A stretch of 64,000 bases of DNA. It comes from Verrucomicrobiota bacterium (lineage in GTDB: Bacteria; Verrucomicrobiota; Kiritimatiellia; JAKQHR01). The translations under genes were made by a program, and so were the position numbers. The notes beneath the pieces were generated by a model. That model was given only the letters and a program-made list of their open reading frames with translations. It was not told the DNA's origin and ran no database searches. The stretch spans positions 23,109 to 87,108 of the forward strand of contig JAKQHR010000072.1 in assembly GCA_029557905.1 (NCBI GenBank), given 5' to 3'. Below, one piece after another: positions 1-64,000 of the stretch; positions within the stretch are counted from its first letter, which is position 1; the number at the start of each line of letters is the position of its first letter.

Positions 1-830
1 TCGTCCCATGCGAAAGACCCCTCCGCCATAAGCACGTTGTCGGCTTTCTCCATAACGGCATAATCAATGGATATCTTTTCCAGCGCGCCAAACGCGTCCG
101 CCAAAGCATCCTTGAAGGCTCCTGTTCCAATGGCCGGAGCCAGATTCTGCATCATCTGATACAGCGGCAGACGATGTATGCGAAGGGCCTTTTCGATTGC
201 CTTCACGGACCAGATGAACATGCCCGAATTCCAGGCGAATTTTCCTGACGAAACATATTCGGCGGCTGTCGCGGCATCAGGTTTTTCCACAAAGCGCTCG
301 GCCTTCAAAAAACGTGTCCCGGCGCTGCTTTTGCGAAACTCCTCGCCGGCCTCGATATAACCATAGGCCGTGCTAGGCTCGGAGGGCCTGATTCCGATAG
401 TGATGAGCACATCCTCCTCCAGGGCCAGGGAACAGGCGTCGGCCAGTGTCTGGCGGTACACATCAAGGTCTCCCATGACATGATCGGCGGTCAGCACGGC
501 AAAAGCGGCGTTGGGATCGCGCTTTTTAACCAGTGCCGCGCCCAGCGCGATCGCCGCGGCGGTGTCACGCCCGACCGGTTCACCGACAATGTTTTCAGCC
601 GGCAGGCCTGGGGCTGACTCCCGGGCCGGGCCAATCAAATCGGCATTGGTAAGGACAAACACGTTGTCCGGGGCGATCAGCCCCTCCAGCCGGTCAATAG
701 CCTGGGCCAGGAGCGGCTTCTCCCCCACCAGCGAAAGGAACTGCTTGGGCACGCGGGATGTACTGAGCGGCCAGAATCGCTCCCCTTTCCCTCCAGCAAG
801 AATCACTGCGTAAAAATTGCTTCTGTTCAT
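1..830 (-). CDS. manC: mannose-1-phosphate guanylyltransferase (GDP-mannose pyrophosphorylase), 3' part truncated by window edge
   Basis: Reverse-strand translation from ATG (cat at 828-830) gives MNRSNFYAVILAGGKGERFWPLSTSRVPKQFLSL...GRDTAAAIALGA...GYGYIEAGEE. The N-terminal ILAGGxGxRLWPLS and PKQF motifs match ManC/NTP-transferase. The ATG overlaps the trpA stop (ATGA). It is not in the ORF track because it runs off the window edge. Confidence 0.75.
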   Translation of the reverse strand, partial: MNRSNFYAVILAGGKGERFWPLSTSRVPKQFLSLVGEKPLLAQAIDRLEGLIAPDNVFVLTNADLIGPARESAPGLPAENIVGEPVGRDTAAAIALGAALVKKRDPNAAFAVLTADHVMGDLDVYRQTLADACSLALEEDVLITIGIRPSEPSTAYGYIEAGEEFRKSSAGTRFLKAERFVEKPDAATAAEYVSSGKFAWNSGMFIWSVKAIEKALRIHRLPLYQMMQNLAPAIGTGAFKDALADAFGALEKISIDYAVMEKADNVLMAEGSFAWD

Positions 831-1642
831 TTCCTGATCTCCTTTGCCGCCCGGACCAGTTCCTTCACAAAGGCGGCGGCGCGCGCGCGGCCGCGCGCGT
901 CGTGCGACTCCCGGTTGAACCGGTCCACGATCGCGCTGCCGACTACAATGGCGTCTGCAAAATGCGCCATTTCACGGGCATGACGCGGTTCTGAAATTCC
1001 AAACCCCAGGGCCACCGGCAGATCTGTGGATTTCTTGGTCTGCATGATCAGTTCCGCTGCGCCAGATGCCACCGTCTTCTGCTGCCCAGTCACTCCTGCG
1101 CGCGAAACACAGTACACAAAACCGGTGCAGTATGCCGCAATCTTTGCGATTCTTTCCGGCCGAGTCGTGGGCGTCACCAGCATGATGTTGTTCAGCTCAT
1201 TCCGGTCGAGGATCTTCCTGTAGGGGGCAGACTCCTCCAGCGACAAGTCCACGAGCAGCACCCCGTCAATCCCCGCGGTCTTGCTCCGTCGCATCATTTG
1301 ATCAAAACCCGGCGCCTTCAGGGGGTTCAAATAGGAATAGAATATCAGCGGAATATCTGTATTTTCCCGGACCCGCTCCACGCATGCGAGAACGCCGTCC
1401 AGCGTGGCTCCGGCCTGCAGCGCGCGAAATGCCGCATCCTGATTTGCCCGCCCGTCAGCCATCGGATCGGAAAACGGCACGCCCAGCTCAATGAAATCCG
1501 CTCCCGCATCAGCAAGACGCAGAATGATTTCTTCAGTTCCCGCCAAATCCGGATCACCGGCCGTGATATAGGCCACGAATCCCGTCTCCCCGTTTTTCTT
1601 CAACTCAGCAAATTTCCGGTCAATTCGTGTCTTAAACTTCAT
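827..1642 (-). CDS. trpA: tryptophan synthase alpha chain
   Basis: Protein from MKFKTRIDRKFAELKKNGETGFVAYITAGDPD...GFGISEPRHA is a typical TrpA. The start was moved to the internal Met (offset 41 codons from ORF 827..1765). Confidence 0.85.
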   Translation of the reverse strand: MKFKTRIDRKFAELKKNGETGFVAYITAGDPDLAGTEEIILRLADAGADFIELGVPFSDPMADGRANQDAAFRALQAGATLDGVLACVERVRENTDIPLIFYSYLNPLKAPGFDQMMRRSKTAGIDGVLLVDLSLEESAPYRKILDRNELNNIMLVTPTTRPERIAKIAAYCTGFVYCVSRAGVTGQQKTVASGAAELIMQTKKSTDLPVALGFGISEPRHAREMAHFADAIVVGSAIVDRFNRESHDARGRARAAAFVKELVRAAKEIRK

Positions 1643-2409
1643 GTCTGTTTCGCCTGGTTCAATTCGTAAATATGCCCTATGCCGAAAAGCGTGAGCGAGT
1701 GGTCGAAAATGATTTCGCGATCCATTCCGTCCAGCACCCACGGCGCAAATCCGCCTGTGGCGCAAACGGTGACGTTGGCCTCTCCCATCTCCTCCTCGAC
1801 GCGCCGGAGTATTTCGCGCACCATGCCCAGATAGCCCCAGCGCGCGCCGGAGCGGATCGCATCTTCCGTGCTCTTCCCGATAATCGTCTGGGCCGGCTCC
1901 GGCTTGATGTGAGGGAGGAGCGCTGTTTTCTCAGCCAGATAATCAAACATAAGCGGCAGGCCCGGCGCGATGACTCCGCCGATATAGCCGTTCACGGCCG
2001 ACACGATGTCAAAGGTCAGCGCTGTTCCAAAGTCCGCCACGATGACGGGCAGGCCGTAACGCACCGCCGCTCCGGCGGCATTGGCCAGGCGGTCCGCGCC
2101 AATGGTTTCCGACCGGGGATAGGTGACCGGAATTCCCAGACTGCTTTCACAGGTCACCCTCATGGGCTGAAATCCGAACAGCCGTTCCACGGCCCCGCGC
2201 CAGGTGTCATTTGCATCAGGCACAACCGATGCCATGGCGGCGCCGCAGGGAGTGATTCCATCAGCGGACTCCATCAGGCGGGCATCCAGCAGTTCGGCCG
2301 TGGCGTCCCTGTGCCGGAGCCATGTCTGACGCAGAATCTCCCCGTTTTCGTAGAGTCCCACGGCCACGCTGGTGTTTCCGATATCAATGGTCAGGATGGG
2401 CTTGGTCAT
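1639..2409 (-). CDS. coaX: type III pantothenate kinase
   Basis: MTKPILTIDIGNTSVAVGLY...ADRLANAAG...IVADFGTALTFD matches the CoaX/Bvg accessory factor family. Confidence 0.8.
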   Translation of the reverse strand: MTKPILTIDIGNTSVAVGLYENGEILRQTWLRHRDATAELLDARLMESADGITPCGAAMASVVPDANDTWRGAVERLFGFQPMRVTCESSLGIPVTYPRSETIGADRLANAAGAAVRYGLPVIVADFGTALTFDIVSAVNGYIGGVIAPGLPLMFDYLAEKTALLPHIKPEPAQTIIGKSTEDAIRSGARWGYLGMVREILRRVEEEMGEANVTVCATGGFAPWVLDGMDREIIFDHSLTLFGIGHIYELNQAKQT

Positions 2410-2416
2410 TTGACTG

Positions 2417-3127
2417 TCACACGTTGGGGATTTCAGCGGAACCGCCGCGGGCTATCCACTCCTTAACGAGGGCGTCGCGGCGGCCCTCCAGCGCGGCGGC
2501 ATAATTGCGGTCCAGACATTCCAGCAGTTGAACGGAAGCGTCCATTTCGCTCAGTTCAACTCCTTCCATCCGGCAGGAGGTGGCCGGGGTTTTCAGTTCA
2601 AGGCTGCCCCAATCCTCTTCAGTCTGCTTCAGATTCAGGCCGATCCCGGCCACGGCGAACTCCACATACTCGTCGCCCAGCCGGGGTTCGATCAGTATCC
2701 CCGCGATCTTCCGGCCGGACACCAGCACATCATTTGGCGCCTTGATGGTCACATTTTTCAGGCCGGCCGCATCCAGAACCTGCGCGACCGAAACCGCGCA
2801 CAGCACGGATAGATGGCCTGTTTCGGAGGCAAACCATGGGGGCCGGAACAGGATGGACATATACAATCCCTTTTCAGCCTCTGATATCCATTTTCGGTCG
2901 AACTGCCCGCGACCCTGTGTTTGTTCTCGGGCAATAATCACAAATCCTTCCGGCGCGCCGTGCGCGCCCATTTTCTTCAGGTGCTCACTGGTCGAGGATA
3001 TGGAGCGGTAGGCCAGGATTTTCCGGCCGATCAGCCTGGTCCGCACACGGGCGCTGATCGCCTCGCGCCATTCCGGCAGCGGCTCGGCAATAACACTGGC
3101 GTGGATGACGGGTCCGTTTTCAGGCAT
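2417..3127 (-). CDS. birA: biotin--[acetyl-CoA-carboxylase] ligase
   Basis: GFVIIAREQTQGRGQFDRKW...KIAGILIE matches the BirA ligase domain. The start is set at the internal Met MPENGPV (cat at 3125-3127), overlapping nadC by 8 nt. birA-coaX adjacency is common. Confidence 0.7.
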   Translation of the reverse strand: MPENGPVIHASVIAEPLPEWREAISARVRTRLIGRKILAYRSISSTSEHLKKMGAHGAPEGFVIIAREQTQGRGQFDRKWISEAEKGLYMSILFRPPWFASETGHLSVLCAVSVAQVLDAAGLKNVTIKAPNDVLVSGRKIAGILIEPRLGDEYVEFAVAGIGLNLKQTEEDWGSLELKTPATSCRMEGVELSEMDASVQLLECLDRNYAAALEGRRDALVKEWIARGGSAEIPNV

Positions 3128-3992
3128 CGGGCCACTCCAGTTCAAGCGACAGATCCGCGGTCGGGGCTGAATGAGTAAGACATCCCAGCGATACGGCGTC
3201 CACCCCGCTGGCCGCAACGGCGGAGATATTGCTGAGCGTGATGCCGCCGGAGGCTTCCAGCCGACACTGTCCTCCGCAGATTCTGACACAGCGCTTCATC
3301 GCTGCCGGAGGCATATTGTCCAGAAGTATCCACTCCGGTTTGGCGGCCAGTACCTGGCGCAGATCAGCTTCGGACTCAACCTCTATTTCAACGGCCAGCC
3401 CTGGATATTTTTTCCGGGCGGCATTAACTGCCCCGCACAGATTGTCGCCGCCCCTCTTTCTCCACAGATTGCGGTGATTGTCCTTGATCAGGATGCGGTC
3501 ATAGAGCCCCATGCGATGATTGCATCCGCCGCCGCACTGCACAGCGTATTTTTCAAGCAGGCGGAACCCGGGAGTGGTTTTGCGCGTATCCAGAATCATC
3601 ACTTTCCGCGCCCGCCGCACAAACTGACTGGTCAAAGTCGCCACGCCTGACATCCGCTGCATGAAATTCAGAGCCGTGCGCTCGGCGGACAGGATGGAAC
3701 GGAGGGAACCGCGGACTTCCAGCACGGTCGCCCCGGCGCCGGCGCGCGCCCCGTCCGGAAGAACGGTCTGCGTCTTCAGGCTGGGATCCACCTTTCTGAA
3801 GACAGCCGCGGCCACCGGCCCGCCGGAAATCATGCAGGGGGTTCGGGCCAGAATTACGGCGCGACCCTTTTCCGTCGGGGAAATGAGGCTCTTCGACGTC
3901 ACGTCGCCCGCCCGTCCCAGGTCTTCCCTGAGGGCCAGCGCAATGAGCCTGTCTGCCGCCGCCTGCGTTTCAACTGTCATTTTCATATTCAA
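3120..3992 (-). CDS. nadC: nicotinate-nucleotide pyrophosphorylase (carboxylating)
   Basis: 290-aa ORF with TALNFMQRMSGVAT...LDTRKTTPGFR...IKDNH...ASGGI, characteristic of NadC/QPRTase. Confidence 0.85.
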   Translation of the reverse strand: MNMKMTVETQAAADRLIALALREDLGRAGDVTSKSLISPTEKGRAVILARTPCMISGGPVAAAVFRKVDPSLKTQTVLPDGARAGAGATVLEVRGSLRSILSAERTALNFMQRMSGVATLTSQFVRRARKVMILDTRKTTPGFRLLEKYAVQCGGGCNHRMGLYDRILIKDNHRNLWRKRGGDNLCGAVNAARKKYPGLAVEIEVESEADLRQVLAAKPEWILLDNMPPAAMKRCVRICGGQCRLEASGGITLSNISAVAASGVDAVSLGCLTHSAPTADLSLELEWPDA

Positions 3993-6035
3993 TCAGCCGC
4001 GTTTTTTTCTTCGACGCGGACGGCTGTAATTCAGGCCGCCGCCTTTCCCGCTTCGCTCCCGGATCACCGGCGCCTTCAATTCCGCCAGCTGGTCGCGCAG
4101 AAACGCCGCGCGCTCGAATTCCAGCGCTGCGGCCGCCTCAAGCATTTCGCGCTCGATGTCTGCGATGACTTCCGCGGTATTATAATCAACTCCGCTCTCG
4201 CGAATCACGCTTTTTTCGACCTCGGCCGCCTCCTCGCGCGTCACGAGACTCTCCTGGATGCTTTTCTGGATGCCCTGCGGCGTGATGTTGTGCTCCGCGT
4301 TGTAGGCCAGCTGAATCTCACGGCGGCGGCGGGTCACATCAATCATCCGTCTCATCGAGTCCGTGATGTTGTCGGCATACATGATCACCTGACCGTTCAC
4401 ATGCCGCGCCGCGCGGCCGGCCGTCTGGATCAGGGAGGTTTCCGAACGCAGAAAGCCTTCTTTGTCCGCATCCAGAATGGCCACAAGCGACACTTCGGGA
4501 AGATCCAGGCCCTCCCGGAGCAGGTTGATGCCGATGAGGCAGTCGAATTCCTTCTTGCGGAGCTGGCGGAGAATCTCGACGCGTTCAATGGCGTCAATCT
4601 CCGAGTGCAGATACTGGACCTTGAGTCCGGTTTCCTGCAGATAGGCCGCCAGATCCTCCGCCGTAAGCTTGGTAAGCGTGGTGACAAGCGTGCGTTCATG
4701 CCGGGTTGCCCGCAAACGCACCTCCTCCATCAAATCGTCAATCTGGTTCGCGAGGGGCCGGACCTCCACTGGCGGATCCAGCAGTCCCGTCGGACGGATA
4801 AGCTGCTGGACCATTTCAGCGGACTGCTCACGCTCAAACGGACCGGGTGTGGCGGACGTGAAAATGGTCTGGCCGGCGGCCTTCATGAACTCGTCGAAGT
4901 TCATGGGCCGGTTGTCCAGCGCGGACGGCAGGCGGAAACCGTGCTCCACAAGCGTGCGCTTGCGGGCCTGGTCGCCGTTGTACATGCCGCGTATTTGCGG
5001 GAGGGTGACATGCGATTCGTCAATGATGGTCAGGAAATCGCCGCGAAAATAGTCCAGCAGCGTGTCCGGCCTTGATCCGGCTTCACGGCCGGACAGATGG
5101 CGTGAATAATTTTCGATCCCCTGGCAGTAGCCGAGTTCCTTCAGCATTTCCATGTCGTATTCCGTGCGCATTTTTATCCGCTGGGCTTCCAGAAGCTTGT
5201 TCTGGCTCTCAAACCAGGCCACCCGCTCGCGCATCTCCTCCAGAATGTTCCCGATCGCCGCCTCCACCTTCGAAAGCGGCATCACAAAATGCTTGGCCGG
5301 GGAAATCGAAATCTCGTCCAGCGAGGCCTCGGAGTTTCCGGTCAGCGGATCAATTCGGCGAATGGCCTCGATCTCGTCGCCGAAAAACTCCACGCGGATG
5401 CCCTTTTTGCTGTAGGAGGGCAGAATATCCACCACATCGCCGCGCACAGAAAATGTGCCCGGAGAATTTTCGTAGTCATTGCGGGAATACTGGATGTCCA
5501 CCAGCCTGCGCAGCACTTCATCGCGGTCGGCGGATTCACCCCGCTTCAGATGCACCAGCATGCTCCGGTAATCCTCCGGAGAGCCCAGCCCGTAGATGCA
5601 CGAGACCGATGCGACGATGATCACATCGTCCCGGTTGATCAGCGAATCCGTTGCCGCCAGCCGGAGGCGTTCAATTTCCGCATTGATGGCCGCATCCTTC
5701 TCAATGAACGTGTCCGTCTGCGGGATATAGGCCTCGGGCTGGTAATAATCGTAGTAGCTGACGAAATATTCGACCGCGTTGTTTGGGAAGAAGCTCTTGA
5801 ACTCGGCGTACAGCTGGGCGGCCAGCGTCTTGTTGTGTGAAATCACCAGCGCGGGCTTGCCCCACCGCGCAATCACATTCGACATCGTAAAGGTTTTGCC
5901 GGAACCAGTCACGCCCTCCAGCGTGATAAACCGGCTCCCCTGCTCCAGCCGGCGGCAGATCTGTTCAATCGCCTCCGGCTGATCACCGGTGGGGCTGTAC
6001 CTGGATTCGATCTGATAAACGGCCTTCTGCGACAT
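3993..6035 (-). CDS. uvrB: excinuclease ABC subunit B
   Basis: [26 protein letters not shown]...GVTGSGKTF...[14 protein letters not shown] aligns end-to-end with E. coli UvrB. The start is set at Met21 of ORF 3993..6095 (cat at 6033-6035). Confidence 0.9.
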
Positions 6036-6118
6036 TGGAACAATATAAATCGCGGGTCCGGCCTCAACAAGCCTCAACCGGCGGGATGCAAACAAAAGGT
6101 TGAACCGCTGCAGCCGGG

Positions 6119-8080
6119 ATGCTAGGTATCGGTCTTCAATTCATGATTACGATTTTTCAGTCTGTTGCGCATCGCCTGTTCGGCCCCTCAGGCGCTCTTC
6201 TGGATGCGAGGGTTCTGTGCGAAGAAAATCTGTGTGAGACCTGCTCTCTGACGGCGAGTTTTCTCCTCGCGCTCGGAGGAGACCGGGATGCGCTGCTGAG
6301 ACTGCAGCGGGCGGAAGGTTCCAATGAATATGCCGGATTTCTCCGCAGGCATCTGGGAACGGTTGAGGAGGAGATTCGCCGCGCCTGTGAATCTCCGGAT
6401 TTCAGGAAACGGCTTCAGGCGCTTGATAAGAATCCATCGGACACCAGCGCACTCCGGATGGTGTTCTTTCCCGAGGGCGCGGGACTGCCGGAAACCCGCG
6501 AAGAAAAAATCGAAGCTCTGCGCCAGAGGAGAACCATACGGATCACAAGCCTCAACCCCAGTCCCCTCTCCGATCCTGTCCGGCAAATGCTGTTCACATC
6601 CAATGTGCTTCTGACGGTGCCCCTGTCCGGCTCGTCGCTTGACGAAATCAACTGCACGGATGAGCTGAAGGCTCGCATTCGCAGTGTTGCAGGCGAAGAG
6701 CAGATGTACTGGTATGATCATCCCATCCCGGTCGGGGTGCGGCCAGAGGCCAATGAAATCCTTTATGGTCTGCGCGGGCTGGACACAGCGGCGGAATTTG
6801 AGCGCGCGCGGGGACTTATGGGCCCCGGAAAAATTGCCTGTGCGCTTTCAGTTTCTGTAACGCACAGGGGGCTTCAGGACATCGCCAGGCAGTACATCGA
6901 GTCAGAAATCCGCAGCGCGGGCGGTTTCCGCAATGTGGATGTTTATGTTTTCACCGAGGCTGACACCAGACGCCTGATCAGAGAAGTGCTCGTCCCGGCC
7001 GGCGGAGATGAGGGGTCCCTGAAAATATTCGGGGTCGATGGCGAATACGGAAGGCACTACAGTTTTCTCAAGGCTGTGGCGGCGCTTTGGCAGGCTGCCG
7101 CAGATCCCGGCGTCCAGGCCACTTTCAAGATCGATCTTGATCAGGTTTTTCCGCAGAAAGAGCTTGTGGAGCAAACGGGAAAATCGGCGTTTGAACACTT
7201 CAAGAGCCCGCTGTGGGGTGCGCACGGACAGGATGCGGACGGATTCCCGGTTGAACTGGGCATGATCGCCGGAGCGCTGGTCAACGAGCGGGACATTGAT
7301 CGGGGAATTTTCACTCCGGATGTCTCCTTCCCGGACGGCCCCGCCGCTCCTGATGAGCGCATCTTCTTCAGCCGAATGACGATGGCCCTTTCAACCCGGG
7401 CCGAGATGATGACGCGATACCGCCCGGACGGCATTGACGGAAAAACGGCATGCATTCAGCGCATCCACGTGACGGGAGGAACAAATGGAATCCGCATTGA
7501 CAGCCTCAGGAAACACCGTCCGTTCACGCCGTCTTTCATCGGCCGGGCCGAGGATCAGTCCTACCTGCTTTCCGTCCTGCTGGAAGAAGGTGAAAAACTC
7601 CGTTATGTTCACAAGGACGGACTGATCATGCGGCATGACAAGGAGGCCTTTGCCGGTGACGCCATTCGGGCCGCATCATTCGGGAACATCATTGGCGACT
7701 ATATCCGCACGCTCTATTTCTCAGAATATGCGCGCGTGCTTGATCCCAGGGGCCTTGAGCGGATCAAGAGCATGGTTGATCCCTTCACCGGCTGCTTCAT
7801 CACCCCCATTCCGGTCATCGTGGTCATGCTGCGGTTCTGCCTGAAGGCTGCCGGGTATTTTCTGGCGGGCGACGGGAAAACCGGAACTGAATTTGTTGAG
7901 GCAAACCATAACCGGCTGGAGCGCGCCATGGCCTTTGCCCGTGAGGAACTGAAGCAGCAGTATGAGCGGGAGCGGGAAGGCTGGAACCGGTATTACGAGC
8001 TGCTTGACCGGCTTCAGCATGAACCGTCGCTGAAAAAGCGCGCCGGCCAAATCATTCAAGACTGCCGTGTCCGGACTTGA
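6119..8080 (+). CDS. large hypothetical protein (653 aa), no recognisable family
   Basis: Long uninterrupted ORF with coherent coding composition. It is divergent from uvrB and convergent with the metalloprotease gene. No signal peptide, TM segment or catalytic motif that I can assign. Confidence 0.5.
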
Positions 8081-8093
8081 ACGGCATCCGGGC

Positions 8094-8182
8094 AAAAAGT
8101 TCCAATGACTGGAATATCCGCCGCAAAAAGTTCCAATGGCTGGAAGTTTTCTGGTCAAAAGTTCCAATGACTGGAACTTTTC
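8094..8182. repeat. REP-like array: 3 tandem copies (period ~31 bp) of a 26-bp palindrome AAAAGTTCCA-ATGAC-TGGAACTTTT
   Basis: Copies start near 8094, 8125 and 8157. Each has 10-bp perfect inverted arms around a 5-nt centre. The array sits between convergent genes (stops at 8080 and 8181) and the third copy overlaps the stop codon of the minus-strand gene. Confidence 0.8.
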
Positions 8183-9032
8183 AATTCAAAAAAGCTTCCA
8201 GTTCTTTTTGCAGCTGATCGGCGCTGTCCATTTCATAATGGATGCGGAAGGCCTCTTCCGCGGACATGCCGTTCATGACATCCAGCGTGAAGGGCATGAT
8301 TTTCTCGGCCGGCTGCCTGAGCATCAGCCAGCCGAAGAGCATTTTGGAGGTCCGGTAGAATGCCTCCACTTCCGCCGGATACTGCGTCGCGGCAAAGAGA
8401 TCAGCCAGCGGATAAAGAACATCCCGCTTTTTGAAGTGAGCCCTTCGGCTTTTCTTGATGCCCTTGAAGGCGGCGTACCCGAATTCCTCATACCATTCGG
8501 CCATGCCCTCGTTCAGCCAGAGCGGCAGGCGCCGGGGAAAGAGCCGGTTGATGACCAAATGCGTCATTTCATGCGCGAGCACACTGCCGCTTTCCGCGGT
8601 GCCGTCCGCCTGTTGCAGAAACATCTCCGGGCCTCTGACTACTGAAAAGGCCCACTCCTCTTTCATGCCGCTCGCGCGGATGAACTCCTGCCAGTCCTTT
8701 GGCGAGCGGAAGATGAAGATGTGAGAACGGACCGCAGGGCCCTGAGCCGGTGCATTCAATTCCTTCGCGATGTGATCGAACAGGAATTCAGCCATGCGCG
8801 CCGCTTTCAGGGCAAAGGTCTTGCGCTCATAATGGTACACAAAGCGCTCCGTCTGCGCGTGCTGCCACCTGATCCCCGGCATCTGCAGAACTTCCCGCCC
8901 GAGAAGCGAGAGGCTGCCGGAGTCCATCTGATCCGGCCCGACTTCCTGAAAATCCGCTTGTGCGGAAACGGCCAGCAGACAGATCATCAGGTTCTTCAGC
9001 ATGCGAAAAGGTTTCCCGGATTGAGGCGGCAC
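8181..9032 (-). CDS. secreted zinc metalloprotease-like protein (HExxH)
   Basis: Signal peptide MLKNLMICLLAVSAQA (the start may be Met11 at 9002). HEMTH plus downstream NEGMAEW resembles a zincin-type active site. Family not assigned. Confidence 0.5.
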   Translation of the reverse strand: MPPQSGKPFRMLKNLMICLLAVSAQADFQEVGPDQMDSGSLSLLGREVLQMPGIRWQHAQTERFVYHYERKTFALKAARMAEFLFDHIAKELNAPAQGPAVRSHIFIFRSPKDWQEFIRASGMKEEWAFSVVRGPEMFLQQADGTAESGSVLAHEMTHLVINRLFPRRLPLWLNEGMAEWYEEFGYAAFKGIKKSRRAHFKKRDVLYPLADLFAATQYPAEVEAFYRTSKMLFGWLMLRQPAEKIMPFTLDVMNGMSAEEAFRIHYEMDSADQLQKELEAFLN

Positions 9033-10453
9033 TGCGGATCGAACAGCCGTTTGAGCCGGCGCATGTCCTCGATCCCCCGCGCTCCCATCATTTTAAGGAG
9101 GAACGGGGTTTTGAGTTTGCCGATTCCGTGTTCTGCCGAAACCGTTCCCCCCATGCGGATCACGGCATCGGCCCATTCCAGATACTGGGCTTTCCCCTGT
9201 TCAAATTGCTTCACGGTGCGGGGAAGGATGTTGACATGCACATGATTGCTCCCGATGTGTCCAAAGATCACATATTCGAGCCCCAGGCGCTCAAGCGATG
9301 CGTGATACAGCGCCATCAGCTCGTCCAGGCGGTCGTCGGGGACGGCCATGTCGGTGCCGAGTTTCGTGATCGCGGGATCGGTTTTCCGGCGTTCATCTAT
9401 CAGAGAGTTGACCGCTTCAGGCAGCGCATGACGGAACAGGCGTATGCGCTCCCGCTCATGATCATCCGTGGCAATCCATGTCCTGTCCTCGCTTCCCCCG
9501 CAGCCGTCCAGCGCTTCGCACATGCGCTCCACCATGCCGGAAGCCTCATCCTCGTCCGCCGCATGATACTCCACATAGACCGCCGTGTGATAATCCGCCG
9601 GCACCTCGGGGGCGCCCTCCAGCCTGTGGCTGCGGAGCAGGTTCAATGAGCAGGAATCAAAAAACTCAATAGACGCGGGTTTGTCCTTCAGTCCGCGGAC
9701 GGCATGAACAAACGCCAGCGCATCGGGTTCTTTTCCGAAGAAGGCCATGACCCCCCAGACGGAAGCGGGCCAGGGCTGCAGCTTGAGGTGCAGCTCGGAA
9801 AAAATGCCCAGCGTGCCTTCCGAACCGATGAACAAATCCAGCAGGTCCATGCTGTCGCGGACAAAATATCCCGAAGCGGTCTTAATGGCCGGAGTGGTAT
9901 AGGAAGGCAGGTCGCCTTCAATTACACGGCCGGATTCCGTTTTCAGCCTGAAATTCCGCCCGGTGGCCATGCACTGGCCGCGGCAGAGCGCGATGACATC
10001 ACCGTCTGCAAGAACAAGGCGGGCGGCGAGGATAGATTCACGCGTGGCCCCGTAGCGAAACGAGCGGGCGCCGGAAGCGTTGCAGGAGGCCATGCCTCCG
10101 ATGGTCGCTGTGGTCTCCGTGGGATCCGGCGCAAAGAAAACATTCCCCCGGCTTTTCAGGTGCGCGCGGATTTCATCCAGCGTCACGCCGGGCTGCACGA
10201 TCAGATCATCCCTGTCCGTGATCGTCTTCATCCGGCTGAGATTCAGGATATGTCCGCCGGAAGGCACAGCCCCGCCCGTTAATCCTGTGCGCGCGCCCTG
10301 TGTGGTGATGCACTGCCCGTTTGCCGCGGCCCAGCGAACGGCATCCGCAATCTCTGCCTCGTTCAGCGGGAATGAAATTGAGTCTGCCGTGCCGGTTTTC
10401 CGCGATTCGTCGCGCAGATAATCGGGCCCGATGTCACTGTGAATCTCCGGCAT
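8996..10453 (-). CDS. FAD-binding oxidoreductase (GlcD / D-lactate dehydrogenase family)
   Basis: FAD-binding PCMH-type N-terminal domain (QGARTGLTGGAVP, IGGMASCNASG) and C-terminal GHIGSNHVHVNIL...AEHGIGKLK typical of FAD-linked oxidases. The start is set at MPEIHSD (alternative upstream start at 10513). Confidence 0.7.
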   Translation of the reverse strand: MPEIHSDIGPDYLRDESRKTGTADSISFPLNEAEIADAVRWAAANGQCITTQGARTGLTGGAVPSGGHILNLSRMKTITDRDDLIVQPGVTLDEIRAHLKSRGNVFFAPDPTETTATIGGMASCNASGARSFRYGATRESILAARLVLADGDVIALCRGQCMATGRNFRLKTESGRVIEGDLPSYTTPAIKTASGYFVRDSMDLLDLFIGSEGTLGIFSELHLKLQPWPASVWGVMAFFGKEPDALAFVHAVRGLKDKPASIEFFDSCSLNLLRSHRLEGAPEVPADYHTAVYVEYHAADEDEASGMVERMCEALDGCGGSEDRTWIATDDHERERIRLFRHALPEAVNSLIDERRKTDPAITKLGTDMAVPDDRLDELMALYHASLERLGLEYVIFGHIGSNHVHVNILPRTVKQFEQGKAQYLEWADAVIRMGGTVSAEHGIGKLKTPFLLKMMGARGIEDMRRLKRLFDPQCRLNPGNLFAC

Positions 10454-10454
10454 G

Positions 10455-11528
10455 TCACTTGTCCGCCATGTGAATGGTTTGCGTCGGGAAGGCGAACTCA
10501 AGACTCTCGTCATTGAACTTGCGCAGGATTTCCATGTTGATTTTGTGGCTGAAGGCCATATAGCCGAGCCAGTCGTTCTTCCCGTACCAGTAGATCACCT
10601 TGATGCCGAGTGAAAAATCATTGAAATCCGTGAAGAATACCAGAGGAGGGAATTTCGGATCCATGTATTCATGATTGTCCAGAATGTCCTTCAGGATCTG
10701 GACCGCCTTCTCCATTTTATCGGGCGGGGTGCTGTAGACCAGTCCGATGTTGAGTTCCCTCTTCAGAAACGGCCGGCGCGATATGTTGGTGATGCTCTTC
10801 ATGGACAGTTCGCCGTTCGGGACGATCACCAGATGCCCGTTTAAAAGCCTGATTTTTGTTGAACGGAATCCAACGCTTTCCACATTGCCGTCAATTCCGT
10901 CAAAAACAATGCGCTCTCCAAGTTCAAACGGCTTGTCGGCCAGGATCACGAGCGAGCCGAAAAAGTGCTGCAGGCTGTCCTTGGCGGCGAGCGCGACGGC
11001 GAGACTGCCGACCCCCAGACCGGCGAGAATGGATGTGATGGGCTTGTCGCTGAGTATCTGCGCAACCTGAATCAGCGTCAGGACCACAACGGTGATGCGC
11101 AGGGATTTGGTAACCATGGGCGCAAGAATCTCGTTCATTCTGCTGGAGGACCGCGCCGTGGCGCGCGCGAGCCCCACCTGCACGGCATCGGTCAGGCAGT
11201 AGACAATGAACCCGACCGCACAGGTGGTTAGAACCGAAACCGTGGTCGAGATCAGCTGCTGAAACTGTTCCGTATAAACAAGGAAAGACAATCCCATGCG
11301 AAAACCGAACAAAAACAGCAGGAAGACCATTCCTCTGGCTATGGCGCGAAGCAAGGCAGAAACCGCCGTCTTTTCGCGTGCCGCCATGACTTCCGATCTT
11401 TTCAGCAGCACATGGCGGAGAATTCGCCCTGTCAGCAGTGCCGCGAGCACAACCACAAAGAAACTCGCTATCCGCCAGATGCTGTTTCCGGCCAGAGTCC
11501 AGTTCATCATTTGTGTCAGTCGTTCCAT
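10455..11528 (-). CDS. mechanosensitive ion channel (MscS family)
   Basis: N-terminal TM helices, then a GDxI/V-type beta domain (GERIVFDGIDGNVESVGFRSTKIRLLNGHLVIVPNGEL) as in the MscS superfamily. Confidence 0.75.
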   Translation of the reverse strand: MERLTQMMNWTLAGNSIWRIASFFVVVLAALLTGRILRHVLLKRSEVMAAREKTAVSALLRAIARGMVFLLFLFGFRMGLSFLVYTEQFQQLISTTVSVLTTCAVGFIVYCLTDAVQVGLARATARSSSRMNEILAPMVTKSLRITVVVLTLIQVAQILSDKPITSILAGLGVGSLAVALAAKDSLQHFFGSLVILADKPFELGERIVFDGIDGNVESVGFRSTKIRLLNGHLVIVPNGELSMKSITNISRRPFLKRELNIGLVYSTPPDKMEKAVQILKDILDNHEYMDPKFPPLVFFTDFNDFSLGIKVIYWYGKNDWLGYMAFSHKINMEILRKFNDESLEFAFPTQTIHMADK

Positions 11529-11680
11529 CAGATCTCCTGTTTTTTATTCATATAAACGAAACCGGCGGATGAATATCAAGCTCTTCATGATTCGACCCTT
11601 GCCGCGAGCGGAAGAAATGCGCGGCGCAGGTGTGCAGAGAATCCCTGCCCGGAATCATGCAGTCGGTCACCGCGTTTTGT

Positions 11681-14600
11681 TTACGGGAGCGTCACCATGG
11701 TGCGGTAATAGCCCGCAGAGCCGTTGTTGGTCACAGAGAGCACAACGGCCCCTCCGGTGCCCGGCAGGTTCAGATTGAGCCGGGTCCAGTTGACCATGCT
11801 TTCCGTCAGATTCGTGCTCCAGACAACATCATAGACCCGGTCGCCTGAAGTGGGCGGGCCTGCTGTGATGTTCAGGACAGTCCTGCCGACGGCGCTGGTG
11901 ATGGTGTTCTGATAGAAGGACCCGTCATCCAGCGGATCCGTGTCGGTAATATATTCGTAATGGTTGCTCTTCCCGTCACCATCGGCATCGTCAGCCGGGT
12001 TGTTGGTCAGACTGGAAAAGCGGTTCCACTCCCAGTCGTCTCCGATGCCGTCCGCGTCCCAGTCGGCCGGCACCACAATAACTGTCGAGTTTGTCACCAC
12101 GCTGCTGGCTTCGCCCTGCCCGTCGTTCGCAACGAACACCACCAGGCTGGTCGAGCCGGCGTCCGATGCGCCGGCGGTCCATGAGAACGTCGTGCCGACA
12201 TAGGTTGCGCCTGCGGGCGCGACGGTGTTGGTCAGCGTCACCGGATCGCTGTCCGGATCGCTGGCGGTCACCTCGAAGTTCGTGTAAGCGCCGACTGGTA
12301 GAATGTGAGGCCCGGGCAGGCTGATGACCGGCGCATGGTTCTCATCCACCTCAACCAGCTTCAAGTACTGAACCAGTTCCCCGTCGTTTGTGATGGAGCC
12401 GCCGGCGGTTCCTCCGTTGAGCTGCACGAATATTCCGTCATTGTACAGCGACGCTCCGCTGATCGGCGAACCCCAGACTTCCGCGGACGCATCACTGGAG
12501 GCAAGATTGCGGACCTGATAAAGCGTTCCGGTGTCGAGACCCAGAAGATCCCACGCGCCGGTCAGATCATAGGTGGCGGAAGCTCCGGTGTGCGCCTCGC
12601 CGTGCCGGAACATCAGCGCAAAGGCCAGCACGACATCCTTGTCGTTCGGCGAAGCATAGGGTTCTTCATATTTCGCCACCGCGAGGATCCTTCCTTCTTC
12701 ACCGCCGCCAACCTTGCTCAAGAAATACCGGTTCTGACTCTGAAGCGCGGGGCTGTTCAAGCGGGCCCAGTTCACGCGGCCGTACCACTGCGCAAGGCCT
12801 TCGGCATTCGGCGGCGGATTCGACCAGACCATGAGCTGGTTCCACTGCTTGAAGTGCGGAATGAACTTGCCGAAGTTTTCCTCATGATCGGTGCGGAAAC
12901 CGTCATAGTACCAGTAGGAGGGGTCGGCATTGTAGTTCTGAATGCCCTGTTCCTGTCCGTAGAAGATCATCGGGATGCCGTCCACGGTCGAAACCGCTCC
13001 GTAGCGGCTGGCGACCAGCCAGCAGTCGTTGTCGGGCAGGACTTCATCGTGCGATGTCAGATTCAGAAGCACCGCGCCGCCGTTATATGCATTGCGCCGG
13101 TCTTCGAGGGCGGAGCGGACCGACCACGAATCGTTGATTTGCGCCTGCGTGAACTGGAAAACCAGGTTTTCATTAAGCACATCAAAATGGCGGTTCGACC
13201 GGTATCCGGGTTTGCCGCCGTCCAGCGTTTCGGCCATGAAAATGAAATTCCATTTCATGGAGCGCGTGCGGTTGATGATGTACTCCCAGGTTTGCGGCGG
13301 GAGCCCCTGCCCGAAGTCGCAGCGGAGCCCGTCAATGCCCCGGTCATCGTCGGCCCGCACAAAGGTGTTGGTGCCGGAATGACCGGTCTTCTTCAGCCAG
13401 TACTCCGTGTAGTATCCGAAATATTTCCACAGATCGATGGTGTCCGCGGACATGCCCGTGTAATCGTAGACATCGTCCTCATTCAGATAATCCCCGTTGT
13501 TGTCGGGATTGTGGCGCACCAGAGCGGAATATTTTCCAAAATAGAATTCGGCCACATCCGCCCATTTGCCGAAATCGCCGCGGTCGGGCGCGGTGGCGAA
13601 ATCGTTGCTGTAGACTGAATGATAATACGTGGCCGGCTCGCCATAGTCGGTCCACAGGGCATACCAGCCGGGCTTGAACCAGCCGATGTGATCGTTTTTG
13701 TTCGTGCAGAATCCCAGATCGAGACCGCCCTGCCCCATGACCGCGTCCCAGGCCGTGTGATTGAACACGCCGTCCAGCATCACGTTCACGGTGCCCACGG
13801 AACCGGTATAGGCATCACACGCGGCCACGAAATTCGTGAACTCCGCCAGCGCGCCCGTTTCCGTTCCGTCCGCGCCGAGATAGGGCGACACGGCATAATA
13901 GTCGCGTGTCGCATAGGGGCTGCCCGGCTCGTATTCGGAGGGGTCGCCCCGGAAGGTCTCCGCGCTGGGATGGATCGGCTGGAACCACAGGCAGTTGGCC
14001 TGGATGTAATTGAGATATTCAAGATTGAACGGGTCGAAGCCGTCGGTGTCGCCTTCCGAGGAGCCCAGCAGGTCGCGGAAGGTGCTGCGGCCCGCCTCGT
14101 CATTATACGTCGCCTCAACAGTCAGAGGGTTGAGTTCGTACATCGTCATCTCCAGCACTTTTTTCGGGGAAACGACGACGGCGTGATCCCGGCGGCCTGC
14201 GGATGAATACCAGTGCCAGGAGCCGGCCGCCATGCCGTTGGTTGAATATCGCGCCGTAAGGCGGTACGCCCCGCACCTGCTCACCGTGCCGGTCCAGACA
14301 TAGGCCCCGCCGCCGACAGGCGTCATCGGATACGCCCTGAAATACGCGCCCGTGTCGTTGGTGGTGATCAGATCGCCCGAAGGCGGCCTGATCCCGTCCG
14401 GAACGCCGTCAGTGTTGTAGTCCGCATCCGCATAGTCGCGCCGGTCGAGATTTGAAAATATCTCCACCTTGTCAAGGTTCAGCGCGCCGGGAACATACGT
14501 CACAACTATCTGCTCCGTGTCGCCGTTCACTTCATCAATGAAGAACTTGGTCGTGGTGTAATCCGCATTGAGCGTGCCCACGGTGAGCTGCTGGGCCCCC

Positions 14601-16195
14601 GCGGTTCCGATTGCGAACGAGAACGTATTGCTGGCTGTTCCCGCTGTGCCGTAGTCGGCATAACGCTCGGTGTCGTTCGTGGTTTTCCACGCGCCGATCT
14701 TGTACTTGATGGTCGTCAGGGACGGCAGGCCGGTCGCGGTTCCCTGCCACCACATGGCGTCGGCATCGGGATAGCTGTCCTCCTCCATGTGATCGAAACT
14801 CATCGCCACGACCTTTGTGGAGGCATTGCCCGCCGCGCCGTAATGCCCGTGCGGCTCGGTGCCGTTGGTGGTGTAATAAACGGCCGCATAATCGGCCCAC
14901 CGGTTGGTGCCGATGCCCTGCGCATAGCCGATCTTGGCCCAGAACTGGGCGCTGGTTCCCGACACCACGCGGTTGTCCGCATGCCAGACAAATTCAGGCG
15001 ACTGCCCGGCGGCGGACGAATAGGTGAAAGTGAAGGGATTGCCCTGCGCGTCACCGGCATCGGCAAAGGTCAGGCTGGAAGCTCCGCTGTTCGTGGTGCC
15101 GATCCAGGTGTCGTCATGATCGTTGTACGTAATGAGCAGATAATACTGCACCTCATCGGATGCCGCATAGGTTCCGGCCGGAATCAGGCCGACCCAGTAC
15201 TTGTTGTTCGAGTCCACGCTGTCAAAGGAAAGACTGTTCGAACTCCACGAGCCGGCGTCCGTCTTTTTATGGAAGAGCCAGCCGCCCGTCTGGTCGCCGG
15301 GATTGCCCGCCCCCTGATACTGGCTGCCGTTGTATATGTAGACCGCCTGATTTGTGGAGGGATCTCCGGCCGGATTGCGCATGGTCGCGGTGAAGGGCTC
15401 TGTGTTCGTCGGGATATGCCAGCAGTTTCCGAGATTGGCCGGAGGAGTTCCAACCGAATACTGGTAGTTTGTGGCGCCGGATTTCTTCCCGCGCAGCGTG
15501 CACAGATCAAAATCGGCCGTGATGATATTGGAAGGCATGGTTGAGGTCAGAACATAATACTCAATGACTGACCCCGTCGGACTGGCCGGAATCGCGGCGG
15601 TGTAGTTCGTGGAGCTTCCGGCGGCCTGCGCCGTGAGGTAACTGTTCGTCCATGCGTTCTTCGTGTAGCGCACCCAGACATTCTCCTGCGCGCTTTTGGC
15701 CGCGCTGAGCTGGATGGTGACCGTCACCGCATTGGTGGCGGCCGTGTCATGATTGTCGGAGACCGCCAGCACCGATACCGGGCTGCCCTCCGTTCCCATG
15801 ATAACATAGGGCCGGTCCCACCACTCATATGTTCCCTTCAGGTTGAACGTGTACCGCCATCCGCTGGTTTCGCTGAAGGAAAGATCGGAGGGGTCGCCGC
15901 CGTCATTGATGCGGGCCTGGCCGATGGTGGAGTTGACGGCGGCGTTGGTTGAGTAGGCGGCCTTGTATCCCCACTGCGGATTCCAGTTGCCGCTTTGATC
16001 AAACTTGAGGCCGGATGTCGCCCGCGTGGCCGTGGAAGTGATGGTGACCTTGTAGATGCTCCCGAAATCGGTGTCGGCGGTCATCCAGTTGGTGCCCCAC
16101 CCGTTGATGTCGCCGCGCGGGGTTTCGGCAAAAAGCCCCTGAACCGCGCAGAACGCCGCTGTCAAAACAACATGCCGCAGTGCCCTCTTTTTCAT
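11681..16195 (-). CDS. secreted multidomain glycoside hydrolase family 13 enzyme (alpha-amylase/pullulanase-like, about 1500 aa)
   Basis: GH13 catalytic signatures NVMLDGVFNHTAWD and GIDGLRCDFGQGLP...FMAETLDG. Long flanking beta-rich regions are probably carbohydrate-binding or Ig-like modules. The C-terminus has Asp-rich DxDxDG-type repeats. The start is set at ATG 16195 (MKKRALRHVVLTAAFCAVQGLFA signal peptide) rather than the TTG at 16339 called by the ORF track. Confidence 0.8.
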   Translation of the reverse strand: MKKRALRHVVLTAAFCAVQGLFAETPRGDINGWGTNWMTADTDFGSIYKVTITSTATRATSGLKFDQSGNWNPQWGYKAAYSTNAAVNSTIGQARINDGGDPSDLSFSETSGWRYTFNLKGTYEWWDRPYVIMGTEGSPVSVLAVSDNHDTAATNAVTVTIQLSAAKSAQENVWVRYTKNAWTNSYLTAQAAGSSTNYTAAIPASPTGSVIEYYVLTSTMPSNIITADFDLCTLRGKKSGATNYQYSVGTPPANLGNCWHIPTNTEPFTATMRNPAGDPSTNQAVYIYNGSQYQGAGNPGDQTGGWLFHKKTDAGSWSSNSLSFDSVDSNNKYWVGLIPAGTYAASDEVQYYLLITYNDHDDTWIGTTNSGASSLTFADAGDAQGNPFTFTYSSAAGQSPEFVWHADNRVVSGTSAQFWAKIGYAQGIGTNRWADYAAVYYTTNGTEPHGHYGAAGNASTKVVAMSFDHMEEDSYPDADAMWWQGTATGLPSLTTIKYKIGAWKTTNDTERYADYGTAGTASNTFSFAIGTAGAQQLTVGTLNADYTTTKFFIDEVNGDTEQIVVTYVPGALNLDKVEIFSNLDRRDYADADYNTDGVPDGIRPPSGDLITTNDTGAYFRAYPMTPVGGGAYVWTGTVSRCGAYRLTARYSTNGMAAGSWHWYSSAGRRDHAVVVSPKKVLEMTMYELNPLTVEATYNDEAGRSTFRDLLGSSEGDTDGFDPFNLEYLNYIQANCLWFQPIHPSAETFRGDPSEYEPGSPYATRDYYAVSPYLGADGTETGALAEFTNFVAACDAYTGSVGTVNVMLDGVFNHTAWDAVMGQGGLDLGFCTNKNDHIGWFKPGWYALWTDYGEPATYYHSVYSNDFATAPDRGDFGKWADVAEFYFGKYSALVRHNPDNNGDYLNEDDVYDYTGMSADTIDLWKYFGYYTEYWLKKTGHSGTNTFVRADDDRGIDGLRCDFGQGLPPQTWEYIINRTRSMKWNFIFMAETLDGGKPGYRSNRHFDVLNENLVFQFTQAQINDSWSVRSALEDRRNAYNGGAVLLNLTSHDEVLPDNDCWLVASRYGAVSTVDGIPMIFYGQEQGIQNYNADPSYWYYDGFRTDHEENFGKFIPHFKQWNQLMVWSNPPPNAEGLAQWYGRVNWARLNSPALQSQNRYFLSKVGGGEEGRILAVAKYEEPYASPNDKDVVLAFALMFRHGEAHTGASATYDLTGAWDLLGLDTGTLYQVRNLASSDASAEVWGSPISGASLYNDGIFVQLNGGTAGGSITNDGELVQYLKLVEVDENHAPVISLPGPHILPVGAYTNFEVTASDPDSDPVTLTNTVAPAGATYVGTTFSWTAGASDAGSTSLVVFVANDGQGEASSVVTNSTVIVVPADWDADGIGDDWEWNRFSSLTNNPADDADGDGKSNHYEYITDTDPLDDGSFYQNTITSAVGRTVLNITAGPPTSGDRVYDVVWSTNLTESMVNWTRLNLNLPGTGGAVVLSVTNNGSAGYYRTMVTLP

Positions 16196-16340
16196 AATGA
16201 TTCCGTCTCCCGCTGATCCTCTGGAACTACTGTCCACAAGATGCATCAAAAACGGACAGTCTTCAAACCTAATCCGCGAGCATCTCGCGGGATCACCGGG
16301 ACTAAATCTGCCGGACCGCTTCCGCCTGCCGTGATGCAAA

Positions 16341-16364
16341 ATAGTACTAATTTAGTACTATTTA
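16341..16364. promoter_or_regulatory. predicted operator: AT-rich palindrome ATAGTACTA-att-TAGTACTATTTA (11-3-11 with flanks), second copy of the rrf2-promoter motif
   Basis: 21 of 24 positions match the motif at 62466-62489. Perfect inverted repeat AAATAGTACTA/TAGTACTATTT. It lies in the divergent GH13/acd intergenic region. Confidence 0.55.
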
Positions 16365-16486
16365 GATCCGCACGGTGCAGTTTTGCATTTTCCCGCGCGC
16401 GCCCCCTTCATTTCCCCTTTTTTTTCATTTTTCGCGGCCGCAAGTGCCGCCGGGCTGATATTTTCATGAAAATTCGAAAATTCAAG

Positions 16487-16600
16487 GATTTTTGGCCTTT
16501 TTTGACGTTTTTGGGCCGATTTTTGGTCATTTTTTGCATTTTTTGGACGTTTTGGGGCTGTTTTTCGCGTTTTTTTGAGTTTTTTACATGGTATGGCCGC
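16487..16600. repeat. phased T-tract element (about 10 T5-7 tracts at 10-11 bp period; predicted intrinsically curved DNA), copy 1
   Basis: atttttggcc ttttttgacg tttttgggccg atttttggtc attttttgc attttttggacg ttttggggctg tttttcgcg tttttttgag ttttttaca. A core of about 40 bp is nearly identical to the element at 27.3 kb. It is immediately upstream of acd. Confidence 0.7.
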
Positions 16601-16662
16601 CGGGGCAATCGTTGCGTGAAAATAGTTTTTTGTGTATAAAAGAAGGTCAGGAAGTCGGGTGC

Positions 16663-18750
16663 ATGATGCCAAGCGGAAAAACTGCAGAAGGACCGCGTCG
16701 CAAGAACCTGGACGGGCTTTTCAAACCCCGGAGCGTGGCCATGGTCGGGGCGTCAGCCGATCCCCATAAAATCGGCCACCAGATTTTGAGAAATATCGTC
16801 GAAGGCGGTTTTGCCGGAGAGGTGTATCCCGTCAATGCCTGCGCCGAGGCCGTTCTGGGCCTGAAGACTTTTCCTTCCGTTGCGGCCATCCCCCACCCGG
16901 TTGATTTCGCCGTGATTTCCATCCCCGCAACCGCCGTCGCCGCCTGCATGGAGGAATGCGGACAGAAAGGCGTTCAGGCGGTCGCCGTGATCACTTCCGG
17001 ATTCGCGGAGGCGGGCAACATTGAAGAGGAGCACAAGCTCAAGGCGATTGCGGACCGGTACGGCATGGCGCTGGTCGGGCCCAATATTCTCGGCGTGGTC
17101 TATTCCCCCTCCCGGCTCAACGCGACCTTCGGCCCGCGCGACATGGCCAGCGGCGGCACGGCCTTTGTCTCCCAGAGCGGCGCGCTGGCCATCGGCCTGA
17201 TGGGCTGGGCGGTGATGGAGAAGATGGGCATGAGCGCGCTGGTCAGCATCGGCAACAAGGCCGATGTGGATGAGCGGGATCTGATTGAGTACTTCAATCA
17301 TGATGAACACGTGAAGGTGACCCTCGTTTATATGGAAGGCCTGAAGAACGGGCGCGATTTCATGCAGACCAGAATCAGCAAGCCGGTCGTGATGCTGAAA
17401 GTCGGGCGCACGCAGCGCGGCGCCAGGGCCGCGGCCTCGCACACCGGGTCGCTCGCGGGTTCGGATCAGGTCTTTGACGCCGCCTTCCGCCAGCTCGGGA
17501 TGCTCCGCGCGGACACATTCCGCGAGGCGTTCAACTGGGCCCGGGCGCTTGCCCTGCCCCCGATGCCCGGCAGGAAGGTGCTGATCATCACCAATGGCGG
17601 CGGGATCGGCGTCCGCGCCACGGACGAATGCGAGAAGGCGGGGCTGCACCTTCTGGATGATCCCGAATGGCTGGAAGAAACATTCCGGCCCGTCATGCCG
17701 TCCTACGGGAGCACGAAAAATCCAATTGATCTCACCGGCGGGGCCGCGGCGGACAAATACAGCCAGGCCTTCAAGTCCGCGGTGATCTCCGACAAGTTCG
17801 ATGCGCTGCTTGTGCTCTACTGCGAGACGGTGATCACCGACCCGCTGGCCATTGCGCAGGGGGTTTCCCGGGAATATGAGGCCGCAGGCCGCCGCAAGCC
17901 CGTCGTGGCCGCCATGGTCGGCGGAGAACGCTCGCGGCAGGCCATTCATTTCCTGAATCAGCAGGGCGTTCCCGCCTTCACATCCGTGGCCGATGCGGCC
18001 TCATCGCTGAACGCCCTGGCCCAATGGCATGAAATCTCCAGCCGCGAGAAAGATGATCCGGAGTGCTCCCAGGCGCCCCGGGAGGCCGTCAGGATTGTTG
18101 AGCAGGCCCGAAAAGAGGGCCGTTCCGCCCTGCTCGAGCACGAGGCGCGGCAGGTGCTGGAACTCTGCGGCGTTCCCGTGCCGCCCGCGGCTTTCGCGCG
18201 CGATCTGGATGAGGCGAAGCTTAAGGCCGCAGCGCTTTATCCGCTGGCGATGAAGATTGCCTCGCCGCAGATCATTCACAAAAGCGATGCCGGCGGAGTG
18301 GCCGTCAACATCCGGGACGAAAGCGAGCTGGCTGAAAAATACAGCGCCATGATGAAAACCGTTTCGGAGCGCGTCCCGGATGCGCAGATCGAGGGCGTGA
18401 ACCTTGTGCAGATGGCGGAGGGAATCGAATGCGCGGCGGGGCTGAGCAGCGATCCGCAGTTCGGGCCCGTGGTCATGTTCGGGCTGGGCGGCGTGCTGGT
18501 GGAGGCGCTGAAAGACGTGGCCTTCCGGATTGTGCCCTTCGGCCGCGTGGAGGCCGAACGCCTGATTGGCGACATCAAAGCCCGGAACATACTCGACGGA
18601 TTCCGGGGGGCCAGGGCGGACCGGCCCTCGCTGGTGCAAATCCTGTGCGCCATCCAGAAACTGGCGGGTCTTGTGAAGGAAGTGGACATCAACCCGATCC
18701 GCTCAAGTGAAAAAGGCAGTTTCGCCGTGGATGCCCGGATTATTCTCTAG
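16663..18750 (+). CDS. acetate--CoA ligase (ADP-forming), fused alpha/beta subunits (NDP-forming acyl-CoA synthetase family)
   Basis: N-terminal CoA-binding domain (PRSVAMVGASADPHKIGHQILRNI), succinyl-CoA synthetase-like His domain (ASHTGSLAGS) and C-terminal ATP-grasp. The start is set at MMPSGKT (atg at 16663). Confidence 0.75.
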   Translation: MMPSGKTAEGPRRKNLDGLFKPRSVAMVGASADPHKIGHQILRNIVEGGFAGEVYPVNACAEAVLGLKTFPSVAAIPHPVDFAVISIPATAVAACMEECGQKGVQAVAVITSGFAEAGNIEEEHKLKAIADRYGMALVGPNILGVVYSPSRLNATFGPRDMASGGTAFVSQSGALAIGLMGWAVMEKMGMSALVSIGNKADVDERDLIEYFNHDEHVKVTLVYMEGLKNGRDFMQTRISKPVVMLKVGRTQRGARAAASHTGSLAGSDQVFDAAFRQLGMLRADTFREAFNWARALALPPMPGRKVLIITNGGGIGVRATDECEKAGLHLLDDPEWLEETFRPVMPSYGSTKNPIDLTGGAAADKYSQAFKSAVISDKFDALLVLYCETVITDPLAIAQGVSREYEAAGRRKPVVAAMVGGERSRQAIHFLNQQGVPAFTSVADAASSLNALAQWHEISSREKDDPECSQAPREAVRIVEQARKEGRSALLEHEARQVLELCGVPVPPAAFARDLDEAKLKAAALYPLAMKIASPQIIHKSDAGGVAVNIRDESELAEKYSAMMKTVSERVPDAQIEGVNLVQMAEGIECAAGLSSDPQFGPVVMFGLGGVLVEALKDVAFRIVPFGRVEAERLIGDIKARNILDGFRGARADRPSLVQILCAIQKLAGLVKEVDINPIRSSEKGSFAVDARIIL

Positions 18751-18779
18751 AGCATATTAAGAAAAAGTGTAGCCACATC

Positions 18780-18941
18780 TGGAGGGCGGAGCTCCGCGAC
18801 GCCGCTCGGGAGCTATGTCGGGCAAGCCGCGACGCCGCATCAAGACGGTCTCGCAGAGCTCGACCCTCCATTTTTGATGGAGAGTTTTGCTCCGTCAAAA
18901 CCGTTTCCTGTTCATTCGGTCTCGCAGAGCTCGACCCTCCA
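18780..18941. repeat. imperfect long inverted repeat (about 24-nt arms, about 40-nt loop) plus a second direct copy of the right arm (GGTCTCGCAGAGCTCGACCCTCCA x2)
   Basis: Left arm tggagggcggagctccgcgacgcc pairs with ggtctcgcagagctcgaccctcca at 18847-18870. The right arm is repeated at 18918-18941. Located between convergent acd and sufU. Confidence 0.5.
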
Positions 18942-19008
18942 GCTCAGCGGAGCAGGCACAACGGATGGGAATATTTTCATGGCCTCAGCATTTCTGAAAA
19001 TGCGCCAG

Positions 19009-19437
19009 TCAGGCGGACAGCTTGTCCAGGGCCTTTGAGAGGGCCTGCCAGCAGAGGCCGGCGCATTTGACGCGCACCGGAAAATCACGCACGCTCCTGA
19101 GCACCGCGAGATCCCCCAGAGATTCGTCCGACGGGTCGCACGTCCCCTGCACCATCCCGAGAAATTCCGAAATCATGGCGCGGGCCTCCGAGGGAGTTTT
19201 CCCCAGCACCCGTTCCGTCATCATGGAGCAGGAGGAAGTGCTGATTGCGCATCCGCGCCCGTCGAACCGGATGCTGGAAATCCTGTCGCCCTGCAGTTCA
19301 ACTCGAAGCCGGAAATGATCCCCGCAGGTCGGGTTTTCATCCTCCACGGTGGCCTCTTCATCGCTCACGGGGCCGAAGTTCTGCGGTTTCTTGAAGTGCC
19401 TGAGGATCACTTCACGATAAAGGTCTTCAAAGGCCAT
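19009..19437 (-). CDS. sufU: SUF-type Fe-S cluster assembly sulfur acceptor (SufU/NifU-like)
   Basis: MAFEDLYREVILRHFKKPQNFG...NPTCGD...GRGCAISTSS matches the SufU/IscU family. The start is set at MAFEDLY (Met21 of ORF 19009..19497). Confidence 0.7.
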   Translation of the reverse strand: MAFEDLYREVILRHFKKPQNFGPVSDEEATVEDENPTCGDHFRLRVELQGDRISSIRFDGRGCAISTSSCSMMTERVLGKTPSEARAMISEFLGMVQGTCDPSDESLGDLAVLRSVRDFPVRVKCAGLCWQALSKALDKLSA

Positions 19438-20659
19438 GGAAAAACCTCGCTGTCTTTTCGACGACATCCGCCAGGGCGTCCACTTCGTGCCGGTCATTGT
19501 ACAGGTAAAAACTGGCGCGGCTCAGGGCGGCAAAGCCGTAGCGAACCACGAGAGGCTGAGCGCAGTGGTGACCCGCGCGTATGGCAATGCCCTCCTGGTC
19601 CGCGAACTGGGCCATGTCGTGCGGATGCACGTTTTTCATGTGCCATGCGATCACGGCGCCCCGGTGGGCGGCTCGGCCCACGATCTGGATCCCGGAGAGG
19701 GCGTCCAGACGCTGCAGGGCGTACCGGACGAGTTCCTGTTCATGCTGGAAGATGCGGTCCATCCCCGCGGCTTCGAGATAGTCAATGGCCGCCTTCAGCC
19801 CCGCCGCGCCGGCCACGTTGGGCGTGCCGGCCTCGAACTTGTACGGAACATCGGCCCAGACCGCATCCCGAAGGGCTACGCGATGGATCATGCTGCCGCC
19901 TGTTTGATACGGACGCATCCGGTCCAGCAGTTCACGCTTCGCGTACAGCACGCCAATGCCCATGGGGCCCAGCATTTTGTGGCCGGAGAAGGCAAGGAAA
20001 TCGCAGTCCAGATCGGCCACATCCACCTTGAAATGCGGAAGGCTCTGCGCGGCATCTATGAGCACCCGCGCCCCGGCTGAATGCGCGGCGGCAATGCACT
20101 GCCTGACCGGATTGATGGTTCCCAGCACGTTGGACATGTGGGTCATCGCCAGTATCTTCACTTTCGGAGACAGCATCTGCTGAAAGGCGTCCATGTCGAG
20201 CGCGCCGTCCTCCCGGCCGGGGATAAAACAGAGTTCCGCGCCGGTCTGCCGGGCGAGCTGCTGCCAGGGAAGCAGATTGCTGTGGTGCTCCATCACTGTC
20301 AGGAGAATCTGATCTCCCGGCCGGAGCGCCGCCGCGCCGTAAGCTGACGCCGCCAGATTAATGCTTTCCGTGGCGCCACGCGTGAACACCACCTCCTGCG
20401 GAGAACCGGCGCCGATGAAATCCGCCACCCGCGCGCGGGCGGATTCAAGGATTTCGGTCGCCTCCTCGGACAGCTGATGGAATCCGCGGTGCACGTTGGC
20501 GTTGTGGTTCCGATAATAGTCGCACACGGCCTCGATCACGCATTCCGGCTTCTGCGTGGTGGCCGCGTTGTCGAGATAAACCAGGCGCTTCCCCCCGCGC
20601 ATTGTGCGGGCAAGAATCGGGAAATCCCTCCGGATCCGCTCTGTGTTCAGCGCATTCAT
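19427..20659 (-). CDS. sufS: cysteine desulfurase (SufS type)
   Basis: YLDNAATTQKP...FSGHKMLGPMGIGVLY (PLP lysine)...RAGHHCAQP (active-site Cys) is the class II NifS/SufS signature. The start is set at [16 protein letters not shown] and overlaps the lolD stop. Confidence 0.85.
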   Translation of the reverse strand: MNALNTERIRRDFPILARTMRGGKRLVYLDNAATTQKPECVIEAVCDYYRNHNANVHRGFHQLSEEATEILESARARVADFIGAGSPQEVVFTRGATESINLAASAYGAAALRPGDQILLTVMEHHSNLLPWQQLARQTGAELCFIPGREDGALDMDAFQQMLSPKVKILAMTHMSNVLGTINPVRQCIAAAHSAGARVLIDAAQSLPHFKVDVADLDCDFLAFSGHKMLGPMGIGVLYAKRELLDRMRPYQTGGSMIHRVALRDAVWADVPYKFEAGTPNVAGAAGLKAAIDYLEAAGMDRIFQHEQELVRYALQRLDALSGIQIVGRAAHRGAVIAWHMKNVHPHDMAQFADQEGIAIRAGHHCAQPLVVRYGFAALSRASFYLYNDRHEVDALADVVEKTARFFHGL

Positions 20660-21357
20660 TCCTGATCGGTTTCCAGCCGTCCGTCGCGGAGAAACAGGAC
20701 GCGGTCGCACTGGTCGCAAAGCGCGCGGTTGTGCGAAACCAGCAGGAGCGTGACCTGATGCTCCTCCACCAGCCGGAAGAGGCATTGAAGCACAGTGTCC
20801 CCCGTCTTTGAATCCAGGTTACCGGTGGGTTCATCGCAGAAAAGAATTTCCGGGTTGTTCATCATCGCGCGCGCCACCGCGGTGCGCTGCTGCTCTCCGC
20901 CGGATAGTTCCGTCGGGAGATGATGCAGGCGTCCGGAAAGTCCCACGCTGGAGAGCAGGCTTTCTGCGCGGTCTCGCGTTGCACGGCTTTTCGGCTGCAG
21001 TCTTCGCGGGAGGGCCATCGCCGGGAGCATGACATTTTCCAGCACGGTCAGCTCGGGCAGAAGATAATAGGCCTGGAAAATAAAGCCGGTCTGGCTTGCG
21101 CGCAGCGCCGTCCGCCGGGCCGGGGACTGACTGTACACATCCGTCCCGTCAAACATCACGCGGCCGGCGGTTGGAGATTCCAGGCCTCCGAGCACATGCA
21201 GCAGTGTGGTTTTCCCGGCGCCGCTTGCGCCCATGATGGCCGTGCGCTCGCCGCGACCGAGCGACAGTGAAACCCCCTTCAGGACAGGGATCACCACGGC
21301 GCCCATGACGAAGCTCTTGTCAATGGCATCCGCCTGAAGCAGTGGACGGTCATTCAT
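20656..21357 (-). CDS. lolD: ABC transporter ATP-binding protein, lipoprotein-releasing LolD-like
   Basis: Walker [10 protein letters not shown], signature LSGGEQQR, Walker [13 protein letters not shown]. Paired with an FtsX-like permease in the lolC/E-lolD order. Confidence 0.65.
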
Positions 21358-22573
21358 AGTGCAGGGCCCTCGCAGGATCCAGACGGGCGGCGCGCCACGC
21401 CGGCACCAGCCCCGCCAGCGTGCAGATGATCACCACCACCAGGGCCACCATCGCCACATCCGTCAGCGATGTCGTGGACGGGATTTCGCTCAGATGATAG
21501 AGATCCTTCGGAAGCAGTTCCATGCCCAGCCGCCGGTTCATCCAGCTCATCAAATCGTTCCGGTAATAAAGAACAAGCAGTCCGGCGGCCATGCCGGACA
21601 GCGTTCCGAGCACGCCGCAGATCCATCCCTGCCAGAGGAAAACCCGCATGATGCCGCCGGAGCTGAAGCCGAGAGCCTTGAGCAGGCCGACCTCCTTTGT
21701 CTTCTGCACAGCCAGCGTGATCAGGGTGTTGGTGATGCCGAATGCCGCGACCACGGATATGATGATGAGCAGGAAGAACATCATGTTCTTTTCCACCTTC
21801 AGCGCCGAAAAGAGCTGCCGGTTCATGTCCATCCAGGTCTGAACCTCATATTCGGGACCGAGATCCACCTGCATTCGGGCGGCAATGGATGGCGCCCTGA
21901 AGGGATCCCCGGTCATCACCTGAATGCCGTGCACCCCGCGCTCCATGCTGTACATGCTTCGCGCCGTGTCCAGCGAAGTGAGCATGAATCCCATGTCAAA
22001 ATCCCACATGCCCAGCTCAAATATCCCGCTCACCGTCAGCTCCTCCGGGAGCCGCAGTTCGTCGGCCACAGTGAAATTTTTCGGTGAGTAAACCAGAATC
22101 CGGTCGCCAAGGCCCGCGCCGACGCGCGCCGCGAGATCGCGGCCGAGAATCACTTCGTCATCTTCGACCGAAAAGACGCCTTCCGCCATGTGGGCGGGGA
22201 TCTGACTGATGCGCCTCTCCATCTCGGGGTCAATGCCGCGCATGACAGGAGTGTAAACGTGATCCTCGTGCTGGATAAACACGAGCCCCTGCACAAAGGG
22301 CGCGGCACCCTTTACTCCGGGAACCTCCGCAAGCCGCTCCATGACAGCATCCTCGTCCTCCATGATCCCCCAGCCCGTCACGGTGAGGTGCGCGTTGAAT
22401 CCAAGAATCTTGTCGCGCCACATGTCGTCGAACCCGCTCATCACGGACAGGACAATGACCAGCACCGCCACGCCCAGCAGCACCCCCAGCACGGAAATCA
22501 GCGTCACAACGGAAACAAACGTGCGCTTGGGGCGGAGATACTTGAGAGCCAGGAACAGCGAAAACGGAAGCTT
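21350..22573 (-). CDS. ABC transporter permease, LolC/LolE (FtsX-like) family
   Basis: MKLPFSLFLALKYLRPKR N-terminus, large periplasmic loop and C-terminal FtsX-type TM bundle. The start is set at Met21 of ORF 21350..22633. Confidence 0.7.
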   Translation of the reverse strand, partial: KLPFSLFLALKYLRPKRTFVSVVTLISVLGVLLGVAVLVIVLSVMSGFDDMWRDKILGFNAHLTVTGWGIMEDEDAVMERLAEVPGVKGAAPFVQGLVFIQHEDHVYTPVMRGIDPEMERRISQIPAHMAEGVFSVEDDEVILGRDLAARVGAGLGDRILVYSPKNFTVADELRLPEELTVSGIFELGMWDFDMGFMLTSLDTARSMYSMERGVHGIQVMTGDPFRAPSIAARMQVDLGPEYEVQTWMDMNRQLFSALKVEKNMMFFLLIIISVVAAFGITNTLITLAVQKTKEVGLLKALGFSSGGIMRVFLWQGWICGVLGTLSGMAAGLLVLYYRNDLMSWMNRRLGMELLPKDLYHLSEIPSTTSLTDVAMVALVVVIICTLAGLVPAWRAARLDPARALHYE

Positions 22574-22575
22574 CA

Positions 22576-24021
22576 TCAGGCATTCCTGGGTTTCAGATGG
22601 GGAAACAGAATCACATCGCGGATGGTTTCGCATCCCGACAGAATCAGCATCAGACGGTCAATGCCAATGCCCATGCCTCCGGCGGGCGGCATACCGTGCT
22701 CCAGAGCGGTCAGGAAATCCTGGTCCATCTTCTGCACATCTTCGCCGGCCTGTTCCGCAAGGCGGCGGCGCTGCTCCAGCGGGTCATTCAACTCGGTGTA
22801 GCCGGGGGCGATTTCGCACCCGCCGATTTCCAGCTCAAACACATCCACCACCGAAGGATCATCCGCGCAGGTTTTCGCCAGCGGGACCAGTTCCGTGGGC
22901 AGGCGGGTGACAAACGTCGGGTTCATCAGGGTTTTTTCTATAACCTTCTCATACACTTCATGGGTCACTTCAGCCATGCCCCACGCCGGGTCCAGTTCGC
23001 ATCCGAGCTGCTCCGCGCGTTTGCGGGCTTCATCCACCGGCAAATCAAACCAGTCGGCGCCCGCGCGCTCCTTCACCAGATCCCTGTACGCGGCCGTGCG
23101 CCAGGGCGGCGTCAGGTCAATCCGCCGGTCCCCTTCTCCCACAACCAGCGTCCCGAACACCTTCTGCGCCACATGCGTCACGAGGTCCTGCACCAGAGAC
23201 TTCATGCTGTTCACATCGCCGAAGGCCTCGTAGATCTCCAGCATGGTGAATTCGGGGTTATGCGTCCGCGAAAGCCCTTCGTTGCGGAAATTGCGGTTCA
23301 TCTCGAAAACCTTGTCGAACCCGCCCACCAGCAGCCGCTTCAAATAGAGTTCGGGCGCAATGCGCAGATACATGTCTGTCTTCAGGGCGTTGTAGTGGGT
23401 CACGAAGGGCTTGGCGGCGGCGCCGCCGGCCATGACCTGCAGCATCGGTGTTTCCACTTCGGAAAAACCGCGCTCCGCCAGGAATGTTCTGATCTCGCGC
23501 ACCATGGCCACGCGCTTGTTGAACACCTCGCGCACTTCGGGATTGGCAATCAGGTCGAGGTAGCGCTGGCGGTACCGGATTTCCGTATCCTGCAGGCCGT
23601 GCCATTTTTCAGGCAGCGGCAGCAGGGCCTTGGAAAGAAGCTCCCATTTCTGGACCTTGATGGTCTTTTCGCCGGTGCGGGTGACAAACAGTTCGCCTTC
23701 AACGCCAAGCTGATCACCAATGTCAAGAATCTTGAAGGCCGCATAGGCGTCCTCGCCGACCTCATCCTTTTTCACATAAATCTGCAGCCGGCTGCTTCCG
23801 TCGCTGATATGCGCGAAAGTGGACTTGCCCATGTCGCGGCGCGCCAGGAGGCGGCCGGCCGCGCGCACCGGTTTATGTTCTTCAAAATCCGCGGCGATAT
23901 CCGACAGCCGGCCGGTGCGGGAATAGGCTTTCCCAAAGGGCTGATATCCCATCGCCTTAAGCTTTTCCATGTTCTCGAGGCGCTGCGCCCGCACTTCGCT
24001 GCTGTTTTCACTGTTTTCCAT
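22576..24021 (-). CDS. lysS: lysine--tRNA ligase (class II)
   Basis: Anticodon-binding OB fold followed by class II motifs (FRNEG, GGMGIGIDRL). Full-length match to LysS. Confidence 0.9.
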   Translation of the reverse strand: MENSENSSEVRAQRLENMEKLKAMGYQPFGKAYSRTGRLSDIAADFEEHKPVRAAGRLLARRDMGKSTFAHISDGSSRLQIYVKKDEVGEDAYAAFKILDIGDQLGVEGELFVTRTGEKTIKVQKWELLSKALLPLPEKWHGLQDTEIRYRQRYLDLIANPEVREVFNKRVAMVREIRTFLAERGFSEVETPMLQVMAGGAAAKPFVTHYNALKTDMYLRIAPELYLKRLLVGGFDKVFEMNRNFRNEGLSRTHNPEFTMLEIYEAFGDVNSMKSLVQDLVTHVAQKVFGTLVVGEGDRRIDLTPPWRTAAYRDLVKERAGADWFDLPVDEARKRAEQLGCELDPAWGMAEVTHEVYEKVIEKTLMNPTFVTRLPTELVPLAKTCADDPSVVDVFELEIGGCEIAPGYTELNDPLEQRRRLAEQAGEDVQKMDQDFLTALEHGMPPAGGMGIGIDRLMLILSGCETIRDVILFPHLKPRNA

Positions 24022-24154
24022 GATGATTGCTCCAAAAAGACTGCGGAGAGACTAGCCCCCGGCCCCGGTGAAGTCAAGAAACGCCCATTCGCAACATCAG
24101 CGTCCAGATAATGATTGCGATGCCGGGATGAATGTTCTATAGATGCCGCTTCAC

Positions 24155-24240
24155 GCCGGAGTGGCGAAATGGCAGACGCACTGGACTCAAAATCCAGCGC
24201 CTTCACGGGCGTGTGGGTTCGACTCCCACCTCCGGCACCA
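24155..24240 (+). tRNA. tRNA-Leu (anticodon CAA), type II with long variable arm, CCA encoded
   Basis: Acceptor gccggag/ctccggc. Anticodon stem ctgga/tccag with loop cTCAAaa. Variable arm cgcc-ttcac-ggcg. T arm gtggg-ttcgact-cccac. Discriminator A followed by CCA. Confidence 0.85.
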
Positions 24241-24262
24241 TGATGCAGAACAGGTGAGAACA

Positions 24263-25237
24263 ATGCAATGGACGGGTAAAAGTTTGAGAATGGCGGCGGC
24301 TTTGCTGATGCTGCCCGCCGTGCTCGCCGCCAAGCCCTATGAAAAGGGACCTGAAGGCCCCACCTGGCGCTGGTGGCGAAGGCCGGAGAAATCCGCGCCG
24401 GCGGCGCAGATGATCCATGCCCGGGACCTGCTGCAGGCCGGGAAGCTGCGCAAGGCTGCAAAGGAGTTCCGCGCGCTGGTGGACACCTGGCCGGATGTCC
24501 CCGAAGCGGCCGATGCGCAGCGCGAATATGCCCGGGTCCTGCACCGGCGCGGAAAATCTGATGACGCTTTTGCTGAATACCAGTTCCTGCTCGAGCGCTA
24601 CGGCAATCAGGCTCCGTACAATGACACGCTTGAGCAGATGCTGACCATTGCCACCGAGCGGATGAACCGCAAAGCCGCGACGCTCCTTTTCGGCGGATTC
24701 ACTGATCCGCTCAAGGCCGTTCCTCTCTTTGAGAAAATTCTTGAGCTGGCCCCGGGATGGGAAAAGGCCCCGGAAGTGTCCTGGCTGATTGGACGCGCCA
24801 ACGAACTGGGCGGCGAACGGGAGGAGGCGGTGAAATGCTATGCCGCCACACAGTACCGCTATCCCGATTCGCCCTTTGCGGAAAAGTCGGCCTTTGACAA
24901 ATCCTATGTGCTTTACACCATGTCTCAGCAGCGGCTCAAAGATGATTATCTCGCGGAGTCCGCCTGGACCAGCCTGACGCTCTATCTGCAGTCATGGCCG
25001 CATTCCGAGCGCGCGGATAAAGCCATTCAGTACCGCAATCATCTTTTCAGCCAGCGCGCACAGCGGGCTTATGAAAAGGCCAGCTTTTACCACAAGACGG
25101 CCAAAAACCCGGAAGCCGCGCTGATCGCCTACCGCAGATTTCTGCAGCAGTTTCCGAATTCAGGATGGACGACGCTGGCGGAAATGCGTATACAGGAGCT
25201 CACAAACCTTTTGGAGCGGAAAAATGCAAATAAATAG
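24263..25237 (+). CDS. secreted TPR-repeat protein (BamD/YfiO-like fold?)
   Basis: Signal peptide MQWTGKSLRMAAALLMLPAVLAA, then helical repeat pairs. The ORF-track start at 24143 would overlap the tRNA, so it was rejected. Confidence 0.5.
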   Translation: MQWTGKSLRMAAALLMLPAVLAAKPYEKGPEGPTWRWWRRPEKSAPAAQMIHARDLLQAGKLRKAAKEFRALVDTWPDVPEAADAQREYARVLHRRGKSDDAFAEYQFLLERYGNQAPYNDTLEQMLTIATERMNRKAATLLFGGFTDPLKAVPLFEKILELAPGWEKAPEVSWLIGRANELGGEREEAVKCYAATQYRYPDSPFAEKSAFDKSYVLYTMSQQRLKDDYLAESAWTSLTLYLQSWPHSERADKAIQYRNHLFSQRAQRAYEKASFYHKTAKNPEAALIAYRRFLQQFPNSGWTTLAEMRIQELTNLLERKNANK

Positions 25238-25739
25238 AATGTGTGCGGGTCTTTTTTGCGCAGTGCTGCTGTTGAATCTCTGCGGCTGCGTGGGCTATCA
25301 GCTTGGATCCATGCTTCCAGGTGATATTCGCACCGTCTGCGTGCCCACCTTTGTGAACAACACGGATGAGCCGAACATTGAGATTGAGACAACCCAGGCG
25401 ACCATTCGCGAGATTCAGCAGGACGGATCCCTGAAAATCGCATCATGCGAGGAGGCTGACGCCATTCTCGAAGTTGTGCTCAAGGAATACGAACTGGAGC
25501 CCATCAGCTACGGCCGGGACCGCGAAACCACGGCCGAGGAGTACCGCATCTGGATCCGGGCCAGTTATGTGTTCCGGAAACTTTCCGACGACACCGTGGT
25601 TTCCGAGGCCCCCAACGTCCGGGGCCAGTCTACCACCGAATTTTCAGGGGACCTTTCTCTGATGAAAAGGACCGAGTTGCCCCGCACCGCACGCGACCTC
25701 GCCCACGAGATCGTGGAGCGCATGGTCGAAGCATGGTAG
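25224..25739 (+). CDS. LptE-like lipoprotein (LPS assembly)
   Basis: Lipobox LLNLCGCVGYQLGS parallels E. coli LptE CGWHLRD. Size (171 aa) and overall pattern fit. Confidence 0.5.
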   Translation: MQINRMCAGLFCAVLLLNLCGCVGYQLGSMLPGDIRTVCVPTFVNNTDEPNIEIETTQATIREIQQDGSLKIASCEEADAILEVVLKEYELEPISYGRDRETTAEEYRIWIRASYVFRKLSDDTVVSEAPNVRGQSTTEFSGDLSLMKRTELPRTARDLAHEIVERMVEAW

Positions 25740-25770
25740 GAATCCTCCGGCAGGACGGCGGCATACGCAT

Positions 25771-26721
25771 TCAGCGCATGGACCGCAGGACCGTCTTCAG
25801 GCGACCGACAATAACCGGAACCCAGTATTCCTGAGCATCAGAGGTTCCGTCGCGCCAGAACAGGCGGTACAGCCAGTTCATATAGGCGATGCCCTGCAGA
25901 GCCAGAAAAAGATTCAGGTCGCTGTCTGAACAACGGCCGCGTCCATAGGTTTTTGCCACGACTTCCTTGAAAGCGTCGAAACGCGGATCCCCGATGAATT
26001 CAAAAAGAATGTGGGCCAGATCGAAGAGATACCAGCCGAAGCCGCACTCATCGAAATCAATCATGTTCGCTTTACCGTCATCGAACAGGAAATTGCCGGC
26101 ATGCAGGTCATAATGAATGAGACCAAAGGTTTGCGCGGTGCGCGGATATTCCTTCAGGCGCGCCCGGATCAAGTCATTGACGTCCCGCAGATATGAGCAG
26201 GCCTGCGGTTCAATCTGCTTCATGAATTCATCGCCCGCGGTCCACGATTTTTCGCCAAAGAACCAGCCGTCGTCATAAACGGGCCGCACAAATCCGGCGG
26301 GCGGCCGGTAGGCTGAAGAGAAGCCGTGCAGCTGCGCCACGGATCGGGCCATGGATGCCATGTGGGCCGAAGTGATTTCATTTCCCCCGAGATGCACTCC
26401 GCTCACCCAGTTGAAGATGATGCACATGTAATCATGTCCACCGTCGTTAACCATGCAGAAAAGCTCTCCGCTCCGGGCAGCCAGCGGCGCGGGTATATCA
26501 GCGCCCGTGCGCGTATGGAAGTCGTGGAGGACCATCAGTTCCGAGGCAATCTGCTCCTGATAGTCCCCGATGATCCTGCGGATGCGCAGCGCATAATAAC
26601 GGCCGTTGTCTGTTTGCAGTCTGAACACCACGTTTTCCGAAGTGCGCACATGCTCGTATCCGGTCACCATGAGATCGTAGTGATCAAGAAAGCGCGGCAG
26701 CAGTTCGGAATAATTTTTCAC
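25771..26721 (-). CDS. phosphotransferase-family kinase (APH / homoserine kinase II-like fold)
   Basis: LIHYDLHAGNFLFDD (catalytic HxDxxxxN) and IDFDECGFG (DFG-like) motifs of the APH / choline kinase superfamily. Confidence 0.6.
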   Translation of the reverse strand: MKNYSELLPRFLDHYDLMVTGYEHVRTSENVVFRLQTDNGRYYALRIRRIIGDYQEQIASELMVLHDFHTRTGADIPAPLAARSGELFCMVNDGGHDYMCIIFNWVSGVHLGGNEITSAHMASMARSVAQLHGFSSAYRPPAGFVRPVYDDGWFFGEKSWTAGDEFMKQIEPQACSYLRDVNDLIRARLKEYPRTAQTFGLIHYDLHAGNFLFDDGKANMIDFDECGFGWYLFDLAHILFEFIGDPRFDAFKEVVAKTYGRGRCSDSDLNLFLALQGIAYMNWLYRLFWRDGTSDAQEYWVPVIVGRLKTVLRSMR

Positions 26722-27257
26722 TTGCGCTTTTGAGTTCCCGTTATTGGATCAGGGCAGTGCGGCCTGCGGCCGCATTTCCCGCAGTGCACCCCCATCCACA
26801 CCTGGTCGAACTGCTCCATGATCTGCCGGACCATGGATGCATCCGTTGTCACAATCCCGGATTCAAAATTGCGGCGCTGAGGGCTTTTTGCGCCCATGCC
26901 GGCTCCGGTCAGGTTTGCACTTCCGGTATAGGCCACGCGGCCGTCCACAATGACGGACTTGAAGTGCACCCGCGGGCACAGGATGCGCTCCATGCCGGAA
27001 ATCAGATTGGGATACCGGTCAAAATCGCGCCGGAAGTTCGGGCCCGGCTCCTTGGCGTGAAGCAGGCGGATCGCAACGCCCTGCGCGCAGAGCGCGGACA
27101 ACACCCCGAGGAACGGGATCATGCGCCGGCCCTGCGCCACATGGAGGTCCTTCAGGTCCGCCGTCGCGAGCCACAGGAATTCCCTCGCCTGCGGCACGTC
27201 GGTCTGTATCACACGCCGGTAAATCTCCGCATCGCTGATGAATTCGGTGTTTGGCAT
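26718..27257 (-). CDS. phospholipase D-family (single HKD) protein, Nuc-like
   Basis: HFKSVIVDGRVAYTGSANLT is the HxK(x4)D(x6)GSxN motif. C-terminal Cys cluster HCGKCGRRPHC. The start is set at MPNTEFI (ORF-track start 27305). Confidence 0.6.
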   Translation of the reverse strand: MPNTEFISDAEIYRRVIQTDVPQAREFLWLATADLKDLHVAQGRRMIPFLGVLSALCAQGVAIRLLHAKEPGPNFRRDFDRYPNLISGMERILCPRVHFKSVIVDGRVAYTGSANLTGAGMGAKSPQRRNFESGIVTTDASMVRQIMEQFDQVWMGVHCGKCGRRPHCPDPITGTQKRK

Positions 27258-27305
27258 TTCTAAATGGATTTGGCGCCTGTCACAGGGCGTTTTGTCAGAA
27301 AACAC

Positions 27306-27423
27306 GATTTTTCACCGTTTTGGGCATTTTCGGGCATTTTTTGACGTTTTTAGGCCGTTTTTGACCATTTTTTGGCCTTTTAGGGCCATTTTTCATCATT
27401 TTTGAGGCCTTTTCGGCCTGCCA
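27306..27423. repeat. phased T-tract element (about 11 T4-6 tracts at 10-11 bp period), copy 2
   Basis: atttttcaccg ttttgggca ttttcgggca ttttttgacg tttttaggccg tttttgacca ttttttggcc ttttagggcca tttttcatca tttttgaggcc ttttcggcc. It shares ttttttgacgtttttRggccg...tttttgRNcatttttt with the 16.5 kb copy. Confidence 0.7.
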
Positions 27424-28311
27424 TTACCGGATGAGATAAATCATCTTGTCTTCGACGCCATCGCGCTCAAAGTCTATGACGACGGTATTGAGGCGGTTCT
27501 GCATGAACTCCCGGAGCATGTATTCCGCCCGCGACTGGCTCTTCATGATCATCGAGTTGACTTTGCGAATTGTGTCGCCCTCCCGGATGCCCATGGCTTC
27601 AAAAAATTCCTTCTCGCCCTGCGGATCATATATATACCCCAGGATTGCGCCTTCCTTGTTGTAGTCGGGCCGCAGCGACGCATACAGGCTGGTGATCCGT
27701 TCCGGGTCGTCAAGAATCTCCTGGTAGTATTCCAGCAAAGCGGGCCGGCTCAGCACCCAGCGCTTTTCGCCGACACGCTTTCCAAACCTGTTTTCCTCCA
27801 GCGCGCCCTGCTCCGCCGCCGTCACGGTGACGGGCCGGCCCGGAGTGGCTCCCGGCCGGTCTGATCCCTGAAAACTCAGCCAGAGAGTCTCTTCTTTTTC
27901 ATCTTCGCGCAGAACGACATGATCATGAAAAATCGAAACCACAGTGATGCTGTCAAGGGCATCGCCTTCACTCACCAGGTGCTGCGTCTTCTTCGCGAAG
28001 TCGTCCAGAATGGCGCGCTGGTTTTTCCCGGCCGCATCCGAGAAAACGGAAAATGTCCCGGCCAGCCGGAAACGCTGAGCCAGTGACCCGGCGGCGACCC
28101 CCGCCCCGCCATCCAGGGATTTGAATACTTTCCACGTCGCGGGATCAATCTCCAGCGGGGATGACCATTCCGGAGGAGGCGGCTCTGCGGGCGGAACAGG
28201 ATTCTGCGGAAGCGGCAGGTGCCTGGAAGCAAACAGGGCCGCGGCCAGAACAACGGCGGCAAGGGCCGGCATCCGCGCCTTCAGAATGAACTGATCCCAG
28301 GAAAACTGCAT
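27424..28311 (-). CDS. membrane-anchored periplasmic protein with C-terminal PDZ-like domain (GspC-like?)
   Basis: N-terminal hydrophobic anchor MPALAAVVLAAALFA, a Pro-rich stretch and C-terminal GIREGDTIRKVN...VVIDFERDG reminiscent of a PDZ domain. Assignment is tentative. Confidence 0.4.
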   Translation of the reverse strand: MQFSWDQFILKARMPALAAVVLAAALFASRHLPLPQNPVPPAEPPPPEWSSPLEIDPATWKVFKSLDGGAGVAAGSLAQRFRLAGTFSVFSDAAGKNQRAILDDFAKKTQHLVSEGDALDSITVVSIFHDHVVLREDEKEETLWLSFQGSDRPGATPGRPVTVTAAEQGALEENRFGKRVGEKRWVLSRPALLEYYQEILDDPERITSLYASLRPDYNKEGAILGYIYDPQGEKEFFEAMGIREGDTIRKVNSMIMKSQSRAEYMLREFMQNRLNTVVIDFERDGVEDKMIYLIR

Positions 28312-28454
28312 GCGAGGACCATACCTTTTAAGGGGTCCGATGGCAATCTGTTAGACACTTCAGATTGATGTCCTCGAGACGGAACACATCCGGAGACGGC
28401 GGGATCGAATCAAATGCATTGCCAAATTCCGTTTTCTTAAGCTAGGATTGGACG

Positions 28455-29540
28455 ATGAGGAAGATAAAGAAATCAAGGTGCATGCGCTGTTTTCTGCTGC
28501 TGTTCTGGCTGGCACTGCCGGGGCTCTGCCGCAGCGCCGAAACGAACGCGGCCTCAAATGCGGCCATTGAGGAGGAGGAGCTTTATTTCTTCTATGACAC
28601 ATGGAACGTCATTTACAACAAGGAAGACCTTGTCAGGGAAATACCGGATTCCATTCGCATAGCCTCATATAATCTTGAGAACTTCACGGATGGTTACGAA
28701 GACCCGCCCGAACGGACGCCGAAGCGGCTCGCAGCTCACGTCAAGGGGGCCGCAAAAATCATTGCCGAGCTTGATCCCGACATCATCATCCTGCAGGAAC
28801 TCGAAAACAAATACGCCCTGCGGCTGCTCAACAAGGCTTTGACCAATGCCTATCCCCTGGGATACACCACTTTCTTCCGGCACCGCTGGGGCGAAATTGA
28901 CACGCTCAATATCGGGGTTCTATCCCGTATTCCCCTGAAAGACGTGCGCACCATCCGCTTCACCAAGGCCAACGGCGCTGACCGCCCCATTCGCGGCATG
29001 CTGGCTTTTGAAGTGGAAGTCGGGCCCGACGACCACCGGCTGCTGCTTTACGGGATTCACCTCAAATCCAACTACGGCAACGATGCGGCAAACCAGCGGC
29101 AGCGCAAGCGAAGCCTGGAAATCCTGATGACGGATATGGCGGCGGTGGCCAGCAATGCCCCCGGCCGCGAGTACGAAGTGCTGGTGCTCGGCGACACCAA
29201 TGTGGATCCCGACAATGAACAGTTCAAAAAAGATGTTTCGCTCAAGCCCCTGTCCTCCATGTCAGACCTGTGGCGGGGAAGACCGCTGGAGGAGCGGATC
29301 ACCATCCCCACCCGCTATGGCGATCCCGAAATGGAGTTTCCCCCGGCGGCGTTCGACCGCATCTTCGTGAGCAAAAACCTCAAGAAAGCGCCGTGGGTGG
29401 CCGGTCAGGCGCAGGTGCTCCAGAAGGGCTGCCACACCAACGACTCCTCTGTCCTTCCCGGCGACAAGGGGCATGTATCGGATCATTACCCCGTCTGGGT
29501 GGATATCCACCGGAAAAAGCCGTCCCCTGCCTCCAAATAA
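28455..29540 (+). CDS. secreted endonuclease/exonuclease/phosphatase (EEP) family protein
   Basis: Signal peptide. IASYNLENF ... IIILQE ... GDTN ... SDHYPV motifs of the DNase I-like EEP fold. Confidence 0.65.
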   Translation: MRKIKKSRCMRCFLLLFWLALPGLCRSAETNAASNAAIEEEELYFFYDTWNVIYNKEDLVREIPDSIRIASYNLENFTDGYEDPPERTPKRLAAHVKGAAKIIAELDPDIIILQELENKYALRLLNKALTNAYPLGYTTFFRHRWGEIDTLNIGVLSRIPLKDVRTIRFTKANGADRPIRGMLAFEVEVGPDDHRLLLYGIHLKSNYGNDAANQRQRKRSLEILMTDMAAVASNAPGREYEVLVLGDTNVDPDNEQFKKDVSLKPLSSMSDLWRGRPLEERITIPTRYGDPEMEFPPAAFDRIFVSKNLKKAPWVAGQAQVLQKGCHTNDSSVLPGDKGHVSDHYPVWVDIHRKKPSPASK

Positions 29541-29627
29541 CCACGCGGCAGCCGGTTTAGGAAATCCCCTGCTTGAACGCTCCCGGCCGGTTGTGTAGAG
29601 TGGCGGGCCTGAATTGAGGTTATATTT

Positions 29628-30248
29628 ATGGAAATTGCATGTTTAGACCTGGAAGGCGTGCTGGTGCCGGAGATCTGGATCAATGTGTCCAAACGAACGG
29701 GCATAGACGAGCTGAAGCTCACCACCCGCGATATCTCCGATTACAACGTGCTGATGCGGCAGCGCCTTAAAATACTGGAGAAGCACAAGCTGGGGCTGCC
29801 CGACATTCAGGCGGTGATTGAGGCCATGGGCCCGCTGGAGGGCGCTCACGACTTCCTGAACTGGCTCCGGGCCCGCTATCAGGTCATCATTTTGTCCGAC
29901 ACTTTCTATGAGTTTGCCGCGCCGCTGATGCGTCAGCTCGGATACCCCACCCTTCTCTGCCATCATCTGGAGGTGACCGAGTACGGGTTTGTGAGCGATT
30001 ACAAACTGCGCCAGAAGGATCAGAAGCGGCAGGCGGTGAAGGCTTTTCACAAGCTCAATTTCCATGTGATTGCCGCCGGCGATTCATACAACGACACCAG
30101 CATGCTGGCCGAGGCCGATGCCGGCATCCTTTTCTGTCCGCCGCAGAACGTGATCGATGAATTTCCCCAGTTCCAGGTTACAAGGAACTATGACGAGCTG
30201 AAGGTGGCCTTTGCCGCCGCCAGCGCAGCCATTCAAAAGAAAGACTGA
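29628..30248 (+). CDS. thrH: phosphoserine phosphatase / homoserine phosphotransferase bifunctional protein
   Basis: [18 protein letters not shown]...[10 protein letters not shown]...[12 protein letters not shown] is the HAD-family ThrH pattern. Confidence 0.75.
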
Positions 30249-30253
30249 TTCCC

Positions 30254-32782
30254 ATGAACGAAAAGTATCCGTTTTACGAGATCGAACCCAGATGGCAGCA
30301 GTACTGGGAAGACCATAAACTGTTTGAAGTGGACACCGCACAGTCCTCCGGCAAGTACTACTGCCTGATGATGTTCCCCTATCCCTCCGGGACCCTCCAT
30401 GTGGGGCACGGCCGCAACTACATCATTGGCGACGCGGTGACCCGTTACAAAAAAATGCAGGGGCTGAATGTGCTGACCCCCATGGGCTGGGACGCCTTCG
30501 GGCTTCCGGCCGAAAATGCGGCCATCAAGACCGGCACCCATCCTCGCGTCAGCACACTGAACAACATCTCGGTGATCAAAAAACAGCTCCGCGACTGGGG
30601 CTGCTGCTACGACTGGAACCGCGAAGTCGCCTCCTGCCTGCCGGACTACTATAAATGGACACAGTGGCTGTTCCTTAAATTCTACGAACGGGGTCTGGCC
30701 TACAAGACAAAGGCGCCGGTCAACTGGTGCCCGTCCTGCGCCACAGTGCTGGCCAACGAGCAGGTTGTGGAGGGCAAGTGCGAGCGATGCGAATCAGAGG
30801 TGGTGCCGCGCGACCTTGAACAGTGGTTCTTCAAGATCACAGACTATGCCCAGCGGCTTCTGGATGACCTTTCCAAGCTGGACGGCTGGCCGGAGCGGGT
30901 CAAGACCATGCAGAAGAACTGGATCGGCCGCAGCGAGGGCACTCAGGTGAACTTCAGGCTGGTGCCGCGCGATGACGGGAAACCGGATCAAAAGACGGAT
31001 ATCCCCTGCTTCACGACGCGCGTGGACACCATCTACGGCTGCACCTACATGGTGCTGGCCCCCGAATACCGCGAACTGGCCGCAATGATTGAAGGCCTGC
31101 CCGAGGAAAAAGCCGTGCAGGCTTATGTCCGGCAGGCGGAACTGACCTCCAAGATTGACCGCGCGGCCGACACGAACGAAAAAACGGGCGTGTTCACCGG
31201 CCGTTATGTGATCAATCCCTACAACGGCGAAAAAGTTCCCCTGTGGGTCGCCGATTATGTTCTTATGGAATACGGCACCGGCGCGGTCATGGCCGTTCCG
31301 GCTCACGACACCCGCGACTGGGCCTTCGCGAAAAAGTACGGTCTCGAAATCCGCATTTCGATTCAGAATCCGAAAGGCACACTGAAGCTGGCGGAGATGA
31401 AGGAGGCCTATGTCGAGGACGGCATCACGGCGGACTCCGGCCCCTTCACGGGCCAGCCGAATCGCGATGCGATCCGGGAGATGACCGAATACGCTGCGCA
31501 GAAGGGCTTCGGAAAAGCCACGATCCATTACAAGCTGCGCGACTGGCTGATCAGCCGCCAGCGCTACTGGGGCGCGCCCATCCCGATGATCTACTGCGAT
31601 TCCTGCGGCATGGTGCCGGTGCCGGAAAAAGATCTTCCCGTGCTTCTGCCGGACGATGTGGAGTTCCGGCCTCACGGGGAATCCCCGCTGCGCAGCAGTG
31701 CGACCTTCATGAACGTGAAGTGCCCCAAATGCGGGATACCCGCGCGCCGGGAGAGCGACACCATGGACACCTTCGTGGATTCAAGCTGGTATTTCCTTCG
31801 TTATTTGAACGCGCGGGATGACCGGCAGGCCGTTGACAAAAAGATCTGCTCGGAATGGATGCCGGTGGATCAGTACATCGGGGGAATCGAGCACGCCATC
31901 CTGCACCTGATGTATGCGCGCTTCTTCACAAAGGCCATGTGCGATATCGGCCTGATCACGTTTGACGAGCCCTTCGCCCATCTGTTCACACAGGGCATGA
32001 TCTGCAAGAAAAGCGACAAGGACGGACAGCTCTACAAGATGTCCAAATCCAAGGGCAATGTGGTCAGTCCCGCCGAGCTGATCCGCGAATACGGCGCCGA
32101 CACTGTGCGGCTGTATACATTATTCATCGGCCCGCCCGAAAAGGATGCCGAATGGAACGATGCCGGCGTCGAGGGAGCCTACCGCTTCCTGAAGCGCATC
32201 TGGAAAAAGGTTTATGACCATCGTGACCTGCTGATTGCGGCAAAGGCGCTGGAATCCGACTTGAATGCCATGGAAGAACCGGAGCGCAATCTGTACCGCA
32301 AGATGCATGAGTCCATTCAGCGCATCACGCGCGACCTGGAGGGGGCTTTTCATTTCAACACGGCCATCGCTCAGATCATGGAGCTGATGAACGCGCTCGA
32401 TCAATTGTCCGTGTCAGCGGACAGTTCGGAAAACTGCCGCGCAGTTTTCCGTGAAACGGTGGAAACCATTCTGATCCTGATTTCGCCTTTCGCTCCGCAT
32501 ATCGCGGAGGAACTGTGGGCGGAACTGGGACATCAGGGCGGGATTCTGAAGGCCGCGTGGCCGAAAGTCAACGAGCTGGCCCTGCAGCGCGACGAGATTG
32601 AGCTGGTCATCCAGGTCAACGGCAAGCTGCGCGGCAAGATAACCGTTCCGGCAAACTCCAGCAGCAAGGATGTTGAAGCCGCCGCCCTGGCATCGCCTGA
32701 CGCCCTGCGGTGGATAGAGGGAAAAACGGTGCGCAAGGTCATCGTTGTCCCCGGGAAACTGATCAATATTGCAGCATCATGA
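30254..32782 (+). CDS. leuS: leucine--tRNA ligase
   Basis: HVGHGRNY (HIGH), KMSKSKGN (KMSKS), CP1 editing domain. 842 aa full length. Confidence 0.9.
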
Positions 32783-32967
32783 GCAGAAAAATCGTCCAGG
32801 CGCCGGGGTTTGTACGGCTTTGGTTCGGCCTCACGGCCAATGAAAGGCTTTACATCGCGGTGGTGCTGCTGATTGCCCTGATCGGGCTGTTTGCGCGCCA
32901 TGCGCACCTGAAAAGAGAACGGGCCGTGCCGTTTGACCCGGCCGAACTTGAACAGAGAGGATACTGA
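32779..32967 (+). CDS. small membrane protein (62 aa), hypothetical
   Basis: ATG overlapping the leuS stop (ATGA). One TM helix [15 protein letters not shown]. Weak call. Confidence 0.3.
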
Positions 32968-32968
32968 C

Positions 32969-33388
32969 ATGAGCACAGACTGCCTTTTCTGCAAAATAGT
33001 CCGCGGGGATATCCCCTGTGCCAAAGTGTATGAAGATGAGAACTTCCTGGCATTTCTGGATATTGGTCCGATCATCAAGGGTCACACGCTGGTGATTCCG
33101 CGGGAGCACTATGCCTCGCTGCCTGAAACTCCCGCGCCCCTGCTGGCGGACATGATGAGCGTTGTGCAGCGGATCGCGGGCGCGCAGATGAATGCGCTGA
33201 AGGCGGACGGCATCAATATTGTTCAGAACAATGGCCGCGCGGCCGGACAGCTGGTCGACCACATTCATTTTCACATCATTCCGCGTTTCACCACAGATGG
33301 CCACAAATGGAACTGGGCCGCCAAGTCCTATGATTCACCGGCAGAGATGCAAAGCATGGCGGATCAAATCAGCGCCCGCTGTTCCTGA
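32969..33388 (+). CDS. HIT family protein (histidine triad nucleotide-binding)
   Basis: CLFCKIVRGDIP...VDHIHFHIIPR is the HxHxHxx HIT motif. The start is set at MSTDCLF. Confidence 0.75.
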   Translation: MSTDCLFCKIVRGDIPCAKVYEDENFLAFLDIGPIIKGHTLVIPREHYASLPETPAPLLADMMSVVQRIAGAQMNALKADGINIVQNNGRAAGQLVDHIHFHIIPRFTTDGHKWNWAAKSYDSPAEMQSMADQISARCS

Positions 33389-33432
33389 CGGGCCGGGTTG
33401 ACAGAAACGGGAATTGGAGTTTAATTGACTTC

Positions 33433-33858
33433 ATGAATAAGGGGAGTTTCGAAGAAGCGCTGCTGCAGCTGGCGGAGGAAAATCCGCAGTACGACCCCCA
33501 TGTCTACGGATTCATGCGGGAGGCGCTGGATTTCACCATCAAGCTGCTCAAAAAGCCGGCCGAAGGAGAGGCTCGCCATGTCACAGGCCGGGAACTGACA
33601 GACGGCATCAGGCAGTACGCCCTCAGGGAATTCGGCCCTCTTGCCAAGACTGTGCTGAATCACTGGGGAATATTCACAACGGAAGATTTCGGAAAAGTCG
33701 TCTTTCTGCTCATCAGCAAGGGAATTTTTGGAAAGAGTGAAAAGGATTCGGCTGCGGATTTCGCAAACGGCTACGATTTTGAAGACGCCTTCAGAACTCC
33801 TTTCAGGCCGCTGGCCGGCCGGGCGGAGAAATTCTTTGAGCAAAAGGAGCTGTTCTAA
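33433..33858 (+). CDS. hypothetical protein (141 aa), first gene of a translationally coupled trio
   Basis: No motif assigned. Its stop overlaps the next start (TAATG). Confidence 0.5.
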   Translation: MNKGSFEEALLQLAEENPQYDPHVYGFMREALDFTIKLLKKPAEGEARHVTGRELTDGIRQYALREFGPLAKTVLNHWGIFTTEDFGKVVFLLISKGIFGKSEKDSAADFANGYDFEDAFRTPFRPLAGRAEKFFEQKELF

Positions 33859-34238
33859 TGGAAAATCAGGAAAAGGATAAAGCCTCTCTTTTCTCGCAGC
33901 TTGTGGCGATGTTCAGCACATCGGCCATGCATCATCTCGGCAAGCTGGTGGACCCCGGCTCGGGCAAGGCCGAAGTCAATCTCGACGGCGCGCGCATGTC
34001 CATTGATCTGCTGACCATGCTTCAGGAGAAGACGGCCGGGAATCTGACGGAGGACGAGGACCGGATGCTGAAGGAGGTGCTGACCGTTCTCCGCCTGAAC
34101 TACGTGGAAACCGCAAATCAGTCCCCCCCGCCCGCTTCGTCTGCACCCGCGCAGGATGATAAGCCGAAGAGGGAAAAAGCTGAATCCGCGGCAGGGAAGG
34201 AAGAGAAAGAACCCCGCTTCCACAAGTCATACAGCTGA
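33858..34238 (+). CDS. DUF1844-like small protein
   Basis: MENQEKDKASLFSQLVAMFSTSAMHHLGKLVDP..GKAEVNLDGARMSIDLLTMLQEKTAGNLTEDE matches my recollection of the DUF1844 pattern. Lys/Glu-rich tail. Confidence 0.45.
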   Translation: MENQEKDKASLFSQLVAMFSTSAMHHLGKLVDPGSGKAEVNLDGARMSIDLLTMLQEKTAGNLTEDEDRMLKEVLTVLRLNYVETANQSPPPASSAPAQDDKPKREKAESAAGKEEKEPRFHKSYS

Positions 34239-34933
34239 TGGTCAGACTTATCAAATGGGCCGATGCCGCAGCCAGGGAGGTTTGGGCCTTCCTGAAGTTT
34301 GCAGGCCATCTTGCCCGGCCGTCATCGCATCCGGCCGTTCAAGTGAGCGGCCTGCTGAGCCTGGCCATCCTGATCGGCCTTCTGGCCTATATCTCCCGCG
34401 CCACAGTGCACTATGCATATATCCCGCCCGGTGAATCTGTGCTCCAACAGGCGGAACTGCACCTGCTGACCGCGGTCAGGGCGGAACCGGATGCCTTCAA
34501 ACCCAACATGCGGCTTCCGCATCGAAGCGAGATAAGAAGCTCGGGAGCCATCCATCTGAAGGCCTTCTTCCCCGAATATGACCTGATGCATGTGGATGAC
34601 CCCCGCGTCTGGTGGGAAAGCGACCATGATACAGATGACGTGGAGGATGATCATCTGGTGCACTACGCCATGGAAATTCCCTTGAAGCGCCTGATTGAGC
34701 TGGTGCATCGTGAAGGAGGAAAACTGAAGGTTCAGGACGCCTACCGCGCGGACGGGATCCATTACCCCAAATCACTTCACAAGGAAGGCAGGGCCATTGA
34801 TTTGACCTGCGAGAACATGACTCTCGAAAAGCTTGCCAAGCTTTGCTGGGCCGCCGATTTTGACTGGGTCTTCTATGAGGCTCCGAAGGGCGGAGGTCAT
34901 CACATCCATGCCTCCGTCCGCGCCGACCGGTGA
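34238..34933 (+). CDS. membrane-anchored Hedgehog N-terminal signalling (Hedge) domain-like protein, LAS/M15-type zinc peptidase fold
   Basis: KLKVQDAYRADGIHYPKSLHKEGRAIDLTCENMTLEKLAKLCWAADFDWVFYEAPKGGGHHIHASVRADR aligns closely with Sonic hedgehog [69 protein letters not shown], including the Zn ligands H, D and H. N-terminal TM helix VSGLLSLAILIGLLAYI. Confidence 0.6.
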   Translation: MVRLIKWADAAAREVWAFLKFAGHLARPSSHPAVQVSGLLSLAILIGLLAYISRATVHYAYIPPGESVLQQAELHLLTAVRAEPDAFKPNMRLPHRSEIRSSGAIHLKAFFPEYDLMHVDDPRVWWESDHDTDDVEDDHLVHYAMEIPLKRLIELVHREGGKLKVQDAYRADGIHYPKSLHKEGRAIDLTCENMTLEKLAKLCWAADFDWVFYEAPKGGGHHIHASVRADR

Positions 34934-35005
34934 GGTATTTCCCGGCGGCCTCCGTACAATTATGCACTTTACGCAAAGCATAACGGCCGCTATCTTCATT
35001 GCATC

Positions 35006-36319
35006 ATGAATTCAAAGATGGCGGTTGCAATAGGTTCGGATCACGGCGGTTTTGATCTCAAGCAGGCGCTCATTCCATATCTCAAAGAGATCGGTTTCAC
35101 TGTGGTGGACTGCGGCATACGCGACAAGGCCACCGCCGACTATCCCCGCATTGCCTTCGGAGTCGCCCAGCGTGTGGCCTCCGGCCAGTGCGCACGGGGC
35201 ATTGTGATTGACGGCGCAGGCATCGGGTCGGCCATGACCGCCAACAAGGTTCGCGGCGTGCGGGCTGCCGCCTGCTACAGCGTTGCGCTGGCCAACAATG
35301 CCCGCGAGCACAATGACGCAAATGTCTTGACTCTCGGCTCGGGCCAGACCAGTCTGGAGGACGCTAAAGGCATTATAACCAAGTTTCTAGGCACCGATTG
35401 CACCGCGGCGCGGCATCTGCGCCGGGTGCGGATGATAGAGGAAGTCGAGCGCGGCGCGCTGAAAGTTCAGCCGCCGGAATCAGGAAAACAGGAGAACGAA
35501 GTGGACCTTTCACCTCAGGATGTCGAACGGATTGCACAACGGGTCAAACAGCTCATTTCCGGAGGCGGAAGCGCCGCGCCTTCGGGCAAAGCGGCGGGAG
35601 TCACCCCCACCCAACTCGCGGGTATGATTGATCATACCATTTTGAAGCCGGAAACCTCCCGCAGCGATGTTGATCGCATTTGCAAGGAAGCGCTGCAGTA
35701 CAAGTTCTGCTCGGTGTGCGTGAATCCGGTGAACGTGCCCCAGGTGGCCAAGGCGCTCAAGGGCTCAACCGTCAAGGTCTGCTGTGTGGTCGGATTCCCC
35801 CTGGGCGCGGCCGATCCCTCCATCAAGGCCCTTGAAACCCGCAAGGCCATCCGCGAAGGCGCGCAGGAAATTGACATGGTCATCAATGTCGGCGCCCTGA
35901 AAAGCGGAGACTACGACCTGGTTCTGCGCGATATCCGCGCCGTGGTTGAAGCCTGCCAGGAGCGGCGCATCCTTTCCAAAGTCATTCTGGAGACCAGCCT
36001 GCTGTCCGATGAGGAGAAGGTCAAGGCCTGCGAACTGAGCATGAAGGCCGGGGCCAGTTATGTGAAAACATCCACCGGCTTCAGCGGCGGCGGAGCCACG
36101 GCTGCGGACATCGCGCTGATGGCGGCGACGGTGGCCTCCAAGCGGCTGGGAGTGAAAGCCTCGGGCGGAGTCCGAAACTACCAGGACGCCATCAACATGA
36201 TCAACGCCGGCGCCACGCGCATCGGTGCCAGCAGCAGCGTGAACATTATTGAAGAAGCCAAGGCCGTTGCCGAAGGCAGGGAATATAAACCGGATTCGAA
36301 ATCGAAAGGAGCATACTAG
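35006..36319 (+). CDS. RpiB/LacAB-type sugar-phosphate isomerase fused to deoxyribose-phosphate aldolase (DeoC), with an inter-domain amphipathic helix and Gly/Ala/Pro linker
   Basis: The N-terminal half ([15 protein letters not shown]...[20 protein letters not shown]) is RpiB-like. The C-terminal half ([11 protein letters not shown]...CVVGFPLG...KVILET...VKTSTGF) is DeoC class I aldolase. Between them lies [27 protein letters not shown]. Confidence 0.75.
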
Positions 36320-36936
36320 TGGCTGAATTAAGAACATATGTGTTTCTGGACAGTCTGCAACCGCAGCACGCGTCCTTCCTTGCGACCGTGGCGAAGGGAT
36401 TTTTGCCGACGGCCGGACAGGCGTCGCTGTTCGTGGAGATTGCTCCGGGCATCGCGATCAACAGCGTGACCGACGTGGCCCTCAAGTCCACAAACGTGAC
36501 GCCGGGCATGCAGATCGTTGAACGCCAGTACGGCATGCTGGAAATCCATTCGGACTCCCAGGCCGACGTGCGTGAGGCCGGACGCGCCATCCTGCGCGAA
36601 CTGGACCTCAAGGAAGAGGACCGCATCAAACCCAAGGTGCTCACAAGTCAGGTCATCCGGAGCGTGTCCGACTATCAGACGCAGCTCATCAACCGCATGC
36701 GCCATGGAAACATGATTGTCCCCGGCGAAACCATGTATGTGATGGAAATCGCCCCGGCCGGGTATGCCGCGCTGGCGGCCAACGAGGCTGAAAAAGCGGC
36801 GCATATCAACATCCTGGAAGTGCGCGCAACCGGAAGCTTCGGGCGTGTATATCTGGGCGGCGATGAGAAGGATATTGACGTGGCCTACCGCGCGGCGGAG
36901 CAGGCTGTCGAAGCAATCGTGGGAAGAGAAGGTTGA
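36319..36936 (+). CDS. BMC-T shell protein, tandem circularly permuted BMC domains (EutS/PduU-like x2)
   Basis: Both halves show the permuted-BMC pattern (FVEIAPGIAINSVTDVALKS... and MYVMEIAPAGYAALAANEAEKAAHINILEV...GSFGRVYLGG), comparable to EutS [29 protein letters not shown]...FSGALVIYGS. Confidence 0.55.
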   Translation: MAELRTYVFLDSLQPQHASFLATVAKGFLPTAGQASLFVEIAPGIAINSVTDVALKSTNVTPGMQIVERQYGMLEIHSDSQADVREAGRAILRELDLKEEDRIKPKVLTSQVIRSVSDYQTQLINRMRHGNMIVPGETMYVMEIAPAGYAALAANEAEKAAHINILEVRATGSFGRVYLGGDEKDIDVAYRAAEQAVEAIVGREG

Positions 36937-36980
36937 TTTTCCCCGTCATCATCAGAAAACAAAGAAGAGAGAGGTAAGAA

Positions 36981-37283
36981 ATGGCTGAAGCATTAGGTAT
37001 GATCGAAACACGGTCTTTCCCCGCGAGCGTGGAAGCGGCCGATGCAATGGTTAAGGCAGCGAAGGTTGAACTGGTCTCCTTTGAGAAGACCGGCGGAGGA
37101 TATACTTCCGTCGTGGTGCGGGGCGACGTGGCCGCTGTGAAAGCCGCCTGTGACGCCGGGCAGATCGCCGCCGGACGCGTGGGTGAAGTGGTGGCCGTGC
37201 ATGTGATTGCACGCCCGCATGCCAACGTGGACGCGGTCCTTCCGCTGGGACGCGCCACCGAGTCGTCCAAGGCCAAGAAATAA
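36981..37283 (+). CDS. BMC-H hexameric shell protein (PduA/CcmK/EutM family)
   Basis: [60 protein letters not shown] is the canonical BMC domain. Confidence 0.9.
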
Positions 37284-37343
37284 TTTAGCGCGCAAAGCGG
37301 CCGGGCGGTGATGCCGCCCGGCCGCCTTCAGGAGTTCCAAGGA

Positions 37344-37640
37344 ATGAATCTTGGCAAAGTGATAGGCACAGTGGTTGCCACGCGCAAGGAATCCAGCATG
37401 GACGGCTTGAAGTTCCTGCTGGTGCAGCATTTGGATCACGAACGCAAACCCACCGGTTCTCAGGTCGTCGCGGCGGACGCCGTCGGCGCCGGACCCGGGG
37501 AAATGGTTCTTGTCGCAACAGGCAGTTCCGCCCGCCAGACCGCGGCCACCGACAAACGTCCCTGTGACGCCGTCATCATGGCCATCGTGGACAGCTGGAG
37601 CGTGGACGGCGTGACCAAATACTGCAAGTCAGACGACTGA
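37344..37640 (+). CDS. BMC-P pentameric vertex protein (EutN/CcmL/PduN family), paralog 1
   Basis: [28 protein letters not shown]... The start is set at Met13 of ORF 37308 and is preceded by aagga. Confidence 0.8.
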
Positions 37641-37759
37641 TGGTCAGTCGCTGCGCGCGTGGATGATTCTCCCGGACGGACCTCACGGTTTCCGGTTCCG
37701 CGTTGATTTGCCGCCCGCCAAAGCGGGCAATGTGTTCAGTTATAGACGAAAGAAGGTAT

Positions 37760-39208
37760 GCTATGGCAAAACTGACCGATCAGGATATTGAAGCCATTGC
37801 CCAGAAAATAGTCAGCGATCTGAAAGGCGCAGCCCCTGCCCCGTCCGCATCTGTGGAAAGGACTCCGGCCGCCGCCGTCGCCGGGCCCGGCGTGTTTCAA
37901 ACACTGGATGAAGCCGTCGCCGCAGCAGGCAAAGCCCAGCCCGTTTTCGTCGCGCTTCCGATGGAAACGCGCGCAAAGATCATTGAAAATATCCGCAAGA
38001 GCATGATGGAGAATTCCGTCGCCCTGGCCAAGGCGGCACACGAGGAAACCGGGCTTGGGCGCTTTGAGGACAAGATTGTCAAGAATCAGCTGGTGACCAT
38101 GAAAACCCCCGGGATTGAAGATCTTCCTCCGAAGGCCTATACCGGGGATCACGGACTGACACTGGAGGAGCCGGCCCCGTTCGGCGTTATCGGCTCCATT
38201 ACTCCGACGACAAACCCGACCTCCACCATCATCTGCAACACAATCGGCATGATTGCCGCAGGGAACAGCGTCGTGTTCAACTGCCACCCGAGCGCCGTGA
38301 ACTGTTCGATGCAGACCATTGTCCTTCTCAACAAGGCCATTATGGAAGCCGGCGGACCTCCCAATGTAATCACGGCCGTTGCCAAACCGACGATCGAAAG
38401 TGCACAGGCCCTTATGAAGCACCCGGGCATCCGCCTGCTGGTGGTCACCGGCGGCGGCGGTGTGGTAAAGGCGGCCATGGAGAGCGGCAAACGCGCGATT
38501 TGCGCCGGACCCGGCAACCCGCCGGTTGTCGTGGACGAAACCGCGGATCTCGAACAGGCCGGCCGCGATATTGTTCTCGGCGCCTCGACTGACAACAACA
38601 TTATCTGCGCCGATGAAAAGGAAGTGCTGGTCGTCAGCAGCGTGGCCGACAAGCTGATCCAGGTCATGACGCGCAACAATGCCGTTCTGATCGACAAGAG
38701 CAAGCTTCAGGCGCTGGAGAAGGTCATCTTCAAGGAAATGGCCGGGCCGCGCGGCCATGCAACCGTCAACCGTGACTGCATAGGGAAGAATGCCGATGTC
38801 ATCCTCGCGAAGATGGGCATGAATGTGCCAAGCACAACGCGTCTCGGAATCATCGAGGTGGATCAGAACCATCCGCTGGTCTGGACTGAGCAGATGATGC
38901 CGATCCTCCCTATCGTGCGCGTTCCCGACGCCAGCTATGCGATTGATTTCGCAGTGGAGGTTGAAGGCGGATGCCGTCACACCTTTGTGATGCACTCGCG
39001 CAACATTGACAATCTCAGCAAAATGGCGAAGAAGTGCAATGCCAGCCTGTTTGTGAAAAACGGACGCTCCCAGACCGCATTCGGCCTCGGCGGCGAAGGC
39101 TACTGCTCGTTTACCATCGCCAGTCCCACCGGCGAAGGCATGACCGGCCCGCACAGCTTCTCGCGTTCGCGCCGCTGCATCCTTGTGGATCACTTCAGGA
39201 TTGTGTAA
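37760..39208 (+). CDS. CoA-acylating aldehyde dehydrogenase (PduP/EutE-like) with N-terminal encapsulation-type helix
   Basis: ALDH fold with catalytic Cys region (IICADEKEV...NNIICA) and no C-terminal extension. The N-terminus DQDIEAIAQKIVSDLKG is followed by an Ala/Pro-rich linker. The start is set at MAKLTDQ. Confidence 0.85.
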   Translation, partial: AMAKLTDQDIEAIAQKIVSDLKGAAPAPSASVERTPAAAVAGPGVFQTLDEAVAAAGKAQPVFVALPMETRAKIIENIRKSMMENSVALAKAAHEETGLGRFEDKIVKNQLVTMKTPGIEDLPPKAYTGDHGLTLEEPAPFGVIGSITPTTNPTSTIICNTIGMIAAGNSVVFNCHPSAVNCSMQTIVLLNKAIMEAGGPPNVITAVAKPTIESAQALMKHPGIRLLVVTGGGGVVKAAMESGKRAICAGPGNPPVVVDETADLEQAGRDIVLGASTDNNIICADEKEVLVVSSVADKLIQVMTRNNAVLIDKSKLQALEKVIFKEMAGPRGHATVNRDCIGKNADVILAKMGMNVPSTTRLGIIEVDQNHPLVWTEQMMPILPIVRVPDASYAIDFAVEVEGGCRHTFVMHSRNIDNLSKMAKKCNASLFVKNGRSQTAFGLGGEGYCSFTIASPTGEGMTGPHSFSRSRRCILVDHFRIV

Positions 39209-39819
39209 TGAAGAAATTCCCGGCCATGGCACTGGTGGAGTTCAACGGCATCGCCGTTGGCATGCATGCCACCGACGCCATGCTGAAGAAATCGCCCATC
39301 AATCTGCTGAAGTGCGGAACCATCAGTCGGGGGCATTATCTCACCGTTGTGGCCGGAACAACAGCCTCTGTGGACGAAGCCCTTGATGAAGGGCTCTTTC
39401 TGGCCGGAGACAACGTGGTGGACAGCACATTTCTCCCGGATATTGATACGCGTCTGCACAATGCGATACTGGGGCAGTCGCTTCCCATGAGTGCCGGCGC
39501 CATCGCCGTCATGGAAACGCCCACCGTCTGCTGCAATGTGCGGGCTGCCGAAATGGCGCTTAAGGGCACGCCGGTCGAACTGGTTGAAATCCGCCTGGGC
39601 GACTCACAGATGGGCGGACGCGGCATGTCAATTTTTCAGGGGGAGCTGCACGATATCGAGGCATCCATAGACATTGCGGTCGCCTATCTGCAGGGCAAAA
39701 ACATCGAGCCCGTGTATAAAATCCTCACGGCCCCGCATGAAGGAATGCTTGCGCAGATTGAAAACAGCACCAGGTTCCTCAACTCAACCAACCTGGAACT
39801 TGAAGGGGAGTTTGACTGA
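39208..39819 (+). CDS. BMC-T shell protein, tandem canonical BMC domains (PduT/CcmO-like), contains CC motif
   Basis: AMALVEFNGIAVGMHATDAMLKKSP and AIAVMETPTVCCNVRAAEMALKGTPVELVEI are two canonical BMC domains. The ATG overlaps the aldDH stop (TAATG). The start is set at MKKFPAM. Confidence 0.75.
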   Translation: MKKFPAMALVEFNGIAVGMHATDAMLKKSPINLLKCGTISRGHYLTVVAGTTASVDEALDEGLFLAGDNVVDSTFLPDIDTRLHNAILGQSLPMSAGAIAVMETPTVCCNVRAAEMALKGTPVELVEIRLGDSQMGGRGMSIFQGELHDIEASIDIAVAYLQGKNIEPVYKILTAPHEGMLAQIENSTRFLNSTNLELEGEFD

Positions 39820-39820
39820 A

Positions 39821-40108
39821 ATGAAACTGGGCAAAGTCATTGGACAGGTTGTTCCATGCGAGGTTTACGAGGGACTCGAAACCGTTCCCATGCTCTGGGT
39901 GCAGCCGCTCGACAAGAAGGGCCATCCCAAGGGCGCAGCGATCGTCTGTGCGGATTCCACCCGCATGGCGGGTCCCGGGGAGCTGATCTACTATGAGGGC
40001 GGACGGGAAGCCGCAATGACACTGGATCCGGTTTTTGTTCCTGTTGACCATGCCATTGTCGGCATCGTGGACGACATGGCGCTGGACCAGGGTGGAGGTG
40101 ACGCATGA
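39821..40108 (+). CDS. BMC-P pentameric vertex protein, paralog 2
   Basis: MKLGKVIGQVVPCEVYEGLETVPMLWVQPLD... matches the EutN/CcmL fold pattern. The start is set at the internal Met of ORF 39674. Confidence 0.8.
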   Translation: MKLGKVIGQVVPCEVYEGLETVPMLWVQPLDKKGHPKGAAIVCADSTRMAGPGELIYYEGGREAAMTLDPVFVPVDHAIVGIVDDMALDQGGGDA

Positions 40109-40374
40109 TCGCAGGCAGAGTGACCGGCCATATCTTCTCCACGATCAACCATCCCTTCTATGACGGGAAGCGCATGCTTGTCGTCGAGAAGATTGACGAA
40201 AACGGGAAGGCGCTGAACGATTATGTCATTGCCGTGGACACCGTGGATGCCGGACCCGGCGACAAGGTTCTCATCGTGGATGAGGGCAACGGAGCGCGCC
40301 AGATTCTTCAGTCCTCCGACGGCCCCGTTCGCTCCGTGATTGTCGGGATCATTGATCAGATCACAGTGGATTGA
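40105..40374 (+). CDS. BMC-P pentameric vertex protein, paralog 3
   Basis: MIAGRVTGHIFSTINHPFYDGKRMLVVEKIDENG...VDTVDAGPGDKVLIVDEGNGAR is the EutN/PduN pattern. Overlaps paralog 2 by 4 nt. Confidence 0.8.
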   Translation: MIAGRVTGHIFSTINHPFYDGKRMLVVEKIDENGKALNDYVIAVDTVDAGPGDKVLIVDEGNGARQILQSSDGPVRSVIVGIIDQITVD

Positions 40375-40399
40375 TCAGCCGGTCCGGCACGGCTCCGGC

Positions 40400-43300
40400 C
40401 TATTCCTCCTTGATTCCGTACCGCTTCCGGAAAAACGAAGCAACAGACTCTACCGTGCTGTACATCGAAGGCACAAGCAGAAGTGTAAGAATGGTGGCCA
40501 GAAGCAGGCCAAACACCACGGCAATGGCCATTGGCGCCCACCACTGGGTTGATTCGGCTCCGGCGATAATGCGCGGCGGCCACTGATGAAATTCCACACT
40601 ATAGCCCACCGCCATGGGAAGCAGACCCAGTATGGTAGTGACCGCCGTCAGCAGGACGGGGCGCAGGCGCATGGCTCCAGCGGCAATTACAGCTTCTCTC
40701 GTATCCATCCCCTCTTCCCGCCGCTGCAGGATGCAGTCAATGAGCACAATGGCATTATTAACGACTATTCCGGCCAGACTGATCACCCCCAGGCCCGTCA
40801 TGATGATCCCGAATTTCATCCGGCAGAGCATCAGCCCCCACATGACCCCAATAAGAGATAATAGGACGGTAAACATGATAACAAACGGGAGCAGCACGGA
40901 GTTGAACTGGATCACGAGTATCACAAAGATGAGTCCGCTGGCGATCATGAAAGCTCTGCCCAGAAACTCGCCCGACTCCTGCATTTCCTGCGTATCGCCG
41001 GCGTACGTAATCGTATAGCCGCGGGGAAGTGTCATATCGGACAGCCGCACCTTCACATCGGCAAAGATTTCATCCACTCCCCTGTGCTGATTATCCCCGA
41101 TGATCTTGATCACCCGCTTCTGGTTCTTTCGCTTGATGGCACCCTTCCCGCCTGTGTATTCAACACGGCCCAGAGAGGTCAGGGGCACGTTTTGTCCGGT
41201 CGGTGCGGGTATCAGAATCTGATCCAGCAGGGTCACGGTATTACGCTGCTCTTCCGGAAGGCGGAGAGTGATGTCATATTCATCCTCGTCGGCCCGGAAT
41301 TTGCTGCTCTCTGTTCCATAGACCGCCGTGCGCAGGAAATTACCGATCCGGGAGGTGTCCAGACCAAACAGCGCGGCGCGCTCGCGGTTTACGACAAACT
41401 GAATTTCCGGGAGAGCATCCTCCATATCATCGCGCAGCTCCACGAGCCCGGGGACCGTATCTATCCGGTGGAGGATTTCAGAGGCGTAATCCGAAAGCAC
41501 CTCGAAATCATCCCCCGAAATCTCAATTTCAACGGGATTCCCCATGGGCGGACCTTCTTCCTGTTTCGTCACGGTAACCTCAGCCCCGGGAATGAGACCT
41601 ATGTCATCGCGTATCTGCGCGATCAGATCAAAGGTGCTGCCTTTCCGGTCCTGCGCCGCATGAAACTCCACATGAATGTTTGCAATGTGTGTCCCTCCCT
41701 GCCCGCCTCCTATAATTCCACCGGCGGCAGATCCCACCGTGGAGAGACAAAACTTGATATCTTCGTACTTCTTCAGCTTCTCTTCAATAGCCGCAACCGC
41801 TGAATCCGTGCGTTCAATGCTGGTGCCTTCGGGGAATTTAATGCCGATGGTTGCGGAGCGGGGCTCCACTTCGGGAAAGAGTTCAAACCCGAGATCCTTT
41901 CGCGCATACAGCATGAATGAAAACACAAGGAATGCGAAACCCAGCGCCAGCACGGTCAGTCGGTTCGCGAGCACGAACCGGAGCAGTTTCTCATAGCCAT
42001 GAACAAACCAGTGCTGCCGCGGACGAGCCTCACGCTTTCTGGCACTGATCAGCGCCGAACACACAGCCGGGTTAATGACGATGGCGACGAAAAGCGATGC
42101 GCTCAGAACGATCAGCAGTGTGCGCGGCAGAAATCCCATGAACTGCCCCATAATATCCGGCCAGAAAAGGAGAGGACAAAAGGCGGCCAGCGTGGTGAGC
42201 GTTGAGGTGATCACGGGCCAGGCCACTTCAGATGCGCCCCGTCGGGCGGATTCATGCCGGGTCAAACCCAGGGTCCTGTTGCGATAGATGTTTTCTACAA
42301 TCACAATGGCGTTATCCACAAGCATGCCGACCGCCAGCACCAGACTGAACAGCACAATCATGTTCAGCGTCATGCCTCTGGCACTAATGACCGTAAAGGC
42401 AATCAGCATGGAGAAGGGAATAGCCAGGCCCACAAAGAATGCGTTGCGCCATCCCAGAAATACAAGCAGCACCACCACAACAAGAATAAAGCCGGTGGCA
42501 ATATTGTTTTCCAGTTCTTCGATCATCATGCGGACATATTCCGACTGGTCCATAACAATGGTGACCTCGATTCCCGGCGGGAAACCATAACTGTCAAGGA
42601 CTGTGCGCACGCGGTCAATGACCCCCACGGTGTTTTCGCCTGAGCGCTTCATCAGCGAAATGGACACGCTGGGCTTCCCGTTGATGCGTGAAATGGAGGA
42701 TAGATCCTTGTAGGTGTCGGTGATCGTGGCGATATCGCGCAGGTAGACGGACCGGCCACCGCGATCGACCAGCATAAGGTCGCGGATATTTGGGACCAGT
42801 TCAAACTCACCGGGGATGCGGACCTGGAATTTGTCCCCTCTAGTCTCCAGATTCCCGGCCGATATGGTTCTGTTTTCAGAGGCTATCCTCTGGAGCACCA
42901 GGTCCATCGGAATCCCAAAGGCAGCCAGGCGGCTGATGTCAATTTCCACCCGGATTTCTCGCTCCCGCGTCCCGGATATCACTGCCTGTTTCACCCCGGG
43001 AAGCTGTTCGATGCGATCTTCCAAATCCTCAGCAAGGTTTTTGAGACGGTCCAGAGGAGTGTCGCCGGACAAGGTGAAAAGAAGTACAGGCCAGTCTGTG
43101 CTGAAATTGACAGCCTGCGCAACCGGTTCATCCAGGTCGGCCGGCAGATCGGGACGGGCCAGATCAATCTTGTTCTTCACCCGCTGGAGAGCAAGGTCCA
43201 TATCCTCCCCGGAGAGGAACTCAATGGCAATGGAAGATACCCCCTCAGCCGAGGTGGAGGTGATGTCCTTCACGTTCTCAAGGTCATTGAACTGCTCCTC

Positions 43301-43501
43301 CAGCGGAACCGTAACGAGCTTCTCCATTTCAGACGGAGCCGTGCCCTCGTAAACCGCCGTCAAAAAAACATAGGGGATCGTGAGATCCGGCGCGCCTTCA
43401 CGCGGAAGCCTCAAATAGGCGCTCACGCCGGCAAAAATCAGCACCACGATGAATACAAACACCGCGGTACGAAATTTAATGGCATAGTTGCTGATCAGCA
43501 T
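40400..43501 (-). CDS. RND efflux transporter, inner-membrane subunit (AcrB/CzcA superfamily)
   Basis: 1033 aa with 12 TM helices and two large periplasmic loops. Typical RND conservation throughout. Confidence 0.85.
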   Translation of the reverse strand: MLISNYAIKFRTAVFVFIVVLIFAGVSAYLRLPREGAPDLTIPYVFLTAVYEGTAPSEMEKLVTVPLEEQFNDLENVKDITSTSAEGVSSIAIEFLSGEDMDLALQRVKNKIDLARPDLPADLDEPVAQAVNFSTDWPVLLFTLSGDTPLDRLKNLAEDLEDRIEQLPGVKQAVISGTREREIRVEIDISRLAAFGIPMDLVLQRIASENRTISAGNLETRGDKFQVRIPGEFELVPNIRDLMLVDRGGRSVYLRDIATITDTYKDLSSISRINGKPSVSISLMKRSGENTVGVIDRVRTVLDSYGFPPGIEVTIVMDQSEYVRMMIEELENNIATGFILVVVVLLVFLGWRNAFFVGLAIPFSMLIAFTVISARGMTLNMIVLFSLVLAVGMLVDNAIVIVENIYRNRTLGLTRHESARRGASEVAWPVITSTLTTLAAFCPLLFWPDIMGQFMGFLPRTLLIVLSASLFVAIVINPAVCSALISARKREARPRQHWFVHGYEKLLRFVLANRLTVLALGFAFLVFSFMLYARKDLGFELFPEVEPRSATIGIKFPEGTSIERTDSAVAAIEEKLKKYEDIKFCLSTVGSAAGGIIGGGQGGTHIANIHVEFHAAQDRKGSTFDLIAQIRDDIGLIPGAEVTVTKQEEGPPMGNPVEIEISGDDFEVLSDYASEILHRIDTVPGLVELRDDMEDALPEIQFVVNRERAALFGLDTSRIGNFLRTAVYGTESSKFRADEDEYDITLRLPEEQRNTVTLLDQILIPAPTGQNVPLTSLGRVEYTGGKGAIKRKNQKRVIKIIGDNQHRGVDEIFADVKVRLSDMTLPRGYTITYAGDTQEMQESGEFLGRAFMIASGLIFVILVIQFNSVLLPFVIMFTVLLSLIGVMWGLMLCRMKFGIIMTGLGVISLAGIVVNNAIVLIDCILQRREEGMDTREAVIAAGAMRLRPVLLTAVTTILGLLPMAVGYSVEFHQWPPRIIAGAESTQWWAPMAIAVVFGLLLATILTLLLVPSMYSTVESVASFFRKRYGIKEE

Positions 43502-43512
43502 CAGGTGTTCCT

Positions 43513-44586
43513 TCAGTTCATAATATCAAGAAGCACCCCGTCGGACAGCGCGCGATGGCCCTCAATCACCAGCTGATCTCCGGCGGACAGCCCCTCGGAC
43601 AAAACAGCCCGGTCATCCAGAATGCGGTCCAGCTTGACAAGCCGTCGCACGGCACGACCTTCCTCCACAACAAAAACCACATGCTCCCCTTTCTTGGGAA
43701 TGACCGCCGCCAGCGGCACCGCAACGGCATTGTCCATAACGCCAAGCGGAAGATCAACAGCGACCACCATGCCGGGCTTCAGGTCGCCCGCCGCGTTCTC
43801 CACCAGGAGTTCCGCCGGGAATGCATTGTTTTCGCGGTTTGCTGCAGGGGAAACAAATGAAACCGTCCCCGTAAAGGTGCGCCCGCCCAGCGCCGGGCCG
43901 GTGAATCTCATCTCTGTTCCCGTCCCGACGGACAAAATGCGGCGTTCAGGGATATCAAAACGCACCTTGACCCTTGAAGTGTCCACGACAGTGAACACAG
44001 GCTGGCCCTCATTGGCATACTCGCCCTCCTCCACCTTACGGCTGGATATTTGACCGTCCACAGGACTTTTCACGAAGCACTGCGAAAGACCAATATCCGC
44101 CTGTCGAACTGCAATATCAGAGGCCTCCTTGCGAAGTTTGATATCCTCAGATTCCTTGGTGGAAACTGCGCCGCTTTTTTCCATTTCCTGCCAGCGCTTT
44201 AAATCGGCAGCCATCTGCCGGTTCTCTATTTCGGCCTGTTCCAGCATGGCTTTCGACGTCCGGTCATCCAGGCGCATTAAAATCCGGCCCTGTTTGACGA
44301 GATCCCCTTTTTCGGCCAGAATCTCAACCACCCGCCCGGATTTCTCCGCGGAAAGAACGGCTTCCACAAAGGCCTCAATCCGGGCCGGGACCGTGATTCC
44401 CAAAGGAACTGCCTGCGGCTCAATCAGCAGGGTCCGAACAGCAACAGACTTTTCCGGCGGCGCTTCGGGTTCAGGCGCAGCAGGTTTAAAAATCGCCATG
44501 AGAACGATTCCGAGTACAACCAGAGTGAGAATAATCCACAGGATGATTCTGCCGATTACATGTTTCCTGGAATTTTCATTTTTCAT
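43513..44586 (-). CDS. RND efflux periplasmic adaptor (membrane fusion protein, HlyD/AcrA family)
   Basis: N-terminal TM anchor, coiled-coil hairpin, then lipoyl/beta-barrel regions (LVKQGRILMRLDD...). The start is set at MKNENSR. Confidence 0.75.
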   Translation of the reverse strand: MKNENSRKHVIGRIILWIILTLVVLGIVLMAIFKPAAPEPEAPPEKSVAVRTLLIEPQAVPLGITVPARIEAFVEAVLSAEKSGRVVEILAEKGDLVKQGRILMRLDDRTSKAMLEQAEIENRQMAADLKRWQEMEKSGAVSTKESEDIKLRKEASDIAVRQADIGLSQCFVKSPVDGQISSRKVEEGEYANEGQPVFTVVDTSRVKVRFDIPERRILSVGTGTEMRFTGPALGGRTFTGTVSFVSPAANRENNAFPAELLVENAAGDLKPGMVVAVDLPLGVMDNAVAVPLAAVIPKKGEHVVFVVEEGRAVRRLVKLDRILDDRAVLSEGLSAGDQLVIEGHRALSDGVLLDIMN

Positions 44587-45919
44587 TTTCCGCCTGCTCC
44601 ACGTTGTCTTCCAGCAAATCAGTGCCGCAGGCATGGTCCAGTGCGGCCAGGGCCTGCTGATGGCTCTTAAGAGCCATCAGGTGATACAGTTTTGCGTTGT
44701 TTAGTGAGAGATTGCTGTCTGCAAATTCCAGATGAGTGGCCAGCCCCTCGTCATAACGGACGCGGGCAATCTGGAGGGCCTTCTCCGCAAGAGCCACGGT
44801 TTCCCTCGTGCTGAGCACGACTTCTTCGGCATGTTTCAGCGTCAGAAATGCATTCCTGATTTCCAGCCTGATGGCGCGGCGAAGATTCTCCTGCTCTGCA
44901 ACCGCAATATCCCGCTGAAGCTCAGCGGTCCTGAATTCCGCTTTTTTCAGGCCGCCGTCCATGATGTTCCACGAGGCGGAAAGCCCGGCATTCCAGCCCC
45001 ATTCCCAGTCGTCAGCTGAAGGATCTTCGTCCCCGGGATTGGTCCCCTTGTAATTCGCGAAGGCACGGATCTCCGGGCGGTAATCCGAGCGTGCAACACG
45101 TATGTTCTCCTCCCGCATTTGGACGTTCAGCTGGGCCTGCCTCAATTCCGGACGGTTACGTGCAGCCGTCTCAATCAGGCCTTCATATGTGAAATCCACC
45201 GGACGATATTCCAGCTCCCCCTCAATGACAAAATCATCACCATCGGCAAGGATGAGATCCTTGAGAGCGGCCATGACCAGCTCGTACCGGTTCCGGGCCT
45301 GCACCAGCCGGGGCCTTTCATTGGCAAGATTAACCTGTGCGGTCAGCCGGTCATATTCAGAGGCGGCGGCATTCTGATACCGGGTTCGCGCCTGCTGCTC
45401 GAAATCAGACAGCTGCTGCACAGAAGCCTCGGCAACTTCAACGGCTTTCTCGGCATAGAGCGCCTCATAGAAGGCCTGACGGATGTCGCGTATCAGTTCA
45501 GCCTGCTGGCGCCGGGTGTCCTCTGATGCGAAGGCCCGGTAATCGCGCGCGGCTCGCAAAGCGGCGCGAACGCCTCCGCCGGAATAGAGCAGCTGACTGG
45601 CCTCCACTCCGGCCGCATAGTTGTCTTCCCTCCCGAAGGGCTCTTCCATGCCGGGGAAAGTCGGAACTTCATCGAGCCGTGTGAAAGAACTGGAGGCATC
45701 AAGCGAGGGCAGCGCCCGCGCGCGAACCTGCCGGACCTTTTCGACGGCCAGCAGCTCTCCTCGGCGCGCATTTGAAAGATCCAGTGAACGCTGCAGCCCG
45801 AGGGCTATGCAGTCCTCAAGCGAATAGGCATGTTCTGCAGACGGCCGGTCGGCGGCGACCAGCAGCACCGGAAACAGAAAACAGAATAATATATTCCTCC
45901 ACATAGGGATCACACCCAT
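44576..45919 (-). CDS. outer membrane efflux protein (TolC-like OMF)
   Basis: Signal peptide. Duplicated OEP repeats with characteristic LEDCIALGLQRSLDL and coiled-coil segments. Completes the omf-mfp-rnd operon. Confidence 0.75.
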   Translation of the reverse strand: MGVIPMWRNILFCFLFPVLLVAADRPSAEHAYSLEDCIALGLQRSLDLSNARRGELLAVEKVRQVRARALPSLDASSSFTRLDEVPTFPGMEEPFGREDNYAAGVEASQLLYSGGGVRAALRAARDYRAFASEDTRRQQAELIRDIRQAFYEALYAEKAVEVAEASVQQLSDFEQQARTRYQNAAASEYDRLTAQVNLANERPRLVQARNRYELVMAALKDLILADGDDFVIEGELEYRPVDFTYEGLIETAARNRPELRQAQLNVQMREENIRVARSDYRPEIRAFANYKGTNPGDEDPSADDWEWGWNAGLSASWNIMDGGLKKAEFRTAELQRDIAVAEQENLRRAIRLEIRNAFLTLKHAEEVVLSTRETVALAEKALQIARVRYDEGLATHLEFADSNLSLNNAKLYHLMALKSHQQALAALDHACGTDLLEDNVEQAENEK

Positions 45920-45977
45920 ATCCTTGAAACAAAAACCGGAATTCTATCCGGCCGAAGGACAAAATAAAGAACAACCT

Positions 45978-46781
45978 CTACAAATTTCCCCCTGCTTCCC
46001 ACTGCCGAAGATGAGACTGGATAAAAGCGATGATCTGCTGGTTTTCATCCCGGCCGCCCGGACTCTTTATGGAAATAGGCGGACCGAATGCAAAATGAAT
46101 AGGTTTGCTGCGGTCGATGGGCCCGAAAGCCTTGGCCCACCGCGCATTTCCCCACCAGTCGGTCTTAAGCGCCACAGGAATCACGCGCACGCCCGCCCGG
46201 GATGCCAGCTTCACGCCAATGGAGTTAAACTCCTCTGGAATAAATTCCACCTTGCGGGTGTGCTGCGGGAAAATGATGATGGAAACACCGCGAGCAAGCT
46301 TCTCGCACCCTTCGTTCATCACCCGCTTGAAATCCTCCCGGGGATTGGTGCGCCCGACGGGAATGGGATCCCGGGCGCGCATAATCGGCCCGAAAAACGG
46401 GCCCGTCACCAGCCGCTCCTTCACGACATACGTCGCCTCCATGACCGACGCAACGAAAAACGGCATCACCATGGTTTCAAGTGTGCTCATATGGTTGCCG
46501 ATAAAGACAATCGGCTCCTTCAGATCGCGGAAATGCTCGAGTCCGGTGATATGAAAACGGCCGCCGCACTCCTCGATGAGCTGATAAAACTCATACGAAG
46601 CATGAACCCACGCAGCCCGGTCATATTTTCCTTCCAGGGCAATCCGCCGTGACTTGAAAAGATATCCGAGAAAACGTGACATAAAATACACTCGCGAACC
46701 CATCAGCAGGCGGTCACCCAGTTTGCGCGGCATATCCGGCGGCGTGTGATATTCATTCTGCGGAAAATATTCTTCTTTCAT
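45978..46781 (-). CDS. lysophospholipid acyltransferase (PlsC/LPLAT family)
   Basis: FIGNHMSTLE (HX4D/E-type motif) and downstream FPQHTR/PV blocks typical of glycerolipid acyltransferases. Confidence 0.6.
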   Translation of the reverse strand: MKEEYFPQNEYHTPPDMPRKLGDRLLMGSRVYFMSRFLGYLFKSRRIALEGKYDRAAWVHASYEFYQLIEECGGRFHITGLEHFRDLKEPIVFIGNHMSTLETMVMPFFVASVMEATYVVKERLVTGPFFGPIMRARDPIPVGRTNPREDFKRVMNEGCEKLARGVSIIIFPQHTRKVEFIPEEFNSIGVKLASRAGVRVIPVALKTDWWGNARWAKAFGPIDRSKPIHFAFGPPISIKSPGGRDENQQIIAFIQSHLRQWEAGGNL

Positions 46782-46834
46782 AGAACGGGATTAGACAAAA
46801 AAACAGGACATCGAATCAAGCGCAGACTTGCAGA

Positions 46835-47548
46835 CTAATATGGGAGCTTTGGCTCGTCCGTCTTTGGGCGCGCATTTTCACGCACGGGCGTCCTGGACAT
46901 CAGAAAGGCGTGCAAATGCTCCGCCAGCAGGATTAGACAGGTGAGGATCAGCAGTGCTGCCGCCACCCAAATCCAAATAATCTTGGCTGGAATTTTTTCC
47001 GCAAGGGCCCCATCGCCCGCCATGACCGCATGAGTGCCCGCAAGAGCCGCCAGCAGAACAATCCCGATCAGCAGGGCATAACGCAGCACCTCATTTACAA
47101 TGGCGTGGCGTTTTTCATGCGATTGTTCGGCCAGATGGAGCCAACAGGCCTTTGCAGGAATGACGGGCAGCAGAAGGAAGAAAACCAGATTCATAAGCGG
47201 CGTAAAAGAATATCCGAGCCGGATCAGGCTGTTCCAGAGCAGAACGAGGATGGTCCATCCAAACAGATGAAAAATGGTAAAAAGGAGAAACGGGGTGAAG
47301 CGGGATTGCGGTATGACGCGGGAACTGTCGGGGAAATGTGCCAGATGGAGGTGATATCCGCCCCACAATATCAAATGCAGACCCGCAGCAAACCCCAGTG
47401 CCCCCCAGATCACCGGGCCGCTTCGGCCAGGCACGAAAGCAATGGTGAAAAGGGCAAACAGAAGCGGCACCGCCCCCATGGCCTGGGTCCGGCGGTAAGA
47501 TACCCGCCACTCCTGCAAAGACGCTTTGGACAAATCAAACAGTCCCAT
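46835..47548 (-). CDS. polytopic membrane protein, hypothetical
   Basis: At least six hydrophobic helices. No assignable family. Confidence 0.4.
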   Translation of the reverse strand: MGLFDLSKASLQEWRVSYRRTQAMGAVPLLFALFTIAFVPGRSGPVIWGALGFAAGLHLILWGGYHLHLAHFPDSSRVIPQSRFTPFLLFTIFHLFGWTILVLLWNSLIRLGYSFTPLMNLVFFLLLPVIPAKACWLHLAEQSHEKRHAIVNEVLRYALLIGIVLLAALAGTHAVMAGDGALAEKIPAKIIWIWVAAALLILTCLILLAEHLHAFLMSRTPVRENARPKTDEPKLPY

Positions 47549-47676
47549 TCGACTTTCTCCATTCAGTCAGCGGAAGCCTATCACATCACCCCCCAAGGGG
47601 AAAGTCTTCCTTCTGCTTGTCATGCCTCATGCGATAAGCTAATAATCCTGAAAACAAATCTTTCGGAGTTTCTGGC

Positions 47677-48603
47677 ATGACAAGAAATATGATCATTCTG
47701 GGCACAGGTCCGGCGGGACTGACCGCCGCCATCTATGCGGCGCGCGCCAGGCTGGAGCCGCTGGTTGTGGAAGGCATGCAGCCCGGCGGCCAGCTCACCA
47801 GCACCACCGACATTGAGAATTATCCGGGTTTTGAAAACGGCATTGGCGGATTTGAGCTGATGGATATCATGAAACGGCAGGCTGTGCGGTTCGGCACTGA
47901 CTTCGTTTCAGGAACCGCCGTGTCTGTGGATTTCAAGAACCGACCCCTGCGCATCACGTTGTCTGACGGGTCTGTGCATGAAACAGAGACGCTTATCATT
48001 GCCACGGGCGCCAGTGCGCGCTATCTGGGCCTTGAATCAGAACAGAAACTCATGGGCAAAGGGGTGTCCGGATGCGCCACCTGCGACGGGGCGTTTTTTC
48101 GCGATGTTCCCGTGGCGGTGATCGGCGGAGGGGACACCGCGACAGAAGAAGCGCTCTTCCTGACTCGTTTCGCCTCGAAGGTCTATATTATTCACCGCCG
48201 CGACCAGCTCCGCGCATCCAGAATCATGGCCGATCGCGTGCTTTCGCACGCGAAAATCGAGATGGTTTGGAACAGTGTGGTCGAGGATGTCCTGGATGTG
48301 GCCCAGGACAAGGTCACGGCCCTGCGCCTGAAAAATGTCAAAACAGGCGCCTCGTCCGAACTGCCGGTCGAAGGGATGTTTCTTGGAATTGGCCATCAGC
48401 CCAACACAGAACCGTTCAAAGGCCATCTCAAACTGAACGAGCAGGGTTACATTATCACGCAGGAAACCTCCACGGACATCGAAGGGGTCTATGCCGCAGG
48501 CGATGTTCAAGACCCGCACTACCGGCAGGCGGTCACGGCAGCCGGCTCCGGCTGCATGGCGGCCCTGAAGGCTGAGCGCTATCTGGAGGAACATGGTTTC
48601 TAA
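47677..48603 (+). CDS. trxB: thioredoxin-disulfide reductase
   Basis: GTGPAGLTAAIYAARA (FAD), redox-active GCATCDGAFF, GGGDTATEEALFL (NADPH). Confidence 0.85.
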   Translation: MTRNMIILGTGPAGLTAAIYAARARLEPLVVEGMQPGGQLTSTTDIENYPGFENGIGGFELMDIMKRQAVRFGTDFVSGTAVSVDFKNRPLRITLSDGSVHETETLIIATGASARYLGLESEQKLMGKGVSGCATCDGAFFRDVPVAVIGGGDTATEEALFLTRFASKVYIIHRRDQLRASRIMADRVLSHAKIEMVWNSVVEDVLDVAQDKVTALRLKNVKTGASSELPVEGMFLGIGHQPNTEPFKGHLKLNEQGYIITQETSTDIEGVYAAGDVQDPHYRQAVTAAGSGCMAALKAERYLEEHGF

Positions 48604-50335
48604 CACTCCACCCGCCGAGTGGCAAACCTATCGCCGGCTGCTGCATTATGCGAGGCCCTACTCCGTCCGCATTGCCCTGGGTCTTTTTTTCGGCATGATA
48701 TTCGGCGGCTCGTATCTCGGCATTCTCCTTTCGCTTAAAAAAAACCTCGCCGCCATGTTCGATACGTCCACGCTGCCGCTGGGGATCATTCTCTCCATTG
48801 CCGCCCTGCTTCCGGTCTGCACTGTCTTTATGGGAATCGGCAATTTTTTCAGCAAATATTTTGTGGAATGGGTCGGGAACCGCGTGGTGATGGACCTGCG
48901 CACACAAACTTTCGCTCACATTCATGACCTCAGCCTGCTCTATTTTACGCGCAGCCGCACAGGCGAACTGATTTCGCGCACAGCCAATGACAGTGCCCTT
49001 GTTGAACGCGCCGTTTCCACAGTGCTCGGCGATCTGGTGCGTGAACCGTTTGTCCTGGCATCTGCTGTAGGATATCTGCTCTGGCTGGACTGGAGACTTT
49101 GTCTTGTCAGCCTTGTGGTCTTTCCTCTGTGCATCATTCCCGTGGCCATATTCGGCCGGCGGGTGCGCAAGGCCTCGCGCGAAGGGCAGCAGAAGCTGGC
49201 GGACATCGTCACCATTCTCCAGGAGACCATCACCGGGGTTCGGGTGGTCAAAGCCTTCGGCATGGAGGATTACGAGAAGGCCCGCTTCAACAGCCGCAGT
49301 CGTTCCGTGTTTTCCCGCCTCATGCGCGTCACCAAGGCCAAAGCCGCCGTGGAGCCCGTGATTGTGGTGATATCCTCAATCGGACTTTCCGCCGTGCTTG
49401 TTTATGCCCGCATCGTGCATATGCCCATGGAGGAGTTCTTCACATTTGCCGCAGCGCTGATGATGATGTACCAGCCGGTGAAAAATCTCAGCAAACTCCA
49501 CCTGAATATTCAGCACAGCAGCGCCGCCGCCGACCGCATTTTCGAAGTGCTGGACACTGAAATCTCCGTGGTCGAGGCGCCTGATGCGGTTCCTTTTCAG
49601 GAGCGCATTGAAACCGTGCGTTTTGATCATGTGTCTTTCAGCTATGAAGAGGCCAGTCCGGTCCTCTCGGATATCAGTTTCTCCGTCAAAGCCGGCGAAT
49701 GTGTGGCTTTTGTCGGAAGTTCCGGTTCGGGTAAAACCACTCTGGTGGGCCTGCTCCCCCGTTTCTTTGATCCCACCGGAGGACAGATTCTTTTCAACAG
49801 CGAGCCGGCGCAGAAGTTCACGCTGGCCTCGCTTCGCGCTCAAATGGGTATTGTGACACAGGAGACGATTCTTTTCAACGACACGGTGGCCAACAACATT
49901 GCTTATGGGGACCGGAACGCGTCCCGCGAGGCCATTGAGCAGGCCGCCCGAAAAGCCCATGCGCATGACTTCATCATGGAAATGCCGGAAGGATATGAAA
50001 CGATGATCGGCGAGCGGGGGGTTCGCCTGTCGGGGGGCCAATGTCAGCGGCTTGCCATTGCGCGCGCCATGCTGCGCAATCCGCCGGTTCTGATCCTGGA
50101 CGAAGCCACCAGCGCACTGGACACGGAGTCCGAGCGGCAGGTTCAGGCTGCGCTCGATGAGCTTATGACCAGCCGCACGGTCTTTGCCATTGCACACCGC
50201 CTCTCGACCATCGCGCATGCCGACCGGATCATCGTGCTGGACAAAGGGCGCATTGCGGAACAGGGCACACACGAGGATCTCATTGCCCGGGACGGGCTGT
50301 ACAAATACCTCTATGACCTTCAGTTTTCCCGCTAG
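48593..50335 (+). CDS. ABC transporter, fused permease/ATPase (MsbA-like lipid exporter family)
   Basis: Six-TM exporter domain plus NBD with GSSGSGKTT, LSGGQCQRLAIARA, ILDEATSALD. Confidence 0.8.
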   Translation: MVSNTPPAEWQTYRRLLHYARPYSVRIALGLFFGMIFGGSYLGILLSLKKNLAAMFDTSTLPLGIILSIAALLPVCTVFMGIGNFFSKYFVEWVGNRVVMDLRTQTFAHIHDLSLLYFTRSRTGELISRTANDSALVERAVSTVLGDLVREPFVLASAVGYLLWLDWRLCLVSLVVFPLCIIPVAIFGRRVRKASREGQQKLADIVTILQETITGVRVVKAFGMEDYEKARFNSRSRSVFSRLMRVTKAKAAVEPVIVVISSIGLSAVLVYARIVHMPMEEFFTFAAALMMMYQPVKNLSKLHLNIQHSSAAADRIFEVLDTEISVVEAPDAVPFQERIETVRFDHVSFSYEEASPVLSDISFSVKAGECVAFVGSSGSGKTTLVGLLPRFFDPTGGQILFNSEPAQKFTLASLRAQMGIVTQETILFNDTVANNIAYGDRNASREAIEQAARKAHAHDFIMEMPEGYETMIGERGVRLSGGQCQRLAIARAMLRNPPVLILDEATSALDTESERQVQAALDELMTSRTVFAIAHRLSTIAHADRIIVLDKGRIAEQGTHEDLIARDGLYKYLYDLQFSR

Positions 50336-50339
50336 CGGG

Positions 50340-50888
50340 TCAGATGCCCCCGCGATAGCGGGCCAGAATATCCCGCACATAGCGCTGTGTGCCCGGATAG
50401 GTGATGTTGTTCCAGAATTCGCGGGAAGTCCCGTGCGGGACAGCCGCCCACCGCTTCGCGTTGGAATATCCCGCATTATAGTGCGCCAGCGCATAGGGAA
50501 TCGGATCGCTGTATATGGACCAGGTTCTAATCGCGCGGGCAAAATACCAGGTGCCCGCCCGAATGTTGATTTCAGGATTGAAGAGCTCGTGCCGCGCATG
50601 CCGTTCCCCAACCGCCTCCTCCCATTCGCGGTATGCACCCTCCCGCACCTGCATCAGACCGATCTCGCCGGCCTGGCCGGTTCGCACAGGATCAAAGCGG
50701 CTTTCCTTCCAGATAATGGCCGAAATCAGCCGTGGATCCACATTGTGCTCGCGGCCGATCTTTACAATGAGCATGTCATAGGCATGCATCTGCCGCAGGG
50801 AAAGTGTCAAACCAAGGCAGACTACTGTTGCGGCGAACACCACATTCCAATAGAGTACGGTCCATGCTTTCTTGCGCGACAGCGTCAT
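50340..50888 (-). CDS. lytic transglycosylase (SLT domain), membrane-anchored
   Basis: ISAIIWKESRFDP ... GEIGLMQV ... AHYNAG are the SLT family blocks. Confidence 0.7.
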   Translation of the reverse strand: MTLSRKKAWTVLYWNVVFAATVVCLGLTLSLRQMHAYDMLIVKIGREHNVDPRLISAIIWKESRFDPVRTGQAGEIGLMQVREGAYREWEEAVGERHARHELFNPEINIRAGTWYFARAIRTWSIYSDPIPYALAHYNAGYSNAKRWAAVPHGTSREFWNNITYPGTQRYVRDILARYRGGI

Positions 50889-50937
50889 GCCCGAAACCTA
50901 AAGGCTTTTGGCGGTGTTGTCCAGCCGGATGGTGATT

Positions 50938-51588
50938 ATGTCGGTAGAGATACTGAAAATAGCGGAGATTTTCTACAGCCTGCAGGGCGAGTCCACCTTT
51001 GCCGGACTTCCCTGTGTCTTTGTGCGTCTTTCCGGCTGCAATCTTCAGTGCACATGGTGCGACACCGCCTATGCCAATGATCATCCGGCGGAAATGTCCG
51101 TGGACGACATTATGGAGCATGTCTCCCGCTGGCCCTGCCGGCTGGTTGAGGTTACGGGCGGAGAACCCCTGCTGCAGCCGGCCGTCCACCAGCTGATAGC
51201 CGGACTCTGCAGTCAGGGGTACGAGGTCCTTCTGGAAACATCCGGAGCCGAAGACATATCCGGCGTGGATCCGCGCGTGCACCGCATCATGGATATCAAA
51301 TGTCCCGGTTCCGGAATGGGCGCGCACAACCGCGGGGAGAACCTGAGCCATCTGACCGCAAACGATCAGATCAAGATGATCATTGCCGGTCGGACCGACT
51401 ATGAGTGGGCCCGCGACCTTATCCGGGAAAAGCAGCTCGACCGCATCTGTCCCGTGCTGATGGCCCCGGCGTTCGGACGGGTGTCGAATACGGATCTTGC
51501 ACAGTGGATTCTTGAAGATCATCTTCCAGTCCGCTATCAATTGCAGCTTCACAAATACATCTGGCCGGCCGACTGGAAAGGGGTTTGA
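50938..51588 (+). CDS. queE: 7-carboxy-7-deazaguanine synthase (radical SAM)
   Basis: IFYSLQGEST...RLSGCNLQCTWCDT (CxxxCxxC) and the QueE-specific C-terminus. The start is set at MSVEIL (alternatives 50908 or 50929). Confidence 0.8.
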   Translation: MSVEILKIAEIFYSLQGESTFAGLPCVFVRLSGCNLQCTWCDTAYANDHPAEMSVDDIMEHVSRWPCRLVEVTGGEPLLQPAVHQLIAGLCSQGYEVLLETSGAEDISGVDPRVHRIMDIKCPGSGMGAHNRGENLSHLTANDQIKMIIAGRTDYEWARDLIREKQLDRICPVLMAPAFGRVSNTDLAQWILEDHLPVRYQLQLHKYIWPADWKGV

Positions 51589-52016
51589 ACCGCATGAAGA
51601 TCAGCAGAGAATTCAACTGGGAAATGGCGCACCGCCTGCGGGAGCATTCCGGCGGATGCCAGAACGTGCATGGCCATTCCTACCGCATGACCGTGGATAT
51701 CTGCGGTGAGCCCGATCCTGCGACCGGTATGGTGCTCGATTTCGCGGATCTGGGCGAAATGCTCAAGCCGCTGATTGAGGAGCTGGACCACGCATTCCTG
51801 TGCGAGGCGCGTGACGATTCCCTGATTGAATTCCTGAAAAAAGAGAAGATGAAGCACAAAATCGTTCCGTTCCGCACCACCGTCGAAAATCTCTGCGGAC
51901 ATGTGGCCAGGGCCCTGAAGCCGGGGCTGGAAGCCTGCAGCCGGCTGTCTGAATTTTCCGTAACCATCCACGAGACCGCACGAAACTCGGGGACCGTCAC
52001 CGTGAAACTCAAATGA
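51585..52016 (+). CDS. queD: 6-carboxy-5,6,7,8-tetrahydropterin synthase
   Basis: FNWEMAHRL...CQNVHGHSYRM matches the PTPS/QueD zinc-binding motif. Confidence 0.8.
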   Translation: MNRMKISREFNWEMAHRLREHSGGCQNVHGHSYRMTVDICGEPDPATGMVLDFADLGEMLKPLIEELDHAFLCEARDDSLIEFLKKEKMKHKIVPFRTTVENLCGHVARALKPGLEACSRLSEFSVTIHETARNSGTVTVKLK

Positions 52017-52708
52017 AAACAGATTCCGCAAAACCCGTTGCCGTCGTGGCGATGAGCGGAGGGCTCGACAGCTGCGTGACCGCCGCCATAGCGGCCCAGG
52101 ATTACGAGCCGGCCCTGCTCCATGTGAACTACGGCCAGCGCACCGAGGCACGCGAACTCAAGGCCTTCAACGACATCGCCGATTTCTACGGCGTAAAACG
52201 GCGGCTGGTCATCTCGCTGGATGCTCTGAAAGCCATCGGGCATTCGAGCCTGACCGATTTCCAGATGCCGGTGTCCGAAGCCAATCTGGAAAGCACCGAA
52301 GTTCCGGCCTCCTATGTCCCCTTCCGCAATGCACACATGCTGGCCACTGCCGCAAGCTGGGGGGAAGTGCTGGGGGCAAAAGCCATTTTTATCGGTGCGG
52401 TTGAGGAGGATTCCTCCGGCTATCCCGACTGCCGGGCAGCATTCTACCGCGCTTTCGAGGCCGCGATCGAGGAAGGCACAAAGCCCGAAACGCACATGCG
52501 CATCATTACTCCGGTCATCACCCTGAACAAGGCCGCTATCGTGAAAGAGGGCCTCAGGCTGGGGGCCCCGCTGCATCTGTCGTGGTCATGCTACCAGAGC
52601 GAGGACAAGGCCTGCGGCGTCTGCGACAGCTGCGCGCTGCGCCTGCGCGGCTTTCGGCAGGCCGGCGTCGAGGACCCCATCCCCTACGCCATCCGGCCGA
52701 ATTATTGA
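52013..52708 (+). CDS. queC: 7-cyano-7-deazaguanine synthase
   Basis: VVAMSGGLDSCVTA (PP-loop) and C-terminal CGVCDSCALR zinc motif. Confidence 0.85.
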   Translation: MKTDSAKPVAVVAMSGGLDSCVTAAIAAQDYEPALLHVNYGQRTEARELKAFNDIADFYGVKRRLVISLDALKAIGHSSLTDFQMPVSEANLESTEVPASYVPFRNAHMLATAASWGEVLGAKAIFIGAVEEDSSGYPDCRAAFYRAFEAAIEEGTKPETHMRIITPVITLNKAAIVKEGLRLGAPLHLSWSCYQSEDKACGVCDSCALRLRGFRQAGVEDPIPYAIRPNY

Positions 52709-52781
52709 AATCCGCCAGAAAGCATACAGGAGGGGGCGCAAGTCAGAGGGCGGCCCGGCTTTATCTTGTTCAGACACATGT

Positions 52782-53813
52782 TTATTTCCTTCCCGGATGG
52801 AAATTGGACCACAGGGCATATCCCAGCACAACCGCAAGCACAGCTGACGCAATCAGCTTGATCCAGTACGGCAACATTGCATGGGCCATGTCATGAATGT
52901 GGACATGACCCGACATGATGGCATGATCCAGCAGCAGACCGAAGGCGAGCGCCGAAACCGCCACGGTCGCCAGATAAATCAGTGCGGATTTGTTTCCCAT
53001 CATATTGCGGATGATGGCAATGGTCGCCGCGTTGGTGGCCGGACCGGTCATCAGAAACACAAACGCCGCGCCGGGCGTAATGCCCTTCATCATGAAAGCC
53101 GCCGCCACGGGAACGGAAGCGGTCGCACAGACATAAACGGGAATGCCCATCAGCATCATCACAACCATGGATAAGAATCCGGTACCCAGATATTCCGCGA
53201 AGAAATCATCGGGGATAAGCGCCGTAATCAGGGCCGCGAGCGCAAGGCCAATCACCATGTCGCGCGCAATGTGTTTCGGAATGGTGATAAAACCATGACG
53301 GAGGCCGTCCCGGATGCGATGGCGTTTTTCCTCATGAACACAGCAGGCATCATGACAGGGTTCCTGCGCCTGATCAGGTCCCGCCCCCGCCGTGACATCA
53401 ACAAGCCATCCTCCCAGGATTCCCGTCAGCAGCGCGGCAATGGGGCGAACAATGGCAAAGACAAGACCCAGCAGGCTGTAAGTCACAAAGATGCTGTCCA
53501 CGCCGGTCTGGGGAGTGGAAATCAGAAAAGCCGTGGTGGCCCCCTTCCCGGCGCCGTGTTTTCGGAGCGACGCGGATACGGGAATCACACTGCAGCTGCA
53601 AAGCGGGAGCGGAACGCCAAAAGCAGAGGCCTTGATAATCGGCCATATGCCGCGGCCGCCCAGATGCCGCTCCACCGTTGAAGCCGAGATGAACATCGAC
53701 AGGATGCCCGCGACAAAAAATCCGAACAGAAGGTACGGGGACATCTCCACAAGCACCCTCCAGAACGAATTCAGAATGTTCAGCACAGCATTCATTATTC
53801 CCTGATATTCCAT
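52782..53813 (-). CDS. predicted permease (DUF318 / ArsP-like family)
   Basis: Duplicated polytopic halves with the Cys-containing loop PLCSCSVIP typical of this family. Confidence 0.6.
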   Translation of the reverse strand: MEYQGIMNAVLNILNSFWRVLVEMSPYLLFGFFVAGILSMFISASTVERHLGGRGIWPIIKASAFGVPLPLCSCSVIPVSASLRKHGAGKGATTAFLISTPQTGVDSIFVTYSLLGLVFAIVRPIAALLTGILGGWLVDVTAGAGPDQAQEPCHDACCVHEEKRHRIRDGLRHGFITIPKHIARDMVIGLALAALITALIPDDFFAEYLGTGFLSMVVMMLMGIPVYVCATASVPVAAAFMMKGITPGAAFVFLMTGPATNAATIAIIRNMMGNKSALIYLATVAVSALAFGLLLDHAIMSGHVHIHDMAHAMLPYWIKLIASAVLAVVLGYALWSNFHPGRK

Positions 53814-53845
53814 ACATTATACAGCAGAACGTCCGATCCCGCAAA

Positions 53846-54325
53846 TCAGAGCAGATCTTTGAGCGCCGTGTCGTAAACCGAACGCGTATTGAAACCGCTG
53901 ATTTTCCGGAGCAGTTTCCCGTTCAGAAAAAGACGGACATCCGGGATGCTCTGCACTTCAGCCGCCTGTGCTTCAGCCGGATGATGATCCACATTCACCC
54001 CGACAAACAGCACGCGTTCCGACCACACACCGGCGAGATCATCAAGAACCGGCTTTAAGCTTCGGCAGGGAGGACACCAGTCGGCATAATAATCCACAAC
54101 CACGGCACGGTTGCTCTGCACAATGCCGCTGAGAGCCTCACCGCGCTGCAGCATGTAGATGTTCTCCGGAGTCCTTTGTCCGACTTCATGCCATGCAATG
54201 AAACCTCCGATCACGGCACCGATAAAGGCCGCGTTCACAGGAGCCAGCCGGAGTTTTCGCACCTTCAGGCCCGCAATGAATCCGATCAGAGCACCCAGCA
54301 CCGAAGCCGCAATCAATACCGGCAT
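53846..54325 (-). CDS. membrane-anchored thioredoxin-like protein
   Basis: Two N-terminal TM helices, then YADWCPPCR (WCxxC) thioredoxin fold. Confidence 0.6.
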   Translation of the reverse strand: MPVLIAASVLGALIGFIAGLKVRKLRLAPVNAAFIGAVIGGFIAWHEVGQRTPENIYMLQRGEALSGIVQSNRAVVVDYYADWCPPCRSLKPVLDDLAGVWSERVLFVGVNVDHHPAEAQAAEVQSIPDVRLFLNGKLLRKISGFNTRSVYDTALKDLL

Positions 54326-54328
54326 GAA

Positions 54329-54847
54329 TCAGTCCGCGGCGGGGGCCGGCGGGGGAGTGAACACGCGCGCGGCCAGTTCTCGATCCAGCATGAACATGCC
54401 CTGTTTGGAATCACCCGTGAGGCGGATTTGATCCAGGATGCCCGTGGCGTTTTCCTCTTCCTCTATCTGCTCGGTCACATACCACTGCAGGAATATCTCC
54501 GAGGCATAGTCGCCCTCTTCACGAGTAAGCTTCATCAGGCTGTTAATACGGGAAGTCACAAAACGCTCGTGCTCCAGCGTCTGCTCGAAAAGGGCCTTGA
54601 TCTCTGTCCCCTTCAATTCGGGCTTGTCCACGGCCTCCATCACAGGCAGAGCACCCTGACTGCACAGATATTTAAAGAACTTGTCGGCATGAGTCAGTTC
54701 CTCCAGGGCCTGGATGTGGAACCAGTTCGCACATCCCTTGAAACCCTGCGCCTCGGCCTGAGCCGCCATCGCGTAATACAGATAGCTGGAATATATTTCC
54801 TTGTTGATCTGATCGTTAATCGCTTTTGCCAGTTTTTCGGATATCAT
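54329..54847 (-). CDS. ferritin (non-haem, Ftn type)
   Basis: KEIYSSYLYYAMAA...EELTHADKF...EHERF ferroxidase-centre residues. Confidence 0.85.
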   Translation of the reverse strand: MISEKLAKAINDQINKEIYSSYLYYAMAAQAEAQGFKGCANWFHIQALEELTHADKFFKYLCSQGALPVMEAVDKPELKGTEIKALFEQTLEHERFVTSRINSLMKLTREEGDYASEIFLQWYVTEQIEEEENATGILDQIRLTGDSKQGMFMLDRELAARVFTPPPAPAAD

Positions 54848-54922
54848 TTTTTCTCCTGCTGCTGATTAGAGATGAAGCCGGGGGCCTGTGACGGCCCCCG
54901 GCTTTCTGTGATCATACGGACC

Positions 54923-55300
54923 TCAGGACTTCCAGAGACCGTGTACGTTGCAGTACTCGCGCGCGGACACGTCTTTGGCGCTGATTCCGTCAAACACGGC
55001 CACAGGCTGGTCGCCGGGCTTCAGGAATTTGCGGCCCACCTTGTCGTCAAACTGAATCTCAATCCACTCAATGTAATGCTCCGGCAGCATCGGGTGCAGT
55101 GTGCTTCCCACGGTGACCTTGTATCCGGTATCTGTTTTCTCGATCACGGGAACATGTTTTTCCGTGGTCTTGTCGGCGGTCTTCTCTTCGAGCCGCTTCA
55201 TCGGCTCGCCGCAGCACACGAGTTCGCCGTCTCCGGCATGCAGAACACTGACGATGTTTCCGCACATTTCACATTTGTAGATTTCAAGACGCTTTGTCAT
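54923..55300 (-). CDS. dfx: desulfoferrodoxin (2Fe superoxide reductase)
   Basis: N-terminal desulforedoxin CEMCGN...VCCGEPM and C-terminal SOR centre (EKHVPV ... H ... C). Confidence 0.85.
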
Positions 55301-55323
55301 GGGCTTCTCCTTATGTTGTTCGA

Positions 55324-55896
55324 TTACCAGTTTTCCGCCAGCAGTTCAAAGTGAGCCTGAGGATGAGCGCAGGCCGGGCACACGGTCACCGCCTCTTTGC
55401 CGGTGTGAATATAGCCGCAGTTCATGCAGCGCCAGACCACTTCCTTGTCCTTCTTAAACACCTTCTGGGCATCCACATTAGCCTTCAGGTCGAGATAACG
55501 TTTTTCGTGCTGCTTTTCCGCAACCGCGATGGCTTCAAAGACTTTCGCTATCTCGGGGAATCCTTCTTTGCGCGCGGTTTCCGCAAACGAGGGATACATT
55601 TCAGTCCACTCGTAGTGTTCTCCCGCGGCGCCATGCTCAAGATTTACAGAAGTGGATGCAATGGTGCCGGCCGGGAAAGAGGCCGTGATTTCCAGTTCGC
55701 CGCCCTTCAGAAACTTGTAGAGGCGCTTGGCATGCTCTTTTTCCTGATTTGCTGTTTCCTCGAAAATCTCCGAAATCTGACGGAAACCTTCTTTCTTCGC
55801 CGCCCCGGCATAGTAGGTGTAGCGGTTGCGGGCCTGGGATTCCCCCGCAAACGCGGTCAAAAGGTTTTTCTCGGTTTGACTGCCTTTCAATTCCAT
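55324..55896 (-). CDS. rbr: rubrerythrin
   Basis: Di-iron ferritin-like domain (ExxH x2) plus C-terminal rubredoxin-like CMNCGY...CPACAHP. Confidence 0.9.
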
Positions 55897-55912
55897 TTTT
55901 CCTGTCTCCTGA

Positions 55913-57058
55913 TTACAGTTTTTTTCCTATCATTTTTTCATATTTCCTGAAATCCACGGAGGATCCCGCCATCTGGATTCCAATCAGTATCCCCGCTTTC
56001 ACAAGAAGAGCTCTGTGAATTTCAGCACTATTCTCTAAAACTACCTCATCTGCGCCGTTTTCGCAAGCCGGACCGATGGAATTTAAGGAGAACCCCTCAT
56101 ACGTATAGGATACGGGAACATCTGCCGATTTATGCTCAGCCATCGCTCCGCCCTGCGCGGCAGCCAACGCGTTGGCCGCCGCCAGTTTGCCCTGCATGAC
56201 CGCCTCATAAACAGAAAAATGCGGACAGGGCGGCCATTCCACAATGTCGCCCCCGGCAAAAACCGACGGATCCGAAGTCTGCATGCCGGCCGTCACGAGA
56301 ATGCCGGCGCCGCATTTGAGACCGGCCGTGCGCGGCAGGGAAGTGTCCCGCCGCGCGCCCACCGCAAGGATAACCATGTCGGCCCGATCCGAGTCCCCGG
56401 AGTCCATCTGCAAGTGGAAATCACCGGCAGGCGCTTTCTTCAGCGAGCTCACGCATGTGCCCAGACAAAGCCTGACCCCCATGCCCCTGAGGGAATTTTC
56501 AACAACGACCGAAGCCTCCGTTCCAAAATTGGATTCCATCAGATGTCCCAGCCGCTCCACGAGAACAACCTGCAGTCCCGCCAGAACGGCGCGATGGGCC
56601 ACCTCCACCCCGAGAATGCCCCCGCCTACGACCGCCAGTCTCTTCCCGGGAGAAAGCAGGCGCCGTATATCTTCGGCATGGCCCAGATGCCAGAGCGGAT
56701 GGATGTGCTCCAGCGCATGACGGGCAAAAGGCGGCACGGCGGGAAGAGACCCTGTTGCGAATATCAGTGCATCGTATTTTTCCGTTCCGAGTTTGGATGT
56801 CAGGCTGCGCGCGGAGAGATCACAGCTTGTGACGGGTGTATTCAGGAGAAGCGCTATCCCGCGCGATTCATACCACGCCGCATCATGCATGGTGATCTCT
56901 GAAAGAGACGACTGACCAAAGGCATAGCCCACCAGCTTGGGCCGGTAATAGGGCAAAACCGGTTCCGCGGAATACAGATGAACTTCTGCCCCCTGCGCGG
57001 AAGCCGTTTCTGCAGCTTTCACTCCGGCATGGCCCGCGCCTATAATGCCCACTCTCAT
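55913..57058 (-). CDS. FAD-dependent NAD(P)H:rubredoxin / disulfide-family oxidoreductase
   Basis: GIIGAGHAG (FAD) and a second Rossmann fold ([10 protein letters not shown]). Pyridine nucleotide-disulfide oxidoreductase fold without the CxxxxC redox centre. Its position in a rubredoxin/rubrerythrin cluster supports a rubredoxin reductase role. Confidence 0.65.
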
Positions 57059-58653
57059 TCAGTCACCGCCTTTCGAATCAGGGGAATGGCGCGGGGGCTG
57101 CAGCTCACCGAGCGGATGCCGCAGGCCATCAGCTTTTTAACCATGTCCGGCATGCCGGCCAGTTCGCCGCAGACAGACAGAGGTCTGTTCTTTTTGCGCG
57201 CCGCGGAAGCCAGGGTTCTCATCAGTGCCCAGAACACGGGATGATCCGAGCTGTAATCATCCGCAACCAGCGCGTTGTCACGATCCACTGCGAAAAGATA
57301 CTGGGTGAGATCATTCGTCCCCACGCTTGCGAACTCGGCTTCGCGGAATATTTCATCGGCCTGAATGGCTGCGGAAGGGACTTCAAACATCACGCCGAAT
57401 TCAACAGTTCCCGTGCGGATATCAGCCGCATACTCCTTAAAAGCGTCGCGCAGCCTGCAGAACTGCTGGACATCCACGACCATGGGAAACATCACGCGGA
57501 CCGGGCCGGCCTGTGATGCCCGCGCAATGGCGCGCGCCTGATCGCGAAACAGGTCCGGATAGCGCAGCAGCAGGCGGCTTCCCCGCAGCCCCAGTGCAGG
57601 ATTTTCCTCCTGCGGGATTCTCAGCTCCGGCAGAGGCTTGTCCCCTCCGGCATCAAGCATCCGAAACGTGGTGACGCGCCCGTTCATGGCTTCGACCACG
57701 GACGTGTATCGGGCGCACTGCTCCTCTTCCCGCAGGATCTCTCCGGAAGAAATAAACTCGAATTCCGTCCGGTAGAGCCCGATCCCCTCGGCCCTCATTT
57801 CACAGGCCTCGCCCGCTTCCCCGCACAGCGTGATATTCGCCAGAACCTTCAGCTGCGGGACAGGATCCATTGCTTCCGCCCGGCGGGCACGGCCGATGGC
57901 GCAGGAACAGGCCGCCAGAGTCTCCGGCGCGGGGGATATGATCACCTCGCCGGTGTCTCCGTTAACCAGTATGTCGGTTCCGCAGGCGACCGAGCTGTGT
58001 ATGTTCCGGATTCCGCTGACCGCGGGAATGCCGAGAGCACGCGCCAGAATGGCCGCGTGCGAATTGATCCCGCCGCGCTCGGTCACGAAGGCCAGCACTT
58101 CATCCGTGTTCATGCTGATGGTCAGGCTGGGCGTCAGTTCCTCGGCGACCACAACGCGGTTTCTGCCCCGCCGGCAGCGGCCGGCACAGCTCAGGCCGGG
58201 AACTGTATTAGCCAGATTGTTGAGCAGCCGCCGGCGGATTTCACCGACATCCGATGCCCGCTCGCGGATGTACTCGTCATCCAGTGCGCCCAGCCTGGAT
58301 TCATATGCATCCAGCACACGATGGATGGCATGTTCCGCGTTGCTCAGTTCCGCACGGATATGCTCCCGCATCTCCCTTGATATCTGCGGATCCTCGACAA
58401 TCATTTTCTGAGCGCTGAATATACCGGCTTCCGCCGTACCCATGCGCTCATGAACATGGGTGCGGATATCCTCGAGCTGCCGGGTTGTGATCTGCAGCGC
58501 TTCCTCCAGGCGGAGAATTTCATCGTCGATCCGGGAGGGTTCGATGGCGTAGGCCGGAACTTCCTGATGACGATGATCATCAAATAGACAAACGCGCCCA
58601 AGCGCCATTCCTCCGCTTAGCGGAAGCCCCTGAGCGCGTCTCTCCAGGCTCAT
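57055..58653 (-). CDS. phosphoenolpyruvate-protein phosphotransferase (PTS enzyme I family)
   Basis: GGINSHAAILARALGIPAV (phospho-His domain) and C-terminal PEP-utilising TIM barrel (GTNDLTQY, CGE). Confidence 0.7.
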   Translation of the reverse strand: MSLERRAQGLPLSGGMALGRVCLFDDHRHQEVPAYAIEPSRIDDEILRLEEALQITTRQLEDIRTHVHERMGTAEAGIFSAQKMIVEDPQISREMREHIRAELSNAEHAIHRVLDAYESRLGALDDEYIRERASDVGEIRRRLLNNLANTVPGLSCAGRCRRGRNRVVVAEELTPSLTISMNTDEVLAFVTERGGINSHAAILARALGIPAVSGIRNIHSSVACGTDILVNGDTGEVIISPAPETLAACSCAIGRARRAEAMDPVPQLKVLANITLCGEAGEACEMRAEGIGLYRTEFEFISSGEILREEEQCARYTSVVEAMNGRVTTFRMLDAGGDKPLPELRIPQEENPALGLRGSRLLLRYPDLFRDQARAIARASQAGPVRVMFPMVVDVQQFCRLRDAFKEYAADIRTGTVEFGVMFEVPSAAIQADEIFREAEFASVGTNDLTQYLFAVDRDNALVADDYSSDHPVFWALMRTLASAARKKNRPLSVCGELAGMPDMVKKLMACGIRSVSCSPRAIPLIRKAVTE

Positions 58654-58668
58654 TATTTCACATCCCGT

Positions 58669-58830
58669 TCAGTCGGCCGGCTCAAAATCGCTCTTGGGAA
58701 CGCCGCATTCAGGACAGACCCAGGTGTCGGGAATGTCTTCAAACGCTGTGCCGGGAGCAACCCCGTTATCGGGATCTCCGGCCGCCGGGTCATAAATGTA
58801 GCCGCACACGGTGCAAACATACTTCTGCAT
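58669..58830 (-). CDS. rubredoxin (53 aa); absent from the ORF track because it is under 60 aa
   Basis: Reverse-strand translation [53 protein letters not shown] shows two CxxCG knuckles and the conserved YxYDP and W residues. The ORF 58653..58904 listed in the track is in a different frame. Confidence 0.8.
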
Positions 58831-58906
58831 TTCACATACTCCTGTTTGGTTTGTTCATCCAAGACCTGTCTCTGCCATAGTAGCCGCGCGGCCGGAGAGT
58901 GCAAGC

Positions 58907-59263
58907 TTATCCTTCGTCTGAAGCCGCCGACGGCTGGCGGATCATGATCAGCAGCATCTTGAACCGCTTTTCGGCCCAGAGAGAATGAGGCACATCCGCC
59001 GGCATGATCACCATTTGGCCGGACCGGGCAGTTAGAGGGCTCCCCCCTATATTGATCACCGCTTCTCCGTCCAGTATCTGAACAGCCGCATCATAGGGGG
59101 ATGTGTGCTCGCTCAGCCCCTGTCCCGCATCGAAGGCAAACAGAGTGAGAGACCCCACCGGCTTGTTCATCAGAGTCTTGCTGACAACCGAACCGGAGGC
59201 ATAGGCGACCTCCTGCACCAGATCGAGCGGCCGGCCTTTGTAATCCGTGCCGCCCATGATCAC
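58907..59263 (-). CDS. cupin-domain protein
   Basis: Small beta-barrel pattern (GLSEHTSPYDAAVQILDGEAVINIGG...GQMVIMPADVPHSL) typical of RmlC-like cupins. Confidence 0.55.
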   Translation of the reverse strand: MIMGGTDYKGRPLDLVQEVAYASGSVVSKTLMNKPVGSLTLFAFDAGQGLSEHTSPYDAAVQILDGEAVINIGGSPLTARSGQMVIMPADVPHSLWAEKRFKMLLIMIRQPSAASDEG

Positions 59264-59547
59264 TCAGCGGGAGCGGCCGCTTCTTCAGGAGCAGGCGGGG
59301 CATCGGGAAGTTTCGGGGCACAACCGGCCTTCTTCATCATGCAGCATCCGGCTGCTTTATCCCCTGACTTCTTCATCGCTTTGCAGGCCGCCGCTTCCTC
59401 CCCGGACGTCATCGCCTTGCAGGCGGCAGCTTCATCGCCGGACTCTTTTGCCTTTTCCGCCTTTTCGGCGCAGCAGGGTCCGCCCGCATAGGAAACAAAC
59501 GCCGCAGCCGTGACCGCCATTATCGCAACCATCAATTTAAACTTCAT
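59260..59547 (-). CDS. small secreted Cys-rich repeat protein (possible metal-binding)
   Basis: Signal peptide MKFKLMVAIMAVTAAAFVSYA, then CC AEKAEKAKESGDEAAACKAM / TSGEEAAACKAM / KKSGDKAAGCCMM repeats. The underlying DNA has about 36-bp tandem repeats at 59375-59450. The start is set at the internal Met of ORF 59260..59607. Confidence 0.45.
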   Translation of the reverse strand: MKFKLMVAIMAVTAAAFVSYAGGPCCAEKAEKAKESGDEAAACKAMTSGEEAAACKAMKKSGDKAAGCCMMKKAGCAPKLPDAPPAPEEAAAPAE

Positions 59548-59603
59548 CACACAATCCTTTCTTCCCTTGTGGGAGGGTAAGCATACGCGCAATCCGGGAG
59601 AAT

Positions 59604-60383
59604 TCAAATCGCCTTCTGCGAAAGAACATCTCCGGTCAGACTCATGACCGCCTCTTCAATGACCAGATCTCTGCGGCCGCATCTTTCCGCGGCAGCCCGA
59701 ACCATCATGGTGAGCCCCCCGCAGCAGGGCACCTGCATCCGGACCACAATCACTTTGGGGATGGTGGGCTCTGAAAATATGTCGGCCATTTTTTCGACAT
59801 ATCCCTCCGTGCGGTCCAGTTTGGGGCAGGCCACAACGATCCCCCTGCCCCGGAGGAAACGCCAGTGTATGTCCGCCGAAGCGATCGGCCCGCAGGTGCT
59901 CATCACCACCAGTTCCCGGTTTTTGAAGAACGGCGCGCCGGGCTGCACCAGATGAAGCTGAACAGGCCACTGCTGCAGTTCCGACGGGATGGCCGTCGGC
60001 ATTTGCGCATTTGCGGCAACGGCCTGCTTCGCGGCCGGGGCTTCCGGCACACGCATGCGCATGCCGGGACAACCGCCGGACGGAGCCAGCCCATGCTTCT
60101 TCCCGGCCTCATCAAAGCGGGCCACGGCAGCAGGGCCCTCGGTTGCCGCCACATGTTCGCGGGTGGCGGCGAAGTCGAAGGCGTCCGCCTCGCGCTCTTC
60201 AATGGTCAGAGCTCCGGTCGGACACTCTCCAATGCAGTCTCCGAATCCGTCGCAGAACTGCTCCTTGACCAGCTTCGCCTTGCCGTTGACGATCTTCAAT
60301 GCGCCCTCTGCGCAGGATGTGACACATTCGCCGCATCCGTTGCAGAGGTCCTCATTGATCCTGATAATCTTTCGCTTCGCCAT
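59604..60383 (-). CDS. 4Fe-4S ferredoxin-domain protein, probable electron-transfer partner of Hcp
   Basis: N-terminal double CxxCxxCxxxC (CNGCGECVTSC ... CDGFGDCIGEC). C-terminal extension of unknown function. Its ATG abuts the hcp stop. Confidence 0.6.
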   Translation of the reverse strand: MAKRKIIRINEDLCNGCGECVTSCAEGALKIVNGKAKLVKEQFCDGFGDCIGECPTGALTIEEREADAFDFAATREHVAATEGPAAVARFDEAGKKHGLAPSGGCPGMRMRVPEAPAAKQAVAANAQMPTAIPSELQQWPVQLHLVQPGAPFFKNRELVVMSTCGPIASADIHWRFLRGRGIVVACPKLDRTEGYVEKMADIFSEPTIPKVIVVRMQVPCCGGLTMMVRAAAERCGRRDLVIEEAVMSLTGDVLSQKAI

Positions 60384-60384
60384 A

Positions 60385-62034
60385 TCACTTCCCGGCCATC
60401 ATGGCCTCGACATCCGCCTGCACCTCGCCGGTGGGCTTGATGTCAAAATTGTCCACCAGCACCTTGGCCACCGCGGGCGAGAGAAACGCCGGCAGCGTCG
60501 GCCCCAGCCGGATTCCCTTCACCCCCAGATGCAGCAGCGCCAGCAGCACGGCCACGGCCTTCTGCTCGTACCAGGCGATGTCGAAAGACAACGGAAGATC
60601 GTTGATGGATTCCAGTCCGAAGGCCTCCTTCAGTTTCAGCGCGATGACCGCCAGCGAATAGCTGTCGTTGCACTGCCCGGCATCCAGAACACGCGGGATC
60701 CCGCCGATATCGCCAAGGTCCAGCTTGTTGTAGCGGTATTTCGCGCAGCCCGCGGTCAAAATGATCGTGTCCTTCGGCAGGGCCTCGGCCACTTCGGTGA
60801 AATAGTTCCGGGATTTCTGGCGCCCGTCGCATCCGGCCATCACCACAAAACGTTTGATCGCTCCGGACTTTACGGCCTCCACCACCTTGCCGGCGACAGC
60901 CATCACCTGATTATGAGCGAAGCCGCCGACGATTTCGCCGTTTTCCAGCTCCTGCGGAGGCGCGCATTTCTTTGCCTGCGCGATGAGCGGGGAGAAGTCC
61001 TTCTGTTTTCGCGGTTTCCGGTCAGGAATATGCTTCGTGCCCGGCCAGCCGGCCATGCCTGTCGTGTAGAAACGATCCTTGTAGCTGTCCTTCACCGGAA
61101 TGATGCAGTTGGTCGTCAGCAGGATCGGCCCGTTGAATGAGGCGAATTCCTTGTCCTGAAGCCACCAGCTTCCGCCGTAGTTTCCGGCCAGATGCTTGTA
61201 TTTCTTGAAGGCCGGATAGTAATGGCACGGAAGCATTTCGCCGTGTGTATAGACATCCACGCCCGTGCCCTCGGTCTGCTGCAGGAGCTCGTCCATATCC
61301 TTCAGGTCGTGGCCGGAAATCAGGATGCCCGGATTCCTGCGCACCCCGGTTGACACTTTCGTGATCTCCGGACTGCCGTAGGTCTCCGTGTTGGCCTTAT
61401 CGAGAAGCGCCATGGTCGTGACGGCAATTTCGCCCGCCTTCAGCACCATGCCCACCATCTCGTCCACGCTGAGTTTCTGCGTGGTTGAAATCAGTCCGTC
61501 CACGATGAACCGGTAAATGGCATCATCCTCGTACCCCAGCACCAGCGCATGATCAGCGTAGGCTGCAATGCCCTTGAGGCCGATGATCAGAAGCTGCTGC
61601 AGCGACCGCACATCCTCGTTCGGCTCGGAGGGAATGCCGACCAGAAGAGCCTTCACCTGAAGGTCTTCCCCCTTTTTCGGAGCCCAGGTCGCTGCGTCAT
61701 GCAGTTTCTGTGCCCACGTCGCGTCTTTCGCCTCGCATTCCTTGCGAAGCGTGTCGCGCTGAGCAACAGCCTCCAAAATGAGGCGGCTGATGACCGCATC
61801 ATCAAAATTGGCGTTGGTGATCGTGGCGAACAGCCCGCGGATAATTGTCCGGCCGACCTCCCGGTCATAGCGGCCGAGTTCATCGGCCTTTTTGCCGGCA
61901 ATGGCCAGTCCTTTCAGAGTGTGGATCAGAAGATCCTGCAGATTCGCCGTGGGCTCCTGTTTCCCGCATACCCCGCGGACGGTGCAACCCTGGTTTTTCG
62001 CGGTTTCCTGACACTGGAAGCAGAACATGCTCAT
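60385..62034 (-). CDS. hcp: hybrid cluster protein (hydroxylamine reductase)
   Basis: [26 protein letters not shown]-terminal Cys motif and full-length similarity to the prismane/Hcp family (549 aa). Confidence 0.9.
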
Positions 62035-62450
62035 GACTTTCCCTTTCTCTTTTTTGGTTGTTTGTAGATTTCAGCTAAATTGGTTTTGTTGAAAAAATCG
62101 TTCAGGCGCTTCTGCAGAATGCAGACGGAGCCCTTCATCGGGCATTTCCCGCTGTACGGGCACGCATAGCCCTTCCTGTTGCAGACGTTCATGTACACCG
62201 GACCCTGAATGACTTCAACCACCCGGCCCAGACTGATCCTGCGCGAGGGCATCGCCAGCAGATATCCCCCCTGCACGCCGCGAACAGCCTTGACGATTCC
62301 GTCATTCGCCAGCTTCTTCATTATTTTGCGGATGGATGCCAGCGGCGCCTTGCAGTCGCGCGCGAGGGCCATCGTGTCCGTGCACTCCCCCTGGTCCAGC
62401 AGATGCAGCGCCCGCAGTGCATAATCAGTCTCTCTTTTCAGTATTTCCAT
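62031..62450 (-). CDS. Rrf2-family transcriptional regulator (NsrR/IscR-like, Cys-containing)
   Basis: N-terminal w[14 protein letters not shown]...[17 protein letters not shown] and C-terminal Cys ligands (C..C.....C). Directly upstream of hcp with a 4-nt overlap. Confidence 0.8.
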
Positions 62451-62465
62451 GGATGCTCCTTTAAT

Positions 62466-62489
62466 ATAGTACTAAAATAGTACTATTTA
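62466..62489. promoter_or_regulatory. predicted Rrf2 operator: ATAGTACTA-aaa-TAGTACTAT (9-3-9 palindrome) 16-39 bp upstream of the rrf2 start
   Basis: Perfect inverted arms whose half-site TAGTACTA is itself palindromic. AT-rich in a 62% GC background. Matches the site at 16341-16364. Confidence 0.6.
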
Positions 62490-62522
62490 AACGCGATGTC
62501 AACCGGGGCCTTGAAATTTGTT

Positions 62523-62894
62523 TCAGGATATCTTTTTCGGCCACGCCCTGAGGATGCTCATGACCTCCCGGACCCAGGTGCAGACGCACTGGGCCGGACA
62601 CCGCCCGTCCTGTCCCAGATGCGCGCAGTAGCCCGGGCAGTCCGGTCCCCCGTACCGGCATTCCTGCCAGACCGGCCCGTCGTACAAATCCCGGAATTCC
62701 TCCACGGAAACGGCGAGCGTGGTGGTGCACTGCATGATGTGATTGAAAAGGAAATAGCCCAGATGCCGCCCCTCAAACATCGGCTGATATCCCAGAAACT
62801 CCACACGGGAATCGGCCAGGAACGAATCCCTGTCCGGCCAGCTGGTGCCGCACGTCGTGCAGTTCTTGAAACAATGGTCCTTCGCGCTCTTCAC
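62523..62894 (-). CDS. Cys-rich small protein (123 aa), hypothetical
   Basis: CFKNCTTC (Cx3Cx2C) near the N-terminus and CPGYC...CPAQCVC at the C-terminus. Preferred over the overlapping plus-strand ORF 62496..63188, which reads through the repeat array. Confidence 0.4.
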   Translation of the reverse strand: MKSAKDHCFKNCTTCGTSWPDRDSFLADSRVEFLGYQPMFEGRHLGYFLFNHIMQCTTTLAVSVEEFRDLYDGPVWQECRYGGPDCPGYCAHLGQDGRCPAQCVCTWVREVMSILRAWPKKIS

Positions 62895-62965
62895 TATTTC
62901 CTCTGTTCTTTAAAATCTAATGGACGCGCCGTCACTTTGCAAGAACTGCGCAGTCTGCTCCTTCG

Positions 62966-63057
62966 GCTCATGACCCGAAAAGTTCCAGTCATTGGAAGTT
63001 TTCAGACCAAAAGTTCCAATCATTGGAACTTTTCAGACAGAAAGTTCCAGTCATTGG
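62966..63057. repeat. REP-like array, 3 tandem copies (period 31 bp) of AAAAGTTCCAGTCATTGGAACTTTT (inverse orientation of the 8.1 kb array)
   Basis: Copies start near 62968, 62999 and 63030. The core is the reverse complement of the 8094-8182 units. It lies between two minus-strand genes. Confidence 0.8.
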
Positions 63058-63161
63058 AAGTTTTGCGCAAGGGCGGAATTTCAGCAGGACGCGGACTGCC
63101 ACAGGGCCCGAACACGGCCGCATATTCGCGAAGGAGCGGCGGATGTATTCGCGCGGATATC

Positions 63162-63347
63162 TTACTTCAGGCCCAGTTTGCGGAATAACATTTCCGCCGG
63201 GCAGAAGCCCGTGAAAGCGGACTGAATCAGGTTGACTCCCACGAAGCAGGTCAGAAGAAGCCACCACGGGCTGACATAATATGCCAGCGCCGCGCTGACC
63301 AGCACCAGTGTTCCCGCCAGAATCCGTACTGCATTTTCAACGGTCAT
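63162..63347 (-). CDS. DUF2892-like small inner-membrane protein
   Basis: 61 aa with two TM helices and the conserved W/CFGxN-type core (TCFVGVNLIQSAFTGFCP) typical of the YgaP-like DUF2892 family. Confidence 0.5.
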   Translation of the reverse strand: MTVENAVRILAGTLVLVSAALAYYVSPWWLLLTCFVGVNLIQSAFTGFCPAEMLFRKLGLK

Positions 63348-63362
63348 ATTTTCTCTCCTGAT

Positions 63363-64000
63363 TTAGAAACTGTACCGGGCGGACAGATAGACATTGTTGT
63401 TGTCCTCAAACTGCCCGAAGAAGGTGTGATCGTCCCGGCCCATGAAGATATTTCCCCCAGCCGTGAATTTCCATTCATCGGATGCCTTGTAGGAAACGGA
63501 CGGACGGAGATAGCCGTCCTCGTCTGACGGCGACCAGTAGGCGAAGAACGAGAGCATCAGGTTCTGGCTGAGAAGCTGCTGCGTGAGCCGCAGGGTCAGC
63601 ACGTGCCGGTTCTCGTCCGCCGCATCCATTCCCTCCGGAAGCGAATCCTCGTACTCGCCATAATCCATCATCAGCTCGACATAGTACTGAACCGCCAGCG
63701 TCAGGTCCCGCATCAGCTCCTGCTGGTAACCGGCCAGCAGGCGGGCTTCACTGTTGTGCACGAAAGGATCGTCGCCGTCACGGTCGTCGCGAGAATCGTA
63801 ATAGCCCGCTTCCAGGTTCGCGATGCCCTTCATGAGCTGTCCCCGCAGACTTGCGCCGTACACTCCAAGCCTGGGGAATATCGCACGACCGGATTCCATG
63901 TCGGACCCCGACGGGCTTTTCCAGAAACCTTCATATCCGTAAAGGGCCAGCTCATACCCCTTCATGTTGCGCGACACGCGAATGCTGATTTCATCGTCAT
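63363..64000 (-). CDS. outer-membrane beta-barrel protein (C-terminal part; gene probably continues beyond the window)
   Basis: Alternating beta-strand pattern and terminal aromatic residue (...YLSARYSF). The reading frame stays open to the window edge. Confidence 0.4.
   Translation of the reverse strand, partial: DDEISIRVSRNMKGYELALYGYEGFWKSPSGSDMESGRAIFPRLGVYGASLRGQLMKGIANLEAGYYDSRDDRDGDDPFVHNSEARLLAGYQQELMRDLTLAVQYYVELMMDYGEYEDSLPEGMDAADENRHVLTLRLTQQLLSQNLMLSFFAYWSPSDEDGYLRPSVSYKASDEWKFTAGGNIFMGRDDHTFFGQFEDNNNVYLSARYSF

Follow-up and report, generated by a model that had tools for sequence, protein, structure and literature searches.

A palindromic repeat in helically phased arrays across Kiritimatiellia, putative binding sites for a dimeric protein

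Introduction

What is the function of three tandem copies of an A+T-rich palindrome that fill the space between two convergent genes of a Kiritimatiellia chromosome? The question is raised by a locus in a 64,000-nt stretch of DNA (hereafter, the window), in which the same unit recurs in inverted orientation some 55 kb further on. In an initial annotation of this DNA the unit had been called REP-like and was expected to belong to a genome-wide family; it was suggested to act as a bidirectional terminator or to bind a nucleoid protein. The window itself is ordinary chromosome with a G+C content of approximately 58%, carrying trpA, uvrB, a biotin-ligase-like gene, genes for an ADP-forming acetyl-CoA synthetase, leuS, LptE, a microcompartment cluster, PTS enzyme I and an Rrf2-hcp locus. 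The protein adjoining the first array is 100% identical to a protein of a Kiritimatiellia MAG (NCBI) and is encoded on many metagenome contigs from digesters and sludge. Here, we describe the arrays, their distribution, geometry and evolution, and weigh what they may be.

Results

Two inverted triple arrays in the window

Array 1 (8095-8181, plus strand), identified in the sequence, by mismatch search and by a repeat finder, consists of three head-to-tail units of 25 bp with a period of 31 bp. The units occupy positions 8095-8119, 8126-8150 and 8157-8181 and are centered at 8107, 8138 and 8169. A full unit reads A4-S-TTCCA-N5-TGGAA-S-T4, hence two arms of 10 bp around five central bases (10+5+10), one base pair less than the 26 bp first reported. 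The core palindromes of units 1 (8100-8114) and 3 (8162-8176) are both TTCCAATGACTGGAA, that of unit 2 (8131-8145) is TTCCAATGGCTGGAA. The right flank of unit 1 is degenerate (TGGAATATCC), with TATCC in place of STTTT. Unit 2 has the flanks AAAAG and GTTTT, which are non-complementary at positions ±8, and the flanks AAAAG and CTTTT of unit 3 result in perfect 10-bp arms.

The array fills a 100-bp gap between two convergent genes. On one side lies a plus-strand gene encoding a 653-aa protein without a Pfam match (6119-8080), the stop codon of which sits 14 nt ahead of the array. On the other side lies a minus-strand gene encoding a 273-aa Peptidase_MA_2-like protein (8181-9002). As had been described, the third unit overlaps the stop codon of the latter (8181-8183), its T-run abutting the codon and sharing a single nucleotide with it, the T at 8181.

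Array 2 (62978-63064, minus strand) likewise comprises three units with a period of 31 bp but is inverted relative to array 1, as shown by the loop bases, which read ATGAC in array 1 and GTCAT in array 2. Its units are located at 62978-63002, 63009-63033 and 63040-63064, with centers at 62990, 63021 and 63052. Both outer cores (62983-62997 and 63045-63059) are TTCCAGTCATTGGAA; the middle core (63014-63028), TTCCAATCATTGGAA, matches the family consensus and is perfectly palindromic. Sequence and mismatch search confirmed the original description of two triple arrays with a 31-bp period, the second being inverted, although the second array, placed at 62966-63057 at first, in fact lies approximately 10 bp to the right. 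Perfect 10-bp arms, ascribed to the unit in general, are present in one unit of each array (unit 3 in array 1, unit 2 in array 2), but not in the other window units; three of the six carry a G/G mismatch at ±8 (AAAAG...GTTTT). Searching the window with the 17-mer, allowing up to three mismatches, returned 10 matches compared to 0.11 expected from 100 dinucleotide-preserving shuffles, and the repeat finder placed both arrays in one family.

The convergent setting noted for array 1 is not shared by array 2, which lies between two co-directional minus-strand genes. Gene calls of same-species contigs, mapped onto the window, place a gene for a 61-aa YgaP-like_TM protein (63162-63347) with its 3' end towards the array, at a distance of about 97 bp. 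Downstream of array 2, after 84 bp, follows a gene (62523-62894) encoding a 123-aa Cys-rich protein of unassigned function. A putative promoter, TTGCAA (62937-62942) and TAGATT (62914-62919) separated by 17 nt, may be located between array 2 and this gene; the pair was read by eye from the sequence and was not flagged by a promoter scan.

A repeat family of the Kiritimatiellia

The core TTCCA-N5-TGGAA was found in many Kiritimatiellia genomes and metagenomes, at 0.4-1 copies per kb of fetched loci compared to about 0.02 by chance. Over 292 tabulated units, the conserved part is the 15-bp palindrome TTCCAAT-S-ATTGGAA, and the A4/T4 flanks are a trait of the clade of the window. Searching 185,579 species genomes for AAAGTTCCARTSRYTGGAA yielded at least 113 loci. 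About 85 of the 113 listed loci belong to Kiritimatiellia, Pontiellaceae, Tichowtungia or 'Verrucomicrobiota' MAGs (at least 25 assemblies), and the remaining ones are single matches in unrelated taxa, as predicted by chance. With up to one mismatch, TTCCA-N5-TGGAA occurred 472 times in 0.85 Mb of listed loci and 20 times in shuffled DNA. When the length of the center was varied (TTCCA-Nn-TGGAA), enrichment was observed only at n = 5 (for example, 123 observed vs. 0.56 expected in one genome and 19 vs. 0.19 in another). An independent metagenome scan for the junction TGGAA-S-T4-N6-A4-S-TTCCA revealed at least 81 distinct arrays, and at least 15 array loci are present in the nearest genome of the species collection, JBFXGK01, which shares approximately 80% DNA identity with the window over 3.6-6.7 kb of shared genes. 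Thus, the genome-wide family anticipated from two arrays is real, but far larger than guessed, extending over the whole class.

Lineages differ in how they carry the repeat. In the clade of the window, coding-like ORFs contain few exact cores, 40 of 44 and 6 of 6 being located elsewhere, and the window shows no excess of the word or of its half-sites beyond the two arrays. In Pontiellaceae B12227 and in several Kiritimatiellales MAGs, the word is present as isolated copies (0.6-0.9 per kb of fetched loci), and the majority of these are inside genes, in all three reading frames. Pfam-confirmed host ORFs of such intragenic units encode TatD, a 2-hydroxyacid dehydrogenase, a cation-efflux (CDF) protein, an FGGY kinase and YidC. 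In one metagenomic sub-lineage the central three bases are free and arrays grow to 7-9 units, and in one sub-lineage G+C clamps form terminal inverted repeats around the arrays.

In Rfam, no family passed its gathering threshold, and matches at E < 1 were mere noise. A literature search found no paper containing the core sequence or linking Kiritimatiellia to palindromes, REPs or HIPs; apparently, the family has not been described so far. A phage origin was rejected, as only one doublet was present among 2.9 million viral contigs.

Units are spaced by whole helical turns

Center-to-center spacings of close neighbors were 31 bp (n = 76), 32 bp (n = 86) or 33 bp (n = 7) in 169 of 192 cases. The other spacings, ranging from 16 to 70 bp, followed the helical repeat as well, 19 of 23 being within 1.5 bp of a multiple of 10.5 bp where 25% would be expected (P = 1.5e-8). 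Units are hence separated by whole helical turns, as in phased operators. The period is lineage-specific, with 31 bp in the clade of the window and 32 bp in bin-1020, and some lineages contain single units only. Apart from its composition, the linker sequence is unconstrained. In both window arrays the strongest A/T period is 10.28 bp (P about 0.03 each), which is also the mode among other arrays.

Three units are the commonest size in the 31-bp clade (52 of 81 listed arrays, 63% after correction for ascertainment), and two units are the commonest size in bin-1020. The preferred size thus differs between lineages (three, two or single units), which argues against one fixed oligomer.

Dyad symmetry is conserved without stem pairing

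Whether a palindrome is kept as a hairpin or as a duplex site is still debated for REP elements; here, the statistics of the units separate the two. At symmetric variable positions, the fraction of Watson-Crick pairs equaled the product of the marginals. This lack of covariation indicates that the hairpin is not the selected form: the stem complementarity expected of a REP element is not maintained, and the half-sites are conserved independently of each other, as expected of phased operators. At ±8, complementarity was even depleted (GG 80, CC 66, GC 36, CG 14; chi-square P = 1e-12), with a Watson-Crick fraction of 0.20 compared to an expected 0.39.

Single units are predicted to fold at -7.5 to -10.8 kcal/mol, the four U being paired with the four A, and whole arrays fold more stably than shuffled sequences (z = -2.9 and -3.4). 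The G+C-rich stem followed by at least 5-7 unpaired U of an intrinsic terminator is missing from the units, and a simple terminator scan flagged none of them. Canonical terminator-like hairpins occur in the window at chance level. We conclude that it is probably as duplex DNA that the dyad-symmetric site is recognized, and that selection acts, if anything, against extended hairpins.

Arrays persist at orthologous sites and change by whole units

Among strains with an identical Peptidase_MA_2-like protein, array 1 consists of three or of two units, the latter having lost exactly one 31-bp unit, namely unit 2. A three-unit array is present at the same 3' end in orthologues with 88% and 71% identity, and the relative at 71% keeps it although the other neighboring gene differs. 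A relative at 73% identity has no array. Array 2 has three units in all eight same-species contigs (8/8), and was found upstream of the 123-aa gene in relatives at 79% (two units) and 73% (three units) identity. In a relative at 71% identity (L139) array 2 is absent and phased A/T-tract DNA is found in its place; possibly, the array was replaced by curved DNA. Phased T-tract DNA is also present within the window, at 16489-16594. In these comparisons of orthologous sites the cores are conserved, and the linkers and the surrounding intergenic DNA have diverged.

Variation in unit number is not limited to these loci. Seven clusters defined by flank similarity hold arrays of differing unit number, and five of these pair contigs from different samples. 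Linkers in long arrays resemble each other, which is a sign of tandem duplication. No target motif or target-site duplication was found at the array ends. A clean empty site was sought after queC, where L113 carries an array and the window does not, but the downstream DNA is non-homologous and no junction was obtained.

Gene context and polarity of the arrays

For the analysis of gene contexts, our own GC3-filtered ORF calls were used and checked against the gene calls of the collection where present. By this GC3-based heuristic, on which all contexts outside the orthologues of the array 1 and array 2 loci rest, a first set contained 19 convergent, 14 divergent and 32 tandem arrays, and a second set 11, 6 and 22, respectively. 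The enrichment in convergent regions, proposed as a check in the initial annotation, is a modest excess in the first set, and weak in view of a background of roughly 1:1:3.4. Arrays adjoin 5' and 3' gene ends alike; a restriction to 3' ends, as for terminators, is not seen, with 14 of 65 and 6 of 39 arrays classified on both sides lying in divergent regions. Clustering of 189 flanking ORFs did not reveal a recurrent neighboring gene as a candidate binder or transposase.

Where a gene ends at an array, its stop codon is very often found at the array edge (TGA-AAAS) or coincides with the TGA in the center of the first unit; stop codon and array are often -14 to +20 nt apart. The M3 peptidase gene of L138 is an independently called example of such a stop codon. 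A three-frame stop signal arising from the 31-bp (3n+1) period was considered and rejected, as the central TGA is present in only about 60-65% of oriented units, and the minus-strand centers of array 1 read TCA, without TGA.

The arrays are directional. The direction of a unit is defined by ±8, usually G/G or C/C, and adjacent units in an array were concordant in 63 cases and discordant in none (30.5 expected). Of 31 arrays between co-directional genes, 25 have AAAAC...CTTTT on the sense strand (P = 9e-4); convergent and divergent regions display an even split. There is also a negative correlation between polarity and the GC skew of the flanking DNA (P = 0.002). Both window arrays follow the sense-strand rule: the sense (minus) strand of array 2 reads AAAAC...CTTTT, and so does the minus strand of array 1, which is the sense strand of the Peptidase_MA_2-like gene. 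This polarity is beyond what a symmetric dimer explains. C/C is the most destabilizing mismatch, and its placement on the strand that is single-stranded in transcription or lagging-strand synthesis would suppress hairpin extrusion; alternatively, polarity may result from a strand-specific mobile or RNA-level mechanism.

Discussion

Putative phased sites for a DNA-bending protein

We tentatively favor, with a confidence that falls just short of even, the view that the arrays are helically phased sites for a putative dimeric DNA-bending or DNA-wrapping protein found throughout the Kiritimatiellia. This view is the best fit to a word specific to n = 5, independently conserved half-sites, phasing, the A/T period, retention at orthologous sites, occurrence in any type of intergenic region and, possibly, the phased A/T-tract DNA in place of one array, and among the readings offered at first, binding of a nucleoid protein is the one best supported by the statistics. 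From these features of the sequence we infer protein binding, bending or wrapping of the DNA and an effect on neighboring genes. Each dimer would read two TTCCAA half-sites one helical turn apart. The dyad and the A4/T4 tracts around ±10.5 bp are A/T-rich and the linker at ±15.5 bp is G+C-rich, a pattern by which the DNA would bend towards the protein. As 31-32 bp correspond to three helical turns, neighboring dimers would be positioned on the same face; they may bind cooperatively and bend or wrap approximately 60-130 bp at gene boundaries, forming an architectural, insulating or roadblock element. Whole units would be gained and lost via recombination between the repeats.

Some aspects fit less well. 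The density near 1 per kb, including intragenic copies in sister lineages, is high for a specific DNA-binding protein, and a strand-specific element, mobile or acting at the RNA level, would be compatible with the polarity, the stop codons at the edges and the traces of tandem duplication. A more far-reaching version, which appears doubtful to us, would be a Kiritimatiellia-specific architectural system in which an abundant protein nucleates on TTCCAA-N3-TTGGAA and wraps about 60-280 bp of phased arrays into defined nucleoprotein particles at gene boundaries. Polarity would then be tuned such that the strand exposed in replication or transcription cannot fold into a hairpin. If true, this would amount to a sequence-programmed, nucleosome-like positioning code in a bacterium.

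Alternative explanations

A REP-like selfish repeat would be a strand-specific hairpin substrate, moved by a Y1 (RAYT/IS200-like) or other ssDNA-acting enzyme on the lagging-strand template, with arrays arising from tandem re-insertion or duplication and any protein binding being secondary. We regard this as unlikely, even though many observations agree with it. A short imperfect palindrome in many, mostly extragenic copies, as expected of REPs, is indeed what the clade of the window contains, with copy number high and variable between lineages; in other lineages many copies are intragenic. Uniform polarity, biased with respect to gene direction and GC skew, is typical of ssDNA transposition, and the differing unit numbers among strains, the similar linkers of long arrays, the stop codons at or inside array edges and the G+C clamps acting as terminal inverted repeats in one sub-lineage would all be accommodated. 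Y1_Tnp genes are present in the class as well. However, the GTAG or CGTC tetranucleotide at the stem-loop end that defines most REP families (PMC3733652) is missing from the base-frequency tables, which show only A/T runs and S at ±8 between positions -22 and +22. A cognate RAYT was sought using tblastn with an E. coli RAYT sequence, and then with the resulting match. Two Y1_Tnp genes were obtained from 1.9 Mb of fetched Kiritimatiellia DNA (genome fragments), one on L101, confirmed by PF01797, and one on L151, identified by tblastn alone; neither is flanked by units, the nearest good ones being 191 bp and 7.8 kb away. Compensatory changes are lacking and complementarity is avoided at ±8, array ends show no target motif or duplication, and arrays are retained at orthologous sites despite divergence of the linkers. 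Transposition does not predict that non-canonical spacings fall on the helical repeat, nor do units within housekeeping genes of other lineages agree with it. Without tag, without unit-flanked Y1 transposase genes in the 1.9 Mb and with intragenic units in sister lineages, the label REP-like of the initial annotation is not supported in the strict RAYT sense.

It is improbable that the arrays act at the RNA level, either by ending transcription as a stack of weak intrinsic terminators or by protecting the mRNA with hairpins at its 3' end, as REPs of E. coli can. The predicted folding energies of single units and of arrays relative to shuffles would be in line with such a role, as would the conservation of the T4/A4 flanks in the clade of the window, the many arrays abutting stop codons and the sense-strand polarity in 25 of 31 co-directional contexts; with canonical terminator-like hairpins in the window only at chance, another signal could serve. 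Yet the U-run is just 4 nt long and paired with the A-run in the predicted fold, units fail simple terminator criteria, and pairing is not selected, ±8 being preferentially mismatched. Moreover, arrays occur in divergent regions and upstream of promoters, units are intragenic in sister lineages, and the helical phasing of odd spacings has no RNA rationale. The bidirectional hairpin with U-tract proposed originally is not supported, given the absence of compensatory pairing, the U residues consumed in the stem, the negative scan and the arrays in divergent promoter regions.

Also to be given little credence is a word amplified by molecular drive, be it an uptake signal for natural transformation or a HIP1-like word spread via a methyltransferase and biased mismatch repair, with arrays as a by-product. 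The 0.6-0.9 copies per kb of fetched loci in Pontiellaceae B12227 and other genomes, placed within genes in all three frames, do resemble USS/DUS and HIP1. In the clade of the window, however, cores are mostly outside genes and half-sites are not over-represented beyond the arrays, and drive predicts neither fixed 31/32-bp phasing nor A/T periodicity nor a preferred array size.

That the two arrays are the ends of a 55-kb mobile element with multiple transposase sites per end, as in Tn7 or Mu, is suggested by their mutual inversion at a distance of 54.8 kb but is refuted, since the interval is ordinary chromosome (leuS, a cysteine desulfurase-type aminotransferase gene, LptE, the microcompartment locus, PTS enzyme I, hcp), about 40 gene-like ORFs scanned in it (excluding 46-57 kb and some small ORFs) include no transposase or integrase, and the arrays are independently distributed, each being found separately at orthologous sites in relatives and hundreds of such arrays existing elsewhere.

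Two known motifs were also considered. The half-site resembles GTTCCAC of parS, but a parS or Noc-like site was dismissed, as the repeat departs from it in its spacing and odd length and exists in hundreds of copies. An ECF sigma -35 element (GGAACTT) was rejected, as there is no matching -10 and the units are palindromic and tandem.

Comparison with known repeats

In enterobacteria and pseudomonads, REP/BIME elements are palindromic units of about 25 bp that are numerous, mostly intergenic and often clustered; they are found at gene ends with unit numbers varying between strains, all of which applies here. They exist in hundreds to thousands of copies, and have been proposed to bind proteins (IHF, gyrase), to terminate transcription and to affect the stability of mRNA. 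Unlike these, the Kiritimatiellia repeat has neither the GTAG/CGTC tag nor a RAYT gene flanked by units, and its core is A+T-rich in a genome of 58% G+C. Its units are arranged head-to-tail with a fixed period of 31/32 bp and uniform polarity rather than in alternating orientations, stem pairing is not under selection, and copies are intragenic in some lineages. The same core is shared across a whole class instead of a species or genus.

Cyanobacterial HIP1 (GCGATCGC) is likewise a palindromic word shared by a clade, with about 1 copy per kb, in all frames in some genomes, and with no accepted function. HIP1 is an 8-mer, whereas the Kiritimatiellia core is bipartite and 15 bp long, and in the clade of the window its occurrence is limited to helically phased arrays between genes, the units of which have A/T-tract flanks.

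Sites of Lrp/AsnC-family proteins are spaced by about three helical turns, and tandem NrdR boxes are 31-32 bp apart. The Kiritimatiellia arrays resemble such arrays in having dyad sites of 15-16 bp, a spacing of 31-32 bp, clusters of 2-5 sites and A/T-rich, bendable DNA. In contrast to the few specific promoters bound by these regulators, hundreds of arrays adjoin unrelated genes here, on the 5' side as well as on the 3' side; they also have another core sequence, and a putative binder.

Neisserial dRS3/NIME repeats and DUS pairs, too, are short palindromic or inverted repeats shared by a whole clade that accumulate between genes, in arrays near gene ends. The dRS3 repeats flank variable segments of 50-150 bp and serve as phage integration sites, in which the Kiritimatiellia arrays differ; DUS is an asymmetric word, and neither dRS3 nor DUS has a fixed three-turn period. 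With intrinsic terminators the units share the order of A-run, palindrome and T-run, often right after stop codons, but their stem is A+T-rich, the 4-nt T-run pairs with the A-run, conservation concerns the sequence and not the pairing, and divergent regions are occupied too.

Repeats that are clade-wide and of defined geometry are rare. This one provides a searchable signature for a group of poorly studied, polysaccharide-degrading anaerobes and offers a concrete route to the protein that may read it. As strains vary by whole units, the arrays might be used to tell strains apart. Gene callers can be misled by the stop codons and long spurious ORFs that pass through the arrays, and assemblies break at them, as illustrated by an N-gap in L119.

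Structure and possible duplication of repeat units and arrays

In one sub-lineage (loci L147 and L222 and other Ga0164318 contigs), TTCCAA-N3-TTGGAA arrays carry a half-unit and a G+C clamp on both sides, in the form GGGCGGCC-TTGGAAC ... GTTCCAA-GGCCGCCC. The whole array is thus flanked by terminal inverted repeats, a feature that these clamped arrays share with MITEs and REPINs. In a Pontiellaceae MAG (locus L053), two identical units were found at positions 4207 and 5222, 1015 bp apart. The surrounding 34 bp are also identical, and the pair may represent a duplicated cassette. The pair lies beside a MazF/PemK-like toxin gene. One assembly of the window's own species (L119) contains a run of N precisely at the array position (3832-3930), indicating that the repeat interrupts or misleads short-read scaffolding.

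A putative operator and a Cys-rich protein near array 2

The window contains two copies of a paired palindrome, TAGTACTA-N3-TAGTACTA, which is probably an operator for the Rrf2 regulator. One copy (62463-62489) shares bases with a minus-strand promoter close to consensus (TTGACA-17-TATTTT, 62502-62474) that lies immediately 5' of the Rrf2-hcp operon. The other (16338-16364) is at the start of a gene encoding a 1552-aa amylase-like protein. Downstream of array 2, the group of three inverted units, a gene at 62523-62894 encodes a 123-aa Cys-rich protein that matched no Pfam family. Homologues with 45-54% identity are present in Desulfobacterales MAGs, and in Kiritimatiellia the gene adjoins Rrf2-hcp. 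It is possibly a redox or nitrosative-stress protein that has not been described before.

Phased T-tracts and other genes of the window

Two stretches, one upstream of the acetyl-CoA synthetase gene (16489-16594; gene at 16588, plus strand) and one between two minus-strand genes (27307-27422), each contain about ten T4-7 tracts, one per 10-11 bp (TTTTTGGCC TTTTTTGACG TTTTTGGGCCGA ...). Their A/T periodicity of 10.28 bp is very strong, with a power of 5.3-5.8 versus approximately 1.5 for the 95th percentile of shuffled sequence, and both are probably intrinsically curved. Similar phased A/T-tract DNA occupies the array's place at the site orthologous to array 2 in a relative (L139).

A bacterial microcompartment cluster of the Planctomycete/Verrucomicrobia type (35006-40374) encodes an RpiB-DeoC fusion, a BMC-domain protein, an aldehyde dehydrogenase and EutN/CcmL. 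The 231-aa protein encoded at 34238-34933 hits PF01085, the Hedgehog amino-terminal signalling domain, at E=4.8e-12. Such a match is uncommon in bacteria, and the protein probably adopts a related zinc peptidase fold.

Follow-up and report, generated by a model that had tools for sequence, protein, structure and literature searches.

A perfect 9-3-9 palindrome, ATAGTACTA-N3-TAGTACTAT, has exactly two matches in the window, the whole 64-kb stretch of DNA analysed here, and comparison across genomes shows that a broad branch of Rrf2-family regulators uses it as an operator. One copy (site 2) sits at the promoter of an rrf2-hcp operon, and the other (site 1) lies between the gene for a giant secreted GH13-like protein and acd. 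Taken as a whole, our best explanation is that site 1 is a high-affinity site for the Rrf2 protein encoded in the window and that, as the weakest step, binding there may hinder leftward transcription toward the GH13-like gene. We give this full reading a probability of about 0.5. The two copies are as follows.

16341-16361, no strand assigned: site 1, perfect 9-3-9 palindrome ATAGTACTA-ATT-TAGTACTAT, putative second Rrf2 operator
62466-62486, no strand assigned: site 2, perfect palindrome ATAGTACTA-AAA-TAGTACTAT, predicted autoregulatory operator of rrf2

Both sites are perfect inverted repeats, ATAGTACTAATTTAGTACTAT at site 1 and ATAGTACTAAAATAGTACTAT at site 2, and they carry the same base at all 18 arm positions. 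Over 24 nt, where the sequence-only reading had counted 21 shared positions, the two in fact agree at 22 and differ only at two bases of the spacer. That reading had also judged chance recurrence to be very unlikely, and here it was right: a search of the window with up to three mismatches returned sites 1 and 2 only, and the same search of 100 dinucleotide shuffles returned nothing. Chance recurrence, with zero copies expected, is therefore ruled out. The G+C content of the window, previously put at 62%, computes to about 58%. Relaxing the scan to six mismatches yielded no third site besides one self-overlap, and there are no weaker sites before other genes in the window or in the 8 kb past its end. 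Segmental duplication is ruled out as well, because the likeness between the two sites ends 2-3 nt beyond the arms and the flanks share nothing past that point. The recurrence of the palindrome is real and far beyond chance.

Site 2 lies 15 nt before the ATG of rrf2 (62450, minus strand), in agreement with its earlier placement just upstream of the gene. The features of this locus are listed here.

62031-62450, minus strand: rrf2, encoding a 139-aa Rrf2-family regulator with conserved cysteines C90, C97 and C103 (PF02082 matches residues 4-130, winged helix and dimerisation helix included, at 85.2 bits; cut-off 30)
60385-62034, minus strand: hcp, encoding a hybrid cluster protein (hydroxylamine/NO reductase; NF003658, 834.5 bits; Prismane)
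59604-60383, minus strand: 4Fe-4S ferredoxin-like gene (Fer4, AF_0155 type), downstream of hcp
62474-62502, minus strand: predicted rrf2 promoter from a promoter scan, TTGACA-17-TATTTT, with the -10 at the palindrome centre
62523-62894, minus strand: ORF for a 123-aa Cys-rich protein, directly upstream of the rrf2 promoter (synteny in L001, L003, L004 and L114-L117)

This is the only Rrf2 gene within the 64-kb window. The hcp gene overlaps the rrf2 stop codon, and further downstream the same strand carries genes for a cupin, a rubredoxin, a PEP-utilising enzyme and a pyridine-nucleotide oxidoreductase, in a cluster that also includes rubrerythrin, desulfoferrodoxin, ferritin and thioredoxin genes. 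The host is an uncultured member of the Kiritimatiellia that is present in many activated-sludge and digester assemblies. At the rrf2 promoter (62502-62474 in the direction of reading), TTGAC stands 16 nt ahead of the palindrome, which means that the palindrome centre, TA-WWW-T, is the predicted -10 box at promoters of this kind.

To place the palindrome in a wider context, we scanned 185,579 species genomes with the query ATAGKACTANNNTAGTMCTAT and obtained at least 103 sites on at least 102 stretches. Among the matches listed, an Rrf2 ORF lies within 800 bp of 56 of the 103 exact sites, and the linked rrf2 always reads away from the palindrome, with its start mostly 1-38 bp downstream. Also among the matches listed, the palindrome heads rrf2-sufBCD operons in Proteobacteria and Acidobacteria, is followed directly by sufB in some Acidobacteria, and heads rrf2-hcp operons in Planctomycetota and Kiritimatiellia. 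The spacing to the -35 recurs with it. Planctomycetota with the palindrome-rrf2-hcp arrangement have TTGAC exactly 16 nt ahead of the palindrome, as in the window, and this spacing is found in at least 13 loci other than the window and also in the orthologous loci L001, L003 and L004. In these three orthologues the operator keeps its position within a 72-bp spacer before rrf2, in the order TTGAC[A/G], 10 nt, ATAG[G/T]ACTA-WWW-T..., ribosome-binding site and ATG. The variant in L004, ATAGGACTATTTTAGTCCTAT, is a perfect palindrome too, since the T>G change of one arm has its symmetric counterpart, A>C, in the other.

The variation among these sites indicates how the palindrome is read. The 56 rrf2-linked sites among the matches listed comprise 28 with G/C arms, 8 with T/A arms and 20 with mixed arms, and the spacer consists only of A/T in 51 of them. 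Arms that vary independently around an A/T spacer argue for a dimer that reads two DNA half-sites, combined with a -10 function, and against an RNA hairpin. A hairpin acting as a processing site, stabiliser or terminator is in fact highly improbable. A 9-bp stem could form, and at three loci of the Kiritimatiellia genome JBFXGK01 the palindrome follows an A-rich tract in a 3' region, but the mixed arms at 20 of the 56 listed sites would mispair, it is the sequence and not the pairing that is conserved across phyla, no U-run directly follows the stem, and at rrf2 the palindrome coincides with a promoter. Rfam gave no match at its gathering threshold for site 1 or site 2, and the sole hit with E<1 was to a Listeria sRNA model, at 16 bits. 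We conclude from these comparisons that ATAG[G/T]ACTA-WWW-TAGT[C/A]CTAT is the predicted cognate operator of a broad Rrf2 branch; a literature search for the exact motif together with Rrf2 found nothing. Of the earlier proposal that the palindrome belongs to an NsrR-like Rrf2 regulator, the tie to Rrf2 is borne out by its position at rrf2 promoters (56 of the 103 sites listed), while the NsrR label is imprecise.

The regulator itself carries the marks of an Fe-S protein. In an alignment with ScNsrR (S. coelicolor NsrR), residues C90, C97 and C103 in the C-terminal part fall on the cluster ligands C93, C99 and C105, and these three cysteines are invariant in 11 palindrome-linked Rrf2 proteins, as are T8, D9, Y10, K42 and the GxxGG wing. 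On the basis of the conserved cysteines, the protein is predicted to be of the Fe-S-cluster-binding type. It nevertheless falls below the cut-off of every curated Rrf2 equivalog model. Membership is rejected for NsrR (NF008240, 39.2 bits against 182) and for IscR (TIGR02010, 53.4 bits against 207.55; NF008110, 38.7 bits against 275). Its best-scoring equivalog model is that of the SUF regulator (TIGR02944, suf_reg_Xantho), and this too is rejected, with 70.5 bits against 110.65 and with hcp rather than sufBCD as the next gene. True TIGR02944 members that sit beside the palindrome in Proteobacteria and Acidobacteria score 125-158 bits against the same cut-off of 110.65, and those in L009, L017, L019, L068 and L078 stand directly behind it. 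The previous label of an NsrR/IscR-like regulator is thus imprecise, as the protein fails the NsrR and IscR models and the operator departs from the NsrR consensus.

Comparison with known systems points in the same direction. The consensus operator of NsrR, gATGyAT-N5-ATrCATc (PMC1274295), is unrelated to ATAGTACTA-N3-TAGTACTAT. What the window system shares with NsrR is an Rrf2 repressor of the Fe-S type (predicted, in the window), a genetic link to hcp and the three aligned cysteines, with NO or redox as the likely common physiological signal. A better match for the operator is RisR of Myxococcus xanthus, a [4Fe-4S] Rrf2 protein of group IS6 with three Cys ligands, whose holo form represses isc and suf by promoter overlap and whose DNase-footprinted motif is T(t/g)GAC-N7-GTCC(t/a) with AT-rich flanks (PMC9973013). 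Group IS6 is otherwise unstudied and spans Nitrospirae, Acidobacteria and Proteobacteria (PMC9973013), and these are phyla in which the palindrome stands before rrf2. The RisR motif forms the core of the G/C variant of our palindrome, GGAC-TAWWWTA-GTCC. The palindrome has the corresponding GAC-N7-GTC core, AT-rich flanks and overlap with the promoter at its -10, and the G/C variant GGAC-N7-GTCC occurs in the orthologues L001 and L004 and among the exact sites listed. The two systems differ in their targets, as RisR controls the isc and suf operons whereas the window Rrf2 is linked to hcp and oxidative-stress genes, and the T/A half-site of the window (GTAC; GTAC-N7-GTAC) is absent from the RisR description. 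The likeness to RisR is drawn from the operator motif and the published description, not from protein sequence.

Two other regulators resemble the window system in part. The IscR type 1 site, ATASYYGACTRWWWYAGTCRRSTAT (PMC3899308), has the same central GACTR-WWW-YAGTC, a 3-bp A/T spacer and outer ATA/TAT, but its arms are 11 nt long, compared to 9 nt in the window palindrome; holo-form binding and autorepression through promoter overlap would be further points of likeness. HcpR does the same job in anaerobes, controlling hcp and an adjacent ferredoxin gene (PMC1274295), but it belongs to the CRP/FNR family and its operator is of the TTGAC-N4-GTCAA type. Judged by its sequence, the window operator is of the RisR/SUF-regulator type and not of the NsrR type. 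At its own promoter the system probably behaves as RisR or IscR does, and toward hcp it probably fills the role that NsrR or HcpR holds elsewhere. By analogy with RisR, IscR and NsrR, a cluster-loaded Rrf2 dimer would block RNA polymerase at the rrf2 promoter, and damage to the cluster by NO or oxidants would free Rrf2 and turn on rrf2, hcp, the ferredoxin gene and the oxidative-stress genes downstream. An operator is now defined for a widespread, almost unstudied Rrf2 branch, and in PVC bacteria an Rrf2 with RisR/SUF-regulator DNA specificity appears to serve as a local regulator of hcp and an oxidative-stress cluster.

Site 1 lies in a different setting, between two divergent genes.

11681-16195, minus strand: gene for a giant secreted GH13-like protein of 1504 aa, with a weak Pfam Alpha-amylase match and a signal peptide (gene calls L118-L126)
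16489-16585, plus strand: phased T-tract block with a period of ~10.3 bp, predicted curved DNA, kept upstream of acd in L005
16612-16640, plus strand: predicted acd promoter, TTGCGT-17-TATAAA (TTGCGC-17-TATAAA in L005)
16663-18750, plus strand: acd, encoding an ADP-forming acetate--CoA ligase family protein of 695 aa

The start of the GH13-like gene is placed at ATG 16195 by its signal peptide, MKKRALRH, and by gene calls in ten assemblies. The longest ORF for this gene (11681-16339, minus strand) opens at TTG 16339, up to 2 nt from the palindrome. With the GH13 start at 16195 and the acd start at 16663, site 1 is 145 nt from the first ATG and 301 nt from the second. No -35 stands at the canonical distance from site 1 on either strand (there is no TTGAC at -16), and neither consensus nor relaxed scans found a sigma-70-like promoter overlapping it. 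Across the spacer, the scans returned only the acd promoter, which is ~250 bp from site 1 and past the phased T-tract block, and, on the minus strand, one weak candidate at 16608-16581. At site 1 this strand offers no -10-like hexamers other than the palindrome centre and the TATTTT next to it. It also carries two hairpins between site 1 and the GH13 start, CCGCGAGATGCTCGCGG and ACTGTCC...GGACAGT, at 16274-16290 and about 16220-16250, of which the CCGCGAGATGCTCGCGG hairpin is missing from the spacer of the sister species.

Within the species, site 1 is invariant. It is identical in 11 other assemblies (12 of 12 with the window), and the spacer is near-identical in 11 of the 12, namely the window and ten others. 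One 99% strain has 15 differences in the 390-nt spacer and an intact site 1, so that in this single divergent strain 0 changes fall in the 21-nt site against ~0.8 expected, a difference that is not significant. Outside the species the site is decayed or absent. In the nearest species (L005 and L110, with GH13 and acd at 85% identity) it has decayed; L005 retains one half-site in decayed form, CATGAATATcAGGACTA / ATAGTCCTgATATTCATG, ~140-150 bp ahead of the GH13 ATG, and in both L005 and L110 the half-site keeps the same distance to that ATG as site 1. GH13 orthologues at 70% and 54% identity (L111-L113) have no palindrome site, and they also lack the acd neighbour and the T blocks. Upstream of the GH13 and acd orthologues, an intact copy is absent, and a decayed half-site is found in one sister species only. 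These orthologues, together with the scan of the window and the 8 kb beyond it, rule out site 1 as a conserved regulon member. By sequence comparison, any link it has to the GH13/acd region is specific to the species.

The spacer has also been rearranged. At L005, where acd is 85% identical, the acd promoter and the phased T-tract block are kept and the palindrome is absent. There, 4.8 kb with three genes separates GH13 from acd, inserted precisely where the palindrome position gives way to the T block, which makes the 467-bp GH13/acd spacer of the window (16196-16662) a synteny breakpoint. The L005 insert (5222-10000) contains a 226-aa ORF, a Phenol_MetA_deg-like gene and a P-type ATPase gene with its own T block.

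Such a record invites the view that site 1 has no regulatory function, being either a relic or a neutral sequence of recent origin that is bound to decay, as happened in the sister species. The decay in L005 and L110, the absence from more distant GH13 orthologues and the lack of a promoter overlapping site 1 all fit this view. We consider it quite improbable, as the 18/18 match is beyond chance, the site is intact in 12 of 12 assemblies including the strain whose flanking spacer has diverged, and a perfect site would in any case still titrate the regulator.

Because its arms match those of site 2 at 18 of 18 positions, site 1 is quite probably bound by the window Rrf2 (62031-62450). What such binding does is far less certain. 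The sequence-only reading had proposed that the regulator also controls the GH13-like gene and/or acd, and the first half of this idea, a credible predicted binding site for Rrf2 in the GH13/acd region, remains sound. Control of either gene fares worse: site 1 matches the regulator's own operator, but it neither overlaps nor adjoins a promoter, the acd promoter being so far off, and it is decayed or absent in orthologues. Of the equivalent extra sites in JBFXGK01, described below, three lie between convergent genes, where there is no initiation to control. Any effect of site 1 on the GH13-like gene is therefore doubtful, and one on acd is decidedly unlikely. If we had to guess, the GH13-like gene would be the likelier target, because its start is nearer, the relic half-site accompanies it in the sister species, and the -10-like hexamers are on its strand.

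The reading we favor can be spelled out as a sequence of steps for site 1. The same Rrf2 that acts at its own promoter would occupy site 1, given the 18/18 match of the arms, and would hinder leftward transcription toward the GH13-like gene. This last step is the weakest and is our best guess. Rrf2 might occlude a weak promoter assisted by the A-tracts, with the palindrome centre or the adjoining TATTTT as its -10, or it might act as a roadblock in the GH13 leader. If site 1 is functional, it would be an unusual, species-specific regulon member, and a secreted enzyme that degrades polysaccharides would be tied to Fe-S/NO sensing in an uncultured member of the Kiritimatiellia from wastewater.

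A further feature of site 1 recurs in a related genome. The Kiritimatiellia MAG JBFXGK01, whose Rrf2 is 74% identical to that of the window, has at least five extra perfect palindromes (L010, L040, L050, L057 and L107), and all five of those listed adjoin a phased T-tract block on one side. In the window, the block at 16489-16585 is made up of ten T4-7 tracts, and the DNA is T-rich from ~16380. At least seven T4+/A4+ runs are found within 250 nt on one side of all six sites (site 1 and the five in JBFXGK01), compared to 1.7% of background windows. Three of the five JBFXGK01 sites lie between convergent genes (ROK/DUF3999, DUF2007/exonuclease-like and HEAT/ResIII), with an A-tract block right after the stop codon. 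The half-site variant of the extra sites follows that of the genome's own rrf2 operator, being T/A in the window genome and G/C in JBFXGK01.

This last correspondence bears on the idea that site 1 is bound by another protein, for example a SUF/ISC-type, RisR-like Rrf2 paralogue encoded elsewhere. The palindrome is common to divergent SUF regulators, which makes shared specificity among Rrf2 paralogues plausible: an identical palindrome serves TIGR02944-type regulators that are 24-30% identical to the window Rrf2, and it stands directly before sufB in Acidobacteria. Even so, we allow this idea only a slim chance, since a single Rrf2 gene lies within the 64 kb, the nifS/nifU cluster beside acd has no palindrome, and in two genomes the extra sites carry the half-site variant of the hcp-linked operator. 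The window Rrf2 remains our preferred ligand for site 1.

Two copies of a 259-bp module, 87% identical to each other, lie on either side of a type II CRISPR-Cas9 locus in JBFXGK01, which suggests that the CRISPR-Cas9 island inserted at, or travels with, the palindrome/T-block module. The copies (L050 1365-1619 and L107 1016-1273; JBFXGK010000001.1, about 209.4-217.3 kb) flank as direct repeats a locus composed of a tracrRNA-like region, cas9 and an array of 36-nt repeats. The cas9 of L098, with 87% aa identity to that of L050, also has a palindrome at its border, just past a tracrRNA-like terminator and beside hsdM (type I restriction-modification methylase). This palindrome (L098 3367-3387, between cas9 and hsdM) is the same as site 1 over 26 nt, and its contig comes from a bin labelled Pseudomonadota, yet it shares Kiritimatiellia-type repeats.

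The coupling of palindrome and T block is strong but not obligatory. T blocks without a palindrome occur at 27308-27413 of the window, in L005 and in L105, and palindromes without a T block occur at site 2 and in L051, L098 and L105. The blocks are ~100 bp long, built of units like TTTTTGGCCN with T4-7 every ~10.3 bp, and are predicted to be intrinsically curved. Besides the two in the window (16489-16585 and 27308-27413), they are found in L005 (581-657, 7097-7142 and 9822-9919), L105 (5104-5148 and 6502-6588), L010 (5654-5761), L057 (2367-2454), L050 (1524-1579) and L107 (1126-1212). They stand upstream of promoters (acd, P-type ATPase and ABC permease) and between convergent genes, and they seem restricted to one Kiritimatiellia clade. 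Among the matches listed, the non-rrf2 Kiritimatiellia sites show no functional theme and no nitrosative-stress genes; the neighbours listed are MATE, ABC permease, cas9, hsdM, ROK, DUF3999, HEAT protein, ResIII, HAD hydrolase and hicAB. The genes that flank the JBFXGK01 modules have no orthologues in the window.

Several roles can be envisaged for the operator/T-tract module, including a curved-DNA upstream element for divergent promoters, a boundary or insulator, and an operator-spreading repeat. Site 1 might then be a lineage-specific composite element, the palindrome plus a ~100-bp T block, with an architectural or genome-plasticity role, to which Rrf2 may or may not bind. It could form a boundary or insulate by means of its curved DNA, carry a promoter in portable form, or act as a hotspot for recombination where islands border other DNA. 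The T/A runs at six of six sites against the 1.7% background, the three JBFXGK01 sites directly after stop codons of convergent genes, the module copies on each side of the CRISPR-Cas9 locus, the palindrome at the orthologous L098 cas9 border and the L005 insert between palindrome position and T block all speak for it. Against it, each component occurs without the other, the palindrome clearly serves as an Rrf2 operator in several phyla, we saw no transposase, terminal repeats or target duplications, and a 3-bp spacer is too short for the core of a tyrosine recombinase. On balance, we regard such an element as unlikely. A variant that keeps Rrf2 in a central part is more speculative and commands little confidence. 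Here a clade-specific composite, possibly mobile module would bring the redox/NO-sensing Fe-S Rrf2 to curved DNA that borders variable regions (the CRISPR-Cas9 island, the restriction-modification locus and the rearranged GH13/acd spacer), where it would respond to stress as an architectural element, an insulator or a portable switch for promoters and not as a classical gene-specific repressor. The pairing of the operator with phased T tracts is in any case a concrete, testable oddity and the only unusual aspect of the system.

A second repeat family borders the rrf2-hcp locus. The 123-aa Cys-rich ORF (62523-62894), which has no Pfam or NCBIfam match, is kept directly upstream of rrf2 in all Kiritimatiellia loci examined. 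Upstream of it, at 62978-63070, a 25-nt palindrome, AAAAGTTCCAATCATTGGAACTTTT, forms three tandem copies 31 bp apart. This array is kept in three species and is probably an operator array of a second regulator. It is found at ~9451 in L001, ~7455 in L003, ~9392-9469 in L114-L117 and ~3430-3475 in L098, where a repeat lies ~35 nt from the Rrf2 palindrome, and it recurs at a second place in the window, 8098-8178.

Follow-up and report, generated by a model that had tools for sequence, protein, structure and literature searches.

A probable SPU3-subtype sugar-phosphate-utilising microcompartment operon from an uncultured member of the Kiritimatiellia

Introduction

What does a bacterial microcompartment (BMC) operon do when its only enzymes are an RpiB-like/DeoC fusion and a CoA-acylating aldehyde dehydrogenase (AldDH), and does it represent a new kind of organelle? 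The question is raised by a locus of an uncultured Kiritimatiellia bacterium, contained in a 64-kb stretch of DNA that was analysed as a whole and is called the window below. The locus is a real and complete eight-gene BMC operon. When its gene content, domains, residues and a predicted helix are set against the published subtype description, it is probably (about 0.85 by our estimate) a metabolosome operon of the SPU3 subtype of the sugar-phosphate-utilising (SPU) class, in an anaerobic host represented in anaerobic-digester-type metagenomes. The SPU type, one of the most widespread yet least studied metabolosome types, is thought to let anaerobes use the deoxyribose of environmental DNA, and the locus adds to it a Kiritimatiellia example from anaerobic-digester-type samples. 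The observations reported here concern gene content, domain identities, catalytic residues, a helix resembling an encapsulation peptide (EP), and synteny across phyla.

Organization of the operon

The eight genes are tightly packed on the + strand at positions 35006-40374, as the ORF listing places them and as originally predicted, with intergenic gaps of -4 to 122 nt. They encode, in order, the RpiB-like/DeoC fusion, a CcmP-like BMC-T(dp), a BMC-H, a BMC-P, the CoA-acylating AldDH, a PduT-like BMC-T(s) and two further BMC-P proteins. The 3' end lies 25 nt short of a convergent RND efflux gene. Promoter and terminator scans of the operon gave nothing above chance, and the operon boundaries are therefore set by spacing alone.

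The fusion and AldDH are the sole enzymes of the operon, in agreement with the minimal set that had been proposed. The absences proposed with it hold across the whole 64 kb, where a Pfam survey detected no PduL/PTA, acetate kinase, alcohol dehydrogenase, PduS, cobalamin enzyme or locus regulator. By tblastn, none of the shell genes or enzymes is duplicated in the window. An ADP-forming acyl-CoA synthetase is encoded at 16588-18750.

The gene order is found in at least seven other phyla when variants are counted. It is identical over all eight genes in metagenome-assembled genomes (MAGs) of Fraserbacteria, Neomarinimicrobiota, Fibrobacteraceae, Calditrichia and Acidobacteriota; a Myxococcota locus has the same order with T(dp) duplicated, and a Lentisphaeria contig shares it up to the AldDH gene, within which the contig ends. 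The fusion family numbers over 120 metagenomic clusters. In six related loci the fusion is immediately preceded, on its upstream side, by a SorC/DeoR-type sugar-phosphate regulator, and in one locus (L014) a cytidine deaminase adjoins an Asp-RpiB/DeoC pair; both neighbours fit deoxynucleoside catabolism.

The fused signature enzyme

Gene 1 (35006..36319, + strand) matches PF02502 over residues 7-144 (E 1.6e-45) and PF01791 (E 7.9e-17), and its AlphaFold2 (AF2) model has two confident domains (mean pLDDT 89.6). The exact protein is present on six metagenome contigs; NCBI MAG records annotate the DeoC half alone. The deoxyribose-phosphate aldolase (DERA, DeoC) domain, a TIM barrel at residues 201-422 (35606..36271, + strand), matches 5DBU (E 2.4e-78), and gene 1 scores 281 bits against the NCBIfam deoC equivalog TIGR00126 (cut-off 117). 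Residue mapping equates D290, K325, the Schiff-base K354 and K384 with E. coli D102, K137, K167 and K201, so that the catalytic set of this pfam01791 domain is intact; D290, K354 and K384 are invariant in 132 fusion homologues.

The RpiB-like domain (residues 6-148; 35021..35449, + strand) retains the phosphate-binding and ring-opening residues D12, H13, H102, N103, R136, H137 and R140. In alignments to 3HE8 and 1NN4, however, Asp69 and Ala71 stand where E. coli RpiB has the catalytic Cys66 and Thr68. Members of RPI-B (EC 5.3.1.6) have Thr68 and a base equivalent to Cys66 or to the actinobacterial Glu75, and neither position conforms here. The arrangement is instead that of pfam02502 fused N-terminally to pfam01791 with the SPU-specific Cys-to-Asp replacement. 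The domain passes TIGR00689 (150 bits vs 88) and NF004051 (158 vs 135), but falls under the cut-offs of the rpiB equivalog TIGR01120 (131.4 vs 138.65) and of RPI_actino (123 vs 168). It is not a conventional ribose-5-phosphate (R5P) isomerase.

Between the two domains lies an internal amphipathic helix, a putative EP (residues 170-186; 35513..35563, + strand), which the AF2 model isolates between the low-pLDDT segments 149-169 and 187-200. It has the top hydrophobic moment of the fusion protein (0.72 vs a mean of 0.26), and D172 and V180 are invariant in the homologue alignment. The linker that follows, up to the DERA barrel, is short and contains no Cys-rich segment.

The aldehyde dehydrogenase and a shared encapsulation motif

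Gene 5 (37763..39208, + strand) encodes a CoA-acylating AldDH that matches the Rhodopseudomonas palustris BMC AldDH 5JFL (E 3e-134) and NF011927 (644 bits). Its catalytic Cys is intact in the alignment to 5JFL (NNIICADEKE vs NNLPCVAEKE). As read from the sequence, an amphipathic helix motif near the N-terminus, at residues 4-21, is a putative EP; it is kept in orthologous loci together with the A/P-rich linker behind it. Across the 64 kb, read in all six frames, the motif D[IVL]E.I[AV].[KR][IV] is confined to the linker of the fusion and the N-terminus of AldDH. A recognisable EP motif common to both cargo proteins of one locus is a small addition to the SPU literature consulted.

Shell proteins

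Family searches bear out the predicted full shell complement of one BMC-H, two BMC-T and three BMC-P proteins, and the two BMC-T are of different kinds, as had been proposed. Gene 2 (36319..36936, + strand) is a double-permuted tandem BMC-T(dp) whose best PDB match is CcmP (4HT5/5LSR, E 4e-76), ahead of CsoS1D (2e-51); it also matches the Haliangium ochraceum (HO) BMC-T 5V74 (E 1.4e-73) and PF27545 CsoS1D_N, and E68/R69 aligns with the CcmP gating pair. Gene 6 (39208..39819, + strand) is a PduT-like (E 2e-23) tandem BMC-T(s) with two PF00936 stretches. In gene 6, Ser40 replaces the Fe-S ligand Cys38 of PduT, 'tiSrghy' being paired with 'tiCpgkf' of wild-type PduT (3PAC); the protein thus has no pore cysteine, and no PduS is encoded in the 64-kb window.

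The sole BMC-H hexamer protein, gene 3 (36981..37283, + strand; PF00936, E 2.9e-28), has edge motifs that by eye read as KAAK and ARPH, and is 72-84% identical to positional orthologues of other phyla. The three BMC-P paralogues belong to PF03319 (EutN/CcmL) and share 30-37% mutual identity. Gene 4 (37344..37640, + strand; E 1.4e-32) stands apart and is 58-71% identical to its positional orthologues vs 36-37% to the in-locus paralogues; its start is placed at 37311 by JGI and at a GTG at 37308 in the ORF list. Gene 7 (39821..40108, + strand; E 4.1e-17) and gene 8 (40105..40374, + strand; E 1.5e-23) are adjacent, with a 4-nt overlap, and are 47-73% and 49-64% identical to their positional orthologues, respectively.

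Proposed pathway

The in vivo substrate, the movement of cofactors and what the RpiB-like domain does are inferred from these features. 2-Deoxyribose-5-phosphate (dR5P), derived from deoxynucleoside or DNA breakdown, would enter the shell, where DERA would cleave it to glyceraldehyde-3-phosphate (G3P) plus acetaldehyde. The co-encapsulated AldDH would convert the volatile, toxic acetaldehyde to acetyl-CoA with formation of NADH, while G3P would leave the shell for glycolysis. The predicted logic of DeoC followed by an acylating AldDH stands. The amphipathic helix motif shared by both cargoes, which lies inside the fusion and at the N-terminus of AldDH, may target them to the core and aggregate them there. 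As genes for a phosphotransacylase, alcohol dehydrogenase or PduS are absent, passage across the shell would be required of NAD+/NADH, CoA and acetyl-CoA, and the gated CcmP-like BMC-T(dp) is the most plausible route. BMC-T(dp) is typically present where the phosphotransacylase (PTAC) is absent (Dwyer, Sutter and Kerfeld 2024). The cytosolic ADP-forming acyl-CoA synthetase could conserve ATP from acetyl-CoA.

Several points count against the SPU3 reading. Phosphopentomutase, nucleoside phosphorylase, deoxyribokinase and a deoxyribose-linked transporter or regulator are all missing from the 64-kb window. The lack of internal NAD+/CoA recycling implies reliance on shell permeability to large cofactors, which is hypothesised for BMC-T(dp). 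Moreover, SPU enzymology comes from SPU6 rather than SPU3, and neither formation of an SPU BMC in a native host nor a need for it in growth on DNA or deoxyribose has been demonstrated.

Role of the RpiB-like domain and alternative readings

In the pathway first proposed, isomerisation of a pentose or deoxypentose phosphate precedes its cleavage, with the RpiB-like domain as an active pentose-phosphate isomerase that feeds DeoC from R5P or another pentose phosphate. The domain is a full-length member of the RpiB/LacA/LacB family, its phosphate-binding Arg/His residues and His102 are intact, and its fusion to DERA implies functional coupling. The isomerise-then-cleave route is nevertheless unsupported, because Asp69 and Ala71 replace the catalytic Cys and Thr, and the rpiB equivalog is missed. 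In addition, dR5P has no 2-OH for aldose-ketose isomerisation, and ribulose-5-phosphate (Ru5P) is not known to be a DERA substrate. The sole SPU RPI assayed had negligible R5P isomerase activity, and without transketolase there is no enzymatic link from R5P or Ru5P to DERA (Dwyer, Sutter and Kerfeld 2024). An active isomerase of this kind is thus quite improbable. Most likely the domain serves DERA as a partner in oligomerisation or in organising the core, and possibly it still binds a sugar phosphate.

A more serious alternative, unlikely though it seems, is that the domain acts catalytically or allosterically on a different ligand, making the fusion truly bifunctional rather than an enzyme with a scaffold; conceivable roles are opening or anomerising the furanose ring of dR5P for DERA, isomerising a different sugar phosphate or a triose phosphate, or sensing a sugar phosphate. 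All ten active-site positions (D12, H13, D69, G70, A71, H102, N103, R136, H137 and R140) are invariant or deviate in a single sequence among 132 fusions, although the domain can be as little as 53% identical to that of the window protein and just 40 of the 138 domain columns reach this conservation, and the DGAGIGS loop is wholly invariant in a 54-sequence alignment. This near-invariance, Asp and Ala included, is a small addition to the SPU literature consulted and bears on the "RPI" role. A carboxylate base is known in Mycobacterium tuberculosis RpiB (cited in the SPU literature), and Asp-type RpiB and DeoC pairs are also found with no shell genes within 10 kb. However, no activity has been found so far for the RPI-like protein, complex formation leaves DERA kinetics unchanged in SPU6, and SPU5 is entirely devoid of RPI; structural or interface constraint could explain the conservation, and LacA, a non-catalytic subunit, also has Asp at the Cys66-equivalent position. 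If the bifunctional reading were true, the RpiB half would be an enzyme or sensor in a DERA-coupled sugar-phosphate step within the compartment and not a decayed scaffold. The host belongs to the PVC group, in which PVM-type BMCs are common, and T(dp) very closely resembles the CcmP of carboxysomes; another aldehyde-generating substrate, as in the fucose/rhamnose pathway of PVM-type BMCs typical of Planctomycetes and Verrucomicrobia, or a carboxysome-related or vestigial shell locus might therefore be considered, but these are effectively refuted by gene content. A PVM-type BMC does not fit, as neither the locus nor the window encodes a class II aldolase (PF00596), PTAC, acetate kinase or lactaldehyde reductase. 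A beta-carboxysome does not fit either: gene 2 scores 313 bits against the CcmP equivalog NF053796, under the cut-off of 340, and no RuBisCO, carbonic anhydrase or other carboxysome gene is present in the locus or window. A vestigial locus is at odds with ORFs that are all intact, conserved and syntenic across phyla.

The locus has practical value as a compact SPU test system, with eight genes, one fused signature enzyme, a short linker and no accessory enzymes. As a single polypeptide with a short linker, the fusion would also be a convenient construct for finding any activity of the RpiB half.

Comparison with known systems

The only SPU enzymes characterised in vitro come from the SPU6 locus of Chloroflexi bacterium GWB2_54_36. 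The purified DERA is active on dR5P, the RPI is a negligible R5P isomerase, and an RPI-DERA complex forms (Dwyer, Sutter and Kerfeld 2024, Commun Biol); SPU-type shells from Hodarchaeales reportedly self-assemble (2025 preprint). The original remark that no experimental characterisation of the class was known is superseded by these studies. SPU6 shares with the present locus the core of DERA, RPI-like protein and AldDh, the Cys-to-Asp replacement in RPI, the BMC-P triplet and BMC-T(dp). Unlike the present locus, it has separate RPI and DERA proteins, each with its own N-terminal extension, an AldDh of a different clade with a C-terminal EP, a T(dp) of another clade, no BMC-T(s), and a GntR regulator. 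The HO shell is similar in its close BMC-T(dp) and its BMC-P triplet, and the HO AldDh has relatives in SPU5 and SPU7, whereas the DERA/RPI signature enzymes are absent from the HO main loci. Canonical RpiB (E. coli AlsB/RpiB and Clostridium thermocellum RpiB) shares its fold and family with the RpiB-like domain (E 2e-36 to 3e-28), and its Asp-His pair, His99-Asn100 and Arg133/His134/Arg137 have equivalents here, but Cys66 and Thr68 are replaced and the score is under the rpiB equivalog threshold.

The predicted resemblance to the SPU class is upheld in the features of SPU3. In that subtype the fused pfam02502-pfam01791 protein with an internal EP was found in 12 loci (Sutter et al. 2021, Nat Commun, Suppl. 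Data 2), and later in 20, the internal helix being regarded as a putative EP (Dwyer, Sutter and Kerfeld 2024). As in SPU3, the enzymes here are limited to AldDh, pfam02502 and pfam01791; the two signature domains form one protein, pfam02502 at its N-terminal side and separated from pfam01791 by an EP-like helix, and AldDh carries a putative EP at its N-terminus. The shell likewise agrees, with a single BMC-H, three BMC-P of which two are adjacent and one stands alone, a CcmP-like BMC-T(dp), and a BMC-T(s) with neither a PduS partner nor a pore cysteine. In published SPU3 loci the shell clades are green, grey and orange for BMC-P and CcmP-like for T(dp). Published SPU3 host phyla include Verrucomicrobia and Lentisphaerae, and the label Kiritimatiellia does not occur in the 2021 supplementary files searched. 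The short EP-DERA linker without the Cys-rich segment differs from most long-linker fusions and unfused SPU DERAs, and the six related loci differ in their adjacent SorC-type regulator. Nothing essential separates the locus from SPU3. Because it equals the published subtype, with exactly the same content (Sutter et al. 2021), point for point, the fused enzyme included, the proposal of a new metabolosome type is unsupported, and the locus is a further example of a known organelle.

Layout and gene content of the locus

The microcompartment (BMC) operon consists of eight open reading frames (ORFs), all on the forward strand of the window between 35006 and 40374, with intergenic spacing of -4 to 122 nt. 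An RND efflux gene lies 25 nt past the end of the operon in convergent orientation. The first gene (35006-36319) encodes a fusion of an RpiB-like domain (PF02502, residues 7-144, E 1.6e-45) with DeoC, also known as DERA (PF01791); its score with the NCBIfam deoC equivalog, 281 bits, exceeds the cut-off of 117. The fifth gene (37763-39208) encodes a CoA-acylating aldehyde dehydrogenase (AldDH) whose nearest matches are the BMC enzymes 5JFL of R. palustris (E 3e-134) and 4C3S of C. phytofermentans, with which its catalytic cysteine is aligned. The shell proteins comprise a double-permuted trimer, BMC-T(dp) (36319-36936), which matches CcmP (E 4e-76), the HO shell trimer 5V74 (1.4e-73) and CsoS1D (2e-51) and is only weakly matched by PF00936; a hexamer, BMC-H (36981-37283; PF00936); a PduT-like tandem trimer, BMC-T(s) (39208-39819; E 2e-23); and three EutN/CcmL pentamers, BMC-P (37344-37640, 39821-40108 and 40105-40374).

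A Pfam survey of the entire 64-kb window revealed no phosphotransacylase (PTAC), acetate kinase, alcohol dehydrogenase (ADH), PduS, B12 enzymes, locus regulator or deoxyribose-salvage genes, and tblastn with the eight locus proteins as queries found no satellite shell genes in the window. Together with the ORF calls and family assignments, these searches therefore bear out in full the original prediction of an eight-gene BMC locus at 35006-40374, and the 64-kb survey equally upholds its remark that PduL, acetate kinase, alcohol dehydrogenase, cobalamin enzymes and a regulator are absent. A promoter and terminator scan of 33800-40800 gave counts at or below the shuffled expectation and is uninformative on operon boundaries. 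Base composition carries no signal of horizontal transfer, as GC content shows no anomaly (0.589 in the locus, 0.580 in the window).

Upstream of the operon by 72 nt lies a gene (34238-34933, +) for a 231-aa protein matching the Hedgehog N-terminal signalling domain (PF01085, E 4.8e-12), a fold common to zinc DD-peptidases; it is not conserved beside related loci. Farther upstream, at 5.5-8 kb, are a PLD-like gene (26718-27305, -) and an endonuclease/exonuclease/phosphatase-family gene (28455-29540, +), the products of both giving weak matches to nuclease families (MnuA, ExeM/NucH). Related loci do not conserve these two genes, and any tie to DNA scavenging would be speculative. A 1552-aa ORF at 11681-16339 (-) has as its sole Pfam match a short stretch of the alpha-amylase catalytic domain (E 2.3e-07).

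Catalytic domains and the proposed pathway

In the DERA domain, D290, K325, K354 and K384 map to D102, K137, K167 (Schiff base) and K201 of the E. coli enzyme, and the domain closely matches solved, active DERAs (5DBU, E 2.4e-78). The RpiB-like domain retains D12, H13, H102, N103, R136, H137 and R140, with Asp69 and Ala71 standing at the positions of E. coli RpiB Cys66 and Thr68, and it falls below the NCBI rpiB equivalog cut-off and passes family-level models. The Cys-to-Asp change is found in all RPIs of the sugar-phosphate-utilising (SPU) BMC class, and in one subtype, SPU6, the RPI has negligible R5P isomerase activity, the DERA is active on dR5P, and the two form a stable complex (Dwyer et al.). 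As the SPU6 RPI and DERA have been assayed, the earlier view that the class lacked experimental characterisation is out of date. The postulated step in which a sugar phosphate is isomerised and then cleaved is unsupported, given the Asp69/Ala71 replacement, the sub-cut-off rpiB score and the inactivity of the SPU6 RPI.

In the view of Dwyer et al., RPI has no obvious catalytic role. Across 132 fusion proteins, all ten RpiB active-site positions, including Asp69 and Ala71, are invariant or deviate in one sequence, with domain identity to the window falling to 53% and only 40 of the 138 domain columns equally conserved. This conservation, a slightly new point, argues against the domain having simply decayed to a scaffold, and a catalytic or ligand-binding role is possible.

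Intact DERA residues, replaced RpiB Cys and Thr, and the SPU6 enzymology favour a pathway of DERA followed by AldDH, in which DERA would cleave dR5P to G3P and acetaldehyde, and AldDH would convert the acetaldehyde to acetyl-CoA and NADH. Because PTAC, ADH and PduS are all lacking, the shell must let cofactors and acetyl-CoA through. SPU loci without PTAC typically encode BMC-T(dp) (Dwyer et al.), and the present locus likewise has one. Some 18 kb upstream, at 16588-18750 (+), is a gene for a 720-aa putative ADP-forming acyl/acetyl-CoA synthetase (CoA_binding, Succ_CoA_lig and ATP-grasp_5 domains), which scores 512 bits with NCBIfam AcCoA-syn-alpha, below the cut-off of 567. We infer that this enzyme could convert acetyl-CoA to acetate and ATP in the cytosol, replacing the missing PTA/Ack.

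Inter-domain linker and putative encapsulation signals

An AlphaFold2 model of the fusion, built on a 54-sequence alignment (mean pLDDT 89.6), contains two confident domains (residues 6-148 and 201-422) and, between low-confidence segments, an isolated helix at 170-186. This helix has the top helical hydrophobic moment of the fusion (0.72 versus a mean of 0.26, sd 0.15), its D172 and V180 are invariant, and its sequence resembles the AldDH N-terminus LTDQDIEAIAQKIVSDL. When the 64 kb are translated in all six frames, the motif derived from this pair occurs at these two sites only, suggesting that no further cargo with an encapsulation peptide (EP) is encoded in the window, and equivalent motifs are present again in orthologous loci. 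These observations support the inter-domain helix as a putative EP, as published.

The linker spans 50-69 residues in the window fusion, in that of an acidobacteriotal locus (L015) and in most metagenomic relatives. In most long-linker fusions, conserved cysteines (e.g. QCxTDMVCxC-GVC..K.PDT) mark an insert of ~50 residues, located between window-equivalent residues 187 and 200 and seen among the reference-genome loci L001-L009, L012, L017 and L070. The Cys-rich segment (C..DMVCxC.GVC) is shared by long-linker fusions and unfused SPU DERAs, and is lacking from the linkers of the window fusion, L015 and >100 metagenomic relatives. It may be a metal-binding element.

Host and annotation

Proteins identical to those of the locus are encoded on JGI metagenome contigs, the longest of which, Ga0116237_10000255, measures 149.5 kb. 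In NCBI they come from metagenome-assembled genomes (MAGs) named Kiritimatiellia bacterium, which carry HNR93867.1. A strictly anaerobic host would fit the oxidative-stress and redox cluster downstream, at ~54000-62100 (-), whose products are ferritin, desulfoferrodoxin, rubrerythrin, rubredoxin, thioredoxin and a hybrid-cluster protein accompanied by an Rrf2 regulator. In the NCBI MAG records (HNR93863.1, HNS80464.1 and others), the first gene is called only as a 231-aa deoxyribose-phosphate aldolase starting at the internal Met207, which omits 35006-35623 (206 N-terminal codons) and leaves both the RpiB-like domain and the putative EP helix unannotated, an instance of the start-site problem of BMC cargo described by Dwyer et al.

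Distribution of related loci

Among the reference genomes scanned, several phyla share the gene order fusion, T(dp), H, P, AldDH, T(s), P, P. It is intact in MAGs of Fraserbacteria, Neomarinimicrobiota, Fibrobacteraceae, Calditrichia and Acidobacteriota; MAGs of Myxococcota have the same order with T(dp) duplicated, and a Lentisphaeria contig ends inside the AldDH gene. Cross-phylum identity to the window is 58-84% for shell proteins (BMC-P down to 47%), 35-51% for T(s) and 42-58% for the fusion. Each BMC-P is 47-73% identical to its positional orthologues of other phyla versus 30-37% to its paralogues within the locus, which marks the triplet as old. In the protein database, two-domain fusions at 59-68% identity form more than 120 clusters, several of them named Kiritimatiellae or Verrucomicrobia.

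Six loci of the scan (L010, L013, L014, L016, L019 and L077) were candidates for shell-less fusions; ORF calling resolved them into separate, adjacent RpiB-like and DeoC genes, and the idea of a non-BMC fusion was therefore dropped. In L013, L014, L016 and L019, where no shell or AldDH gene occurs within 10 kb, the pair consists of an Asp-type RpiB and an N-terminally extended DeoC, and in L014 (9146-11326) a cytidine deaminase lies directly upstream. The RpiB-like/DeoC pair may work independently of the shell locus, or be encoded separately from it.

Six loci of four phyla carry a gene for a SorC/DeoR-type regulator (HTH plus PF04198 sugar-binding domain, E ~1e-70) immediately upstream of the fusion gene: L002 9038-9991, L003 9052-10002, L004 3532-4482, L007 3886-4836, L008 9052-10002 and L009 8971-9921. 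We take these regulators to belong to the family of the dR5P-sensing DeoR of B. subtilis. No homologue was detected in the window by tblastn (only E > 2).

Assignment to SPU3

PVM-type BMC and carboxysome readings were both rejected on gene content. The SPU class has been enlarged to >280 loci in 26 phyla and seven subtypes, among which SPU3 holds 31 loci, Verrucomicrobia and Lentisphaerae being among its host phyla (Sutter et al. 2021). Its enzymes are AldDh, pfam01791 and pfam02502, the latter two joined in one protein in 12 loci, with pfam02502 at its N-terminal end, and an EP-like sequence lies inside the fusion and an N-terminal EP on AldDh (Sutter et al. 2021). Its shell is built from a single BMC-H, a BMC-P triplet, a CcmP-like BMC-T(dp), and a BMC-T(s) without a PduS partner or a pore cysteine (Sutter et al. 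2021). A later count gives 20 SPU3 loci with the fusion, and a fusion from an anaerobic-digester Verrucomicrobia bacterium was modelled (Dwyer, Sutter and Kerfeld 2024); the published example of an SPU3 chimera is 'Verrucomicrobia bacterium ADurb.Bin018'.

In the window locus, BMC-T(s) has Ser40 at the position of the Fe-S ligand Cys38 of wild-type PduT, BMC-T(dp) keeps the E68/R69 pair aligned with the CcmP gating residues, and the BMC-P triplet has two adjacent, overlapping genes and a third apart. The interest of the locus is moderate and confined to its use as a compact system for experiments on what the RPI-like domain does and on how cofactors pass through BMC-T(dp). It is a further SPU3 example with its gene set intact and not the new metabolosome type that had been proposed, since the published SPU3 description fits it in every feature open to testing.

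Follow-up and report, generated by a model that had tools for sequence, protein, structure and literature searches.

Can a targeting peptide that lies between two folded enzyme domains direct both of them into a bacterial microcompartment? Encapsulation peptides (EPs) are described as amphipathic helices of 15 to 18 aa joined to a poorly conserved linker of small or hydrophilic residues (Aussignargues 2015, PMC4594438). The question arises from an RpiB-DeoC (RPI-DERA) fusion gene of 437 aa, defined by its open reading frame (ORF) and Pfam matches, at 35006..36319 of the window, by which we mean the whole 64,000-nucleotide stretch of Verrucomicrobiota DNA analysed here. All features described below lie on its forward (+) strand. 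Working from the sequence alone, the initial annotation had proposed that an amphipathic helix followed by a flexible Gly/Ala/Pro linker, placed between the two domains, forms an internal EP, and had called this an unusual packaging solution.

Pfam assigns aa 7-144 of the fusion protein to LacAB_rpiB (PF02502; E 1.6e-45) and aa 207-412 to DeoC (PF01791; E 7.9e-17). Together with alignments to solved structures, these matches delimit an RpiB-like domain at aa 7-149 (35024..35452), whose end, as initially annotated, corresponds to aa 139-148, and a DeoC/DERA class I aldolase domain at aa 201-422 (35606..36271). In public gene calls, the start is ATG 35018 and the product has 433 aa. An N-terminal extension of the RpiB domain is impossible, since an in-frame stop lies 24 codons upstream and the stretch between contains no start codon. 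The catalytic Cys of a competent ribose-5-phosphate isomerase of the RpiB type is missing from this domain. Its position is occupied by Asp69 (35210-35212), which aligns to GIVICGTGLGIS of solved RpiB, so that Asp69 and Ala71 stand in place of the Cys and Thr of the ICGTG motif (E. coli Cys66); D69 is invariant in 58 fusions. The DeoC domain, for its part, retains the catalytic residues of a class I deoxyribose-phosphate aldolase: D290, K354, and K384, mapped by motif to E. coli D102, K167, and K201, are invariant, and the catalytic motifs, including GVKASGG, align identically with those of solved DERAs. Homologues of the fusion form more than 120 clusters at 90% identity, spread over at least eight phylum-level groups; a metagenome scan returned few close fusions among the matches listed.

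The fusion gene heads an SPU-type microcompartment operon. According to Pfam, it is followed by a CsoS1D-like tandem-domain shell protein (BMC-T; 36319..36936), which has a GTG start preceded by AAGGAG; a BMC-H shell protein (36981..37283); a BMC-P pentamer protein (37344..37640, with a maximal ORF from 37308); an aldehyde dehydrogenase of 481 aa (37763..39208); a second BMC-T shell protein with two BMC domains (39208..39819); and two more BMC-P genes (39821..40374, at about 39821-40108 and 40105-40374). The maximal ORF of the dehydrogenase opens at TTG 37703, and its homologues begin at ATG 37763, the start adopted here. The operon ends at 40374, where the next gene is a convergent one of the AcrB type. 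The locus combines the three enzymes expected of an SPU system, namely, a PF01791 aldolase, a PF02502 RpiB-type protein, and an aldehyde dehydrogenase, with BMC-H, BMC-T, and BMC-P proteins, and it carries the Asp that replaces the catalytic Cys of SPU RPIs. The fusion, the CsoS1D-like BMC-T, and the BMC-P triplet would place it in the SPU3 subtype. Among contigs from one genome per species, all 16 fused loci from other genomes whose sequence continues beyond the gene are immediately followed by the shell and dehydrogenase operon, in identical order.

Alignments with solved RpiB structures end at aa ~149, and those with solved DERA structures begin at aa ~203; therefore, the interdomain segment lies outside both folds. 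It comprises an N-side linker of low identity and variable length (aa 150-166; 35453..35503), a putative EP in the form of a 19-residue amphipathic helix block (aa 167-185; 35504..35560), delimited by conservation, structure prediction, and hydrophobic moment, and a C-side linker of low identity that is rich in Gly/Ala/Ser/Pro (aa 186-200; 35561..35605). The helix initially annotated corresponds to aa 172-184 (35519-35557) and its linker to aa 185-198; both strings are present as quoted, and Pfam, the solved folds, and AlphaFold2 agree on their placement between RpiB and DeoC. With a 58-sequence alignment, AlphaFold2 predicts a helix at aa 170-186 (pLDDT of ~76 for the block), bordered by low-confidence segments at aa 150-169 and 186-200, with pLDDT below 50 in the C-side linker. 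The G/A/S/P content is 45% in the N-side linker and 66% in the C-side linker. As for amphipathicity, which the initial annotation had singled out for analysis, the Eisenberg hydrophobic moment reaches 0.72 in the 15-aa window at 171-185, the highest value in the whole protein, and shuffling the helix sequence attains the helix's own value in only 1% of cases. Terminal EP-like helices, including the experimentally validated terminal EP EutC1-19, range from 0.45 to 0.72. The composition is likewise that of a cargo peptide: 32% hydrophobic residues and 45.5% K/R/D/E/Q/N, compared with 35.8% and 45.7% in dehydrogenase EPs.

Orthologous fusions also conserve the helix, a condition on which the initial proposal had been made to depend. 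Across 121 fusion homologues, the helix block shows 0 indels and a pairwise identity of 56%, and its flanks are not conserved: identity falls to 14% in the N-side linker, which is 9 to 30 aa long, and to 19% in the C-side linker, which is 10 to 18 aa long. D172 and V180 are invariant, and the hydrophobic positions of the helix are hydrophobic throughout, in sequences whose overall identity is only ~60%. Judging from these alignments, purifying selection in the interdomain region is on the helix only.

Overall, the interdomain segment is likely the EP of an SPU-microcompartment deoxyribose-phosphate aldolase. It contains a short amphipathic alpha-helix within the range of about 15 to 20 aa and a poorly conserved small/hydrophilic linker to the enzyme core, two of the features by which Aussignargues 2015 recognizes EPs; another, a terminal location, is absent from the full-length ORF, where the helix occupies aa 167-185 of 437. 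The hydrophobic face formed by V173, I176, A177, V180, L183, and I184 may dock on the shell's lumenal side, and/or the helix may bundle with its close counterpart at the N terminus of the dehydrogenase. A single tag would in this way carry RpiB and DeoC together into the compartment, where DeoC would make acetaldehyde alongside the dehydrogenase that consumes it.

The initial annotation had also asked which partner normally carries the peptide. In four unfused loci that share this gene order (L019, L051, L071, and L078), both do: RpiB and DeoC each have an N-terminal amphipathic helix. In the fusions, the RpiB domain is preceded by a median of 6 residues and its N-terminal helix is gone, and the fusion helix sits where unfused SPU DeoC bears its N-terminal EP. 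When the fusion helix was used as a profile, the N-terminal helices of unfused DeoC and RpiB scored no more than 2.5 bits and went undetected; thus, for the main fused clade, the correspondence is one of position. Direct sequence homology links a single pair apart from that clade, in which the N-terminal extension of the unfused DeoC of L077 is homologous to the interdomain region of the fused L028. Housekeeping DeoC genes, which encode 220 to 240 aa, have neither the extension nor nearby shell genes. The fusion helix is, in this regard, distributed as an EP is expected to be, on compartment enzymes and missing from their non-compartment homologues. One further candidate for an unfused comparator, P0121 (273 aa, with the helix motif at its start), was rejected: its first residues, MIRDYEKN, are the motif found at the C terminus of the RpiB domain (compare L007), and it is therefore a truncated gene call of a fusion.

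In unfused loci, rpiB and deoC lie side by side, the product of each opening with an amphipathic helix and a flexible linker. Along the lineage to which this window belongs, they would have merged into a single reading frame; the RpiB part would have shed its own N-terminal helix, and that of DeoC would have been left enclosed by the two domains, a disordered linker flanking it on either side. A neighbour-joining tree of the DeoC domain, which has no bootstrap support and from which some fused loci are missing, makes independent fusions no more than a suggestion.

The aldehyde dehydrogenase encoded downstream has an N-terminal EP (KLTDQDIEAIAQKIVSDL; 37769..37822), followed by an Ala/Pro linker, that has a motif in common with the fusion helix. 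Among 900 six-frame segments of the window, the two are reciprocal best profile matches, each search being singly below significance (E 0.07 and 0.18); with hhalign, the pair reaches P 1e-4. The shared motif would suit a helix that serves mainly in cargo-cargo condensation or oligomerisation, bundling with itself and with the dehydrogenase helix and not with the shell. So would the tendency of EP-bearing enzymes to aggregate and, as reported by Dwyer, Sutter & Kerfeld 2024 (PMC11585597), the finding that SPU6 DERA becomes soluble when its N-terminal extension is removed, a change that does not abolish RPI binding. We regard this explanation as possible but rather doubtful. Covariation between the two helices within loci was not found (same-locus mean of 21.7 versus different-locus mean of 20.6; permutation p 0.10), leaving their co-evolution unsupported. 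Moreover, condensation is already among the functions of EPs, and a condensing helix would thus not truly exclude a role as an EP.

A second feature of the segment bears on how the helix is presented. Just ahead of it lies a candidate internal translation-initiation region (35490..35503), consisting of AGGAG at 35490-35494, a 6-nt spacer, and an in-frame GTG at 35501-35503 (Val166), one codon before the helix; initiation there would give a DeoC isoform of 272 aa. In relatives, the corresponding codon is GTG wherever it encodes Val (11/11) and TTG wherever it encodes Leu (4/4), and all five loci picked blind have both an internal Shine-Dalgarno motif and a start codon. Such a site is present in 14 of 34 fusions, against 5.7% expected per gene. 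The mRNA structure is weak at the internal start. In 11 of 12 loci, the full-length ORF opens at a 5' start that lacks a Shine-Dalgarno motif. The conserved Shine-Dalgarno motif and GTG suggest that the short isoform, with the helix at its N terminus, may well be made in addition to the fusion; we put the chances at about even. The peptide may then also, or mainly, serve a shorter DeoC as a conventional N-terminal tag. Equally balanced, in our judgment, is the case for a two-product gene in which the same helix acts as an internal tag in the full-length protein and as an N-terminal tag in the short isoform. With two products, the cell could adjust how much of the catalytically altered RpiB domain the compartment holds relative to the aldolase, comparable to the M58 and M35 forms of CcmM. 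The internal start site is our own addition to the published EP idea.

Taken to its limit, the internal start would mean that the helix tags only the N terminus of the short DeoC isoform and is a linker in the full-length protein, the RpiB product entering the compartment by binding DeoC. The conserved start signals directly before the helix, the weak mRNA structure around them, and the usual lack of a Shine-Dalgarno motif at the start of the full-length ORF are as expected under this explanation, and a complex of RPI and DERA forms without the extension, according to PMC11585597. Nevertheless, it appears unlikely. More than 120 sequence clusters from many phyla preserve an uninterrupted frame over the junction; the full-length protein is therefore itself selected, necessarily with the helix on flexible linkers. 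In addition, several fused lineages keep the helix where the internal start is absent (L002, L004, L006, L013, and L091).

There is still less room for the helix as a structural or regulatory element of DeoC, packed against the barrel or against RpiB and carrying no targeting signal. Such a role is improbable given that 15 G/A/S/P-rich residues, variable in length among homologues and predicted with low confidence, separate the helix from DeoC, and that none of the solved DERA folds includes the helix; other SPU DERA extensions have two beta-strands and a Cys-rich module, neither of which occurs here. That the helix is a functionless linker, a neutral relic of the fusion event, is very improbable, for although the N-side linker resembles a translated former intergenic region in its variable length and sequence, a relic would hardly keep an indel-free helix with strictly conserved hydrophobic positions among sequences this divergent, and one fusion (L115) joins its domains through a plain, helix-less linker of 26 aa, indicating that the helix is unnecessary for mere domain joining.

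The EP interpretation of the fusion linker, which we favor, is already published and is not new. The RpiB-DeoC fusion was first noted in Marinimicrobia (Axen 2014, PMC4207490), and PMC11585597 proposes that the RPI-DERA "linker" acts as an encapsulation peptide; it also reports that all SPU RPIs have Asp in place of the catalytic Cys. A literature search for the phrase "internal encapsulation peptide" gave no relevant matches, and the precedents were found in the SPU-specific literature. The computation supports the initial proposal as to targeting, but the arrangement is less unusual than had been supposed, given the precedents in PMC11585597 and PMC12747264. One of the closest known counterparts is the SPU3 RPI-DERA chimera of PMC11585597. 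The chimera has the same domain order, the same Cys-to-Asp change in the RPI domain, and the same type of operon, with a CsoS1D-like BMC-T, a BMC-H, three BMC-P proteins, and an aldehyde dehydrogenase. Two differences are apparent there: 20 loci were counted, compared with the more than 120 clusters at 90% identity found here, and the extension consists of a helix and two beta-strands, whereas this protein has a helix and a G/A/P linker only. The text we consulted is silent on the resemblance to the dehydrogenase EP, on the RPI domain having lost its helix, and on the internal start site.

A second precedent comes from a 2025 preprint (PMC12747264), which predicts the EPs of Hodarchaeales cargo enzymes to be terminal or to lie "as linkers between two domains", with Flav+DERA as one of four, and in which EP-deletion variants of the cargo enzymes lose shell recruitment. 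Together with the solubility of the trimmed SPU6 DERA, these deletions speak for an EP role of the fusion helix. Flav+DERA shares with our protein an SPU-like compartment and a DERA fused to an N-terminal partner. Its partner is a flavoprotein domain and not RpiB, and its lineage is archaeal.

Terminal EPs, such as those of PduP, PduD, EutC, and aldehyde dehydrogenases (PMC4594438), resemble the fusion helix in length, amphipathicity, composition, and type of linker; like it, they are absent from non-compartment homologues and encoded beside shell genes. They differ in position, being at a terminus, whereas the helix of the full-length fusion lies between two folded domains with a flexible linker on both sides. 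In 2015, whether the position of an EP is important was put forward as a question for experiment (PMC4594438), and a conserved, widespread natural cargo with its tag between folded domains offers a ready test case. The fusion could also serve as a design template for engineered microcompartments in which one tag loads two enzymes.

Finally, the internal start has a parallel in CcmM of beta-carboxysomes, whose M58 and M35 isoforms are produced from one gene by means of an internal ribosome-binding site (PMC8580825). The proteins are unrelated, and use of the internal start in the fusion is suggested by sequence conservation only. Yet both are microcompartment components, CcmM being a cargo/scaffold protein whose N-terminal domain is without catalytic motifs, as the RpiB domain here is without its catalytic Cys. 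In CcmM, the internal ribosome-binding site gives rise to a shorter C-terminal isoform; in the fusion, a conserved Shine-Dalgarno motif and GTG precede DeoC. If this start is used, current annotations of SPU loci miss one protein product, and SPU compartments would be the second case, after CcmM, of isoform-based cargo control from a single gene.

The 437-residue open reading frame at 35006-36319 on the forward strand joins an RpiB/LacAB domain (residues 7-144; Pfam, E = 1.6e-45) to a DeoC aldolase domain (residues 207-412; Pfam, E = 7.9e-17). It heads a sugar-phosphate-utilising (SPU) microcompartment operon, followed on the same strand by genes for a CsoS1D-like BMC-T (36319-36936), a BMC-H (36981-37283), a BMC-P (37344-37640), an aldehyde dehydrogenase (37763-39208), a second BMC-T (39208-39819), and two further BMC-P proteins, the last ending at 40374. 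For three of these genes the maximal frames, opening at 37703, 37308, and 39034, are too long; homologs and public calls place the starts at ATG 37763 (dehydrogenase, MAKLTDQ...), 37344 (BMC-P), and 39208 (second BMC-T). The nearest dehydrogenase homolog (93% identity) is labeled Kiritimatiellia, and the fusion protein is found identical on 23 metagenomic contigs. Directly upstream, a gene at 34238-34933 (+) has a match to PF01085, the Hedgehog N-terminal signalling domain, that covers positions 66-161 of the 161-position profile (E = 4.8e-12), and is preceded by a DUF1844 gene (33858-34238, +); both neighbors are kept in the identical contigs and in locus L085 from another genome, and are not conserved in more distant fused loci. 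The RpiB domain has Asp69 (35210-35212) at the catalytic Cys position of the Escherichia coli and Clostridium thermocellum enzymes and Ala71 (35216-35218) where these have Thr. Asp69 is invariant in 58 fusions, in agreement with the statement of Dwyer et al. 2024 (PMC11585597) that all SPU RPIs have Asp for the catalytic Cys and little isomerase activity.

The initial annotation proposed that an encapsulation peptide (EP), an amphipathic helix followed by a flexible linker, lies between the two domains. The segment exists as described, and the four peptide strings quoted for it all occur in the frame. Solved RpiB chains align to residues 3-149 and solved DERA chains start at about residue 203, leaving some 53 residues outside both folds. 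AlphaFold2, run on a 58-sequence alignment (mean pLDDT 89.5), predicts a single interdomain helix at residues 170-186 (pLDDT of about 76), between low-confidence flanks (54-68 at residues 150-169; below 50 at 186-195). Among all 15-residue windows of the protein, residues 171-185 give the largest hydrophobic moment (0.72), and only 1% of shuffled helix sequences reach the value of the helix; 0.72 stands at the upper end of the range for the helices at the N termini of unfused SPU enzymes and for the experimentally validated EutC1-19 signal (0.45-0.72).

A search of 5.8 billion proteins gave 8000 matches at E <= 1e-10, and both domains were present in all 120 matches listed (59-100% identical). 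In the 121-sequence alignment, mean pairwise identity is 0.67 for the RpiB domain and 0.73 for the DeoC domain. The helix block (residues 167-185) reaches 0.56 without indels, whereas the linkers on its N side (residues 150-166; 9-30 residues long) and C side (residues 186-200; 10-18 residues) fall to 0.14 and 0.19. Its consensus is V-D-L-S-P-x-D-I-E-R-I-A-x-R-V-K-Q-L-L; D172 and V180 never vary, R179 and I176 hardly do, and the hydrophobic face is hydrophobic throughout. The segment is thus conserved among orthologous fusions.

The helix resembles the N terminus of the operon's aldehyde dehydrogenase, MAKLTDQDIEAIAQKIVSDL followed by KGAAPAPSAS, whose consensus in 120 homologs is M-A-R-L-T-D-Q-D-I-E-A-I-A-R-R-I-A-A-D-L and then an Ala/Pro linker. 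In register, 7 of 18 residues are identical. When the 900 segments of a six-frame translation of the 64-kb window were screened with a helix profile, the best non-self match was this N terminus (E = 0.07); the reverse search recovered the internal helix (E = 0.18), and hhalign gave P = 1e-4. Each value is weak alone, yet the reciprocity and position of the match are as would be expected of two tags for one compartment. Pairs from the same locus were no more similar than pairs from different loci (P = 0.10). With 32% hydrophobic and 45.5% K/R/D/E/Q/N residues, the helix is also close in composition to the aldehyde dehydrogenase EPs tabulated by Aussignargues et al. 2015 (35.8% and 45.7%; PMC4594438).

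Unfused relatives indicate whose peptide this is. Scanning one genome per species, we found fused genes in Lentisphaerae, Verrucomicrobiota, Acidobacteriota, Neomarinimicrobiota, Krumholzibacteriota, Gammaproteobacteria, Planctomycetaceae, and others, with the window's operon order in all contigs reaching beyond the gene. The same order with adjacent, separate rpiB and deoC genes occurs in Holophagaceae (L019), Acidimicrobiia (L051, L071), and Actinomycetota (L078), and there each product starts with an amphipathic helix and linker (in L019, MDPQKVEKLVSEVVREVL for RPI and MDEKRLVDLITQEVLKAI for DERA). Fused RpiB proteins have a median of 6 residues ahead of the domain, and the window has no start codon between the frame and an in-frame stop 24 codons upstream; the fusion therefore kept the helix of DeoC and lost that of RpiB. 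Elsewhere, the N-terminal DeoC extension of an unfused locus (L077) is homologous to the interdomain region of a fused one (L028), each comprising a helix and a Cys-rich module. A neighbor-joining tree places L028 apart from the main fused clade, a hint that fusion arose more than once. In a third fusion type (L115), a 26-residue Ala/Pro linker alone connects the domains and the helix is missing, so the helix is not required merely for joining them.

Several other modules were observed in these proteins. In many SPU DeoC extensions, the amphipathic helix is separated from the aldolase domain by a Cys-rich module (C..CxxCxxC...C), a candidate metal or Fe-S site, with a conserved 'v..aGAxRi' stretch after it. 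The module occurs in Neomarinimicrobiota-type fusions (L011 at about 6500-6700, L023, L009, L010, L094), in L028, and in unfused L017, L020, L029, L047, L050, and L077. It is absent from the window's fusion, and we found no mention of it in PMC11585597. Acidobacteriota-type loci (L024, L026, L027, L054, L077, L079, L021) and the fusions L028 and L115 have a conserved module of about 45 residues before RpiB (ITEaDar.l..G..l.lppGaivTPlArd.a..r.i.iv) that matches no Pfam family; in L115 it accompanies a fusion without the interdomain helix. Other N-terminal partners of this DeoC subfamily include a flavoprotein-like domain (PF02441), a purine/uridine phosphorylase domain (PF01048), and regions of about 200 residues without a Pfam match (proteins P0123, P0128, P0137, P0147, P0150, and P0165; loci L042 and L052); the DeoC N terminus is evidently a fusion hot spot. 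A DeoC extended at its N terminus, on a Promethearchaeota (Asgard) contig (L066, 10001-10693), fits the SPU-like microcompartments that a 2025 preprint describes in archaea (PMC12747264).

The DNA preceding the helix resembles a translation start. GTG 35501-35503 (Val166), one codon ahead of the D-L-S opening the helix, follows AGGAG with a 6-nt spacer, in frame (whole site, 35490-35503). Two columns stand apart in an otherwise very variable linker: of 121 fusions, 105 have Val, Leu, or Met at column 166, and 102 have Glu or Gly at column 163. The Glu/Gly alternation is odd for a protein and would fit GAG/GGA as the central part of a Shine-Dalgarno (SD) motif. In DNA from relatives, Val at column 166 is GTG in 11/11 cases (gene-wide share of Val codons, 0.12-0.68), Leu is TTG in 4/4 (share of Leu codons, 0-0.18), and one locus has ATG. 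The preceding residues vary (QENE, EEEN, KETA, QGTN, SGGN, KERG, KENA, KEAN, REVR, GGSP), while the nucleotides a short way upstream retain AAGGAG, GGAGG, or a similar purine-rich, SD-like core (AAGGA in L088). Five loci chosen on protein sequence before their DNA was seen (L171-L175) all have both motif and start codon. Overall, 14 of 34 fusions have a correctly spaced pair within 12 codons before the helix, against 5.7% per gene expected from the within-domain rate. Some of the loci compared are closely related (the window and L085; L005 and L090). mRNA folding is weaker there than in the rest of the gene (z = 2.06 in the window; mean z = 0.98 in 13 loci, P = 6.5e-4), to which the purine-rich linker could also contribute. 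Several fused lineages (L002, L004, L006, L013, L091) lack the site. At the 5' start of the full-length frame (35006-35020 in the window), which opens the operon, 11 of 12 loci (the window, L085-L090, L171-L175) show no SD-like motif; most downstream shell genes have one, and the next gene starts at GTG after AAGGAG. The simplest reading of these sequences is a functional initiation site inherited from an ancestral deoC gene. It would yield a 272-residue DeoC with the same peptide at its N terminus, a short isoform that we judge about as likely as not to be made alongside the full-length fusion.

Taken with conservation, amphipathicity, the unfused comparators, and the dehydrogenase likeness, the internal EP reading has the support that sequences can give, and the helix is likely the EP of DeoC. 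In the full-length fusion it would work from its internal position, enabled by flexible arms of about 15 residues on each side, its conserved hydrophobic face probably contacting the shell, the dehydrogenase EP, or both. We ranked four competing readings. That the helix acts as a tag in the short isoform only would suit the internal start, which several fused lineages lack, and is unlikely. A role chiefly in cargo condensation, compatible with the EP reading, is doubtful; in its favor, an SPU6 DERA becomes soluble once its extension is deleted (PMC11585597). The truncated enzyme still binds RPI. A structural element of DeoC, which the helix precedes from outside the solved fold, is improbable, and a relic, given an indel-free block, is most improbable of all.

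The interdomain helix is already in the literature. Axen et al. 2014 (PMC4207490) recorded an aldolase-isomerase fusion in Marinimicrobia; Dwyer, Sutter and Kerfeld (PMC11585597) report the fusion in 20 SPU3 loci, an N-terminal amphipathic extension on all SPU DERAs, and an N-terminal EP on SPU RPIs. Their paper also prints the hypothesis that the linker of the fusion serves as an EP, so that the initial annotation's interpretation is a correct rediscovery. In Hodarchaeales SPU-like compartments, EPs are predicted 'as linkers between two domains', e.g., Flav+DERA, and EP-deletion variants of the enzymes are reported to lose recruitment to shells (PMC12747264), a close experimental precedent. 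What remains of interest is the conserved internal start, of which we found no mention in these SPU and EP papers, and the use of the protein as a test of whether EP location matters, a question posed by Aussignargues et al. (PMC4594438). For internal initiation, CcmM provides a microcompartment precedent (PMC8580825).
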